Of a stretch of 64,000 nucleotides of DNA, positions 1 to 64,000 are shown piece after piece. Within the stretch, counting starts at the first letter, position 1, and each line of letters opens with the position of its first letter. The notes beneath the pieces were generated by a model. It was not told where the DNA came from. It made no database searches and was given only the letters and a program-made list of their open reading frames with translations. Source of the DNA: Macrostomum lignano (taxonomy: Eukaryota). The position numbers were made by a program, and so were the translations under genes. Where the stretch lies: the NCBI GenBank assembly GCA_002269645.1, contig NIVC01000021.1, positions 2,905-66,904 on the forward strand. Reading direction: 5' to 3'.

Positions 1-495
1 GAGAGATCAGGATCGGGAGCTGAGAGATCAGGATCGGGAGCTGGGGGATCAGGATCGGGAGCTGAGAGATCAGGATCGGGAGCTGGGGGATCAGGATCGG
101 GAGGCTGGGGATCAGGATCGGGAGCTGGGGGATCAGGATCGGTAGCTGAGGGACCATGATCGGGAGTTGAGGGATCAGGACCGGGAGCTGAGGGATCAGG
201 ATCGGGAGATGGGGGATCAGGATCGGGAGCTGGGGGATCAGGATCGGGAGCTGGGGGATCAGGATCAGGAGCTGAGGGATCAGGATCGGGAGATAGGGGA
301 TCAGGATCGGGAGCTGGGGGATCAGGATCGGGAGCTGGGGGATCAGGATCGGGAGCTGGGGGATCAGGATCGGGAGCTGGGGGATCAGGATCGGGAGCTG
401 AGGGATCAGGATCAGGAGCTGAGGGATCAGGATCGGGAGATGGGGATCAGGATCGGGAGCTGGGGGATCAGGATCGGGAGCTGGGGGATCAGGAT
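1..495. repeat. 21-bp minisatellite (GGATCAGGATCGGGAGCTGGG-like), continues off the left edge
   Basis: Direct tandem repetition; ORF 167..520 is a 7-aa periodic artefact. Confidence 0.95.
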
Positions 496-1792
496 GGTTA
501 ATCTGGAATCTGAAAAATAAGGAAGTCGCGTACAATGAAAGCGGGCAGCCGATTCCACAATAAAGTAAGACACAGCAGTGCATCTACGAGTAGGATGTAC
601 CTATATGCTTGTATTTGTTTGTACAGGTGTGCCTCGCTGATTCGCTAAGTAAATTTGAACAATTTTGACGCCAAAAAAAACTGTCAAATTAACACTTAAT
701 TTTTAAAAGAAATTTCGCAAGCAGTTTTATAAACAGAGAGACAGAGAATAAAAATGAGGAAAAGATGGAGACTGGAGCGCGAAAGTCAGAAAAATGACGG
801 ATCCGAGAGCACACGCAGAGATAAGTGAGTCATTATTCATAGATAAGCAAAGTCTAAATATTCAAGATAAAAAATGTTGCGTTCAGCCAGTCAATTTAAA
901 CGATGATGCACTACTGCTAGTACTAAATAAGCAAATATTTTCACATAAAACTACAAAAAACTGCTGGATGAATTACGCACTGGCAGGGCTGTGCCCGAAC
1001 TCTGTAAACTAGTAAGCGGCTGTTAAAGTCAGCAAAACAAAGAGTAATATTAACAATAGTAATAATAATAATAGTATTAACACGGATAGCAGCAGGAGGG
1101 AATCAATTCATCAACAGAAACCCAGCATGATCTGTATTGGTGTAGCCGGGATGTCAGGGGGGGGGGTTCGTCAAACAGAGGACGCAAGTAGTTAAGAAGA
1201 CAAGGCCGCAAGTAGTGTGAGAGGCGAATAGACAGCAATATTTGCAGAATATAAATAATCAATAATTAATAAACGGAGCCACGATCCGGAGAGAATAGAA
1301 AATGAAAACAGTAAAAGACGGCAGAGATTAGCAATCAACAGGTGAAAAGCAGAAGCCTGGCAGATGGGGGGGGGGCATCAGACAGAGCTGTCGCGCCTCA
1401 CCCCGGGTCAATTCGGGTCAATCATCAAAAACAAAAATTGGGCCATAGCACCTCGAAGGGATCGGGGAACACACCAAAGTTCTGAGAGAGAGAAAAACTC
1501 ACGATGTCGCTAAGCCGCTCAGGTGAATAAATGAATGACAATTGCCAACAGCATAAATAATAATTTATGTAAGCATTGATTGATAGACCGCACAGATGGC
1601 TTAAACAGGTCAGCTCAGCTCAAGATTTAAATAGAAAAAAGTGACAAGCAAGTCAAACTTCCATATTCCCCTTGGAGGATAAAACCGAGCCTTCTTACCT
1701 GATCAGAGAAGCAATTAAAAACGCAATTAAACCCCCCCCCAAAAAACAACAAAAGGCCATTTAGAATTTCTCTAGATAAAATATCAAAGCAA

Positions 1793-3417
1793 TCAAAACG
1801 GAGCGATGAGCTCTCTGATAATATCCTGCAGTTTGCCCAGCACCTCCTGCCTCACGTGGCTGATGGCCGGCAGAATCCGGTCGATCTGCTGCTGCAGCTC
1901 CGGCACGAAGGCCTGCGCCTGGCCCTGCGACCGGTACAGGCCCTGCACCGCCTGCACCCGGTCCCGCAGCTGTTGGTGCGCCTCCTCCGGTGAGCAGGTC
2001 TCGATGCTCATCGCCAGGGCCACTTGCTGCACGTTTGCGGCCAGCTCGGCAGCCGACTGGGCGAGGTTTGGCCGCGCCTGCTGTTGCTGTTGCTGCTGTT
2101 GCTGGAGCTGCTGGAGCTGCGGCAACTGCTGCTGCTGTAGCTGGCGCTGCTGATGCTGCTGCGCGAGCTCCTGCAGGCTTGACAGCGATATGGGCACCGC
2201 GCCCTGCGGCGTCACAGCCAGCAGAGCGATGGTGCCGGGCGGCAGGCAGGGCAGCAGGCTGCCGGGACCGCCGCTGACAGCCGGGGCGGCGGCTCCGCCC
2301 ATCATGGGCAGCACATCGGCTGCTGCTGCTGCAGCTGGTACTGCGCTGGCAGCTGCTGCAGCTGCATCGGCTGCAGAAATTGCTGCTGCTGCTGATGTTG
2401 CGAAACAATCATCATTGGCTGTTGCTGATGCAGGAGCTGCTGAGGCTGCTGCTGCTGCTGCAGCACTTCTTCCTGCTTGGGCTGCTTCACAACGGCGGAC
2501 GGGACCGCCGCCGCCGCGCCCAGATTAGCGGTCTTCTTCAACTGCTTTGCGGCAGTCGGGGCCGAGGTGGAGGGCCTGTCGGCCTGCTGCTGGGCGGCTT
2601 TTGCAGTCTGCGCTTTCAGCTTCTCCTAGAATTTATTTTTCAGAGAAAAAAAATTGCAAAGCAACCTAAGAATTTGGAAGACTCTCATCAAAAATGTTGT
2701 TTGAACAGAGCTAATTTTCGCTGCGGGTAAATAGCCAGAGTAACTTCTACGTAACTGCCTCGCCAGCTAAATAGCATTGCCCCTACCGTGCTACTATCAG
2801 TAAACAGCTTGTAAAAGTGAGCCAGAGTATCGCATAAATACACTGAACCAACCTGAAATGCGCGATAGGAATCGGTTTGCTTGTAAGCCGCCAGATCCTT
2901 CTCGTACTGCTCCATGGCTTTCTTGTACAGCTCCGAGTAGCGCTCCTTCTCCTCCGTTGACAGATCCCGCCACTGCTGGGCCACCACTTTGATCTGGTCC
3001 CGGCCTTTCAGCTTCAGATCCGGCGTGTCCCGGATGTGCACCCCCAGCTGCTCCATGCGCTCCTTCACGAAGATGGTGTAGGCGGAGCGCGGGTTCAGCG
3101 GCTCCTGCGGGTCCCGGCGTGCTCGGCGGGAGCGCCGGCCGAAGCCGATCGGCTTTCGCTGCTTCGGCGGCCGGGCTGCGGCTGCGGCGTCGGCGGCGTC
3201 GGCGGCCCCCAAGTCGGAGGCGGGGCCCCCTGCGTCATCCTCGCTGACGGGCGCGCCGGCGCCGTTGCCGACTGCGGCGCCGCCGCGACCCGTCACGTCC
3301 TCGATGATGCGCGTTAGAGACACTTTGGCTGCCGTCTTGTCTTCTGCTTCTGCTGCTGCTGTGAGTGCAGAGCGGCGCGGGAGCGCATCAATATTTTTGA
3401 GATTCGCTTTGAGAATT
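1793..3417 (-). CDS. HMG-box protein, HMG20/BRAF35-like, 5'-incomplete; exons ~3417..2853 and 2625..1793 with an apparent 1-nt frameshift near 2310
   Basis: HMG box PLNPRSAYTIFVKERMEQ...AQQWRDLSTEEKERYSELYKKAMEQYEKDLAAYKQTDSY. GT donor at 2852 and AG acceptor at 2627-2626 join in phase 0. A Q-rich linker (ORF 2302..2541) shifts into the coiled-coil ORF 1793..2314. Acceptor CAG at 3420-3418 implies an unseen upstream exon. Confidence 0.75.
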
Positions 3418-3429
3418 CTGGCAGTGCTG

Positions 3430-3855
3430 ATGGAGCTCAGCAATCCCTCCCGTGAGTACTGGACCAGCTCAGCAATCCCTCCCCTGAGTACTGGACCAGC
3501 TCAGCAATCCCTCCCCTGAGTGCTGGACCAGCTCAGCAATCCCTCCCCTGAGTACTGGAACAGCTCAGCCATTCTTCACTCACTGCTGGACATGCTTGGG
3601 CGCAACCTAGGGATTCACCCGGCCGTTTCTATTGGCAACACACACATGTAAGTCGCTATTGGACGGAATAGTAGTCACGTGACTGTTCTCAGCCAATAGC
3701 GACTTACATGTGTGTGTTGCCAATAGAAACAGCCGAGTGATTCCCAAGGTTGCGCATGTATGCTGCTGGACCAGCTCAAATGCTTCACCAAGTGCTGGAC
3801 CAGCTCAGATATGCTTCACCAAGTGCTGGACCAGCTCAGGGATGCTTCACTCACT
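3430..3855. repeat. ~32-bp tandem repeat (CCAGCTCAGCAATCCCTCCCCTGAGTACTGGA and variants), interrupted by a MITE
   Basis: Repeated TGCTGGACCAGCTCAG core on both sides of the 3591..3762 insertion. Confidence 0.85.
3591..3762. mobile_element. 172-bp palindromic hAT-type MITE
   Basis: 8-bp TSD CTGCTGGA at 3583-3590 and 3763-3770. Perfect inverted arms at 3625-3662 and 3693-3730. Right end GTTGCGCATGTATG is the exact reverse complement of the left TIR of the 43657 element. Confidence 0.85.
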
Positions 3856-5099
3856 GCTGGACCACATCATTGATATAAGTACATGCGCATAGTGTCATAG
3901 AGTCAATCTACTTATGCACTGTTTAATTAAGTCCAATTATGTTGGCTGAGGTATCAGATAAGGGAGATTTGTACTTTTTTGTACAATTTTGACTTTTTAC
4001 TTTAAATTAAATTTTATAGTTTAAAAGACCAATAGGCTTTTTATTCATTAAAAATGTTAAACACTGTCAGCCATAGTTATCAGCTTCTTTTCAAGCCTTT
4101 TTAGTTATTTTTGGTTTGTTTCAGTGTGTTTTTAAAAATAAAAATGCATTAAAGCTACATGAATTAGGCCTAAAGTATATTAGTCACATTTTTACAATAT
4201 GCTTTTTATTAAGTCAAGCTGGAAAAACTACTAGAATCAAAGGTAAAAAATTCAATATTATTTAATTTATCTAATTAGATCAAAGATAACTTGTAGAAAC
4301 TATTGCAACATGTTAATGTTACTATTATCCCTCATCCCTTCAGTTAGGCTATAAGCAACTCATAGACATGTTTTTACCATAATACTATTATCATCCATTT
4401 GCACTAATATACATTCAACTAAAAATAATTTAAAAAAAAACTACATTAGTACCTATAGGCCTAGTCCATAGGATATATGGTCATTTTATATGCCACTTTT
4501 TATCTTATAAAGAGATATAATGCAAAATCATTTTTATGTATATAATTTTGTTTATCACAACATTTTAGAGAAATATAACAACCTATTATATAAGATTTAA
4601 ACATACAATAAGAAAAATCAAATTTTAAATATACTTTAAACAATTTATTTTAACTTTAATTGAATAATACATTAGTTTAAATGGATGATTAAGTTATTAA
4701 TGTTTTGTTAACTATTGATTATTTATATTATAGATACTTGATAGATTAGTTATTAAAGATAAAACATTAAGATATAAGAAAATTATTAGATTCACTTATC
4801 TTTTAACATTAGTAGAACTATAATAATAGTTGTCAGTTGTTAATATCATTAAAATGTTTATCTTTCTGTTATATTAATTAAGTCATTATTATTGATATTG
4901 TAGTTAATACTTTATAATATTTAAAATAGCAATTAAATTTGTATTATAAGCCAGAATGGAATCTTTGCATAGCAATTTTGGTATAAAAAGTAGCAAACTA
5001 TTTTTTCATAAGTTTTTAAACCTTAAAATATGCAAATTTTAAAAGGTACTTGATTTTTATAAGCATATTTTTATAGGTTTTCTTTTTCAACAAGATAGA

Positions 5100-5586
5100 C
5101 GGGATACCATAGAAGCTTGAGAGATCTTTTTGGAAATGGTACAACACTCCGATTAGGATTGTCTTTCGCACTGCCAAGGTGGGTCAATTTGTCAGCAATC
5201 TCAAGTCCCGTGTTCCTCGTGCTCTAGTTGCAGGTGTCATCTATAAATTTTGTTGTTCTGAAGATCAGAATATCTCTTACGTGGGAAAAACCAAAAGACA
5301 CCTGCACACCAGAGTTAGGGAGCATTGGCTGAAAAAATCTGCTATCCAGGACCACCTTCTGGAATGCAAGGGCTGCTGTGACAGAGAACAGATTGAATTG
5401 TTTAAAATTATCGACTGTGTTAACTCTGAATTCAAGCTTAGCATTCTTGAAGCGCTGCACATCAAAGCTCAAAATCCCAGTCTCAATGTGCAATTGCTAC
5501 ATAGTGGTGCGGGCCACCTTCTTAGGGTGTTTTGAGTTTGACTATTTTTTGTTGCGCGTACATTTTGTTTTTTTTACATCTGTTTG

Positions 5587-5651
<65 letters not shown>

Positions 5652-5860
5652 ATTATTCTCGCTTAACTCCAACCCCTAGTTTTTTTATGTTTTTTGTACA
5701 TTGGTTACCCTCCCATTTTCAATTTGACACTTGAGATAGTACAATCGTTTGCTCATTTATATTGAGTGTTTCGTTCAGTGATAAAATATACCCTGACGAC
5801 GGCCCTAGTGGGTTGAAACGCGTTGGTTTTCGCCTTAAATGTTGATCTTAAGCTTTATTT
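5100..5860 (+). mobile_element. Penelope-like retroelement 3' fragment: GIY-YIG endonuclease, (CT)n tract, hammerhead-containing pLTR
   Basis: ORF 5179..5535 VIYKFCCSEDQNISYVGKTKRHLHTRVREH...LEALHIKAQNPSLNVQ, then (CT)n at ~5589-5650 and a hammerhead core. Confidence 0.9.
5790..5827 (+). ncRNA. Minimal type I hammerhead ribozyme (PLE-associated)
   Basis: ACC-CTGACGA-C-GGCCC(TAGT)GGGTT-GAAAC-GC-GTT^GGT: conserved core, wobble-containing stem II, 3-bp stem I, predicted cleavage after 5824. Confidence 0.8.
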
Positions 5861-5884
5861 ATTTGCTATTAATCAAGCGAGCAA

Positions 5885-6850
5885 CTCTACCACAAATGTT
5901 CATGAATTGGAGAGTTTCGTTGCCTATGTTCCTTGGCTCTCGTGAGTAGGTGTTGCTTGGTTTTACCAATGTAGGTAATGCTCTGGTCAACAGAGCAACG
6001 AAAACGATAGATGACACCTGCCTTGAGAGCACATGGAACACGAGACTTTAAACTCCCAACAAATTGACTGACTTTATGAGTACGGAACACTACATGAATC
6101 TTAGTCTTAAAGAATTTTTGGCAAGTTTTGCGAATTTGCCTCTTAAACACAATCGAAGAGTTGCCCAAAAAAGGAAGAGTCAAGATTGGTTCTCCTGGTT
6201 CTCTATCTGGCCGCTTAGGTTTAAGCTTTTTTTCAATTTTTTCATCTAAGAAATTACCAATAACCTTCATGATGTAGTTGATAGGGTATCCATTGGCAGT
6301 GAGAATATTGATAATGTTGGTAAACTCGTTGTGCAGCAACGACCAAGAGCAACATACTGTATAGGCACGATGAAGCAGACAACGAATGACTCCCGTCTTC
6401 CATTCCCTGGGGCACAACGCCTGGAAATTAAGCATCAAGTTAGTGAATGTGGGCTTGCGATACACTTCGGTCTCAATAGCGCAGTCCTTCAGATGGATCT
6501 CGATGTCAAGAAACGGTAGTTTCTTTCCACCATATTCCACAGTGAATTTAATGTTAGGATGGGTGGCGTTTATTGTGTTGAAAAATTGCAGAAAGTCTTC
6601 CTCGTTATCAAAAATAGCGCATGTGTCATTGACATACCGTTTGTAAAATTTCGGAGCACAGCTTTTTTCCATCCAGGTTTTCTCCCAATGTGACATGCAA
6701 ACGTTAGCAAGAGTGGGGGCAAGAGAGCTGCCCATAGTGCAGCCGTCAATTTGCTGGAAGTACTTATCGCCGAATTGGAATATCCCAGACGTGGCAATAA
6801 CCAACAATTTCTTAAACACTTTCTCCGGGATTGGTGGCGCTGGGTGCAAG
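5885..6850 (-). mobile_element. Penelope-like retroelement inverted segment: RT C-terminal half, thumb, start of GIY-YIG; catalytic motif reads YVND
   Basis: ORF 5887..6873: FQFGDKYFQQIDGCTMGSSLAPTLAN, KRYVNDT, LPFLDI, VYRKPT, VIYRFRC...YIGKTKQHL. Confidence 0.92.
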
Positions 6851-6882
6851 CGACACCTACTCACGAGAGCCAAGGAACATAG

Positions 6883-7665
6883 GGCTCATTCCATATAAGC
6901 ATGGTCGTAACATGACAGGTTATTTTTACTTATAAAATGAAATCTAATAATAGAATATACTAAACCAATATTTTAAATGAAAGATTATTTTGTCTAGAAT
7001 ATATTTATAGAGTTTCATATAGATATCATCATTAGTATAGATGCTATTAAACCTTAAATGACACTTATGGTCGTAACGACAGGATTTTTGACATATAGAA
7101 CCAAAAGGTAAAAGTCATAACATTTTTCATTTTTGATATTTTGCAATACATTTTTAAAATTTGACTAAGAACATCTTTAGAAATCATACTCTTTTATTAG
7201 AATATATAAACTCAAAAGGCAACAAAGATACAAAAGAAAAGGCAGCCTTATGGTTGTAACATTATGGTCGTAACATATTTTTTTCTGTCAATTCAGTAAC
7301 TTTGAGGTACTAATACATTAAAAATATAATAGATTATTTGGTCACCAATGCTTTTATCTGATGATGCAAGTACTATACTTTTATCTATAGTTTGTTTCAA
7401 CCTTCAAAAGCTTTCTATTTGTTTTTAAAAGGTACAAAATCTTAATGATGTCTTTTGCTTTGAAAAATGTCCAAATTTTTACAAAAATGACTTTTTGCCA
7501 ATTGATAACATACTAATCCAATATTTTACCATTCCTTTATTCTTAGATTGTATATATTGCACAATATAAACATTTGGTAAAAAAATAGGCTAATTAGGCA
7601 ATGGCAAGCAAAAATATTGACTTTTTTCTATTTTCCAAATATGTCCATCTTATATGAAATGAGCC
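6883..7665. mobile_element. 783-bp non-autonomous TIR DNA transposon inserted in the Penelope endonuclease
   Basis: TIRs GGCTCATTCCATATAAGCATGG and reverse-complement GGCTCATTTCATATAAGATGG; ATAG on both flanks; AT-rich interior with repeated ATGGTCGTAAC. Confidence 0.8.
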
Positions 7666-8082
7666 ATAGCCATAGGCAACGAAACTCTCCGATTCATGAA
7701 CATTTGCTGCAATGCCATGGTTGTTATGATGAGCCAGACATAACCTCTCATTTCAAGGTCATAGACAACAGCAAAAATGAGCATAAACTTAACATTCTTG
7801 AAGCTCTGCACATTAAGTTACACAAACCCACTCTCAATGTCCAACTATCTGGAGGAGGTGCGAGTGAACAGCTGTTGGTGTTCTAAGCTAGAGTACATTT
7901 GGGGCGCATACGCCTCATTCTCTCTCTCTCTCTCTTTTTTTTCTCTGTCCTGTCATTCCACAAAAAATATTATGAACATTGCTATACTGTACATTGATCC
8001 TTTAGTCCTTTTATATCTTTTCAATACCTGATTTTGTCGTCTACACAGTATTTAATAGGTTGAAATAAATTCTGTTCGATAG

Positions 8083-8120
8083 TGCCTGAAGATGGCTAGT
8101 TTTAGCCGAAACGCGTCGCA
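8083..8120 (+). ncRNA. Minimal type I hammerhead ribozyme (PLE-associated), canonical GUC site
   Basis: TGC-CTGAAGA-T-GGCTA(GTTT)TAGCC-GAAAC-GC-GTC^GCA; predicted cleavage after 8117. Confidence 0.88.
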
Positions 8121-8822
8121 AATAATATTGAGTTTTGTCTTACTATTAAGCTAGATACATGCTTATATCATAGCATTGAAATAAAAATATGGTCTAGAGG
8201 CTAGACCACGCCACGACCAGGACTACACTAGGCCTAGCCGCCTAGGGACTACAACCTATTATACTATAGACTGCAAGCCTATAATCTTATAGGTCTATGA
8301 TTCTAGTATGTACAAAAATTATACTAAGGCCTATAAATTTCATAAGCCTAATCTTAGTCGATTTTTAGGCTAGGCATAGCTAGTTACAGTACAGTAAGTC
8401 GAATTATAAAAATTGCCAAATGGGGCCTACTTCTAATTAGCAGCGTTTATTTAAATAATGATTGACTGGAGAGAACTTGATTTTGTTTTGTTCCATAAAT
8501 TGCTTGTTTTTAGAGTTATTTTAGTTAAGCTAGCAACATTCTATACCATTATAGACAGTACGAGATTAGTATTGTAAAAGATCATCGATAAACAAAGTCG
8601 CAGAAAAATTCACATACGGCAGTAAGTTAAATTTTATTTCAAAAATTAACAAAACTAACACCTAATTGTATTGTTTATTTGTACAAGAATACAGAAGTTA
8701 ATTCGAAAATATTTTTTTGCTTATTATCATTCAAGGGAATGACACTATTTTCTTTGCAAAGGAGTCAACGACGTCTAGCAAAGTCTAGACTCTTCTGACA
8801 ACAGTAGTCCAAAGACTACTTT

Positions 8823-9546
8823 AAGTAGAAGGACGGGAAACCTCGTTTCTTAGAAAATTTTAGAAGGCAGTATTCCCGAAATAATACACTACGGAGATAG
8901 GAAGTTTTCATTTTTTAGAACAAAAATTGTCATTGCTTTTGATAAGGAGGCAGATCCAATGTTCATCTTTTGATATGTTGTACCTTTCTTTTTGCTCTAT
9001 CGATATTCATAAAGCTTTTTCTTCAGAAAATTAGGATTCTATGTTAATTTTTTATTCTACGTACATTTCCTGTACTTTTAAAAATCATAAAAATGCAATG
9101 ACACAGCTCGAATCTTTGGTTTTATGAATCTATATTTTATCATCTCTGTTACAAATATTTATATGTTACACAGTCAGCTAAGAATGATAAAATAGACTCA
9201 TAAAACCAAAGAGCCGATCTGTGCCATTTCAATGGTTTTTAGGCACACAATACACGTGCAAATGTACGTAGAATAAACAATTCACATCCATATACTAAAA
9301 ACAATGAAAATCTTGTATGTGCGCATAGAATCCTAATTTTCTGAACGAAAAGCTCTATGAATATCGATAGAACAATAAGAAAGGCAAAACATATTTAAAA
9401 GATGAACACTGGATCTGCCTCCTATCAAAAGCAATTACAATTTTTGTGCTGAAAAAAATGAAAACTTCCTATCTCGTAGTGTATTTTTTCGGGAAAACCT
9501 GCCTTCTAAAACTTTCTAAGAAACGAGGTTTCCCGTCCTTCTACTT
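8823..9546. mobile_element. ~724-bp foldback/MITE-like element with long imperfect inverted arms
   Basis: AAGTAGAAGGACGGGAAACCTCGTTTCTTAGAAA at 8823 mirrors TTTCTAAGAAACGAGGTTTCCCGTCCTTCTACTT ending at 9546; inverted similarity extends ~330 bp inward. Confidence 0.85.
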
Positions 9547-10384
9547 GAGTCGTCCTTGCAGTAGTCACAGAAACAGAAACAGAGAAAAATTAGCAGAAAA
9601 CCGCAGCTTTTCGAAGCAAAGAATCCGAGGGCTGCCAAAAGTAGCCAAATATCACGGAAGGATTATTTGCACGTAACGTGCATGTAATTTTTGGCAAGTC
9701 ATTTTTGAAATTCATGTTGGCACTTTATACAGGGCACATACATGTATAGCCAGCTGAATTTTACTCGAAAGCTACGATTGCACAAACAATAGCCGCCAAG
9801 GCGTCTTCAGAGGATTTTACTGCTTCAGGACCGCGCCGAGTCATGTAGACATAACCAAGCAATAACTGCACCGGAAAAATCAACGTCGATTGTTTGAACC
9901 GAATTGATTCTCGTTGATGGTTGACCTAACATCGCATGCAATCTCAACAGCTGTAGCCATCACATGGTTATTGGCCACTTTACGTGTGTATAGGCGCTTA
10001 CAGTAACATTATAATTATTTGTAACCAAGTCTGCACTGCCGTGAGTCCCGCTATGAAAGATTAAAATAGCTTCAAAAGTTTTTATGATTAATTTATTGCC
10101 TCTGCTTACTGTTGCGCTCATGGAGAACTAAAGTAGAAGAACGCTACATTCGATTTTCCTAGAAATCAGCTGGAGGCCTGCAAGGAGCGAATATTTGTCG
10201 CATATCGCTAGTGCACTTTGTATGCTCTCCAGAAATTGCATTTTTCGAGCGTGGATTTTTTCGTCCAAATTTGTGTATGGCCCACAATGAGGACTACTTA
10301 AAAAAAAATATATATATTACTTCAGTCGTCCTTGATGGCGCACTCGTCCATGATCACCGCTATCTAGTACTCTAGAGCATACTC

Positions 10385-10488
10385 GCGCCAGCACCAAAGG
10401 GCGCCAGCACCAAAGTGCGCCAGCACCAAAGTGCGCCAGCACCAAAGGGCGCCAGCACCAAAGGGCGCCAGCACCAAAGGGCGCCAGC
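10385..10488. repeat. 16-bp minisatellite GCGCCAGCACCAAAG(G/T), ~6.5 copies
   Basis: Direct inspection. Confidence 0.9.
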
Positions 10489-10897
10489 TCTTGTTTTTTT
10501 AATTTAGTTTGGGAAGCTGCTAAATTTGAGACCAGGGGGCGCCAAACCTGCCGCGAGGGCGCGCTCTAATTTTTACCAGTCTAGTGGGAGGGCAAGCAGC
10601 GGCCTCCCTTGTGCCCCCCTGACGACTCTGAAACAATTTAAACAAATAAAATCTAACAAAAGCAAATTGTTAAATTGATGAAGTGTTGCAAATTTACTCT
10701 GCATCTGCCCCGATTATGTTATATTCTCATAAGCGAACTTTTCACTCTTCAATGTAAGCCGATCATGTCAAGTAAAAATGAGAGACACGAAACTGTACAT
10801 GAAATAAAAGTAAAGCCTCCCTCCGATTCCAAATGAAGAGTCAATTTCAAGTAGAAAAGTGCGAGCGTTTCGGTAGAAGCAATACATGTAGATGGAA

Positions 10898-13800
10898 TTA
10901 CAGGAATACTCCGTCGCTCGGATCCTCATCAGCGCTGTCATGGGTTTGGACTGCATGTACGTGTACCGCGTCGGGAGAAGAAGCGTTGGCGCGGTGATGC
11001 AGCTGAACTGGTTCGTCGAATTCAAACCCAAAATTTGTCTGCGTCTGGGCGCACGTCTGCGACTGGGAAGGCGACTGCCTGGGCTCGATCGTCAAGTCTT
11101 TCGTCGAGGACAGGCGACGTCGGTTTTCCAGATAGGCCGAAATTGTCTCGAGAGCCTGGCGCCGGTGCAGCTTCTCCTTGCTCTCCCGACAGAACATCCG
11201 CAGGCGGGAGACCGTGTACAGGTAGGGGTTCAAGGCCGAGTTGATTGGCAGCGCGAATATCACCAGGCCGGTGGTGGTCGTGCGGGAGATTTTGTAGCCG
11301 GACGACACCAACAAGAACAGCACGATGGTTGGCAGCCAGCAGATGAGATCCGTCAGCACCAGCAGGAATAAACGGCGAGCCATCAAGTGGTCGATGTCCA
11401 TCGCTTTGCGCTTTGCCTTTCGGCGCGTGTTCTTGAGGTACAGAAACACGCGCAGGTAGCAGCCGGTCATGAAGGCAAAAGCGGCGCAGTTGTACACGAT
11501 GGCAACGAACTGCGGGACCCGCTGGAGCATGGGGATCTGGCTGTCTAGATAGAAGGGCGAGCAGGCCGCGTTCAGGTTATAGGGCATGTTCCTGCGCACT
11601 GTCTCCGATAGAAACAGCAGCGAGAAACTGCAAGTTGCGAGCCAGGTGCTGCCAACTATGATGGCCACTCTCTGCAGGGTCCAGCCGTGCTGCTTGAAGC
11701 GCTGCACAGTCAGCTTGTAGCGGTCGTACGACAGGAAGGCTAAAATGGTGACGGAGACCTCGCTGCTGATGGTGGCCAGGATGGCGCAGACGGTGCACAG
11801 GCTGGAGGCGCGCCACTGGTCGTCGTGAGCGATGTAAATGTGGCGGTAGGAGGTGTCGGTGCCAGCTATGATCAACAGGTACACACCCATCAGCAGGTCT
11901 GCCAGACTGAGGTTTAAGATCAGAAAGTCCGTAGTCTTCTTCAGCAGCTTCTTCACCACTCGCCACGCGATGACGAACAGGTTACCAAATAAAGCCAGGC
12001 AGCCGAAGATCCAAACCATGACCTGCTGCGCCAGATCGCCAAGTAGATCGTCGCACGAGCTGAAGCCGTCAGCTGGCGGTGTGCAGTTCACGGCGATGCC
12101 ATCAGCCAGACAGCAGAATTTGAAGGAGTCGGTGTACAGATTGTCCAGCCGGCTCAGCTTTGCAAATGTCCCGATGGGAATGTAGACGTCCTGGCCGGTG
12201 CCAGACAAGTCCAGGGTGTTGAGCTGATGCGGCCCGCCGGTGAAAGCCATCTCATCGATGCTTTTTAGTGGGTTCCGGCTCAGATTCAGGTGGCGCGTGC
12301 TGTTGCTATCGAAGAGAAAATAGTTCGGCAGGCTGGCTATGCTCATATTCGAGAGGTCGAGGTCCACTACGAGTGGCAGGTGAGCGAAGCCGAAGCTCTC
12401 AATGGTTACTATCGGGTTACCTCGAATCAGCAGCGTGTTCAGATGTACCAGACCGGCCCAGACATGGCCTGGTATGATGCTGATTTCGTTGTTACTCAAA
12501 TCAAGGTAGCGCAGATTGACCAGGTAAAAGAACAGGCCAACAGCAATCTCTTTAAGGCCGATACTGCGCATCTCAAGCAGGCCAAGCAGGGACAGGTGGT
12601 CAAAGTCACCAGGCTTCGCAGAGACCTGCGTGTTCCCACTCAAGTACAGCGCCCTGGTCAACGGCGAGACAGTCTGATTGATGTTGAAGTTCAGTGGACG
12701 CAGGCACTCCGTGATGTAGCCACGACAGTTGCAGGGCTGCCGGCATTCCATGTCGCAGAAGGCCTCGTCCTCGCCGTCTCGACAGTGAGCGATCCCGTCG
12801 CAGGAATTCTCCGCCGGCACGCTGATGTTGAACGAGCCAAGTACGCCGTGAGGGCTGTGACAGCGTAGGTGACCAGTGAGCTGTGATGGGGGTGGATGTC
12901 AATTATGAGCTGTGATGGGGGTGGATGTCAATTATGAGCTGTGATGGAGGTGGATGTCAATTATAAGCTGTGATGGGGGTGGATGTCAATTATAAGCTGT
13001 GATGGGGGTGGATGTCAATTATAAGCTGTGATGGGGGTGGATGTCAATTATAAACTGTGATGGGGGTGGATGTCAATTATAAGCTGTGATGGGGGTGGAT
13101 GTCAATTATGAGCTGTGATGGAGGTGGATGTCAATTATAAACTATCAAATTATCAGACAGTTTGCAAAACAGCAAATGCTCAGCACGCACCAGAGGAGGC
13201 TCAGAGCAGTCGATCTCATCGGCCCCATCGCTGCAGTCCTGCACGCCGTCGCACAGCCTGTAGACCGGGATGCAGTAGCCAGAGGGGCACTGGAAGAGAC
13301 GCCGACAGCCAAAGCCCGCACGGTCGCCCACACAGCTGCGCAGGTGCTCCATGTTCGGGCAGACCTGCTTGCCAAACTGCCGCCGATCGAAGACGCACGC
13401 GTCGCGCCTGGGAAAACACTTCACGTGGTTTAACATGCAGCGCTCCCATTGGCTGTCGGGGCAGTCCGGGAACTTCTGCGAGCCCGGATCGATGACGTCC
13501 TCGCCTCGGGTGCAGTTGTTGGCGCGTAGGCACGTCATGGCCTCGTCTTCTAGCAGGCTGCCCGGACAATCGACCTGCGTGTCGTTCACCAGGCCGTTCG
13601 GGATGCACGACCGCTGAGGCACTGGAAACCGTTGCAGGTTTCGCAGTTCTGCTCGTCGGTGAGGTCCTGGCACGAGCTGATGCCGTTGCAGCTGAATTCA
13701 TTTGAAATGGGGTTGGTTTCAGACATTTTACATCACAAAGTACCTCTGAGTGGCTGAATTAGCCATGCCCTGAGGTTTGCAACTATACATACTTGAAAGT

Positions 13801-16800
13801 AGAAATTCAGAATTTTGCTGATAAACTCAATGACCTGTTTTTTCGCACTTAATTTGAAGAAATATTATCTCGGTCGATAGACCATGATTACAGGTAAATA
13901 TATATCGCTGTAAACTGCTAGGGAGACAAGACAGATGAATTATTCATTCCCTTCTTGGCCAAACACAAGAAAAAAATCCTGAGGTCCAAAATAAGGTTTT
14001 AGTATTTACCGCTGCTCATTGGGAATGCACTCCTTGGTTCTCTCGCATTGGAATTCGTTCGCTTTGCACGGGCTGAACTGGCAGTCGGCCTCGTCCAAGC
14101 CTGTGCTGCAGTCGACCTTGTGGTCGCACAGCCGAGACCAGCTGATCCGCTGCAAATGAGTGCCGCCGCTGTTGCACTCGAAGAATCGATCGACAACTTC
14201 CGAGCTGCAGTCCATTTCGTCCTCGCCACCTTCGAAAGAAACGAATTTGTAAGAGAGAATTTTTGAAGCCGGCTCAACCAAAGCAGGCATCTTCAGACTC
14301 TACTTCTCTCACTTTTCTTTAAGTATGCTTACAGTGCAACAGTAAAGAAGGCGTGCTATTGCCATAAAGTTCAGAGATCCACCTTTCACTGCGATGATTA
14401 GTGAAAATCTACTACAAGGGACGAACCAACAAACTCACAAACTATTGATAATTTAACTGATGTCCGCTATGCTAAAAATGATTCGTCTGCTGCTAAAGAA
14501 GCACTGAATGCTCTGGTTTTCATGTCTTTTCGTTTTTTGACGCTTCATGCACTCACTGGGACAGTCCTTCTTTCCATCACACTGTCCGTCGCTGCTGATG
14601 CAGGTCCCATCGAGACAGGCGAATTGGTTGCTACGACAACCGACCTGCTCGGCCACCGGGCTACGCTCGCAGAGCACGGACCGAGTTGGCAGCCTTCCGA
14701 TCTCACCGCCAGTGCGTCTGTTTTCATGAAATGTGGGCGCTTCGACATCATCATGAATCCAGCTGAACCCCACCGGATTGAAAGCGTTCGCTAGATCATC
14801 GTCGCTGCCAGCTCTGCTGTAATCGGAAAAGGGATTCCTGTCCGATGAGAACACGAATATGCGGCCTCTCTGCACCGAGTAGCGCCAGACTCGCAGCATT
14901 TGATTGAAAGGCTTCTGCTTGCTGACCTCCTTCGGCATTGTGGCAATCTGGCTGCCCAGCCTCTCGCACATGAGCCTGGCCGCATCCAAGGTCAGGTTCG
15001 GTTCCACGGCACTACTGTTGAGAGTCAACAGCATGTAGCACTGGCGCTTGTGCTCGATCCAGTTGTCTGCGCAGGTGGGAGCCTCCGCCCGGATCTTCTC
15101 CAGCTGCTGGTTGAAATGGCGCTCCAATTCTACCTTGTGATTTTCGTCTCGAGACCGTTCGCAGATGTGGCTCTGGCCTTTGATCTCGATGTTGCAGGGC
15201 ACCTTGATCCAGTTGGAGTGGTGCCGCGGGTTGTGCAGCATCATGCCCACGCACGGGTAATTGGGATCGTTGCTCGGCTGTGGGAATTCCTCATTGATGA
15301 AGGCTTGAACGTTGGGCGAAGAGCGCGAGTAGACCGTCTCATAGTGCGAGGGGAACCACTCGTGAAAGACGAAGGGCTCGCCGTTGCTCCACTCAAAGTT
15401 CTGGAAATTTGTACATGTAGCTCGTAAATAAGGTGTAGTTTTAAGCAGAATTTAGCAGAAAAGGTCCGTGTAGCACCTAAGTCAGGGGCTACTTAAATTT
15501 AACTATTGAATTAGAAACTAATTTTAAGTATTATTGAAGAACAGCTGACTGGCTGATGCTTCGATTATTGTAACGTCTTCCTCGCAATTATAAACATTTT
15601 GCAAGGCAGCAAAGCATTGCAGTATCGCATTAACAGGGTCCAACAGCTATAGAGCCTACAGAAACTTTCAAGTCTTATAGAGCAACCACTTACATTGCTG
15701 AGGTAGAAATAGTCCATGTTGAAGCTCTCGTCCTCTTGAGGAATTCGAACTGTCGGTCGGAACTCCGTTCGCACCTCCGGCCGAGCCCGCAGCCCGATGT
15801 AGATGAACACGTCCGGGTGGGCGAACGCCTCCGAGTGCCATTCGTAGAGCAGCATCTGTTTGATGGCGTTCATCTCATCCTGGCTCTGGATGCTGACCAG
15901 GTGCCCGCCAAGCCTTGAGCACTCCATTGAGGCTTCATCCCAGGAGACCGGAGCGCTTGGACGCTTGTACGCGTAGCAGGAGTTGTTGAAGCTAATCCAT
16001 CCTGGCTCGGAGCAGGGCTCGAACTTCATGCGACTGGCGTCCTGCTTCAGCTTGAAAGATATGGAGAAGCCCTGGTAGGAGCTGGACGTTTGGGATATCT
16101 TACTGGCCTGGAAATGCGGGAGGTGAATGAATGATCTTACCACTTGTACTTTAATCTCCAAAGACCAACCTCTCAATAGTTCGGCTAAATGCAATAGGCC
16201 TTTGCCCTATCTGGAAACAAAAACTATGTGCAAATACTTTACCTGTAAACTTACCAGAAACATCAACAGCAGTCTTCGACTTGATATAGTGGAGAACTTC
16301 TCCCCTTTCTTGTAGCCACAGAGAGTTGTCTCCTTGCTGAATGAGCCGTTGATGGACTCGGACATGAGGAGCTTGCTGTTCAGGCACACGTCGAGGGTGA
16401 ACACGTCCAGCGAAAACTCGTAGTAGTGGCTGAGGCTTTCCGACTCGTTCCGACTTCGCAGCGGGTCGAAGATCCATACCAGGGGCTCCTCGTAGTTCTG
16501 GTACGCGAAAGGGTAATTCGGGGTCTCCAAGAAACCGCATTCATTTTGAACAATCTGCTCGCTATCTGAATTGACATTTTTAATTTCGTTGTGCGGCACG
16601 CGAGTTCGACACTTTTGCTCCAGGTGGATAGACCAGTGATCAGGCGAGAACGGACAGGTGGAGGTGTAGCTGACAGTCACCAAGTAGGATCCATTTATCT
16701 GCTGACGAACGAAATTTAAGGTCGAGGAGCAGTTGGTCTTGTCGAACATCGATAAGGGACCTGGAAGGCTCTGGGTTTCGTTGAGCAACATGAGCGCCGT

Positions 16801-19313
16801 CAAGAATCGGTTTGTGAATAACGAAAATACGAGATACGGCTCGGGTGTAACGAAGGTCACAGAGTGATTGGACACACTTTCAATGCACTTTTTCACGGGC
16901 GATTGCAGCATGACGCAGTCGGCGTTAATAATTTCCTGTTTCTGGTTCCAGAAGTTCACGTGGTCGCATTTGTACCGGTTTATATTAAAGCTGAGGACGA
17001 CACCGTCAGGGACCACCTGCTCCTGCCCTCTCAGGTCCTCAAAATAATAAATCCACGTTTCCATCGACTTGTTCCGAGCCATAACCACTATTGGGGGGCT
17101 GGGCGCGCAGTAGGGGCCTTCTGTCTCTTCATTACCGTCTGCGTCCGTCAGGATGATGATGAAGCCGCTCATGCGACAGCTCGGATCAGGCGGGTCGGTG
17201 TACAAACCGAATCGAGTAAAGTTAAAGTACACATCGGACTTCCATTCAGCGGATTTGATGTAGAGCGGCACGGTTAGCTGCACAGATCTCTGTCTGGGTT
17301 GAATTGCGTGCATTTTTTCCTGTAAAGATTTGAACGAGTAGAAGAAGCTGAAGTTTTTATAGGTAGCGATTTGTGAGTCGGCAATCATTGGACTGTCGCC
17401 AACTTCGCTGGAATCGTTGCCCATGCGGTCTCGCATTCTGCTGGCCTGGACAGTCAAAACTAGCGGGTCCAGCACTCGAGAGTAGAGCGAGAATACAAAC
17501 ACCATCATCTGAGGCGACAGCCTGTCAAATTCTACCGGGTCAAGGCAGGTCAAGCCGGTCGTGTTCGGCTCGTTCATGAAGTTGTGCTCCAGAAGGTCCC
17601 TTGGTGTAGGAGACGCCATCAGCCGGTCCGAGTAGGCCAAGATCAGGTTTCTGTAGCACTCGGATTGGTTGCGCGAGGTTGCGTTGACGAAAGACAGCGT
17701 AGCGTTGATTTTTCTGGCGTAGGCGGTCTCGAACTTGAAGATGTAGGTGCTGTGGTTGTAAAAGGCGCTGTCAATCTCCGTGACGTAGTTCGGCGCCACT
17801 TGGCTGAGATCGATAGTCACGGGCTTGTCATCTTCCAGAGTGAACTCGTCAATGCGCTTGCGGTACTCCCACTCTTCCCTCTTCAAGTCGGTGTACCGGA
17901 TTCTGAACCGGCTGGTGGACTTGCTGTCAGTTCTGAAGGCGATTGAGGCCGAATCGGAGTTAATGTGGTAGTAGAACGGCGTTCGATAGCCGCAGCCATA
18001 ATCGTTGAAAGTTTCGTTGCCAATGGCATGAATGATCTCTAGCCGGTCGTACACACAGCTTGCGCCTGAGTAGTCCAACCGGAACGATTCGAAGTCAAGC
18101 AGCAACATCCTTCGTGGCGAGCTCGAAGTTATGTTTACATAGCATAGGCTCACGCGGTCCGCATTGGGCCTGTCGATTGAGACGATGCTATCCGTTGTGG
18201 CCTCGAGGTTCTGCTCTCCGCTGATGCAGTGCACGGGCAGGTACTGCGACAAAGTCACCTTGAAGCCCGTTTTCTCAATTTGACTGTCCGATCGAAAGAT
18301 TAACCGGATGTCCGAGCCAAGGTTCTTCCAGACGGTGTCTTGTCGGCCGTCGCTCAGGGTGCAGACGCTGCCGCAGCATTCGACGCTGGAGTTGAAAGCG
18401 GCCTCTTCAAACACCAGACTGTCCCGAACGCAAGACTGGTCGTCCGGCTTTTCAATGTGCAGGTGGCTGAACTTGATTTGGAACAGGGCGCCGGGCTCAG
18501 TGGCGCGGATGAGCACGGAGCAGTTGACATTCGGTGGATAGAGATTGCTATCGTTGCTTATCCTCGGTGAGTATATTGTGATGAGAGAGCTCTGTACCAC
18601 AGGTACGTCGTTATGAAGATCGCAGATGCCGTACCTATGGTGGGGTATTTTTAATCCTATTGTCTAGTTAAATGTGATGGAGAGTTGAGAGTCACTGTGT
18701 TGGAGAGTTGGGAGTCACTGTCTTGGAGAGTCTGGAGTCACTGTCTTGGAGAGTCTGGAGTCACTGTCTTGAAGAGTTGGCAGTCACTGTCTTGGAGAGT
18801 TGGGAGTCACTGTCTTGGAGAGTCTGGAGTCACTGTCTTGGAGAGTCTGGAGTCACTGTCTTGGAGAGTTGGCAGACACTGTCTTGGAGAGTTGGGAGTC
18901 ACTGTCTTGGAGAGTTGGGAGTCACTGTCTTGGAGAGTTGGGAGTCACTGTCTTGGAGAGTTGGGAGTCACTGTCTTGGAGAGGTGGGAGTCACTGTCTT
19001 GGAGAGGTGGGAGTCACTGTCTTGGAGAGTTGGGAGTCACTGTCTTGGAGAGGTGGGAGTCACTGTCTTGGAGAGGTGGGAGTCACTGTCTTGGAGAGTT
19101 GGCAGTCACTGTCTTGGAGAGGTGGGAACCACAATCGGTAGCCAAGCTCCAATTTTAGGAGCTAGGGTGGGAAACTCACCCTGATTCAGTAAATTTCGGA
19201 TTGTACGCCGATTCCAGCAGCTGATTTGGCTCAAGACCATCGTGACCGTGGCTGTGCGGCTGCGGCAGCTGCACGCACACCAAGGCGAATAGCAGCAGTC
19301 CGACTCGCTCCAT
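10898..19313 (-). CDS. Giant LGR/GRL101-like GPCR: signal peptide, CUB domains, two C-type lectin-like domains, LDLa repeats, LRRs, 7TM (~2,158 aa). Exons 19313..19180, 18634..16255, 16107..15694, 15400..14557, 14229..14010, 13691..13191, 12880..10898
   Basis: All six GT-AG introns join in phase. CUB (YPPNVNC..., GFSISF), CTLD (CSEPGWISFNNSCY, FEWSNGEP), LDLa (CDGKKDCPSGEDE, CDGVQDCSDGADEIDC), LRR (LRYLDLSNNEI), hinge (TDSFKFCCL...SCDDLL), 7TM with DRY and LNPYLY. One 1-nt frameshift near 13608. Confidence 0.88.
12878..13138. repeat. 29-bp minisatellite x9 filling the last GPCR intron; each unit is a copy of the 3' splice site
   Basis: Unit (G/A)AGCTGTGATGGGGGTGGATGTCAATTAT; the minus strand reads ATAATTGACATCCACCCCCATCACAG|CT. 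Confidence 0.92.
18680..19125. repeat. 23-bp minisatellite GAGAGTTGGGAGTCACTGTCTTG in GPCR intron 1
   Basis: Direct inspection; periodic ORFs in all frames. Confidence 0.95.
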
Positions 19314-19804
19314 GAATTGCCTTCGCATCGGGCCGTTGGCGTCGGCAGACCGCTGGGCTGGCAATCAAGTTTAGTGCTGTCGACTGTTTCGGCTGGGCAA
19401 CTGAGTAAAAATACGCCAAAACTGTAGTGAGGAATTGCAGCTCCCTGGCCTGCTTGGAGAGTCCCTGCAGTTTCTACTGGAAAGAGAGACAGCGGCAGGG
19501 AGACGGGGGAAGGGAGACGCAGAGGTGGGACGGCAGCTCGCGAGAAGCAGCTGGCGGCCTCCCAGAGCTTATCGCAGCCACCAGCAGTGCGAATCGAATG
19601 CGCAGTCCGATGAATTTAATGACTCGGTGGCCCCGCTTATCGCACTGCAGTGCGGCTACGGGTTTCGAGTCCGCCTGCCGAGTTTACTGGTTGCGAGGCC
19701 CAGGGGCCCCCTGGATCTAAACTGTGGCTTTGTTGTTAATTTAATGGCTTTTCACCTCTCCATTCTGTCCATGACGCACAGGCGTCTACGACAACTGACT
19801 GTCG

Positions 19805-20060
19805 CCAACCCCAACCCTAGCCTAAACCCTAACCTAAACCCTAGCCTAAACCCTAACCTAAACCCTAACCTACACCCTAGCCTAAACCCTAACCTAAACC
19901 TTAACCTACACCCTAACCTAAGCACAAGCCTAAACCCTAACCTAAACACTAACCTAAACCCTAAACAAAAACCCTAACCGAAACCATAAACTAAACCTAA
20001 ACTAAACTCTAAACTAAGCCTAAACTAAACCCTAAACTAAGTCCCAACCTAAATCCAAAC
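19805..20060. repeat. Degenerate telomere-like hexamer array (CCCTAA/CCTAAA)n, interstitial
   Basis: Direct inspection. Confidence 0.85.
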
Positions 20061-20362
20061 CTTTGAATTGTCGGGCGTCAAATAGCTAGCAATCAATTCG
20101 CTGACAGTTTTTGACGACATTCAAACGTCCTAAATGTTACAAAAATGTAATTTTATGTACAAATCATACTACTGCGATAACAGTAGTATAAATCAGCAAG
20201 AGATCAGATAGTGAGCAAAAATAGGATTTTACATGCTTTTGAAGAAATCGGTCTTATTATTTACCATATTTTTATTTCTATTAAAGTCCAACAACGTTTT
20301 GACAGCAATTTCGATTCAAAATAGAAAAAGAAGAACAAGTCGGTCGAGTGCCAGAATAAGCA

Positions 20363-22590
<2,228 letters not shown>

Positions 22591-23004
22591 CAAACTGGAT
22601 GTCGGTGGCGGCACGTGGGACATACAGCCGAATTTCTCAGTCAAACAAAAATAAGAGGAACAATGAAATTGAGCTGCACAAAGTTGCCTCTGTGATTTCC
22701 CGTGTAAATTCTTTCACTGACTGAACTCTGCAGAGTTGGGGAAAGCTGAGACACAATAAGAACGGAGTGGAAGATCGGTGGAAATATCCCCTCAGATCCC
22801 CACTGGGATTGTACGCGCCTGGGCAGGGTTGCTCAGAGTTTGCCCCACGTGTCTGAGGGGAAGGCAGGCGGGCAACAGATGGCGCAGGGCTCAGGGTCCG
22901 GCAGGGCAGCGTGGGCTTCGTGACGTGGCAGAGAGCGTTGGTCAGCTCGCTTGATCCGGGCTGTCCGTCTGGCGCTGCGCTTAACCACCGTTCAGTGTGT
23001 GAGG

Positions 23005-23566
23005 ATACAGCAGGAACACAGCAGGAATACAGCAGGAATACAGCAGGAACACAGCAGGAATACAGCAGGAATACAGCAGGAATACAGCGGGAACACAGCA
23101 GGAATACAGCAGGATTACAGCGGGAACACAGCAGGAATACAGCAGGAATACAGCAGGAATACAGCAGGAATACAGCAGGAATACAGCAGGAATACAGCAG
23201 GAATACAGCAGGAAAACAGCAGGAATACAGCAGGAATACAGCAGGAACACAGCAGGAATACAGCAGGAATACAGCAGGAATACAGCAGGAGTACAGCAGG
23301 AATACAGCAGGAATACAGCAGGAATACAGCAGGATTACAGCAGGAATACAGCAGGAACACAGCAGGAATACAGCAGGAATACAGCAGGAATACAGCAGGA
23401 GTACAGCAGGAATACAGCAGGAATACAGCAGGAATACAGCAGGATTACAGCAGGAATACAGCAGGAACACAGCAGAAATACAGCAGGAATACAGCAGGAA
23501 TACAGCAGGAGTACAGCAGGAATACAGCAGGAATACAGCAGGAATACAGCAGGATTACAGCAGGAA
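23005..23566. repeat. 11-bp minisatellite CAGCAGGAATA
   Basis: Direct inspection. Confidence 0.95.
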
Positions 23567-23732
23567 TGAAGTCAGCTCTAGTCGGGAGCAATCACCAGCC
23601 ACTTGGTTGATGTATTTTGTTTCTCGTTTTATATATTTATAAATTGGAATTACAAAAGCATTGGGTACAAAGATTCGCGCAGAAATTTAAGTACAAAGAC
23701 GCAGGTAAAATAGTGATTAGTCAGTCCTCTGC

Positions 23733-26700
23733 TCACACAGTCTTCTTGGTGCTGTCCGGCTCTTCAGCGACTTCACCGACAAGATCTCCGCTCTGCATCT
23801 TCTTGATGTACACGGCTTTGAGGATCTCCAATGACTGGCACTGCAGGTGCGACATGATCAGGCAGAACAGCATTGCCAGCAGCGAGGATGACGACATAGC
23901 GTACAGCATGGCCCTGCGAGTCAGTTCGGTCAGTGGCTGAGCTGTCAGGAGCAGCTTGACTTGGCTATTGCACACGCTCCCGCAGGGTGTACAACGGCTC
24001 TGACTTCCTCATCGTTAGGTAGCGCACAGGCTCTGAGTCCGTGCATTGGAAGGTTTGGCCAGCCTCCCAGATCCTCCGTTGCTAAGCCAGCCTCCCAGAT
24101 CCTCAGATGCTGGGCCAGCCTCCCGGATCCTCAGTTGCTGGGCCAGCCTCCCAGATCCTCAGTTGCTGAACCAGCCTCCCAGATCCTCAGTTGCTAGACA
24201 AGCCTCCCAGATCCTCAGTTGCTGAACCAGCCTCCCAGATCCTCAGTTGCTAAGCCAGCCTCCCAGATCCTCAGTTGCTGGACCAGCCTCCCAGATCCTC
24301 AGTTGCTAGACCAGCCTCCCAGATCCTCAGTTGCTGAACCAGCCTCCCAGATCCTCAGTTGCTAGACCAGCCTCCCAGATCCTCAGTTGCTAAGCCAGCC
24401 TCCCAGATCCTCAGTTGCTAAGCCAGCCTCCCAGATCCTCAGTTGCTAAGCCAGCCTCCCAGATCCTCAGTTGCTAAGCCAGCCTCCCAGATCCTCCGTT
24501 GCTAAGCCAGCCTCTCAGATCCTCAGTTGCTGGGCCAACCTCCTGGATCCTCAGTTGCTGGGCTGCCAGCCTCCCAGATCCTCAGTTTCTGGGCCAGCCT
24601 CCCGGATCCTCAGTTGCTAAGCCAGCCTCCCAGATCCTCCGTTGCTAAGCCAGCCTCTCAGATCCTCAGTTGCTAGACCAGCCTCCCAGATCCTCAGTTG
24701 CTGGGCCAGCCTCCCAGATCCTCAGTTGCTGAACCAGCCACCCAGATCCTCAGTTGCTAAGCCAGCCTCCCAGATCCTCAGTTGCTAGACCAGCCTCCCA
24801 GATCCTCAGTTGCTGAACCAGCCTCCCAGATCCTCAGTTGCTAGACCAGCCTCCCAGATCCTCAGTTGCTGGACCAGCCACCCAGATCCTCAGTTGCTAA
24901 GCCAGCCTCCCAGATCCTCAGTTGCTAAGCCAGCCTCCCAGATCCTCAGTTGCTAAGCCAGCCTCCCAGATCCTCCGTTGCTAAGCCAGCCTCTCAGATC
25001 CTCAGTTGCTAGACCAGCCTCCCAGATCCTCAGTTGCTGGGCCAGCCTCCCAGATCCTCAGTTGCTAAGCCAGCCTCCCAGATCCTCCGTTGTTAAGCCA
25101 GCCTCTCAGATCCTCAGTTGCTAAGCCAGCCTCCCAGATCCTCCGTTGCTAAGCCAGCCTCCCAGATCCTCAGTTGCTGGGCCAGCATCCCGGATCCTCA
25201 GTTGCTAGACCAGCCTCCCAGATCCTCAGTTGCTGGGCCAGCCTCCCAGATCCTCAGTTGCTAAGCCAGCCTCCCAGATCCTCCGTTGCTAAGCCAGCCT
25301 CTCAGATCCTCAGTTGCTTGGCCAACCTCCCGGATCCTCAGTTGCTGGACCAGCCTCCAAGATTCTCCGTTGCTGGGCCAGTCTCCCAGATCCTCAGTTG
25401 CTGGACCAGCCTCCCAGATCCTCAGTTGCTGGACCAGCCTCCCAGATCCTCAGTTGCTGGGCCAGCCTCCCAGATTCTCCGTTGCTGGGCCAGTCTCGCA
25501 GATCCTCAGTTGCTGGACCAGCCTCCCAGATCCTCAGTTGCTGGACCAGCCTCCCAGATCCTCAGTTGCTGGGCCAGCCTCCTAGATTCTCCGTTGCTGG
25601 GCCAGTCTCGCAGATCCTCAGTTGCTGGACCAGCCTCCCAGATCCTCAGTTGCTGGACCAGCCTCCCAGATCCTCAGTTGCTGGGCCAGCCTCCTAGATT
25701 CTCCGTTGCTGGGCCAGTCTCCCAGATCCTCAGTTGGTAGACCAGCCTCCCAGATCCTCAGTTGCTGGACCAGCCTCCCAGATCCTCAGTTGCTAAGCCA
25801 GCCTCCCAGATCCTCAGTTGCTAAGCCAGCCTCCCAGATCCTCAGTTGCTAAGCCAGCCTCCCAGATCCTCAGTTGGTAGACCAGCCTCCCAGATCCTCA
25901 GTTGCTGGGCCAGCCTCCCAGATCCCCAGTTGCTGGGCCAGCCTCCCAGATCCTCTACCACCCTTATTCCTAAAGACAGCACAAAAAGTGACTCACTTGA
26001 ACTGCTTGCTCTCAGGATCCAGGATTCGCCTCTGCTGGTAGGCCATCGTGAACAGAGCCAAAGAGCCCGTGAAGGTGATGGCGAACAGAGCTGAGAACAG
26101 GATGTACCAGCCGCGGTACCGCCTAAGCAGCTTCCGAACTTGAACAACTTCATCGTCTGAGAGAATTCTCGTGTTGCCATCCACCCAGTTGTGGTACATG
26201 GACCGCATGCTGGCCAAATCAAGCAGAAATTTCAATTTAAAAAAACAGCCTTGAATTTCTAAAAATATTGAAATGCGAGCACTTGAGCATTTTAAAAGAG
26301 TTCTCGGGCAATCGATGTAGCTCAAAGTGGTAAAAGAATTTGAACCATAGATACAATAGTTCAGTGAATGTTCGATGTTTAATGTCGTCAGCCATAAATG
26401 GTAAATATTCCCCATTTATACCATTTGCGAAGCCTCGGTCATTAAACTCGGTCAGTTAAGCATTTATTGCCATAGACAATTGTATAAATTGGGAATATAT
26501 GAAATTTACACCGAGACCATAGATGTTCGCCCGGGGCAGGTGGGGGATACATCATGTATTATGCTGCATAGAAAACTTGATTAAGGCTCAATGTACTCGT
26601 GAAGGTGAGCAGTGAGCACCGCACAGCAGCAAAAGGCAGATTTACAGGTGAGACACCTCACAGCATGAATAATAGGCGGCAATTCAATGGTGCACTCAGA

Positions 26701-27084
26701 GCTGTACCCTCTTCGCCCAGAGCCGTATGAGTTTCTCAGTTTGCACAGAGCACACAGCCAAGAGTGGGTTTGATGCAGATGGGCAGGTGAAACTGTGCCA
26801 AAGGAGGGCAGAGAGATGCGGAGCGAACCAGATAGAATAGAAAGAGGAGAGCAGAGAAAGGCGGCTGGCGGAGCGAGTTTCATCTTTAAACACAGGCAGG
26901 CAAAAGCGCAGCAGGCAAAGCTGGCAGGGCACACGCCAGCAAAGGAGCTGCAGCAAAAGACACCCGGGCAGAGCCAAGGCCAAGAGCAGCAGGGCAGATC
27001 AGCTGATTGACAGATGCGGCTGGTTAGGGTTAAGCGCCGCTCCACAGCACATTATCAGCGGCACCAACCCCAGGATGTGGACTG
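23733..27084 (-). pseudogene. Fragments of a putative multi-pass membrane protein gene, possibly pseudogenised; exon-like blocks ~27084..26700, 26209..25997, ~24040..23733
   Basis: Exon 26209..25997 has a clean AG and GTGAGT and a hydrophobic helix (WYILFSALFAITFTGSLALFTMAY). The other blocks are hydrophobic but contain in-frame stops or frame breaks. Family not recognised. Confidence 0.35.
24055..25955. repeat. 28-bp satellite CCAGCCTCCCAGATCCTCAGTTGCT(AAG/GGG/GGA)
   Basis: Direct inspection; 28-aa periodic ORFs. Confidence 0.97.
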
Positions 27085-27097
27085 GTAAGTGGGAGTG

Positions 27098-29350
27098 AGA
27101 TCAGAGACAGGGAGATCAGAGACAGGGAGATCAGAGACAGGGAGATCAGAGACACGGAGATCAGAGACAGGGAGATCAGAGACAGGGAGATCAGAGACAG
27201 GGAGATCAGAGACAGGGAGATCAGAGACAGGGAGATCAGAGACAGGGAGATCAGAGACAGGGAGATCAGAGACAGGGAGATCAGAGACAGGGAGATCAGA
27301 GACAGGGAGATCAGAGACAGGGAGATCAGAGACAGGGAGATCAGAGACAGGGAGATCAGAGACAGGGAGATCAGAGACAGGGAGATCAGAGACAGGGAGA
27401 TCAGAGACAGGGAGATCAGAGACAGGGAGATCAGAGACAGGGAGATCAGAGACAGGGAGATCAGAGACAGGGAGATCAGAGACACGGAGATCAGAGACAG
27501 GGAGATCAGAGACAGGGAGATCAGAGACAGGGAGATCAGAGACAGGGAGATCAGAGACAGGGAGATCAGAGACAGGGAGATCAGAGACAGGGAGATCAGA
27601 GACAGGGAGATCAGAGACAGGGAGATGAAAGACAGGGAGATCAGAGACAGGGAGATCAGAGACAGGGAGATCAGAGACAGGGAGATCAGAGACAGGGAGA
27701 TCAGAGACAGGGAGATCAGAGACAGGGAGATCAGAGACAGGGAGATCAGAGACAGGGAGATCAGAGACAGGGAGATCAGAGACACGGAGATCAGAGACAG
27801 GGAGATCAGAGACAGGGAGATCAGAGACACGGAGATCAGAGACAGGGAGATCAGAGACAGGGAGATCAGAGACAGGGAGATCAGAGACAGGGAGATCAGA
27901 GACAGGGAGATCAGAGACAGGGAGATCAGAGACAGGGAGATCAGAGACAGGGAGATCAGAGACAGGGAGATCAGAGACAGGGAGATCAGAGACAGGGAGA
28001 TCAGAGACAGGGAGATCAGAGACAGGGAGATCAGAGACAGGGAGATCAGAGACACGGAGATCAGAGACAGGGAGATCAGAGACAGGGAGATCAGAGACAG
28101 GGAGATCAGAGACAGGGAGATCAGAGACAGGGAGATCAGAGACAGGGAGATCAGAGACAGGGAGATCAGAGACAGGGAGATCAGAGACAGGGAGATGAAA
28201 GACAGGGAGATCAGAGACAGGGAGATCAGAGACAGGGAGATCAGAGACAGGGAGATCAGAGACAGGGAGATGAAAGACAGGGAGATCAGAGACAGGGAGA
28301 TCAGAGACAGGGAGATCAGAGACAGGGAGATGAAAGACAGGGAGATCAGAGACAGGGAGATCAGAGACAGGGAGATCAGAGACAGGGAGATGAAAGACAG
28401 GGAGATCAGAGACAGGGAGATCAGAGACAGGGAGATGAAAGACAGGGAGATCAGAGACAGGGAGATCAGAGACAGGGAGATCAGAGACAGGGAGATCAGA
28501 GACAAGGAGATCAGAGACAGGGAGATCAGAGACAGGGAGATCAGAGACAGGGAGATCAGAGACAGGGAGATCAGAGACAGGGAGATCAGAGACAGGGAGA
28601 TCAGAGACAGGGAGATCAGAGACAGGGAGATCAGAGACACGGAGATCAGAGACAGGGAGATCAGAGACAGGGAGATCAGAGACACGGAGATCAGAGACAG
28701 GGAGATCAGAGACAGGGAGATCAGAGACAGGGAGATCAGAGACAGGGAGATCAGAGACAGGGAGATCAGAGACAGGGAGATCAGAGACAGGGAGATCAGA
28801 GACAGGGAGATCAGAGACAGGGAGATCAGAGACAGGGAGATCAGAGACAGGGAGATCAGAGACAGGGAGATCAGAGACAGGGAGATCAGAGACAGGGAGA
28901 TCAGAGACACGGAGATCAGAGACAGGGAGATCAGAGACAGGGAGATCAGAGACAGGGAGATCAGAGACAGGGAGATCAGAGACAGGGAGATCAGAGACAG
29001 GGAGATCAGAGACAGGGAGATCAGAGACAGGGAGATCAGAGACAGGGAGATCAGAGACAGGGAGATCAGAGACAGGGAGATCAGAGACACGGAGATCAGA
29101 GACAGGGAGATCAGAGACAGGGAGATCAGAGACAGGGAGATCAGAGACACGGAGATCAGAGACAGGGAGATCAGAGACAGGGAGATCAGAGACAGGGAGA
29201 TCAGAGACAGGGAGATCAGAGACAGGGAGATCAGAGACAGGGAGATCAGAGACAGGGAGATCAGAGACAGGGAGATCAGAGACACGGAGATCAGAGACAG
29301 GGAGATCAGAGACAGGGAGATCAGAGACAGGGAGATCAGAGACAGGGAGA
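27098..29350. repeat. 15-bp satellite GAGATCAGAGACAGG, ~150 copies
   Basis: Direct inspection; the DREIR and SLISL ORFs are artefacts. Confidence 0.98.
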
Positions 29351-29779
29351 CCGCACTATCCAGTGTGGCATATTTTCACAGAAAACACAAATTTTGTTTC
29401 ACAATTATTCAATAAAAGCTCACTAACAATAAAAAATTCAATCTGCTAATGCGTCTTCACTGCGATTGAGCAGCTTCACTTTCCAATTCAATAATTGGCC
29501 TTGCTGGGTCTATAGCGGCTCCGGCAATCTGACCAATCGCATTCAGTTCTCCACTGAGGCATAACTTAAACAGCTGCTAACAAAAATCCAGTTTGATGGA
29601 TTAGAAAAGCATTTCTAAACAATATCTACACCTGAAACAGGATAAATGAACTATAAGGCGCGTTTTCAAGGTAAAATCCGGTAAGTTCGATTCCACGAAC
29701 GAGCCACATTCAACACTGTGCTCATGCCTGCCGACCGATGAGAAAGTCAGGGTCGCTGTACACCCAGTGTGAGCGTGTG

Positions 29780-30185
29780 CCTGCTCAGGTGCTCAGGTGC
29801 TCAGGTGCTCAGGTGCTCAGGTGCTCAGGTGCTCAGGTGCTCAGGTGCTCAGGTGCTCAGGTGCTCAGGTGCTCAGGTGCTCAGGTGCTCAGGTGCTCAG
29901 GTGCTCAGGTGCTCAGGTGCTCAGGTGCTCAGATGCTCAGGTACTCAGGTACTCAGGTGCTCAGGTTCTCAGGTTCTCAGGTTCTCAGGTACTCAGGTAC
30001 TCAGGTGCTCAGGTACTCAGGTGCTCAGGTACTCAGGTACTCAGGTGCTCAGGTGCTCAGGTGCTCAAGTGCTCAGGTACTCAGGTGCTCAGGTGCTCAG
30101 GTGCTCAGGTGCTCAGGTTCGCATGTGCTCAGGTGCTCAGGTGCTCAGGTTCGCAGGTGCTCAGGTGCTCAGGTTCTCAGGTGCT
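29780..30185. repeat. 8-bp microsatellite GCTCAGGT
   Basis: Direct inspection. Confidence 0.95.
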
Positions 30186-30534
30186 TGGCTCCTCGATCAC
30201 AGCCCGAGAAACCTATCTAAAAACCTGTCTCCATAGTAACAGTCGATGGCAATCAGTTAATAAAGTACATTCTGAATAAGCGAATTTTGATGCAGCGGGT
30301 CCCCTTCAGCACTGGCCTCGATCCATTGTGGGCAGATGGAGAGCTTATTATTTACCGCTGACAAAAGACCGGATGTTGACGGCTGGGCCCTTGAGCTGCC
30401 GCGTTCTCAAGTGACTGCCCAGCGACTTGTTGGAGTTTGCTGTGCTTTCAAAAGCAATTTTTAAGTGGCCTTGGCTTTGCAATAAACCTTAATTTAGTTT
30501 CCTTGTGTGCGTTTTTTACGTCAAAAAATGTCTG

Positions 30535-30770
30535 ATGGCGCCAAAATTGTGTCCTTTAACGCCAAAACCCAAAGCGCCAAAACTCTAGGCGCCAAAATCC
30601 AAGGCGCCAAAACCCAAGGCATCAAAACCCAAGGCGCCAAAACCCAAGGCGCCAAAACCCAAGGCGCCAAAACCCAAGGCGCCAAAACCCAAGGCGTCAA
30701 AACCCAAGGCGCCAAAACCCAAGGCGCCAAAACCCAAGGCGTCAAAACCCAAGGCGCCAAGACCCAAACC
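30535..30770. repeat. 15-bp minisatellite GGCGCCAAAACCCAA
   Basis: Direct inspection. Confidence 0.92.
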
Positions 30771-30827
30771 CAAGCTCAAATCCAAAACGCATTCAAAACA
30801 CCTTCAAACTCCACCGCTCAACGCCAG

Positions 30828-32355
30828 GTCCGGCCCCAGCCCGCTGAAGAAGCTGGGAGCGGCTGGCGCCTCAGTCGGCTCCGGACTGTCGGTGGCGCGC
30901 CAGTTCAGCCGGGTGTCCCGACTGGAGGCCGAGCACGAGGAGTGGCTGCGCCGCACCCTGCAGCGGGTGGCGCTGGCGGCGAGCGGCTCGACAGACGGCA
31001 GTCGAGAGGAGGGAGTTGACAGCGAGAAGGCGTCGCATCCATCAGGTGCAGCGGTCAGCAGCCACCAGCTGCGGCAGCAGCAGCGGGACAGGCTGATTCA
31101 GGAGCGGCGGGAACGCGGCCGGAGTCTCCTCAGCTGGCAGCAGCAGCAGCAACACGAGGCAGCAGCTGCAGACACCACTGAAACCGGCACCAGCCTGACG
31201 GTCAAATCCCTGATCGGCTCCAGAAGCGACGCCGCGAATGCCCGAGATCGAGGATCGGAGAAAGCGACAAGTTTGTCGAAGCAGCTGAAGGCGCCGCCGC
31301 CGCTGCTGACGCTCTCGCCGACGCCGTTCATTCAGCAGGCGGCTCCGGCAGTGAAGAGCGAGCGCCAGCAGTTGCAACCTGTCGCAAAGGTGACCAGTTC
31401 GGTTATTGTGTGTTGGAGCTGACCTGGGAGGCTGGCAGCCCAGGAAATGATGATCTTGGAGGCTGGCAAACTAGCAACTGAGGATCCGGGAGGCTGGCCC
31501 AGCAACTGAGGATCTGGGAGGCTGGCCCAGCAACTGAGGATCTGGGAGGCTGGCCCAGCAACTGAGGATCTGGGAGGCTGGCCCAGCAACTGAGGATCTG
31601 GGAGGCTGGCCTAACAACTGAGGATCTGGGAGGCTGGCACAGCAACTGAGGATCTGGGAGGCTGGCCTAACAACTGAGGAGCTGGGAGGCTGGCCCAGCA
31701 ACTGAGGATCCGGGAGGCTGGCCCAGCAACTGAGGATCTGGGAGGCTGGCCCAGCAACTGAGGATCTGGGAGGCTGGCCCAGCAACTGAGGATCTGGGAG
31801 GCTGGCCCAGCAACTGAGGATCTGGGAGGCTGGCCCAGCAACTGAGGATCTGGGAGGCTGGCCTAACAACTGAGGATCTGGGAGGCTGGCCTAACAACCG
31901 AGGATCTGGGAGGGTGGTAGCTCAGCAACTGAGGGTCTGGGAGGCTGGCCCAGCAACTAAGTATTGAGCCGATCACATTTACATCGATCCTAGAAACCAT
32001 ACATGTTAAGTGCTCAAAGCGGACTCAAAACGGACCCTGTGTCGCACACACCACCCGGACACAGCAGCCTCATCAGACGCAGCTTCACCGACCGAGACTG
32101 AGAGGACCAGCGGTCCGCAGCCGTCAGCTGGAACACTCGAGCCCGGAGCAGCGCAGGCAGGAGCCGCAGCTGATGAGCGTCGGTCAGGCGCCCGGCATCC
32201 AGCAGGATCAGCGGGCAGCTCAAGCTCAAGCCGCTGAGCAGTCCATGGAGCTGGCCAACTATGTGCGCAGGCGGCAACCCGCAATGCGGCTCAGGGAGCC
32301 GACCCTGGTTCAGCCGAGGAACCCCGTGAACTCGCCAGAACTGCTAGCTCCGTGA
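30828..32355 (+). CDS. Exons of an uncharacterised low-complexity/coiled-coil protein (30828..31389; probable downstream exon ~32000..32355)
   Basis: GC-rich open frame from acceptor CAG (30827) to donor GTGACC (31390): RLEAEHEEWLRRTLQRV...QQRDRLIQERRER. The downstream open frame ends in a stop at 32355, but its acceptor is unresolved. Confidence 0.5.
31420..31960. repeat. Same 28-bp satellite as 24055..25955, opposite orientation
   Basis: Unit CCCAGCAACTGAGGATCTGGGAGGCTGG is the reverse complement. Confidence 0.95.
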
Positions 32356-32671
32356 TGCTGATGGTCGCGACTTCAGTGACAAATTCTTGTGCAAAAACAT
32401 TGTCCTCGTGCGTGCAGATGTACAAATGAAAAATATACAAGTATTTGCTGTGTCCAAATAAAGCAATGAGCGAAATCCCACAACATTCGAGCACAGAATC
32501 AACTAAAGCAGAAGTTTGATTTTCTTAGAAACAGTCCGGAGGTTGATAAGAAACGTGTATTTGTCTTATTGCTAGTGCATGAACACTTTTCATTTTACTT
32601 AAGAGTTCCAGCAGTCATGGTAAGATACCGCCGATCATATAGATTTTTGCAAGGCATTTGATACGTCAAGC

Positions 32672-32870
32672 TATACAACGCCGAGGAGTGGACGCTGACG
32701 GCTACGCTGGAGCGGCAGTTGGACTCGGCGCACTCAGGGCTGCTCCGTGCTGCCTTTCAAGCTGACGAGAGCGTCGGGACCGAGGCCCTGTACCGAAGCC
32801 GGAGGCGACTTCAACTGACGGGCCACGTGATCCGGGCCGAAGGCTACTGCCCCCAAACCTTTTCAGGAAT
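32672..32870 (+). mobile_element. Non-LTR retrotransposon (RTE-like LINE) C-terminal remnant
   Basis: Translates as LYNAEEWTLTATLERQLDSAHSGLLRAAF...RRRLQLTGHVIR, matching the post-RT motif LY.aEtWtl...RRRL..aGH..R. Confidence 0.75.
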
Positions 32871-33474
32871 AAAATCCACTTCGGTAACAAAGCAGATTTA
32901 CGACTACCGACGCTATATTTCCATGGTAATTAATTTTAGCAACTATTAATTTAATAAAGAAAAATTAATCCAAAAGCCACTAAACCATATACTGCCAAGT
33001 ATGGTTTAATTTTATGGTTAAACTAAATTATAATTTGTTTTAAATTGTTCATTAACATTGTAAAAAATTAAATGAGGCACAGAAAATTACGCATCGGTTG
33101 AAAATTGAAATTTCGAAGTAATTTTAAATGAAGAAAAAAGTAGATTCCAGTAAATGAAGTCGCTAACTCAGAGATTCTAATGTTCACAATATTTGGTCAA
33201 CGGGATGTCTCAGCAATTGTACTCAGCAATTAAAATAAAATTACAAGTAGATTAAAATACGCAATAGCTTTCACCATCAATCCCATATCTCGAAGTTTGC
33301 TAAAATGTATCTCAATTAGTTTTCGTCCTTCTCTCTTTAAAGTTCGTTTGCAAAATCTTTTTAGAGCATATCAATCTATGCATACTGTATTTATTTCCAC
33401 TAACTGTTACCGAAGTGGCTGTTACCGAATTGGACTGTTACCCCTTTTCAGGATGTTCTGCTGCCCTCTGAAAG

Positions 33475-33700
33475 ATGACAAACTGTGTTGAAGCAAACCT
33501 GGACGACACTTTTCGTGTAGCCCATGTTTCTTTAGATACGACTATGAAGTTGGTCACCATGGGGGATGGCAAAGGTGCTCGCCTATGGGCTTATGGTGTG
33601 CTGGGTGTGACCACGCCCCGCAGCTTATTAAACGCCATCGTATGGCCGCTAGGGCACAACTTTGCCCTGCGTGCATGGCGTTGCGGTTCTCTTTGAATTG
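33475..33700 (+). mobile_element. Crypton-like (DUF3504 tyrosine recombinase) remnant
   Basis: SLDTTMKLVTMGDGKG..LWAYGVLGVTTPRSLLNAIVWPLGHNFALRA resembles DUF3504 LD..MK.L...G.G and LW..GvLG...P..LLntv....G..FaLR. Recognised by eye. Confidence 0.6.
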
Positions 33701-34049
33701 GACAGGCAGATTCAATTGAAGGGATTGAAGGGATTGATCCGTGACCCAAAGGCTGTTCGTGCGTTTCATTTCAAAGCGTCTTTACGAGCTATAGCGAAAC
33801 CGTGACTTGTTCTTGGCGGCTGTCTGGTCTGAATTCAATGCTCTCCCCATGCACGGCTTTAGGCCATAGACAATCGTGGCAGCAGGAGTTGAATATGGTT
33901 GGCCGGGGTCTTGAACAAGGACTGCACAGATCCACAAAACAAATGGGTCGAGTTTTGCAATTTTTATGATTTTTGGGCAGAGTGAATGTGTGATTGTACG
34001 TTGGATATAAAATTAACATTCTAAGTCCCAATGCAATTTTATCAACGAG

Positions 34050-34215
34050 AAGCTTTATTCATATCAATAGAGCTATAAGAAAAGCAAGATTTATCAAAAG
34101 ATGAACATTGGGTCTGCTGCTATCAAATTCAATGACAAATTTTGTGCTGAAAAAACCTGTATCTCGTAGTTTATTTTTTTTCAATAAAATCTGCCTTCTA
34201 AAATTTTCCAGGAGA
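34050..34215 (+). mobile_element. Diverged remnant of the 8823..9546 foldback family (right arm)
   Basis: AAAAGATGAACA..TGG.TCTGC..CTATCAAA...TTTTGTGCTGAAAAAA...ATCTCGTAGT...CTGCCTTCTAAAA is shared with 9355-9520. Confidence 0.65.
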
Positions 34216-36249
34216 AGTGGTTGGGCTTTCTAAATAAACAGGTACAAACTATAACAAACAAAAGCACGTCCTTTAAAAAAGAAATCCCAAATGAGAGAGA
34301 AATGGGGAGGATAGAAATGAATGAAGAATTCACGAAGACAGAGATAAGAAAGGGATTAAGGAAAGGTGCTAAAAACAATGTCGCATTGCACATGCGGTGT
34401 ACAATAATAGGTTCGTGCAAAAGAAGTGAAAAATCATATAAATAGAAAAAATAAATAAACAAACGATCGCCGAGCGAGAAAGCATAATTCAGCAAAATGC
34501 GTCGCTCATTCTCCCCTCCCGCCTGTGAAGTCCCCGTGTCGGGGGTTGCTGACCTCGATTGGCGGCTGCTGGCGAATGGCGACCCTCGGAGGATTAAGGA
34601 ACCCTCGGATCATCTCGCGTCTGAGTGGTTGAGACGCTGTTGGGGGAAAGATAGCTTCACCCACCTCGAGTTCCAGGAGAACAAAGTCGACTGACGGCAG
34701 TCTACCATTCTCGCGCTCTCGCTGAATCGCCGATCTGTCGTTCACCAGCCAGCACCTCGCCACTCGCGGCTGAAATCGGAATGATGTCAATAATGTGCTT
34801 TGAATATCACATGAGTGACCGTATATTTGACGGCCAAAACTGGAGGGTCACGTTGATGGTCACTCATGAACCACTGTTTATTTACGAACTACTGTCACAT
34901 CTGTCACATTGACGGTCACATGAGTGACTGTGCATTTGACTGTCACACTGGAGGGTCATACGTAATTCCGTTGTTTGTGAGGGTTAAAAAACAGTCACAG
35001 TCAAAATGTGACCATCCCACTTTTTACGGGCCACTTTCGAATGAACTTGTAATGTAATGCACTACAAACTCAGCAGTGTATAATGTGTTTTTATATAGGT
35101 CAGAGAATGTTTAGCATTATGAAAAAATTCTACTTGGTTAGGGACAAATTTGTTAAGCAAAAAATGAATAATTTATTTTTTACGATTTCTCTAAAGCTGT
35201 GCAATATGTCCTAATTTAATTCAGGTGGCCAAGCACAAGACAATGCAATACGTTGGTGCGCCGAATGTAAACGTACATGAGTGTTGCAGCCTGCTCCAAT
35301 GTCTGCTTCAAAGATGCGATAGTCAAAGCCCAACTGCCGAGGAAGCTGCGAGTCCATTCATCAAGTTAAAGTATGGCAGCTTCGAAGGGATATTCCTTAA
35401 ATTTTAATTTTTCCTTAAGCAATTCTTTTGTGTGCTGTTACTTCCTATGACTGCGATTTTTATGTTGTATATTTAGTTATAAAAATTGTTTACACTAACA
35501 AAGAATGTCATTAATCGTTATTATCCCTATAGTGTCAGAAATGATAAATTTTCATTGTTTAATAACTTATTAACATTAATCTATCATTTAGTCAGGCTCT
35601 CTTGGCTGGCGCTGATAAACAGTTGGTGGCTGACGTCCGTATCACACTCCAAAAGTGGCACCTGATGCATACCAAGTGAATACGGACCGCTACCGAAGGG
35701 CGGACAGCGACGGACAGCGACGGGCGGACGTGCTTATGAGGGCAATTGAAGCGTGGACTAGCTAGGTAATGAGTTAAAAAAAAATAAACAATTTTTTCAC
35801 TAGCTTTAACGAAATTCAATTAATATTATTAGATTGATCATATCCAGTAAATAAAAAGTATGTTGTGTTTGCGATTGCGTTCCATTTCCAACTGGATGCG
35901 TAATTAATTTTTCTCAACTTTTGCTGCATTTTTATCCATCTTTTCATGCTAATTGTAAAAAAATTTGCTTTGAATGTTTCTGATGTAATTTTTTGATGCT
36001 GTGCTACTGTTTGTTATTATATTGTACTTTATATTTGTTTTAGTTTACTATTCGTAAGTAGTAGTTAAGTAGTACAAATTCTTCAATGCTTCTAAAATTT
36101 AAATTTGTAAAATGCTGTGAATAATGGTGTATAGATTGTGGTGTATCAAAACAAAAATATAGTCGTAAAATTGTTTAACAAAAATTTAATTAATTTATAA
36201 TTTGTTTTTTAGTTTCCATTTTTACCTTATACTGGTATACCTACACCAT

Positions 36250-38010
36250 TTTCGGGTCATTTGTCCTGTTCGTGTTATTCCTTATCTGCATAGTGTCATT
36301 TGTCCTGTTCGTGTTATTCCTTATCTGCATAGTGTCATTTGTCCAAGCAGAGGGTCATTTGTCCTGTTCGTGTTATTCCTTATCTGCATAGTGTCATGTC
36401 CAAGCAGAGGGTCATTTGTCCTGTTCGTGTTATTCCTTATCTGCATAGTGTCATTTGTCCAAGCAGAGGGTCATTTGTCCTGTTCGTGTTATTCCTTATC
36501 TGCATAATGTCATTTGTCCAAGCAGAGGGTCATTTGTCCAGTTCGTGTTATTCCTTATCTGCATAGTGTCATTTGTCCAAGCAGAGGGTCATTTGTCCTG
36601 TTCGTGTTATTCCTTATCTGCATAGTGTCATTTGTCCAAGCAGAGGGTCATTTGTCCTGTTCGTGTTATTCCTTATCTGCATAGTGTCATTTGTCCAAGC
36701 AGAGGGTCATCTGTCCAGTTCGTGTTATTCCTTATCTGCATAGTGTCATTTGTCCAAGCAGAGGGTCATTTGTCCTGTTCGTGTTATTCCTTATCTGCAT
36801 AGTGTCATGTCCAAGCAGAGGGTCATTTGTCCTGTTCGTGTTATTCCTTATCTGCAGTGTCATTTGTCCAAGCAGAGGGTCATTTGTCCAGTTCGTGTTA
36901 TTCCTTATCTGCATAGTGTCATGTCCAAGCAGAGGGTCATTTGTCCAGTTCGTGTTATTCCTTATCTGCATAGTGTCATGTCCAAGCAGAGGGTCATTTG
37001 TCCTGTTCGTGTTATTCCTTATCTGCAGTGTCATTTGTCCAAGCAGAGGGTCATTTGTCCTGTTCGTGTTATTCCTTATCTGCATAGTGTCATGTCCAAG
37101 CAGAGGGTCATTTGTCCTGTTCGTGTTATTCCTTATCTGCATAGTGTCATGTCCAAGCAGAGGGTCATTTGTCCTGTTCGTGTTATTCCTTATCTGCATA
37201 GTGTCATGTCCAAGCAGAGGGTCATTTGTCCTGTTCGTGTTATTCCTTATCTGCATAGTGTCATGTCCAAGCAGAGGGTCATTTGTCCTGTTCGTGTTAT
37301 TCCTTATCTGCATAGTGTCATTTGTCCAAGCAGAGGGTCATTTGTCCTGTTCGTGTTATTCCTTATCTGCATAGTGTCATTTGTCCAAGCAGAGGGTCAT
37401 TTGTCCTGTTCGTGTTATTCCTTATCTGCATAGTGTCATTTGTCCAAGCAGAGGGTCATTTGTCCTGTTCGTGTTATTCCTTATCTGCATAGTGTCATTT
37501 GTCTAGTTCGTGTTATTCCTTATCTGCATAGTGTCATGTCCAAGCAGAGGGTCATTTGTCCTGTTCGTGTTATTCCTTATCTGCATAGTGTCATGTCCAA
37601 GCAGAGGGTCATTTGTCCTGTTCGTGTTATTCCTTATCTGCAAAGTGTCATGTCCAAGCAGAGGGTCATTTGTCCTGTTCGTGTTATTCCTTATCTGCAT
37701 AGTGTCATGTCCAAGCAGAGGGTCATTTGTCCTGTTCGTGTTATTCCTTATCTGCATAGTGTCATGTCCAAGCAGAGGGTCATTTGTCCTGTTCGTGTTA
37801 TTCCTTATCTGCATAGTGTCATTTGTCCAAGCAGAGTGTCATTTGTCCTGTTCGTGTTATTCCTTATCTGCATAGTGTCATTTGTCCAAGCAGAGGGTCA
37901 TTTGTCCTGTTCGTGTTATTCCTTATCTGCATAGTGTCATTTGTCCAAGCAGAGGGTCATTTGTCCTGTTCGTGTTATTCCTTATCTGCATAATGTCATC
38001 TGTCCAAGCA
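36250..38010. repeat. 57-59-bp satellite GTCATTTGTCCTGTTCGTGTTATTCCTTATCTGCATAGTGTCA(TT)TGTCCAAGCAGAGG, ~30 copies
   Basis: Direct inspection. Confidence 0.97.
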
Positions 38011-38809
38011 GAGGATCATCTGTCTGTTCCTGTCATTGCCTGATCCATAGGCAGCCCACCCCGCATTAAATCACCCAAACCGGGGTCACATGACCTACTA
38101 GGCTCGGCCCACCATAAGAGCAAGGCCCACAGGTTTAACACCCAACCAAGCCACAAAACTTTGCATTTGAAATTGACCAGCCTTTGTTTGTGAAGCAGAC
38201 CAGACCATGAACAGCTGTCTACCCATCAATTATGATAACTGCAAATCAAATTCGAGCTACTCGCTTAGGAATTAAAAACTGCAGATTTTTATATTTTGAC
38301 AATCAATAATTTTCATCAGCGTTTAGGATTTAAAAGTACATTAAGAAATTGTAGCATATGTAATCTTGAACTGGATAAAAATATATTTAGCTTACTACGA
38401 TATAAGCATACGGTAAAAATACAGTAATAATTATAATTTAATATTGCCAAGGAATAACAGAAAGTACACTATAGATCTGTATGCTGGGAAATCAAGACAT
38501 GAAAAGTCAAAACTGGAAACAATATTAACTGTATTTACAGCGATCAAACTTGGTGGATAGAAAATCGTTAAAATGTTCTTCATTAGCTACTAACAGTATG
38601 CTTTGCTGTCGCAGAGTATTAAGAAGCAAAAACTAACAATTTCAGAGCAAAAATGGAAGCAGGCGGTTCTAGACAGATAAAAGTGACAGTTCCGGGGTCT
38701 GCGAAATGGCAGAATTTATTGAGTCTTTTAATTAACTATGAGATCTGTGACTGATCCAGTTGATAGGCTGGCGCTACCGATGCCTGGTGCTTCAGTGATC
38801 ACTACTCTC

Positions 38810-39500
38810 CCCTCCCCCAGCCTCATCAGTGACCCCCACTCTCCCCCAGACCCATCAGTGACCCCCACTCTCCCCCAGACCCATCAGTGACCCCCACTCT
38901 CCCCAAGACCCATCAGTGACCCCCACTCTCCCCAGACCCATCAGTGACCCCCTCTCTCCCCAAGACCCACCAGTGACCCCCACTCTCCCCCAGACCCACC
39001 AGTGACCCCCACTCTCCCCCAGACCCACCAGTGACCCCACTCTCCCCCAGACCCACCAGTGACCCCCACTCTCCCCCTGACCCATCAGTGACCCCCACTC
39101 TCCCAAGACCCATCAGTGACCCCCACTCTCCCCAAGACCCACCAGTGACCCACTCACCCCAAACCCATCAGTGACCCCCACTCTCCCCCAGACCCATCAG
39201 TGACCCCCACTCTCCCCAAGACCCATCAGTGACCCCCACTCTCCCCAAGACCCACCAGTGACCCACTCACCCCAAACCCATCAGTGACCCCATCTCCCCC
39301 AGACCCATCAGTGACTCCCACTCTCCCCCTGACCCACCAGTGACCCCCACTCTCCCCAAGACCCATCAGTGACCCCCACTCTCCCCAAGACCCACCAGTG
39401 ACCCCCACTCGCCCCAAACCCATTAGTGACCCCCACTCTCCCCCAGACCCATCAGTGACCCCCACTCTCCCCCAGACCCATCAGTGACCCAACTCTGACC
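38810..39500. repeat. ~29-bp minisatellite CAGTGACCCCCACTCTCCCCCAGACCCAT
   Basis: Direct inspection. Confidence 0.93.
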
Positions 39501-39760
39501 CAGGTACCTCCATGGACCCGAACCCCCGCTCGTCCTGGATGAGACTGCAGACCCTGGATGAGGAACTGTCAGCAACAAGAAAGCAGTCAGTATGAGAATA
39601 TATGATGCGATTTCATCACGGAAAGTAATGGTGTGGATTATGACAGAAAACAATAAATACAAGATTAATTAATCCCACCAAATGGAGTCAATGAGTCAAT
39701 GACAGGAAGTGAAAAAATCACCAAGCAGAGAGACTGACCAACAAACTTTTAAGCCAGGAC

Positions 39761-40554
39761 TCACAGCTCAAAATTACGGGTATAGTCGTACTCAATAGTG
39801 GGAATCACGGCCTGCATGAACTTGAGGAAGATCAGCAGGTACTGGTGCACGCCCAGCTCCCGCCCGCCCTCCGACACCGTCACCATCAGCCGCTTCATCA
39901 CCTCGGCGTGACGGCACGGGTGCACGCTGGCCATGGGGGGCCCGGTCAGGTGCGGTTGCGTCTCCATGGTGACGGTCTTCTTGGCGTGGTCCTGGCTGAA
40001 GTCTGCGTACATCTGGTCCACGCTCAGCGGCGCTCCCTGCTCGCTGTAGCCAACCAGCCACATGCGCGGCGTCTGGTAGTACTTGTCGTACGTGATGTGC
40101 AGGTCGTAGGTTCGAGTCTGCACAATGCTTTGATCTCCGCAGGCGCCGCTGTCGCTACCGGCGCCAGCTGCCCCGCTGCCGGCCTCGGCGCCGCCGGCTG
40201 TCATGACAACCGCGTCGTCCTCCAGCATGCCGGAGTTGGCGAAGGCCTCCATGTCCACCGCCTCCTCGTTGTCGTCATCTTCATCGTCGCCGCCTGCGTC
40301 CTCCGCCCGGCCGGCAGCACCAGCGGGCGCCGCCGCCGCCTCGTCCATCGACATGTCCTGCACCCGGTCGGCCAGGCCGCCGACGCCCGAGGCGCCACCG
40401 CCGCTGCTACCGCCAGCGGCGCCGCCCTCCTGGGCGAAATGATGCGTGTCCACCCAGCCTCCGTCCGGGTCCGCCTCATCAATCACCTGTAAGCGGGCGG
40501 GTGAGCACTGCTCAGTATTTCACATTTATATCTATCTATCCATCTATCTATCTG

Positions 40555-40600
<46 letters not shown>

Positions 40601-40630
40601 CATCTATCCATCTATCTATCTATCTATCTG

Positions 40631-40673
<43 letters not shown>

Positions 40674-40674
40674 G

Positions 40675-40740
<66 letters not shown>

Positions 40741-40777
40741 CATCCATCTATCTATCTATCTATCTGTCTATCTATCC

Positions 40778-40857
<80 letters not shown>

Positions 40858-40858
40858 G

Positions 40859-40933
<75 letters not shown>

Positions 40934-41412
40934 GTCTATCTATCCATCTATCTATCTGTCTATCTATCCACCTATCTATCTGTTTATCCATCTAACTATC
41001 TATATGTCTTATCTATCTACCTACCTACCTATCTATCTATCTATCTATCTAACTACCTATCTATCTACCTACCTAACCTACCTATCTGATCTGATAACCC
41101 AATTCGCCCACCAACGCCAACCTTCTCCAAGCTGCGGTCGTGGCAGTCCATCTGGGCCACCCGCCGGTAGCAGGGCACATTCCGGGTGATAAGGAACTGC
41201 TTCTCCGGCGGCAGGTGTGGCTTGGTGCGGGAGGCGTCCCCGGCCGACCACTGCCAGGTGGGACAGTGGTGCACCAGGAAGTCGCCGGCGGCAACGAACT
41301 CCTCGGGGGTGAGCACGCCAGTCTCTTTGAATTTGGACTCGCGCAGCACGGGAGTCATGTACTCGGCCACCTCCAAGCCTTTGCTCTTGACGGCATTGAT
41401 TAGCGACTGCAT
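39761..41412 (-). CDS. ATG3: Autophagy E2-like conjugating enzyme Atg3 (338 aa); exons 41412..41122 and 40486..39761
   Basis: [71 protein letters not shown], catalytic [29 protein letters not shown]; phase-0 GT-AG intron. Confidence 0.97.
40525..41090. repeat. (TATC)n microsatellite in the ATG3 intron
   Basis: Direct inspection. Confidence 0.97.
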
Positions 41413-42814
41413 ACTGGCTGGAGATTGGATAGCAACGGGTGCTTCAGTTATTGAAAATCAACAACGGCCCTTTCAAGGGCGCACAAAATATTCTTTGTTG
41501 CTTGAGTCTTTAACCTAAAAGACTTGAAAGTTCCCCTTGCAATGAAAGTGAAATAAGTTTTTTTAACTTTAACCTACACTATACAAACCATAATGTCAAT
41601 GTGCATCTGGTGTCAAACATCATTGTATCATAAGTTACCAACCCCAAGGTAGTCTAAAAGCTTATCTCACAAAAATAAAATCTAGATATAATAATATGTT
41701 AGAGAACTTAGAACTAGATAAGCCACCTATGAGAAATATATATTCCTATAACTATATCCATATCCATATGTTCTATCTAAAATGTCTAAATATCTATAAA
41801 TTCCCTTAAGCATATCTATAGCTATAGTGGAATTCTAATTTTAATTACTTTCTTTAATGGTTAATGCCTATTGCCTAGTAACATTTATGAGTATTAACAT
41901 ATTTGGTGAGATCTTTTTCTAGGTGACACATAACTACAATGTCTGAGTATTCCAAATTAGTTTAATAAACTCTTTGTTTAACAAACTTTTCATTTATTAA
42001 AATTTGTTAAAATTAAAAAAAATAATAAAATATACAAAATGAATAAAGGATTGCATAGCATTGCTATTAGATAGATATGCCAAATAGGAAGTCTATTTAA
42101 TTTATTCATTAACTTCTTTAGTCACATGATAAAGTACAGGTGGATTATATGGTATCCAGTTGTCTAAGCTAACAATAACCCATATTGTGGAAGGTGTAGT
42201 ATACACCAGAAAATTCCGGCATACAAACACTTTGCCTGGCATACATCTAGTGTAAATGGAAGAAATACAACTACCATGCATAATCATTTGCTTACAATTC
42301 TTAGCTATACTTGTTCAAGCTTTTGGCATAGCATACAAAAGCAATGAAGTATATGAAATCATTGTGTAAATTACACAAAACAATTCTTTGGTACAAGCAA
42401 ATTAATTTGCAAAATTATGACAATAAATTGAATTAAAACAATATTCTAAATTTTCTATAAGGAACTATGCCTTAATTAGTAATAGATGCAATTCTTTTGT
42501 TTTATTATAATATTAATTATTCTTGTTTTTTTAAATGATATACATTTTTAATTTTATTTTTTATGATAATTTTATTTTTGCCACACTAAGCATCGCTTAT
42601 TACATAGCATAGTTTTTGTGCTTATTAATCACACATTTTTATTGGCATACAATTTATTAGAGGGCTTAATTGGCATATTTTATTGGTGTATACTTTACTA
42701 GATAGCCAGATACTTTCCGGCGTATATATAACATGATCTACAATATAGACATTAACAAACCAACCAAACTGATTTAAATCAATGCAATGTAATGTAAAGG
42801 GTTATTCCCCATAC

Positions 42815-43415
42815 TCCAGAAGGTGACTGGTACGCCGGAGATTTCCGGCGTACCAAATGAGTTTTCCAAAAAATTGGCGTACCACCATTGGCGTACCACC
42901 AATTCGAAAAAGCATTTGGCATACTACCTTTGGCATACCACCAAGCTAAAGTTGAATTGGCATACCACTTTTAGTGTACCATTGGCACTACCAGGCAAAA
43001 AATCGTTGCCAAAGTAAAAACTTTTTGTAATTTTGCATAAATTACAACATACAAGATACGACTACATCACACGACAATGTATTTTATGTAAAAAATTGCA
43101 TATATTTTTTCCTGCATTGTATAACTTGATTAATCATTTTATAAATATATTAATAAAATAATTTAGCCTAGTATTATTGGTAAATAAATTTCTGAGCACT
43201 GATTATATCTGTTATTTTTTAATAATTGTTAAAGTTTGTCCGCCATATTTTTATCATTTTCAAAGTCGAAATGTTTATTATTTCTTTCGTATTAACTAAC
43301 AGATTTTTAGTGCCGCAACGTTATACACTGAGGGACCCCCACGTCTTTCTTTTGGCGTACCACTGGCGTACCACTTGGGAATCCTCCTTTTTCCTTCCGG
43401 CGTACCACATTACAC
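42815..43415. mobile_element. Possible degenerate MITE with subterminal TGGCGTACCAC repeats
   Basis: About 8 copies of GGC(G/A)TACCAC; imperfect inverted ends TCCAGAAGGTGACTGGTACGCCGG and CCGGCGTACCACATTACACCATCCGGA; no TSD identified. Confidence 0.4.
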
Positions 43416-43656
43416 CATCCGGACTAATATAATATAACATAACTGCAGTATTTGCAATTAGGCCTAGGCTTATCAAAATTAAGTTTCCTAGATTGAGTAG
43501 AATGAAAAAAAGTTTATTAGAACATTTCAAATGTTACAAAGGTCACTAAATTTTACCCTGCATTTAGGCCTAGATCTAGCCAGTATATTTTTTATTATAG
43601 GCCTAATTTTTATCATACTTATCATACATATCTATGTCTTCCAAATGCCCCAAGTG

Positions 43657-43954
43657 CATACATGCGCAACAGTCGGCCGAGTCGGCCGATCCGGCCGACC
43701 GATTTGGCGGCCAATCAAGGAAGTCGCAAAAATGCCCACCCAAAAAATAACCTGAAGAGTAGTACTAAGTAGCTGACGAGGCATTTTAGCTTAATAAAAC
43801 AGTCATAGTTACTCCTGCCGTTTACCCAAAGTTGCGTTAATTTTGCTTTCGGGTTTTTTTATATGTAAGTCGCATTTTTGGCCAAAAACTACGTCGCATT
43901 TTTGTTAAAACTAAGTCGCACGGCTGACCGAATTTTGGAGGTTGCACATGTATG
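43657..43954. mobile_element. 298-bp hAT-type MITE
   Basis: TIR CATACATGCGCAAC / GTTGCACATGTATG (1 mismatch); 8-bp TSD CCCAAGTG at 43649-43656 and 43955-43962; internal GTCGGCCGA and AAGTCGCA repeats. Confidence 0.9.
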
Positions 43955-44869
43955 CCCAAGTGTAACAAGATAGTTGGCAGAAGGTAGGCAGCAAGGTAGC
44001 ATATTATCTTTTGTGACTCTTGCAAATAATGTAATGGTACTATTGGGGCTATGATACAGCATACAGCCCAGGTAATGTTGGAAGTTGGCACAATGGACCA
44101 CACTATAAATAAATGAATAAATGCAGCTTTTAAGTTATGGCGTATACACCACATCTCACTGATGAATAGCCTATAAAATTACTTCTCTATTACATATTGA
44201 TCATTATCTTGCTTTCCAGTTGCTTCACATCTCTGTTAGTTAGGCCTAGATGAAATGGCATTAGACAAAAAGTCATTAGCCTAGACGAAACTATCTGGAA
44301 TCGATTATACCCCACTCTATACTGTAGCTAATAACAATTTACCTCTTATCAACTTACTGTATTTTTAATTAGGAATTGTAACCATGGCCTATATGATAAA
44401 ATTAGGCCTATAGTATTATCCTCAAGACTTAGATAGCAAAGTTTTCAATAGCTGTGAAAAGGCCTAGATAGATGGTTGTGAGAACAATAGGGCCTACTGC
44501 CGTTAAAGTTTAAAGAATGAAGATTTTTGTTGAAAGACAATAACTCTAGTAAGAATTTCACAAGAATGATCCATGATCATGATAAATAAACTAGACTAGT
44601 CCTATATATTAAGCCAAGCGCGAACGATACGTTTTTGTTTTTCCTCGAAAATCCATCTTAAACTATTTTTATAAAAAAGAAACAAAAAATAAATCTTTTG
44701 ACGACGATTTTGACGACTAGAATAATTTTTATTCTAGAATCACAATCGTTATATAAATAAATAAATAAATCTAGGAATACTTTAGGCGCTCAGCCAGGAT
44801 TGCAGGTCGGGGCTGGTGCCGTCTTGGCAGTGCCACCCGGGACAATTTGGACTCAGTCTGACTAGGAAC

Positions 44870-45440
44870 AATTTGACTGCCGAAAATTTGGCTTTTAGCA
44901 AAATAACCATGAACGAAATGAAATGACTGTGAACAAAATGACTGTGAACAAAATGACTGTGAACAAAATGACTGTGAACAAAATGACTGTGAACAAAATG
45001 ACTGTGGACAAAATCAAACTGGTAACTGAATGCCATTGTGGTCAGTATGATAGTCATCATCGTCAAGTAGAAGTAGAACGAAGACTTGCAACATTTCATG
45101 TATGAATACAAAGCGAGATTGAGAGAGCTTAAATCATCTAACAAATTCCACCGATATTTCCTAAGTTTTTCTTATATTGAGGATCTTTCTTTCTCCCCTA
45201 TATGATCAACATCTGCTGAATTCTATGCATTCATTGAACACAGCTACAATGGTTACACGTAAAAATTATCCATTTCAACATTCATCATATAGCAGATGCA
45301 CGTTACATGCATTTCTTGTGTAAACTGAAGAGCGTTATTATGATCTTTATGATGAATACGAGCGCATGCAGAGTATGAGTCCCTTTCTGACGCAGTCAAT
45401 TTTTGGCATGCAGTCATTTTGTCCACAGTCAAATTGTGGC
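44870..45440. repeat. Element with a 15-bp tandem array AAAATGACTGTGAAC (44930-45010) and an inverted copy of the unit near 45410-45430
   Basis: GACTGTGGACAAAAT on the left versus GCAGTCATTTTGTCCACAGTC on the right. Confidence 0.55.
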
Positions 45441-45519
45441 ATGGCAATCAAATTGCCACTATTGTCAATTGTCGTGGCACTATGGTAGCAGAGTAGCCAC
45501 CTCGGGAGTGCCACCGTAA

Positions 45520-45902
45520 GGCGCCAGAGGCGCCAGCACCAGAGGCGCCAGCACCAGAGGCGCCAGCACCAGAGGCGCCAGCACCAGAGGCGCCAGCACC
45601 AGAGGCGCCAGCACCAGAGGCGCCAGCACCAGAGGCGCCAGCACCAGAGGCGCCAGCACCAGAGGCGCCAGCACCAGAGGCGCCAGCACCAGAGGCGCCA
45701 GCACCAGAGGCGCCAGCACCAGAGGCGCCAGCACCAGAGGCGCCAGCACCAGAGGCGCCAGCACCAGAGGCGCCAGCACCAGAGGCGCCAGCACCAGAGG
45801 CGCCAGCACCAGAGGCGCCAGCACCAGAGGCGCCAGCACCAGAGGCGCCAGCACCAGAGGCGCCAGCACCAGAGGCGCCAGCACCAGAGGCGCCAGCACC
45901 AG
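45520..45902. repeat. 15-bp minisatellite GGCGCCAGCACCAGA, ~25 copies
   Basis: Direct inspection; the GASGA and VLAPL ORFs are artefacts. Confidence 0.96.
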
Positions 45903-46850
45903 GCGAGAAAAACTGCCGTGCAGTGGCGTTTGAGTCAGCTGGCAAGGGAAATTGCCCCTGACTAACATCCTAAAATTTTCTTTAAAATATCTTCTGCCAT
46001 ATCCCTATTTAAAAATATAGTGGAAAGATTTGCTCAAAGAGTATAATAAAAAATGTTAAACATAATTTTGTTGCAGCTTGCACCAGGAAACAGTTCTGTA
46101 ATCACAATTCTAAAAGTGGAACAGCCAACCGAAAATTCTTCCGAACCGATTCTATTTCTAGAACCGGAAATATAGGAAGAGCTATACAACAATGGTCTTA
46201 TTAAAACAAAATTCTGATCTTTTTGTATTTCCGAACGGGATTTGAGCTACAATTCCAATATACGAGCGTAAAGTAGTCAAAATGTTTGTCGAAAAATGAA
46301 ACGTTCCAATGAATCTGCAGCTTACATGCAGAAAGAAACGAAGTTCTCCCGTCCTTCAACTTCAGGTCGTTCTTATGTGCATTTGCGCTTCCATTCTCCG
46401 GCCATGTTGACCAAGTTGGCTTCTATCAATCAAGTCTGAGATAACGAGATGTAGCTAATTAGCAAACAGCAAGTGAACAGAGAATGGCTCATGCCCTCCG
46501 CAGCAACCACTGGTGAGAGCACAATCAGCAGATTTGGAGCTGCCGTTCAACTTCAAGGACTTCACTCGAAACAAAAGCGGCCCACTAGCAGATGTCTCTT
46601 TTCCGAACTTCCCAAAAGCCTTTCGACTCAAAGCAGAAATCCACGGCATTCATTCTTCTATAGCAAATGTCTGCAATCCCAAGCCCTATGTAAATTACCA
46701 AACCTGGGGAGGTAAGTATCGGTTGCCATGGTACCGGGAGATTTTGAACAAATAAATCATGGCAAAAAAGGGAACGGAGCAGTTCTGCCCGCTTCTAAAA
46801 TTTTTCCTCGCCTCGAGACTTGATTTCACTCCTTGCTACAGTGTACCTGC

Positions 46851-47943
46851 ATGGAAACCTGCATCAGTGAGTTAACATTGATTTTTAAAATCGTTTCTTG
46901 GTGCAAAAAGAAAAACGCAAGTCCTACATGCTATCATTTTTTCAGGCCATCTGCTGGTTGCGCTGCTTTGGTCCGCCCGGCTGACCGACTGCGAGAGTTT
47001 GTCAAGTGACTGGATGAGGTTGGGACTGCCGCAGTGCCTGCCCGAGGCCCAGGCCGTGAGGGTGGCCGAAACTCCATCCGGCATCTCCGACTGCGTCCTG
47101 CTCGCCATGGCTACAAAGGACTCGAGCGGCCAGCTGGTGGCCCAGTTCGACTCGGACACTCGCCAGTGCTCGCTCTTCCAATACACCGCAGTGTGCCACC
47201 TCATCGATGGACTCGCTGCTGCAGAGAGCTCGCAGTCCCGCCGCTGTGCCGCATTCGCCAATGACAGAGCCGCCAAGTTCCTCACCTTGAGCAGAAACCT
47301 GGGCGCCAAGCTGAAAGCCGTCTGGGTGATGAGCGACGATGCGGACGCCAGCAGGAGCAACTTGGTGTGCGGCCAGACGCAGCAGTGGATGTCGGAGAAT
47401 GTGGAGTGGAGCAGCGAGGGAGCCAAGCTCGACGGAGTGTCGTCCAAGATGTGGCTGGAGAACGTGGAGCTCGCGAACCTGCAGCAGGGACTCACGTGGC
47501 TGCTCAGGCTCAAGCGGGATGCCAAGATCGCTCCGCTGTTGCAGACTTACAACTGCGACTCCAAGTCTCTGGGAGCTGCTCTCTGGGACGGCTCACCGAC
47601 AGCTTGGGGCTTGTACTTTTTCAGGGTGGCTCCATCGTATTCAGTGTTCAAAACAACTCTGGAAACAAACTTTTTTGAACGGAACAAATTCGCCGAAGTT
47701 GCCGTAACTTCGGCATCTCCCTTTGACGTCGAATTCTTTTCCAAGGTTGGGCGTGTGTCAAAACCGAATGTAGTGCAGATGGAAAACTATACTATTGCTG
47801 CGGTCCCAAAAATCAACTGCATTGGTTTGGGGTTTCGACCTGGAAGGTCTCAAATGTTGAAGGGCACGGTGCAGGCGGTGGCCATCATGAACGACACGAT
47901 GACGGAGGCTGAGATCAGCAGCTTCTTCGAATTGGTGCGCTGA
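46851..47943 (+). CDS. Secreted PAN/Apple + LamG/ConA-like protein, copy 1 (~337 aa); exons 46851..46866 and 46946..47943
   Basis: Spliced signal peptide METCISHLLVALLWSARLTDCES; Apple-like C...C...FDSDTRQCSLF; LamG-like AKLDGVSSKMWL and C-terminal LKGTVQAVAIMNDTMTEAEI. Domain calls by eye. Confidence 0.75.
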
Positions 47944-48239
47944 CGCCCCGGCGGTCCAGAAAATGATTTTTCTGACAAGTAACAAAAAGTTCTCTGCTTT
48001 TTTGTGATGGCCGGTTTTTATTTTCTGAAAAATATAATTAAAGCAATCAAACATGCATTTAAGCGTCTTCAATCATTTTTCTTTTTATTTCGACGTAGTG
48101 CTGAGAGACTGAAAAGTTGGATCTGCAGCGTCTAAAAGTTTGTCACTCTTACTGCTAAATGGATGATAAGCAAGTTCTAACAAACGGAAACTTCACATCG
48201 TAAAGGACACAAATAAAAACAGTCAATCAAGCGACGGAG

Positions 48240-48595
48240 GCAGGGGGTGTCTGCACCCTGGGACACTTTAAGCGACATTGTCACACAACCCGTGAGAGGC
48301 ATTGTTGCCCATTCCGCTGACTCCCTTGAGCAGACACACAAGCGCGCGGATACGTACACAGGCATACGCAAAGGCACACAGGAGTGTACAGCAGCCCTAA
48401 CTTTATCTACAGTTATGCATGTACAATGTACACTTCACTGTGCCTTGGGGTTGGCCATCAAAGGCGTTAATTGCAAGTGCAGATCCAAGCCTAGATTCCA
48501 ATTTAGCTCCAAAATTAATGTGACTGCAGTTGGAATCGAGCATTGGCCACTGGCACATCAGAGCGCCGCGGTAATCCACTGGGCTGCGGCCCTCA
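48240..48595 (-). mobile_element. tRNA-derived SINE-like element, copy A
   Basis: Minus-strand head with A-box GCCCAGTGG (48584-48576) and B-box GCTCGATTCC (48541-48532); body alignable to 52990..53300. Confidence 0.6.
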
Positions 48596-49141
48596 ATACA
48601 TCAGCCAATACAAAAACTAAAGTATTCTTAAAGCGCTAGATTGCATGCATTTCACAGAGTCACCTGCAAGGGACTGGTTGTGGCAATAAAATTCGAAAAT
48701 TCGGAAAGCAAATTGTTTTCATCACAGTTCAGCTCCTCAACTTTCCCTAACTACGTTTCCCGTATTGCCGTACGTGCCGTGACTATCTGAGTCTCCAAAT
48801 AAATCCACACTAATTATGAGTTAACATCTCGATCGAGCACTACAAAGCCTAACCCGCGAACTTCACAGTTCCATGTTTCAAACACTCGAAGCTTTTGCAG
48901 CCTGTGTCGGTGCCCGTGTCAGTTTTTCTGTCTTTTGATGGCGTCTGTTCCTACAGTAGGCCACCCAGTCTCCGAATTTAACTGGCTCCCTAAATCGCTT
49001 GCCAATCAGAAGTCAGCGTCTCACAGGAAAATTACGCTATCAGATGCCGTGTAACTGAGGAATCGAGAGGACTTATAACGGCAAAGAGAAGCGCGAAAAT
49101 TTTCGTTCAAACTACAGAATATTTCTGCATTCCAAGACATC

Positions 49142-50262
49142 ATGGCACTTTTTCTGACCTGTGCGCCAGCTTATGTGGGTGAGTTTGAGTGGGTTTTCTC
49201 GAATACCGAACTGCAAACTCAATCGCTCCGGACATTCTTTTTAAATATCTACCAGGTCACCTTCTGGTTGCGCTGCTTTGGTCCGCCCAGCTGACCGACT
49301 GTGAGAGTTTGTCAAGTGACTGGATCAGGCTTGGACTGCCGCAGTGCCTGCCCGACGCTCAGGCGGTAAGAGTGGCCAAAACTCCATCCGGCATTGGCTG
49401 CATCATGATCGCTATGGCTACAAAGGACTCGAGCGGCCTGCAGGTGGCCCAGTTCGACTCGGACACTCGCCAGTGCTCGCTCTTCCAATACACCGCAGTG
49501 TGCCACCTCATCGATGGACTCGCTGCTGCAGAGAGCTCGCAGTCCCGCCGCTGTGCCGCATTCGCCAATGACAGAGCCGCCAAGTTCCTCACCTTGAGCA
49601 GGAAGCTCATGCTGGGTGTGGGCTCGAAGCTGAGGGCCGCCTGGGTGATGAGCGACGATGCGGACGCCAGCAGGAGCAACTTGGTGTGCGGCCAGACGCA
49701 GCAGTGGATGTCGGAGAATGTGGAGTGGAGCAGCGAGGGAGCCAAGCTCGACGGAGTGTCGTCCAAGATGTGGCTGGAGAACGTGGAGCTCGCGAGCGTG
49801 CAGCAGGGACTCACGTGGCTGGTCAGGCTCAAGCGGACTGTCCGAGTGGAGGCAACGCTGCTCGAATCCTTTAGCTGCGACTTCATGGCTCTTTGTGCGG
49901 GTTTTTGGGACGGCTGGACTGGTGGATGGGGCCTGTACTTCTTCAGGGTGGCTTCATATTACTTTGAGTACTTCACACCTTCTGCCACGAACTCGTTTGA
50001 CCCGAATGGATTCGTAGAGGTCGGCGTTACTTCGGCGTCTCCGTCAAGCCGCGACTTCTTCTCTAACTCCGGGTTCGTGCCGCGGTCTGCTGTGAACACT
50101 GGTTCTCAGCGTAACGGCGCCGTGTCGACATGCAACTGCATCCGCTTGGGATTTCGACCTGGCGACCTGCGAATGCTGAAGGGCACGGTGCAGGCGGTGG
50201 CCATCATGAACGACACGATGACGGAGGCTGAGATCAACCACTTCTTTTTTCTGGTGCGCTGA
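49142..50262 (+). CDS. Secreted PAN/Apple + LamG/ConA-like protein, copy 2 (~347 aa); exons 49142..49178 and 49256..50262
   Basis: Spliced signal peptide MALFLTCAPAYVGHLLVALLWSAQLTDCES; paralog of 46851..47943. Confidence 0.78.
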
Positions 50263-50729
50263 CCAGTCGACTGATAAATACATTTACAGTAGCTTAAAAC
50301 GTTTGAGTGATTGCGGAACAAAACATTTTGCTGGGTTTTCACTGATAACGAGAGGTTTTTGTTCCCGAGATTGTCTGAAATATCGCAGTAAAGTTTGATG
50401 CTGTTTTATGAAATAAAACGAATTAGAATAAGAACAATAGTCAAAGCAGGTAATTAATATTTCACTGCAATATTATACGTTTTTATTCGTTAATTCCTCA
50501 TTTTCTTATCAATGCCATGCTTGAGTTTGGAATGTTGAAACATTTGAAACACACTGAAACAAGAGTTCATTGGATTTTTTCCAAAGCCAAGAGAACTGCC
50601 ACCAGAGAAAGTCGAAAGTAAGCTGTCTCAAACTCTAAAAGCAAAACCATATTACATCTACCAGAGACGGTGTTTAAAACGCGCTTGTCAATTATTTCAA
50701 TAACTGTCCAGTAACGCAGACATTGCTTG

Positions 50730-51376
50730 CTTTATATGCCTATTGGACGACCAAAAGGCAGTGTCACGTGCACGGCATTGTAGACACCACACTTGGATTG
50801 GAAATATGGAGGGATCAATGGAGGGATTCATTTCAATGAAAGACATTTATTACATGAAAAGGTTCCTGCAACTCTTCCTTGACACAGCTGCAGGGGCTCC
50901 GGGCATTCAGATACAGCGGGGAGGCGTCGACGCCCATTTCGCTGACCCCTGGCGACCACGGGCAGCTGGTACTGCGGTGTCGCACAGGGAGATCCGGTGG
51001 TGCCGGTGTCCGCAGCGCGGTCCCCCTCCGAAGAGGCCAAGAGGAGGATTGTCCCTCGCCCGTGGTAGCCCTTAGGTAGCGGACGAGCTGGCACAGATTC
51101 TCGGGCCTGAAAACGTCGGAGAGGTGAGCTTGTCCTGAGTAAAAGCGAGGAATTCACCCACGCAGTTGTCCGCATTCTCAACTCCGGAAAAGCAGAATGA
51201 GTATTCATCACTGCAGATTTTCCCAGGAGGTGGCGATGCCTAGCAAAACAGCTATCCCTGATGTCCCTGTGGTTGAGTTCAAGCAGTGCCATGTGGAAGG
51301 CGAGAGAAGGACATGGAACAGCCGCAGGGGATTTCTGGAAGTCGGGGGCGTTAATAGTTCTGTCCAAAAATGCCAC
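50730..51376 (-). mobile_element. Degenerate Penelope-like element fragment (thumb-linker, Cys motif, start of GIY-YIG)
   Basis: VPCPSLAFHMAL...RHRHLL...AFPEL...NSSLLLRTS...GTFSCNKC resembles the PLE pattern VPLV.tYHP.L...HwhlL...FPePp....NL..lLvRs...GtfpC..C. Recognised by eye. Confidence 0.5.
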
Positions 51377-52139
51377 CTTTGAATCGGAGTGCTCTTATAA
51401 CTCTACTTATAGTAGCATAGATAAAATAATTCCAAGACAAAAAAGTTCCTTAAAAATGGAAAGCGTATCTAACTGGTACGAAGTAGGAGTTATTTGAAGT
51501 TTCTAGGAACATCCAGTATAAAGTATTGTCTCAGTCTGGAGCATGTGCATGATTTTAATGAGTCTAAGGAAAATCTATTTTAGCATTTGGCCATATCGCA
51601 AGTATTGTATTAAAGCATGCTGCACAGCAAGTTCGTTAGTTTTGCGTATTTCAGAAAATTTCAGCGCTCGCAAAAACTTCTCCGTAGCAAACAAAGTCAG
51701 ATTTTGCTGACTGAAAGCAAAGCCGAATTTCCACAGGTCTTAAACTGACTTGCTGCAACAGCGAAACTTGCGACGCCATGAATAGTGGCAAAGTGTGGCT
51801 TTTCAGCTAATGTGTCTTCGGCTTCAAAGCCCAATTTCGCAACTTGTAGCTAAATGGTATGAAGTCGGCGGTATAAGCTGAGCGAGAAAGCGTTTGAGCG
51901 AAACTGGCCAAGTTAGCGATTTATACCTAAGGTACATTTGAGCTGCTAGAAGTGAATGCTCCGACGTGTCAACGACGCGCATGAATTATCGATCGCGTGC
52001 AACCCCAGATGTACATTTAGAAAAGAATAAAGCTCACTAATTTAAAGCAAACTAACAACGTTATTGCTTCGTCCAGCTGATCAACGGTATTCACGGTATT
52101 TTCAAACCACTTGTACAGGCCGTGACTCTTACTGTGCCA

Positions 52140-52262
52140 GCAGGAGCAAATTGGTGTGTGGCCAGTGGATGTCGGAGAATGTGGAGTGGAGCAGCGAGAG
52201 AGCCAAGCTCGACGGAATCTCGTCCAAGATGTGGCTGGAGAACGTGGAGTTCGAGAAGTCGA
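52140..52262 (+). pseudogene. Fragment of the Apple/LamG family
   Basis: Near-identical to 47350-47470 (GTGGATGTCGGAGAATGTGGAGTGGAGCAGCGAG...TGGCTGGAGAACGTGGAG) with deletions. Confidence 0.85.
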
Positions 52263-52724
52263 AGCATGCAGGAACTCAAAGAATTATTCACTCGAGCTCT
52301 TTGCACTAAGTTGTTTTAAAAACAGGTCAAACAGGTGCATGTTTCTAGCAGGCTCGACTCACCTTTAAGCTGAGACTTGTACCTCTTTTTGTAGAGTCTC
52401 ATCCTTCTCGAAGTTGTGAATGTCTCGGCCATGTTCGCGTTTGATCCTAACGAGTCCTAACGAGCAATGAACGATTCACCTTTCACCTTGTCCGCGAGTG
52501 TTACGAAGAAACCATAACAATACCTTTAGCATCCAATGAGTTCATGCTCTGGGTTGGTTCGTTAAAGAAACTGTTCGTAAAATCCACCCGTCGCTCCTAC
52601 TAAAAATTACGATATGCAAGTCCCAAACAAAAGCGGAGAGCACAATGGCTAGTAACATGACTTTTCTGGCCACTAAAATGCATTAAACTAATAAGAGCAG
52701 GGCGGTCAACCTACGGAATAACGT

Positions 52725-52840
52725 GGTCCAACTTGGTGTTCGACCAGACGCAGCAATGGATATCAGTGTCATCCAAGACGTGGTGGGAAAATGTTGAGTA
52801 AATAATGCTTCAGTGACTCACGTGGCTGGTGAGGCTCGAA
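52725..52840 (+). pseudogene. More decayed fragment of the Apple/LamG family
   Basis: AACTTGGTG..CAGACGCAGCA.TGGAT...TCCAAGA.GTGG and GACTCACGTGGCTGGT.AGGCTC match copy 2. Confidence 0.7.
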
Positions 52841-52989
52841 CTATTATTGTGTGGAGCGACTGTCAACTTCATCAAACAGGTGTAGATTTCTGGGAGCATT
52901 GGCTCACCATTTTGGCAGAACTCTACCGAAATGCTGTTATTTGACTCTACCATGCTGTTTTTCGCAGACTTTGTAGCATCGTTTTTTGT

Positions 52990-53300
52990 CAAGGCCTAGT
53001 GGTCTTGCGCAGCGCTCTGAAGTGCCAGCGGCCCAGGCTCGATGCTATTTTAAGTCAAATTAATTTGGGACTAAATTGGAATCTTGGCATGGGCCTGCTC
53101 GTGCAATTAATGCCATTGAGACTCAGCATCATCAGCATCATCGTGTATCAGATCTATCCTTTGTAAGTGTGTGCCTGTGCGTACGACTGCGTACGTATCC
53201 GCGCGCTTGTGTGCCTGCTCAGCAGAGTCGGCGGAATGGGCAGTAATGCCTCTCGGGACAATGTCGCTTAAAGTGCGCCAGGGTGCGCACAGCCTTCCTG
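52990..53300 (+). mobile_element. tRNA-derived SINE-like element, copy B
   Basis: A-box GGCCTAGTGG (52993), B-box GGCTCGATGC (53036); body homologous to copy A in inverted orientation. Confidence 0.6.
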
Positions 53301-54507
53301 CTTCGAATAAAAATTGCTCTTTTTGCGACAAAAGCCCGCTGTTGCGATCGATCTGCTGACTCTATTTCGATATTCCACTCCATCCTTTTGTGACTTCCAC
53401 TCAATGATGCTTTTAGGAGCAGAAATGTAATCAAATTTGCGTATTAACGACATTAAAAGTCTTCTTTGCAACTTTAGGGAATACAAGGGTAAGTTATGGG
53501 GTTCGTTCTGGTTTGAGGACGTTTTTTAGGCAGAAAAAAAACCAGCCCCTAAAGTTCCAGTGTGAGCACAGCTCTCCAAGTTTTAATCATTCGAATTCGA
53601 ATATTTTTGATGAAGAGTAGCTGGGCTGACGATAGTCATTGCAGTGGTAGTTTGGTGTAGTTCGAACTACCCAGCTGGCTCACTGAGCTGAGGTTGCTCG
53701 ATGTTGTCTTGAATGTAATAAAACAAACTCAAGCAAGTCCAAACTCACTCAAATGTTAAATTAGCAAAGAGAAATTATATTTATGCAAAACAACAAAGGG
53801 CTATTAGCTGCAGGATTTTACATGTGAATTCGGAATCGGAATTGGTATTGCATAGATACAGCGTCGGGACACACGCAAGCAGAGAAAACTCGGGCAATCC
53901 ACAATCCACGCAAATTACAAAGTTGAGTAATAATTTTTTACATGCACAACTTAGAAACATGAGAACAGCAGTGTTAAAGGGTTATTTTACTCAAGTTCAC
54001 CGATTCTGCTGCTTGGCCAGTAGTATATAAAAAGACGCTTCTAGACCCAGAGCACTTTTTTAATGACCGTTTTAAGGGTCTAGAGGGGGGACACGGGGGG
54101 TAAATAAAAAAACACATCTAAACACCATTAATACATCTAATCACCCATAATCACCCCTAACAATAAAAATCACTTCCAAACACTTCCAAACACTCCCCAA
54201 CACCCCCCTCGCGTCCCCCCTCTTAAGACCTTACAAACGGCCATTAAAATAAGGTCTGATCTAGAAGCGTCTTTTTATATACTACTACTCTATAACCCCT
54301 AGCCCGCGCCGCAGGCGCGAAGGGTCGGAAAGAATAGAAGCTATTTATAGTCAGCTCACCTACCCACCCAACATTCCATTTAGACCAGATTTTAGACCAA
54401 ATTTTTGAAAACGAAAACCAAAACGATAGTCTAGTTTTGTTTGGTCTAAAATCTGGTCTAAATGGAATGCAGACAATCTTTTTCTGTTACTAAAAATAGA
54501 ACAAAAA

Positions 54508-54906
54508 ATGACACACGTTACACATGTGCAAAATATAAATGAGTATCAGGTAGGAGATCCAATTGAATACCGAGGTGAGGGACTTTTTGATTTGGTTGGA
54601 ACAGCAGCAAATTTTGTTAAAGACAATATGGGGCTTATAGGGCAAGCTGGCTCTGCAGCAGGCTCTATAACAAATGCTGTAAAAGGAGGAATTGAAGCAG
54701 CTAGAGCGGCAGAAGAACTAAAGAAATTGAGAGATTTTAACGACACCCTCTCACAAATAAATGCAATAAAAGATTTAAAGCTGGCACAAGCCGCACAACC
54801 AACAGAAACCCCCACGAAAAGCGCACCAATAAGTAATAAAGATATTCAGGATTTTAATAAAATGTTAAATACTATTAAAGGTGGAAAAGGATTAAAGAAA
54901 TTTTAA
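54508..54906 (+). CDS. Small putative virion core/membrane protein (132 aa)
   Basis: RGEGLFDLVGTAANFV amphipathic helix and terminal GGKGL resemble adenain-processed Polinton core proteins (inference). Confidence 0.6.
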   Translation: MTHVTHVQNINEYQVGDPIEYRGEGLFDLVGTAANFVKDNMGLIGQAGSAAGSITNAVKGGIEAARAAEELKKLRDFNDTLSQINAIKDLKLAQAAQPTETPTKSAPISNKDIQDFNKMLNTIKGGKGLKKF

Positions 54907-54916
54907 CAATATAAAA

Positions 54917-55909
54917 ATGGACTCAGTTAATGATGAAAACCGGTTATATTTTATAGGAGAAATTGTAGATACCTTAAATCTTGATGATAATAAACATAGC
55001 CACACAATGTTAAAAAGATTGGATCGATTAGGTAAAAAGTTTGACTACGACATCGATACATTTAAACTCGCAGCAAAATATGCACAAGAAGGAAGGCCAA
55101 TATCCTTTAAGAATCGCGGCAGAAATTATAGGTTGACAGACTCCGATGTGAAATTTTTAATGGAGACTCACACTAAAAAGGACGGCGGATTACTACCCAT
55201 TCTACCGCTTCTTTTAGGACTTGGTGCAGCTGGAGCAGTCGGTTTAGCCGGAAAAAGAATTCATGATAATGTAAAACAGCTAGGAGAGTTAAGAGCGAAA
55301 CAGGGGGGAATCTTACCCCTTGCAGCTTTGCTCCCAATAATTTTTGCAGGAATTGGAGCAGCTGGAGGAGTTGCTGGCGGAGCAGCTGGAATTGCAAAAG
55401 CAGTAAATGACAAAAAAGCTGCGGACGAAAAAGCCAAACGAGATGCAGAATTTCAAAGACAGCAAATAACGCAGGACGCACAATTCAAACAGAAACTTAT
55501 TGATACCATTAATAGTAGTTCAGCAACAGCAGAGCAAAAAAGAAATGCAGAAGCTAGGTTAGCAGCCGGAAAAGGTTTACTCTTGCAAGGAACAAATCAC
55601 GGGAATGGTTTGGTACTAAAAGGAACAACCCAAGGAAGTGGAGTTGTAGCAGATAAACTACATGAATTTGGTCAAACTTTAGAAAAAACGGGTGAGAAAG
55701 CTAAAGGATTTTTTGACAATATTGGATCCAATTTTAGGCCAGCAGTTCAGAAGATTTTTACTAAGTTAGGAAAAGATTTTAATATCATTGAAAAACACGA
55801 CGGAAGCGGATTATATCTCGAAATGAGACCAAAAGCAGGTTCAGGAATTTTCTTAAATTCAAACGTTATGGGCAATGGATTGCTATTACCAAAAGCAGAT
55901 CTCGAATAG
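54917..55909 (+). CDS. Adenovirus pX-like Polinton core protein (330 aa)
   Basis: GGLLPILPLLLGLGAAG and GGILPLAALLPIIFAGIGAAGGVAGGAAGIAKAV resemble adenoviral pX GGFLPALIPIIAAAIGA; six G[KNS]G-hydrophobic motifs in the C-terminal part. Confidence 0.75.
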   Translation: MDSVNDENRLYFIGEIVDTLNLDDNKHSHTMLKRLDRLGKKFDYDIDTFKLAAKYAQEGRPISFKNRGRNYRLTDSDVKFLMETHTKKDGGLLPILPLLLGLGAAGAVGLAGKRIHDNVKQLGELRAKQGGILPLAALLPIIFAGIGAAGGVAGGAAGIAKAVNDKKAADEKAKRDAEFQRQQITQDAQFKQKLIDTINSSSATAEQKRNAEARLAAGKGLLLQGTNHGNGLVLKGTTQGSGVVADKLHEFGQTLEKTGEKAKGFFDNIGSNFRPAVQKIFTKLGKDFNIIEKHDGSGLYLEMRPKAGSGIFLNSNVMGNGLLLPKADLE

Positions 55910-55992
55910 GCTCCTGGGGGAGGGTCTGGACACCAAAAACACAAAATTAAAAAATCAATAATTCAAACATTATATAAATTTTATTCTATAAA

Positions 55993-58900
55993 ATGGAAGC
56001 AATTTTAGCTCAAATCGACAACCCTGAACTTAGAGCACAATTAATAGCTCAAATCGATGCACAACGAATTGCCGATAGGGCTGAAATAGAAGCAAGAATT
56101 AGGGCAGAAAATGAGATACGTTTAGAAAGACAATTAAATGATATTAATAACCCCCAACCACAAGTACAAAATGGAGCTGAAGTAATATATATAGATATAG
56201 ATATAAATACAAATTATAAAGAATATTTTAAACAAATGAAAGATAAATTAAAGACTATATTAAACAATTATACTATAAGGCCAAATAACAAACGACAGCC
56301 AATTAAGTATAAAATAGAAGTTGAAACAGAATTTAAAAAACCAAATATTCTTAATGCAAATTCAGAAATTGAAGTAATAAATAACTTTTCACAAGAATCA
56401 TATAAAACATTATTATCAATGGGAAATTACAACAATCAATTCGATCAAATAGAAGCTGAGTTTGATGAATGGATAGATAAGATGACAGAAAACGGATCTG
56501 GGTTTATATTTGTATCCTGTAATTCAGCAATAGTAAAGATTGCACCTATAGAAATTCTTAAAGGACGATCACATATGAAGCTCAAATTTAAATCACCTAT
56601 GATTATAAATCCAGACAATAAAGATAATAAATGTTTATTATGGTGTTTATTAATTCATAAATATCACAATCAAGTAGAATCACACATTAATAAAATATAT
56701 AATTATAGACAATATGAGGATGAAATAATAATGAAAAACATATCATACCCAGTAGCAATAGATGATATATATAAGATTGAAAAAATGAATGGTTTAAATA
56801 TTAATGTTTTTACAATTGAAGAACCAAAAGATCTAGAAGAAATTCAGCAGGTCGATCCAGAATGGTATAAGAAAAACTGTTATCTTGTTAAGCCAGCAAC
56901 TGATATAACAGCACCAGATCAAATCGATCTTTTGTACATGCAGCGCGAAAATGAAACACATTATATATACATAAAAGATATTAGTTCTTTTTTAAGAGAA
57001 AATAGAAATAGATATCCACTATGTAGAAATTGTTTTACATTTAAAAAGGATGAAACAGCTCTTAAAAACCACCAACGATTTTGTTTAGATCACAAATTTA
57101 CTAATGCTATAATGCCAGCATCTGAAGATGCAACCCTAAAGTTCCAACAACATTATATGGCAGTTAAAAAACCAATAGTAATATATGCTGATTTTGAAGC
57201 AACAAATGTTCCCTTAAAAGAATCACAGACGGTATCTGATGACGGTGAATGCACAAAAAAATTGGCACAACAGTTTCCGAATAGTTATTGTATATATGTA
57301 CACTCTGTAGCTGATCATATATTTAAATCAAGGATGATTACTTACCACGGTAATTATGCAGCTAAGCACATGGCAGAATCATTAGTAAATGTATTTGAAT
57401 ATATTCAAAATCAATATGATAAATTATCAAAAAATATTAATATGACAAATAAGGATAGAGACAATTATAAAAATGCAACAAATTGTTTTATGTGCAAAAG
57501 ACATTTAAGTAAGAATAATAAGATACGAGAACATTGTCATCTAACAGGAAATTATCGAGGGGCAGCATGTAGATCATGTAATGCAAAAGAAGGAAAAGGA
57601 TGTAAGGAAATACCAGTATTTTTTCATAATGGTTCCGGATATGATTTTCATTTCTTAGTTCGAGAATTGCTTCATTTAGGAAAGGATGAATATGAAATAA
57701 ATATATTACCTAAAACATCAGAAAATTACATATCAATAACATATGGTAAGAAATACTCCCATCTAGTTTTTCTAGATTCCTTGAGATTCTTATCAACATC
57801 TTTAGCAAATGTTGTTTCATCATTAGTTCCAAAACCATGGGATTTAGAAATAGTAAAGAAAAACTTTCCAATCTTATTGAATCGTTTCAAAAAAGAAAAA
57901 CTATCCGAGGAAGAACTAATGCTATTAACTCGTAAGGGCATCTACCCATATGAATATGTAACATCTGAAGACGTATTTTTTCATACCGAATTACCCCAAT
58001 TGAAAAGTTTTATTCAACATTATCACAAACAAACATAAGTGAATCGGATTATGAACACGCTCAAAAAGTATGGAAATACTTTAATTGTAAAACATTTAAA
58101 GATTATCATAATCTATATCTTAAAGCAGATGTTCTCCTATTAGCTGATGCATTTGAAAACTTTAGGAATCATACATATGAGAATTTTAAAATTGATCCCG
58201 CATATTGTTTCAGTGCACCGGGATTAACATGGGCTTGTGGTTTGAAACATACAGATGTTAAGATTGATTTACTAACTGATCATGATATGTTGTTAATGAT
58301 TGAGAGAGGAATTCGCGGTGGATTCTCGGGTGTACTAGGAGATAGATATACTAAAGTAAATAATAAATATCTACCAAATTATAATAAAAAAGAAAAATCA
58401 TCATATGTATTATATCTAGATGCAAACAATTTATACGGTGGTTGTATGAAACAAAAATTACCAATAGCTGATTTCCAATGGGAAGATGACCCCGATTATT
58501 ACAAAAATATTCCCGAAGGAAGGGGCTGTATCGTAGAAGTGGATTTGCAATATACTCGGGAAGCAAAAGCAAAAACATATAAATATCCTTTAGCTCCAGA
58601 GCATTGTTCAGTTAATGAAGATGATTTATCACAAACACAAAAAGATTATCTTAAAGTAGATAATACAAAACATCTAGCAACAAAAAAATTAATATTAAAT
58701 TTACATGATAAGAAAAACTATGTAGTGCATTATAAGCTTCTACAATTTTATGAAAAGCAGGGATTAAAAGTGTCTAAAGTACATCGAACAATATCGTTTA
58801 TTGAGGAAGATTGGTTAGCTAAATATATTGACTTTAATTCAAATCAGAGACAGATGTCAAAAACAAATTTTGAGAAAGATTATTGGAAATTAATGAATAA

Positions 58901-59959
58901 TGCTTTTTATGGAAAAACGGTTGAAAATATTAGAGATAGAACCCAATTCCATTTAGAAAAGGATATTGATAAAGCAAAGAAATATTTCTCAAAACCTAAC
59001 TTTAAAGACTTTATAAAATTTGATGATAACTTTATGGGTATTCATATGAGAAATAAAACAACAAAATTTCTTAAACCAATATTTATTGGAATGGTTGTTT
59101 TAGATTTGCAAAGCTAGTAATGTATGAATACTATTATGATGTTATAAATAAAACATGGCCAGATAACTATCCAATATATGCAGACACCGACAGTTTGGTA
59201 TTTAAGGTTGAAACAGATGACCGGACGGAGTCCGCGAACCAAAGGTTCGATGTCTATAAAGATATGGAAAAAATTAAGGATACATTGGATACCTCCGACT
59301 ATCCGGATAACCATCCTTTAAAATCAGATCAAAATAAAAAAGTTGTACTTAAAATGAAAGATGAATTAAATAGCAAAATCATAACCGAGTTTATAGCAAT
59401 AAGATCAAAATGCTATGCATTTAAGGTTTTAGGACAGGAGGGAGAGGTAAAAAAAATAAAAGGGGTATCAAGAGCAGCAGTAAAAAAGATAACATTTGAT
59501 GATTATAAAAACGTACTTTTAGATTACCTTAATACAATTGAAAATTATCATGCTCCACAATATCGATTAAATTCAGATAAGCATCAGATGTTTGTCATCG
59601 AGACAGATAAAAAAACATTAAGTCCATTTGATGATAAAAGATATTTAGATGATAAAATTAAAACATATCCATATGGTTTAAAAGAAGAGATAAAAAATAT
59701 GATAAAAGATAAAAAACAAAAAGAAGATATAATAAGTAAATATAATGAATACAAAGCGGCAATAAATAATTATTATTACGATTGTGATTGTGAATCCGAA
59801 TGTGATTGTGAATATAATACATTTCTAGAATATGAAAAAGATATAGATAATTATTATTCAACATTTCCAAAAGAACTTAAAAAATTAAATAAGGAAAAAG
59901 TCTTGAATAACTGGAAGAGATTAACAGAAAAATTACTTATCGGGTCTGTAAAAAACTAA
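55993..59959 (+). CDS. polB: Protein-primed family B DNA polymerase with N-terminal region, C2H2 finger and endonuclease VII-like insertion (~1,322 aa once two 1-nt deletions at ~57995 and ~59109 are restored)
   Basis: IYADFE (ExoI), FHNGSGYDFHF (ExoII), CFMC...REHCHLTGNYRGAACRSCN (EndoVII), RKGIYPYEY, YLDANNLYG, KLMNNAFYGK, YADTDS, KMKDE, RSKCY, KGVS across ORFs 55993..58038, 58242..59117 and 59120..59959. Confidence 0.95.
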
Positions 59960-60003
59960 AGCATGTAATTGTTTGAGCAAATCATTAACTTCAATTTCAT
60001 ATA

Positions 60004-60291
60004 TTATTGAGCACCAATTATCCTCACAGTCGCAGGGTAACTTAAACAATCCTTTATTTTTTTCCTAAGTTTTTTTATTTTTCTAACCAATCTATCTATT
60101 TCAATTTCAATTACTATTTCAGCATAAACAATATCTTGTCTTAAAAAACGTTTTCTTTTATCTATCTCATATCGGATGGGAAACATATCGTCCCCATACT
60201 CATGATATTTCTGAGATATAATTATATTTATTTTTTTATTAATATCATTAAGTTCACGCTCTTTAGTGATAAGGATTTTTATCGTATCCAT
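60004..60291 (-). CDS. Hypothetical viral protein (95 aa, basic, coiled-coil)
   Basis: ATG preceded by TATAAGAAA; tightly packed between neighbours; no motif recognised. Confidence 0.55.
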   Translation of the reverse strand: MDTIKILITKERELNDINKKINIIISQKYHEYGDDMFPIRYEIDKRKRFLRQDIVYAEIVIEIEIDRLVRKIKKLRKKIKDCLSYPATVRIIGAQ

Positions 60292-60306
60292 TTTCTTATA
60301 AAAAAT

Positions 60307-60639
60307 TTAGTCTTCGTCGTCATCCTCCCAAACAGCCGCCAATTTTACAGTCCTATCACTCTTTTTATTATTTGTTTGTTTTAGTTTAAATTGCAATCCA
60401 CCCTCGTTGCAGTATTTCATAACAAACGCTTTAGGTTTATTAATAACTAAAACAGGAAAATTTTTAACATCATCTCCGCTTAGACATAAAATTTTTTGCC
60501 CATCTAATTGTAAAAATATTGATTGAAGCCCAATAAATTTAACCTGTCTCAAACATATAATATTATATTCTTTATTCTCCAACATATTGGGTGTGAGATA
60601 ATTAATCACATTAGAATCGGTTTTGAACCAGCTCTCCAT
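60307..60639 (-). CDS. Hypothetical viral protein (110 aa, acidic C-terminal tail)
   Basis: Complete ATG ORF packed in the element; ends WEDDDED. Confidence 0.6.
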   Translation of the reverse strand: MESWFKTDSNVINYLTPNMLENKEYNIICLRQVKFIGLQSIFLQLDGQKILCLSGDDVKNFPVLVINKPKAFVMKYCNEGGLQFKLKQTNNKKSDRTVKLAAVWEDDDED

Positions 60640-60665
60640 TTTTAATCTAAAAAAATAACAAAAAA

Positions 60666-61178
60666 ATGAAAGACATTTATGTTTGTAATAAATGTAATGT
60701 GACTATGCACAGAGGGCAAACAGCAAACGGAGATATATATCATATGTGTTATTCATGTTCTAAAATATATCAATTTGAAAAAACAAAAAAGATTGAAAAC
60801 TCATATTACTATTTTAAAAACACAATTTTAAGAAATCTTACAAGAGACATTTCTGATCCAATTTTAATTCCCGGAAATAATGTTTATTTATATAATAACT
60901 TTTTCCATTTAAATAAAGGAAAGGGATTAAGTTCGAAAGACTCTGAAAGGATTTTAATTTTAGTTGGATATTATTTCAATTTTCTTATTCGAGAGAATAC
61001 AAAGTTTATAAGGATAGGTAACATACCTAACGAAATGTTATTGAAAAAGTCATTGGAATTTTTATGTATTGATAAAAAATTTAAACCTAGGATCAGAAGA
61101 GAGTTACCACTTTGGGAAGAATATATAACATATGCATTAGAAAAACTAAACAACCTGAAGTTCTACCGCACTTCCTGA
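60666..61178 (+). CDS. Hypothetical viral protein with N-terminal CxxC-x17-CxxC zinc ribbon (170 aa)
   Basis: VCNKCNVTM...MCYSCSK; complete ORF. Confidence 0.6.
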   Translation: MKDIYVCNKCNVTMHRGQTANGDIYHMCYSCSKIYQFEKTKKIENSYYYFKNTILRNLTRDISDPILIPGNNVYLYNNFFHLNKGKGLSSKDSERILILVGYYFNFLIRENTKFIRIGNIPNEMLLKKSLEFLCIDKKFKPRIRRELPLWEEYITYALEKLNNLKFYRTS

Positions 61179-61790
61179 CCGCGGCTTTGTGCCCCAGTAG
61201 CAATAGTTTCAGGTTCGTAAATGCCTAATGTTTCTATAGGTGGAGCTTTGGGTTTATCGAGTCTCAACTCTTTTAATTCCATATCGGTAAAAGTTTCAAC
61301 ATCTAAAATTCTATTTCTATCTTTTAAATATTTTTCATATAATTCAACCGCGGTTGATAATTCATGAATCGTTATCTCTCCGTCATCCAATATTTTTTGC
61401 ACATATAAATATAATTGATTTTTATATTGTTTGCAACATCTCTTAATGATTTATATTTTTCCTTTCTTTTTTAAGATATAATTTAATTGCTAAAAGTATT
61501 GATAAGTTTCTGATCATTCAAAACCTGATATTGAGCCAATTGAAATACCTAAAAATAATTGAGATAAATTAAGAGTTGGAATAGATTGTAAAATACCTAA
61601 AACGATTACACATAACATTGATAAGCTTCCAAATCCAATATTGAAAAAATCCATATTTCTTATATGGTTTGAAACTCTTCTTACTTTTTTAGTATATAAA
61701 TCATAATCATAATTTACGATCAACATTACTTAACATCTGACCTTTACGTTGGTTGAATGATCGCGTTCCCATTTATCTGCTTCAGATACC
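61163..61790 (-). pseudogene. Disrupted Polinton-type hydrophobic/coiled-coil protein (tentatively the family described as gasdermin-like in adintoviruses)
   Basis: Hydrophobic GFGSLSMLCVIVLGIL...LFLGISIGSISG, then GKYKSLRDVANNIKSI and, in another frame, ILDDGEITIHELSTAVELYEKY. This resembles the recurrent Polinton motif al.DgkIsdeEf..i..e.ekY. Several stops and frameshifts. Confidence 0.45.
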
Positions 61791-62108
61791 GACATTCTCG
61801 TCTATTTTTAATAGCACCAAAATGAATTCCCCACGCTCTTTGGGATTTGATCCCGAGCTCAATAGGTATTGTATTGGAGTTATTCTTTCTTTTTTCTCCC
61901 ATTTAAATCCTATTTTCCAAAACTCTTGAAGTATAATATGATTTTTTAATAACTTAATTAATTCTTGAAGCTTCTTATTATCCTGAACATTTACAGTACT
62001 AAATAAAAATTTGGTATGAGATTTGAATGTTTTTATATTTGATTCTTGTTTAGGAATAGGAATAATAACATTATTTTGCCGCATCGATGGAGTTCTACTA
62101 AAAGCCAT
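61782..62108 (-). CDS. Hypothetical viral protein (108 aa)
   Basis: Complete ATG ORF preceded by TATATA; no motif recognised. Confidence 0.55.
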   Translation of the reverse strand: MAFSRTPSMRQNNVIIPIPKQESNIKTFKSHTKFLFSTVNVQDNKKLQELIKLLKNHIILQEFWKIGFKWEKKERITPIQYLLSSGSNPKERGEFILVLLKIDENVGI

Positions 62109-62144
62109 TATATAAATATTTATATAAATATTATAATCGCTTAC

Positions 62145-64000
62145 TTAGGCTATTATTTCGGTTTGTGGCCGTTCCAAATATGCGGTCGCAGCAAAATCAT
62201 ATCCTGCTGATGTGCTACCACAAACGGCTGCACCACGAATAAAATGTGCGGCATCTGCTCCTCCAGTTCGAGCACCAAAACCCATAAGAGTTCCCGTTTT
62301 ATCTAAATCTCCCCAAGTTCCACTATCATATGTAAAAAAGTTTTGCCCAATTAGCGTATATGTATTAGCTGATACATTGTATGTGCTTATTTGATACCAA
62401 ACTCTTTGATTTAAAATATTAATTTCAAAAAGATGCCAATCGCCGTTATCAATATTAGCATAGGTTATAGTTTGATCTGCGTCATTAAGAACATCATTAC
62501 GAGCTGTTGCACCGTCTGATTTTATATTGCTCCAAACAACCCCAACTCTATCATGCCATTCACTCGCAAACACAATCAAGCCGGCGCGGGTTGTTAACCC
62601 GGATCCAAATTCACTTGTTGGACGTTCGTGACAATATGCATAAAACCAAACGCGTCAGCACCATCTCCTGTAGCATTAGCAACTCGGAAATAGAAGGAGG
62701 CGGAGATATTACGAAAATGGGTGAAATTAAATTGCAACGCTCCAGACCACTTGCTTCATCAGTAATTCTAGCTCCATTTTGATAATCAATATAAGTAGCT
62801 ACCAACAAAACTTCCAGTTGGAAAAATATCGCCGGCTGTGGTTGGGTTTTGATATCCAGTCCAATTGCAAATTACGGCTCGTACAAAGCGGCATCAATTG
62901 CAGGTATTCCATCCAATTTTATTTTATCATTAAAAGACATTCGGCCATCCGCCGTTTGTGTTACTCGCGTATCAACATAACCTTTAGTAACAACAGAACT
63001 GTTATTGTTTATATTAGAGACATTGTATGTATTGGAACCCATATCAATTGATTGATTAACACTCCCAAATTTAAATCAAGAATTGTAAAGTCTGTCTATA
63101 AATCTGAAGGTTGACAGCCGGGTTGGTTAGAACCCAAGTTGATGTAAGACAGAACAATCTGAAATATGAATATGTTTTATCAAAATTTTGTGTGACATTA
63201 ATTGTTTGAGTTGAGTTATTTATTTCTACAGAACTATCCGCAGGTATTAATACGTCCCAACTTGTATTGTCATTACTTCCCTCAAATCGCCATGATGCTG
63301 GGTGCTCGGTTGAGGTGATGGCCTACCACGTAAATCAATTTTATAACACATTATTGCGGAAGGGCATTGACTTGAATCCAATAATCGGTTGAGTATTATT
63401 TGTTGCCCAATCTGTTGATCATTTCCATCAAACGCTTTCCAACTTGCAAAATCAGTTGTATTAAATGCAGTGCTTGCGGTTATTGCAAAACCATTTCCAC
63501 TCCAATCTGCCATGGTAGGTATGTCCGGTTTCAACCGTTTGGAATCGATCCTTGTTTTGGGGCTCCACCCCCAACTATATTATCAACTTCGGTTTTGGTA
63601 TAAGTATCAGAACATTCCGTTTAAATTTAATGAATTATCAACTTCAGTTTTGCTATAAGAATCAGTTATATCTCTTTAAATTTAGGGAATTATCAACTTC
63701 GTTTTGGTATAGGAATCAGTTATATCTCTTTTTAAATTTAGGGAATTATCAACTTCAGTTTTGGTATAAGAATCAGCAACATTCCGTTTTAAATTTAGGA
63801 ATTATCAACTTCGGTTTTGGTATAAGAATCGGCCGTATTGCGTTTTAAATTTAATGAATCATCTATTTGAGTTCGAGAATAAGAATCAGTTATATCTCTT
63901 TTTAAATTTAACCCATTGTCAACCTCTGTTTTGTATATGAATCGGCTACGTTCCGTTTTAAATTTAGGGAATTATCTATTTGAGTTTTGGTATAGGAATC
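62145..64000 (-). CDS. Fibre/receptor-binding-like protein, frameshifted and 5'-truncated by the window: 20-aa YTKTEVD repeats, discoidin (F5/8 C)-like domain, TKGYVD motif, C-terminal L-type lectin domain
   Basis: Across frames: DSYTKTEVDNSLNLKRDIT repeats (63560-64000); IPTMADWSGNGFAITASTAF...WKAFDG...KIDLRGR; VVTKGYVD; SASFYFRVANATGDGADAFGF; DNGDWHLFEI; MGFGARTGGADAAHFIR. Confidence 0.7.
63560..64000. repeat. ~60-bp coding tandem repeat (fibre shaft), ~7 copies visible
   Basis: Recurrent TTTAAATTTAGGGAATTATCAACTTC.GTTTTGGTATA.GAATC. Confidence 0.9.

What the first reader, a model, noticed from the sequence alone, without database searches (positions are those of the whole stretch)
54019..64000. 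Endogenous Polinton/adintovirus-like virus carrying virion genes in a probable flatworm genome
Seen: AGTAGT terminus, sharp compositional shift, pPolB with all catalytic motifs, pX-like proteins and a fibre gene. Known: Polintons encode adenovirus-like capsid, protease and packaging genes, usually an integrase, and make 6-bp TSDs. Inference: this is the left ~10 kb of a virus-like element. Putative core proteins and PolB sit right after the terminus, followed by orphan ORFs; capsid, ATPase, adenain and integrase should lie to the right.
Basis: partly seen in the sequence, partly recalled or inferred. Interest (0 to 1): 0.8.

Follow-up and report, generated by a model that had tools for sequence, protein, structure and literature searches.

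The report
Hairpin-ended Polinton virus family, recently active
This is the left half of a recently inserted, roughly 18-kb virus-like Polinton transposon that sits in dozens of copies in an animal genome, keeps its capsid genes under strong selection, and has ends predicted to fold into conserved DNA hairpins that likely help it copy itself.

Summary
Confirmed: a Polinton/Maverick of the Beta-adintovirus type. The contig ends at the window end, but the right half of the same insertion lies on another contig, and two empty sites fix the 6-bp target duplication TTGGCC. The family has 308-bp terminal inverted repeats (TIRs), pPolB, rve integrase, A32-type ATPase, a double-jelly-roll capsid, putative penton and protease, and a fibre. 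162 end junctions match exactly; copies are young; virion genes show dN/dS near 0.1.

Its pairing is kept by two-sided changes, and a second, unrelated TIR sequence folds alike. Two ends show one arm copied over the other; one end carries 18 extra bases matching a fold-back extension of the 3' end. A 38-bp loop between perfect 30-bp repeats occurs in both orientations. The fibre has two alleles only 33% alike in its sugar-binding-type domain.

Not shown: virions, free DNA, hairpin function, the flatworm host. In this copy pPolB and the fibre are split over frames, probably by assembly error. New variant of a known kind.

The parts
54013..54018 (+). 6-bp target-site duplication TTGGCC
   Evidence: Single copy in the empty sites on C2727 and C2501; repeated outside the right end on C2840
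54019..54326 (+). Left terminal inverted repeat, 308 bp, starting AGTAGT
   Evidence: 99.4% identical to the right end on C2840
54019..54286 (.). Fold-back hairpin inside the TIR: arms of about 85 nt, outer 27 bp perfect (54019-54045 with 54260-54286)
   Evidence: -61 kcal/mol, z -13.5, 0 of 200 shuffles; two-sided changes at 10 of 27 outer pairs in 10 TIRs
54102..54201 (+). 100-nt hairpin loop without a single G on this strand, made of short C/A repeats
   Evidence: 0-4 G in the loops of related TIRs
54305..54319 (+). Six-pair GC mini-hairpin with a GCA loop at the inner edge of the TIR
   Evidence: Invariant in 10 of 10 aligned class I TIRs; also at the edge of the second TIR class
54327..54478 (+). 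152-bp segment found only at the left end of this subfamily
   Evidence: 43 exact left junctions; absent from other subfamilies; skipped by short-read contigs in 4 of 4 runs
54372..54469 (.). Perfect 30-bp inverted repeats around a 38-bp loop (54402-54439) found in both orientations
   Evidence: 12 of 39 left ends as in the window, 27 reversed; at least 5 changes on the tree
54508..54906 (+). 132-aa ORF, unknown function, possibly a virion core protein
   Evidence: No Pfam or PHROG match; dN/dS 0.13
54917..55909 (+). 330-aa ORF with two hydrophobic pX-like stretches and six GxG(L/I/V) repeats; likely virion core or entry protein
   Evidence: Adeno_PX E 0.01, below cut-off; repeats; dN/dS 0.09
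55993..59959 (+). [quoted passage not shown]
   Evidence: 4423 of 8000 scored candidates at E<=1e-30, best about 50% identical
60004..60291 (-). Orphan ORF (95 aa here, 119 aa in many copies)
   Evidence: dN/dS 0.47
60307..60639 (-). 110-aa orphan ORF
   Evidence: dN/dS 0.21
60666..61178 (+). 170-aa orphan ORF with an N-terminal pair of CxxC motifs
   Evidence: dN/dS 0.17
61146..61802 (-). Orphan gene with a hydrophobic stretch (218 aa in other copies), in pieces here; limits approximate
   Evidence: dN/dS 0.11
61782..62108 (-). 108-aa orphan ORF
   Evidence: dN/dS 0.09
62140..64000 (-). Fibre gene, allele A, cut by the contig end and in pieces here: 57-bp shaft repeats (from about 63565), F5/8 type C domain, shared C-terminal domain; start approximate

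Best explanation
This is a recent insertion of a multi-copy Polinton/Maverick with a Beta-adintovirus-type polymerase and a full set of integration and virion genes, which likely copies itself as linear DNA by protein-primed strand displacement, likely still packs into particles, and whose TIR hairpins likely form on the displaced single strands as a working end structure. Shown: ends, TSD, empty site, gene set across copies, capsid fold (predicted model), selection on virion genes, hairpin covariation. From established knowledge: rve integrase makes the 6-bp TSD; pPolB primes on its terminal-protein domain at AGTAGT-type ends. Inferred: when a strand is displaced, each end folds on its own inner arm and so presents a duplex end next to the initiation template without the two ends, 18 kb apart, having to meet; the fold-back lets one arm be copied over the other, which keeps the arms complementary; the GC mini-hairpin at the TIR edge limits any extension of the folded 3' end. 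The 38-bp loop flips by the same kind of template switch between its perfect repeats, or is shuffled by recombination between copies. Copies recombine, so fibre, nuclease and TIR types reassort.
For: TSD and empty site; 15 of 20 same-contig end pairs have matching 6-bp TSDs; TIR pairs differ by 0-6 substitutions in 14 of 14 pairs. rve above cut-off, Pox_A32 above cut-off; capsid model pLDDT 89.6 matching mavirus, iridovirus and Sputnik capsids at E 1e-14 to 1e-16; 51 of 68 aligned capsid relatives carry PF21738. dN/dS 0.11 capsid, 0.11 penton-like, 0.09 protease-like, 0.13 ATPase, 0.07 and 0.37 fibre domains, 0.09 integrase, 0.16 pPolB. Hairpin; 96.4% of cells paired, 10 pairs with two-sided changes, 0 of 500 shuffles, slid controls 35-54%; an unrelated TIR sequence folds alike in 10 of 13 ends, z -6.7 to -15.5; arm-over-arm copying at two ends; an 18-nt outward extension copied from just inside the inner arm and ending at the mini-hairpin, absent from the empty sites.
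Against: No particle, free linear end or circle was seen; all runs laid were contigs, which cannot show ends, and contig depth roughly fits the assembled copy number. Three class II ends lack the inner arm, and one such 5.5-kb copy still has a clean TSD, so the hairpin is not needed for insertion in trans. Arm-over-arm copying can produce covariation without selection, and the 10 TIRs are related. The extension is a single case, its other end was not found, and host end-joining repair can make the same templated insert (established knowledge). 5 of 20 end pairs have mismatched TSDs, so some assembled copies may be chimeras, which weakens the reassortment claim. The dN/dS filter (segments at least 60-65% alike) biases dN down. 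Penton and protease had no database match.
Confidence: 0.65

Rival explanations
1. The TIR hairpins are self-priming telomeres: the folded 3' end primes second-strand synthesis as in parvoviruses, and an element-encoded nuclease (the endonuclease VII domain of pPolB or the separate HNH-like gene) resolves the closed end.
For: In class I TIRs the stem pairs to the last base; one natural end carries exactly the expected extension; two nuclease candidates; the same idea was proposed for palindromic TIR ends of protist virophages and PLVs (10.64898/2026.07.28.741278, passages).
Against: In class II the last 8-13 bases stay unpaired; no flipped terminal hairpin among the 3 matches to the flip pattern; AGTAGT repeats and conserved OTU-like Cys/His fit protein priming; endonuclease VII domains are common in such polymerases; no HUH nickase was found.
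Confidence: 0.13
2. The hairpin is a by-product: template switching near the ends keeps regenerating an inverted copy of the terminus, with no function under selection.
For: Arm-over-arm copying is seen; mismatched intermediate states are common at one polymorphic pair (18 of 46 distinct TIRs); copies without the inner arm have inserted.
Against: Two TIR classes that share only the tip and the last 39 bp both give stems of about 80 bp and hairpins of about 260 nt; the loop stays G-poor although its length varies from about 100 to 130 nt; all 8 divergent full-size copies compared keep the hairpin; a distant relative has a 46-bp perfect stem inside its TIR.
Confidence: 0.2
3. It spreads only as a transposon inside the germ line; capsid genes are kept for an intracellular role or are a recent inheritance from an infecting ancestor.
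For: No free DNA or particles seen; no relative of the capsid among viral contigs; deleted non-autonomous copies also insert.
Against: Virion genes are as constrained as integrase at dS 0.2-0.4; two fibre alleles, 14 and 13 of 27 copies, persist across subfamilies, which is easier to explain by cell attachment.
Confidence: 0.25
4. The junction is a misjoin with contaminant viral DNA.
For: The copy sits at a contig end and carries frame breaks.
Against: Empty site, matching right end and TSD; the element is in 20 runs from 7 studies of the same organism.
Confidence: 0.01

Closest known systems
Animal Polintons/Mavericks, Beta adintoviruses (PMC8502044; section 3.1 read whole, other passages)
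   Same: Size, TIRs, 6-bp TSD, divergent PolB without a PF03175 match, rve integrase, FtsK/A32 ATPase, double-jelly-roll capsid, pX-like small protein.
   Different: Capsid is divergent (72 proteins at E<=0.001 among 1.84 billion, three at 43-51% over the full length counting). No gasdermin, cupiennin or PLA2 match was found. TIR hairpin, invertible loop and paired fibre alleles are not in the passages read.
Endogenous virophages and PLVs of Halocafeteria with palindromic TIR ends (10.64898/2026.07.28.741278; passages)
   Same: Palindromes at TIR ends next to the TSD, proposed to prime replication as hairpins.
   Different: There 52-nt palindromes in protist elements, mostly with non-pPolB replication genes; here about 270-nt hairpins with a 100-nt loop in an animal element with pPolB, with covariation and natural copying products.
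Nematode Polintons (10.1101/2023.08.22.554363; passages)
   Same: Multi-copy elements, nuclease domain inside pPolB, gene exchange between Polintons.
   Different: There the polymerase is exchanged and a fusogen is present; here fibre domain, nuclease gene and TIR type vary, and no fusogen was found.
PLV fibres with discoidin (F5/8 type C) domains (PMC12220804; passages)
   Same: Modular phage-like fibre with a carbohydrate-binding-type domain.
   Different: Protist PLVs; two balanced alleles within one animal genome were not described in the passages read.
Parvovirus terminal hairpins and adenovirus panhandle replication (recalled; bidnavirus ITRs do not form hairpins per PMC4061559, passage)
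   Same: Fold-back ends; protein-primed strand displacement.
   Different: No HUH nickase and no flip/flop of the terminal hairpin found; adenovirus pairs its two ends, not an arm inside one repeat.

Membership tests
Polinton/Maverick | 15-20 kb with TIRs of several hundred bp starting AG | tested here: met
   18,256 and 17,643 bp copies, one of 23,202 bp with an internal duplication; this copy about 17.7 kb by overlap; TIR 308 bp
Polinton/Maverick | 6-bp target-site duplication | tested here: met
   TTGGCC with empty site; 15 of 20 same-contig end pairs match
Polinton/Maverick | Protein-primed family B polymerase | tested here: met
   All exonuclease and polymerase motifs, conserved in 30-31 of 31 aligned sequences at the catalytic positions; protein priming itself not tested
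Polinton/Maverick | rve integrase | tested here: met
   PF00665, 33.2 bits against cut-off 32.6, in the right half of this insertion
Polinton/Maverick | A32/FtsK packaging ATPase | tested here: met
   PF04665, 29.1 bits against 22.8, in another copy
Polinton/Maverick | [quoted passage not shown] | tested here: met
Polinton/Maverick | Single-jelly-roll penton | tested here: inconclusive
   261-aa frame between ATPase and protease-like genes, dN/dS 0.11, no Pfam, PHROG or PDB match; named from position and recall
Polinton/Maverick | Adenain/Ulp1-type protease | tested here: inconclusive
   146-155-aa frame with His, Asp, Gln, Cys in the recalled order; no Pfam or PHROG match
Beta adintovirus | PolB divergent from PF03175 with an N-terminal OTU-like domain | tested here: inconclusive
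   No PF03175 match; Cys in 29 and His in 30 of 31 sequences at the recalled OTU positions; no HMM or fold test, no named Beta reference in the tree
Beta adintovirus | GasderminX/cupiennin/pX accessory genes | tested here: inconclusive
   Only a sub-threshold pX match
Polintovirus as a true virus | Particles or free linear genomes | not testable with these tools
   Only contig-type runs were served
Parvovirus-like rolling-hairpin replicon | 3' end fully paired in a terminal hairpin | tested here: inconclusive
   Met in class I TIRs, not met in class II
Parvovirus-like rolling-hairpin replicon | Flip/flop forms of the terminal hairpin | tested here: not met
   One exact pattern for the window's subfamily gave 3 matches, none a flip; other subfamilies not searched
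Parvovirus-like rolling-hairpin replicon | HUH nicking endonuclease | tested here: not met
   No such match in the ORFs scanned; several orphan ORFs remain

The most novel reading that the evidence does not exclude
An animal Polinton lineage that still circulates as a virus with two fibre types and replicates by a hybrid route: protein priming for the first strand and hairpin self-priming of the displaced strand, resolved by its own endonuclease VII domain, with an invertible 38-bp switch in front of its first genes.
Probability: 0.12. Interest if true: 0.85.

Novelty: new variant of a known kind. Interest (0 to 1): 0.55.

Why it matters
How animal Polintons leave the chromosome, replicate and whether they form particles is still largely untested. 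Here many young copies of several divergent, recombining subfamilies sit in one genome and act as a natural mutant series. They show that a fold-back at each end is kept across two unrelated TIR sequences, they preserve products of that fold-back, and they show selection on capsid and fibre genes. That turns the end-replication step into a question that short oligonucleotides and end-mapping of natural DNA can answer. The basic finding, a Polinton in an invertebrate, is ordinary.

Tried and rejected
Extending the contig: it ends at the window end. Capsid fold from a single sequence failed (pLDDT 29); it worked with a 68-row alignment. Capsid profile against PDB sequences: no match. Capsid relatives in viral contigs: none. 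The protein atlas gave no answer for the 330-aa ORF, so its nature stays open. Host taxon: no homologue, cluster name or mitochondrial COX1 obtained. Sequencing runs: no RNA holder listed; no head-to-head or circle joint listed, which contigs would show poorly. Flipped terminal hairpins: none. Partner end of the extended copy: not found. Generality of the hairpin: of 113 related loci only the 50 of at least 8 kb were scanned, 6 had long inverted repeats, and only one had a clear AGTAGT end, so this is inconclusive. The bacterial promoter scan is irrelevant to this host and found nothing. I first took the divergent subfamilies for old copies; their TIR pairs are as young as the window's. SseC, Med28, NMT, YlmH and RGS Pfam hits were dismissed as weak or repeat-driven. 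The original Polinton paper was not held; its model is recalled and seen only second-hand.
Full report
Observation. The element starts with AGTAGT at 54019 and runs to the end of the window, which is also the end of contig C21. GC falls from 0.467 to 0.317. The polymerase has all its catalytic motifs but is split over three frames; the fibre and two orphan genes are also in pieces. Short-read contigs of four runs differ from the assembly by single-base indels at many places in this stretch (12 rows shown, 36 more not shown), and other copies break at other places, so the breaks are probably consensus errors near a contig end.

The insertion is real. The 619 bp before the junction match two other contigs (100% and 94%) that continue without the element. 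Among the 30 right ends fetched of 40 scored, the one on C2840 is flanked by TTGGCC and the empty-site continuation. It overlaps the window's last 1.8 kb at 96%, giving about 17.7 kb. That half holds integrase, an HNH-like gene, capsid, ATPase, penton-like and fibre frames; the protease-like frame was read in other copies. Integrase and ATPase pass Pfam cut-offs. The capsid folds as a double jelly roll (pLDDT 89.6, best matches mavirus, iridovirus, Sputnik), and 51 of 68 aligned relatives carry PF21738. Penton and protease rest on position and recalled motifs. The polymerase lacks a PF03175 match, has an endonuclease VII domain, and is about 50% identical to unnamed multi-copy polymerases and about 40% to most named mussel, spider and snail ones; a quick tree gives it no close sister. 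By the definitions in PMC8502044 (section 3.1) this is the Beta type.

The family. Exact junction patterns give 43 left ends of the window's subfamily and 119 other ends, about 80 elements if each has two. Of 20 same-contig end pairs that I could assess, 15 have matching 6-bp TSDs and 5 do not; the five may be chimeras or nested copies. Subfamilies are about 81-94% alike in the body, yet the two TIRs of a copy differ by only 0-6 substitutions in all 14 pairs measured, so several lineages inserted recently. Against 8 divergent copies, pooled dN/dS is about 0.1 for capsid, penton-like, protease-like, ATPase, integrase and most orphans (the identity filter lowers dN somewhat). The fibre has a variable number of 19-residue shaft repeats and two alleles of its F5/8 type C domain, 33% alike, in 14 and 13 of 27 copies covered, with a shared C-terminal domain. 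Allele A occurs with both TIR classes in copies with matching TSDs; allele B with class II rests on one TSD-mismatched copy.

The ends. The first 268 bp of the TIR fold on themselves (z -13.5) with a perfect outer 27 bp and a 100-nt loop without G. In 10 class I TIRs, one per subfamily copy chosen by me, 10 of 27 outer pairs change on both sides, 96.4% of cells pair, and no shuffle or slid control comes near; relatedness and arm-to-arm copying can inflate this. A second TIR class shares only the tip and the last 39 bp, yet 10 of its 13 ends fold into a hairpin of the same size, leaving 8-13 terminal bases free; 3 ends lack the inner arm. A six-pair GC mini-hairpin marks the inner edge in both classes. 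A search for flipped terminal hairpins gave 3 matches and no flip: at two ends the inner arm has been overwritten by the outer one, and one end is extended outwards by 18 bases that copy the sequence just inside the inner arm and stop at the mini-hairpin. Five homologous host sites lack those bases. This is what extension of a folded 3' end would give, but it is one case and host repair could do the same.

The invertible loop. Only the window's subfamily has the 152-bp segment after the left TIR. Its 30-bp repeats gave 86 exact matches, all but three on contigs already known to hold a left end. The 38-bp loop reads as in the window in 12 of 39 left ends and reversed in 27; a tree of the first 2.3 kb without the loop needs 6 changes, 5 of them forced by well-supported branches. 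Repeated flipping, recombination between copies or chimeric assembly could each contribute. It lies 70 bp before the first ORF, so a regulatory effect is possible but untested.

Mechanism. Integration by rve integrase and protein-primed replication follow from established knowledge of the family (PMC11071308, passages). I infer that displaced single strands fold at each end, which gives a local duplex end and explains arm conversion and the extension product. Self-priming as the normal route is less likely because class II ends stay unpaired and no flips were seen. A neutral by-product is possible because copies without the inner arm can insert. Particle formation is inferred from selection on virion genes and the two fibre types; no free DNA was seen, and the runs could not show it.

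What is known. Polinton-type insertions in flatworms are mentioned in 10.1101/2025.04.19.649669 (passages). Palindromic TIR ends were reported for protist virophages and PLVs, with a hairpin-priming model (10.64898/2026.07.28.741278, passages). Discoidin fibres are known in PLVs (PMC12220804, passages) and gene exchange in nematode Polintons (10.1101/2023.08.22.554363, passages). PMC4061559 and 10.1101/2024.01.15.575659 were seen as passages. Searches for Polinton with Macrostomum, with hairpin, palindrome, fold-back or self-priming terms, with inversion or flip-flop terms and with fibre terms listed no paper, by title and abstract start, on such ends in an animal Polinton; most subscription papers and Repbase are not held. 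Supplements were not seen: the tables of the two bioRxiv surveys and of PMC8502044 may list this family. Earlier notes of this scan describe a conserved hairpin near Giardia Polinton ends and snap-back Maverick derivatives; they are unchecked leads that fit.

Verdict. As a Polinton it is a new member of a known kind; the conserved fold-back ends with natural copying products, the invertible loop and the paired fibre alleles make it a new variant and a useful test case. Interest 0.55.

Noticed in passing
L061:72-310 (C2840): The element inserted 14 bp behind the stop codon of a Tctex-1 family gene (Pfam E 7e-12), so probably in its 3' untranslated region.
   Followed up: partly
L061:2785-3402; L066:6383-6985: A separate HNH/endonuclease VII-like gene occurs in two main alleles about 51% alike, under weaker constraint (dN/dS about 0.4).
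   Followed up: partly
G000, left ends: Many contigs end 8-14 kb inside a copy, so this family is a frequent cause of assembly breaks.
   Followed up: no
L025-L027 (C110): A 23.2-kb copy with matching TSD holds a roughly 5-kb internal duplication with two fibre and two protease-like genes; could be an assembly artefact.
   Followed up: no
L097, L098, L099 (C1040, C1052, C2121): Deleted copies of about 3-9 kb keep both TIRs and clean TSDs; the C1052 copy lacks the inner hairpin arm at both ends.
   Followed up: partly
L013:8514-9632; L064:572-1688: Two copies carry an unrelated insert with a 372-aa frame just after the fibre gene.
   Followed up: no
L257:1-720: A distant metagenomic relative (pPolB 31% alike) starts AGTAGT, has telomere-like TTAGGG runs and a perfect 46-bp stem inside its end repeat.
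   Followed up: partly
window 10898-18663: Host LRR 7TM receptor gene with upstream frames that look like CUB, C-type lectin and LDLa modules (module names by eye).
   Followed up: no
window 39761-40519: Host ATG3-like exon (PF03987).
   Followed up: no
window 46882-52267: Tandem paralogues of an intronless gene of about 350 codons, no family assigned.
   Followed up: no
window 5887-6885; 27034-29415: A reverse-transcriptase-like fragment (by eye) and a 2.4-kb array of a 15-bp unit, among several other simple arrays.
   Followed up: no
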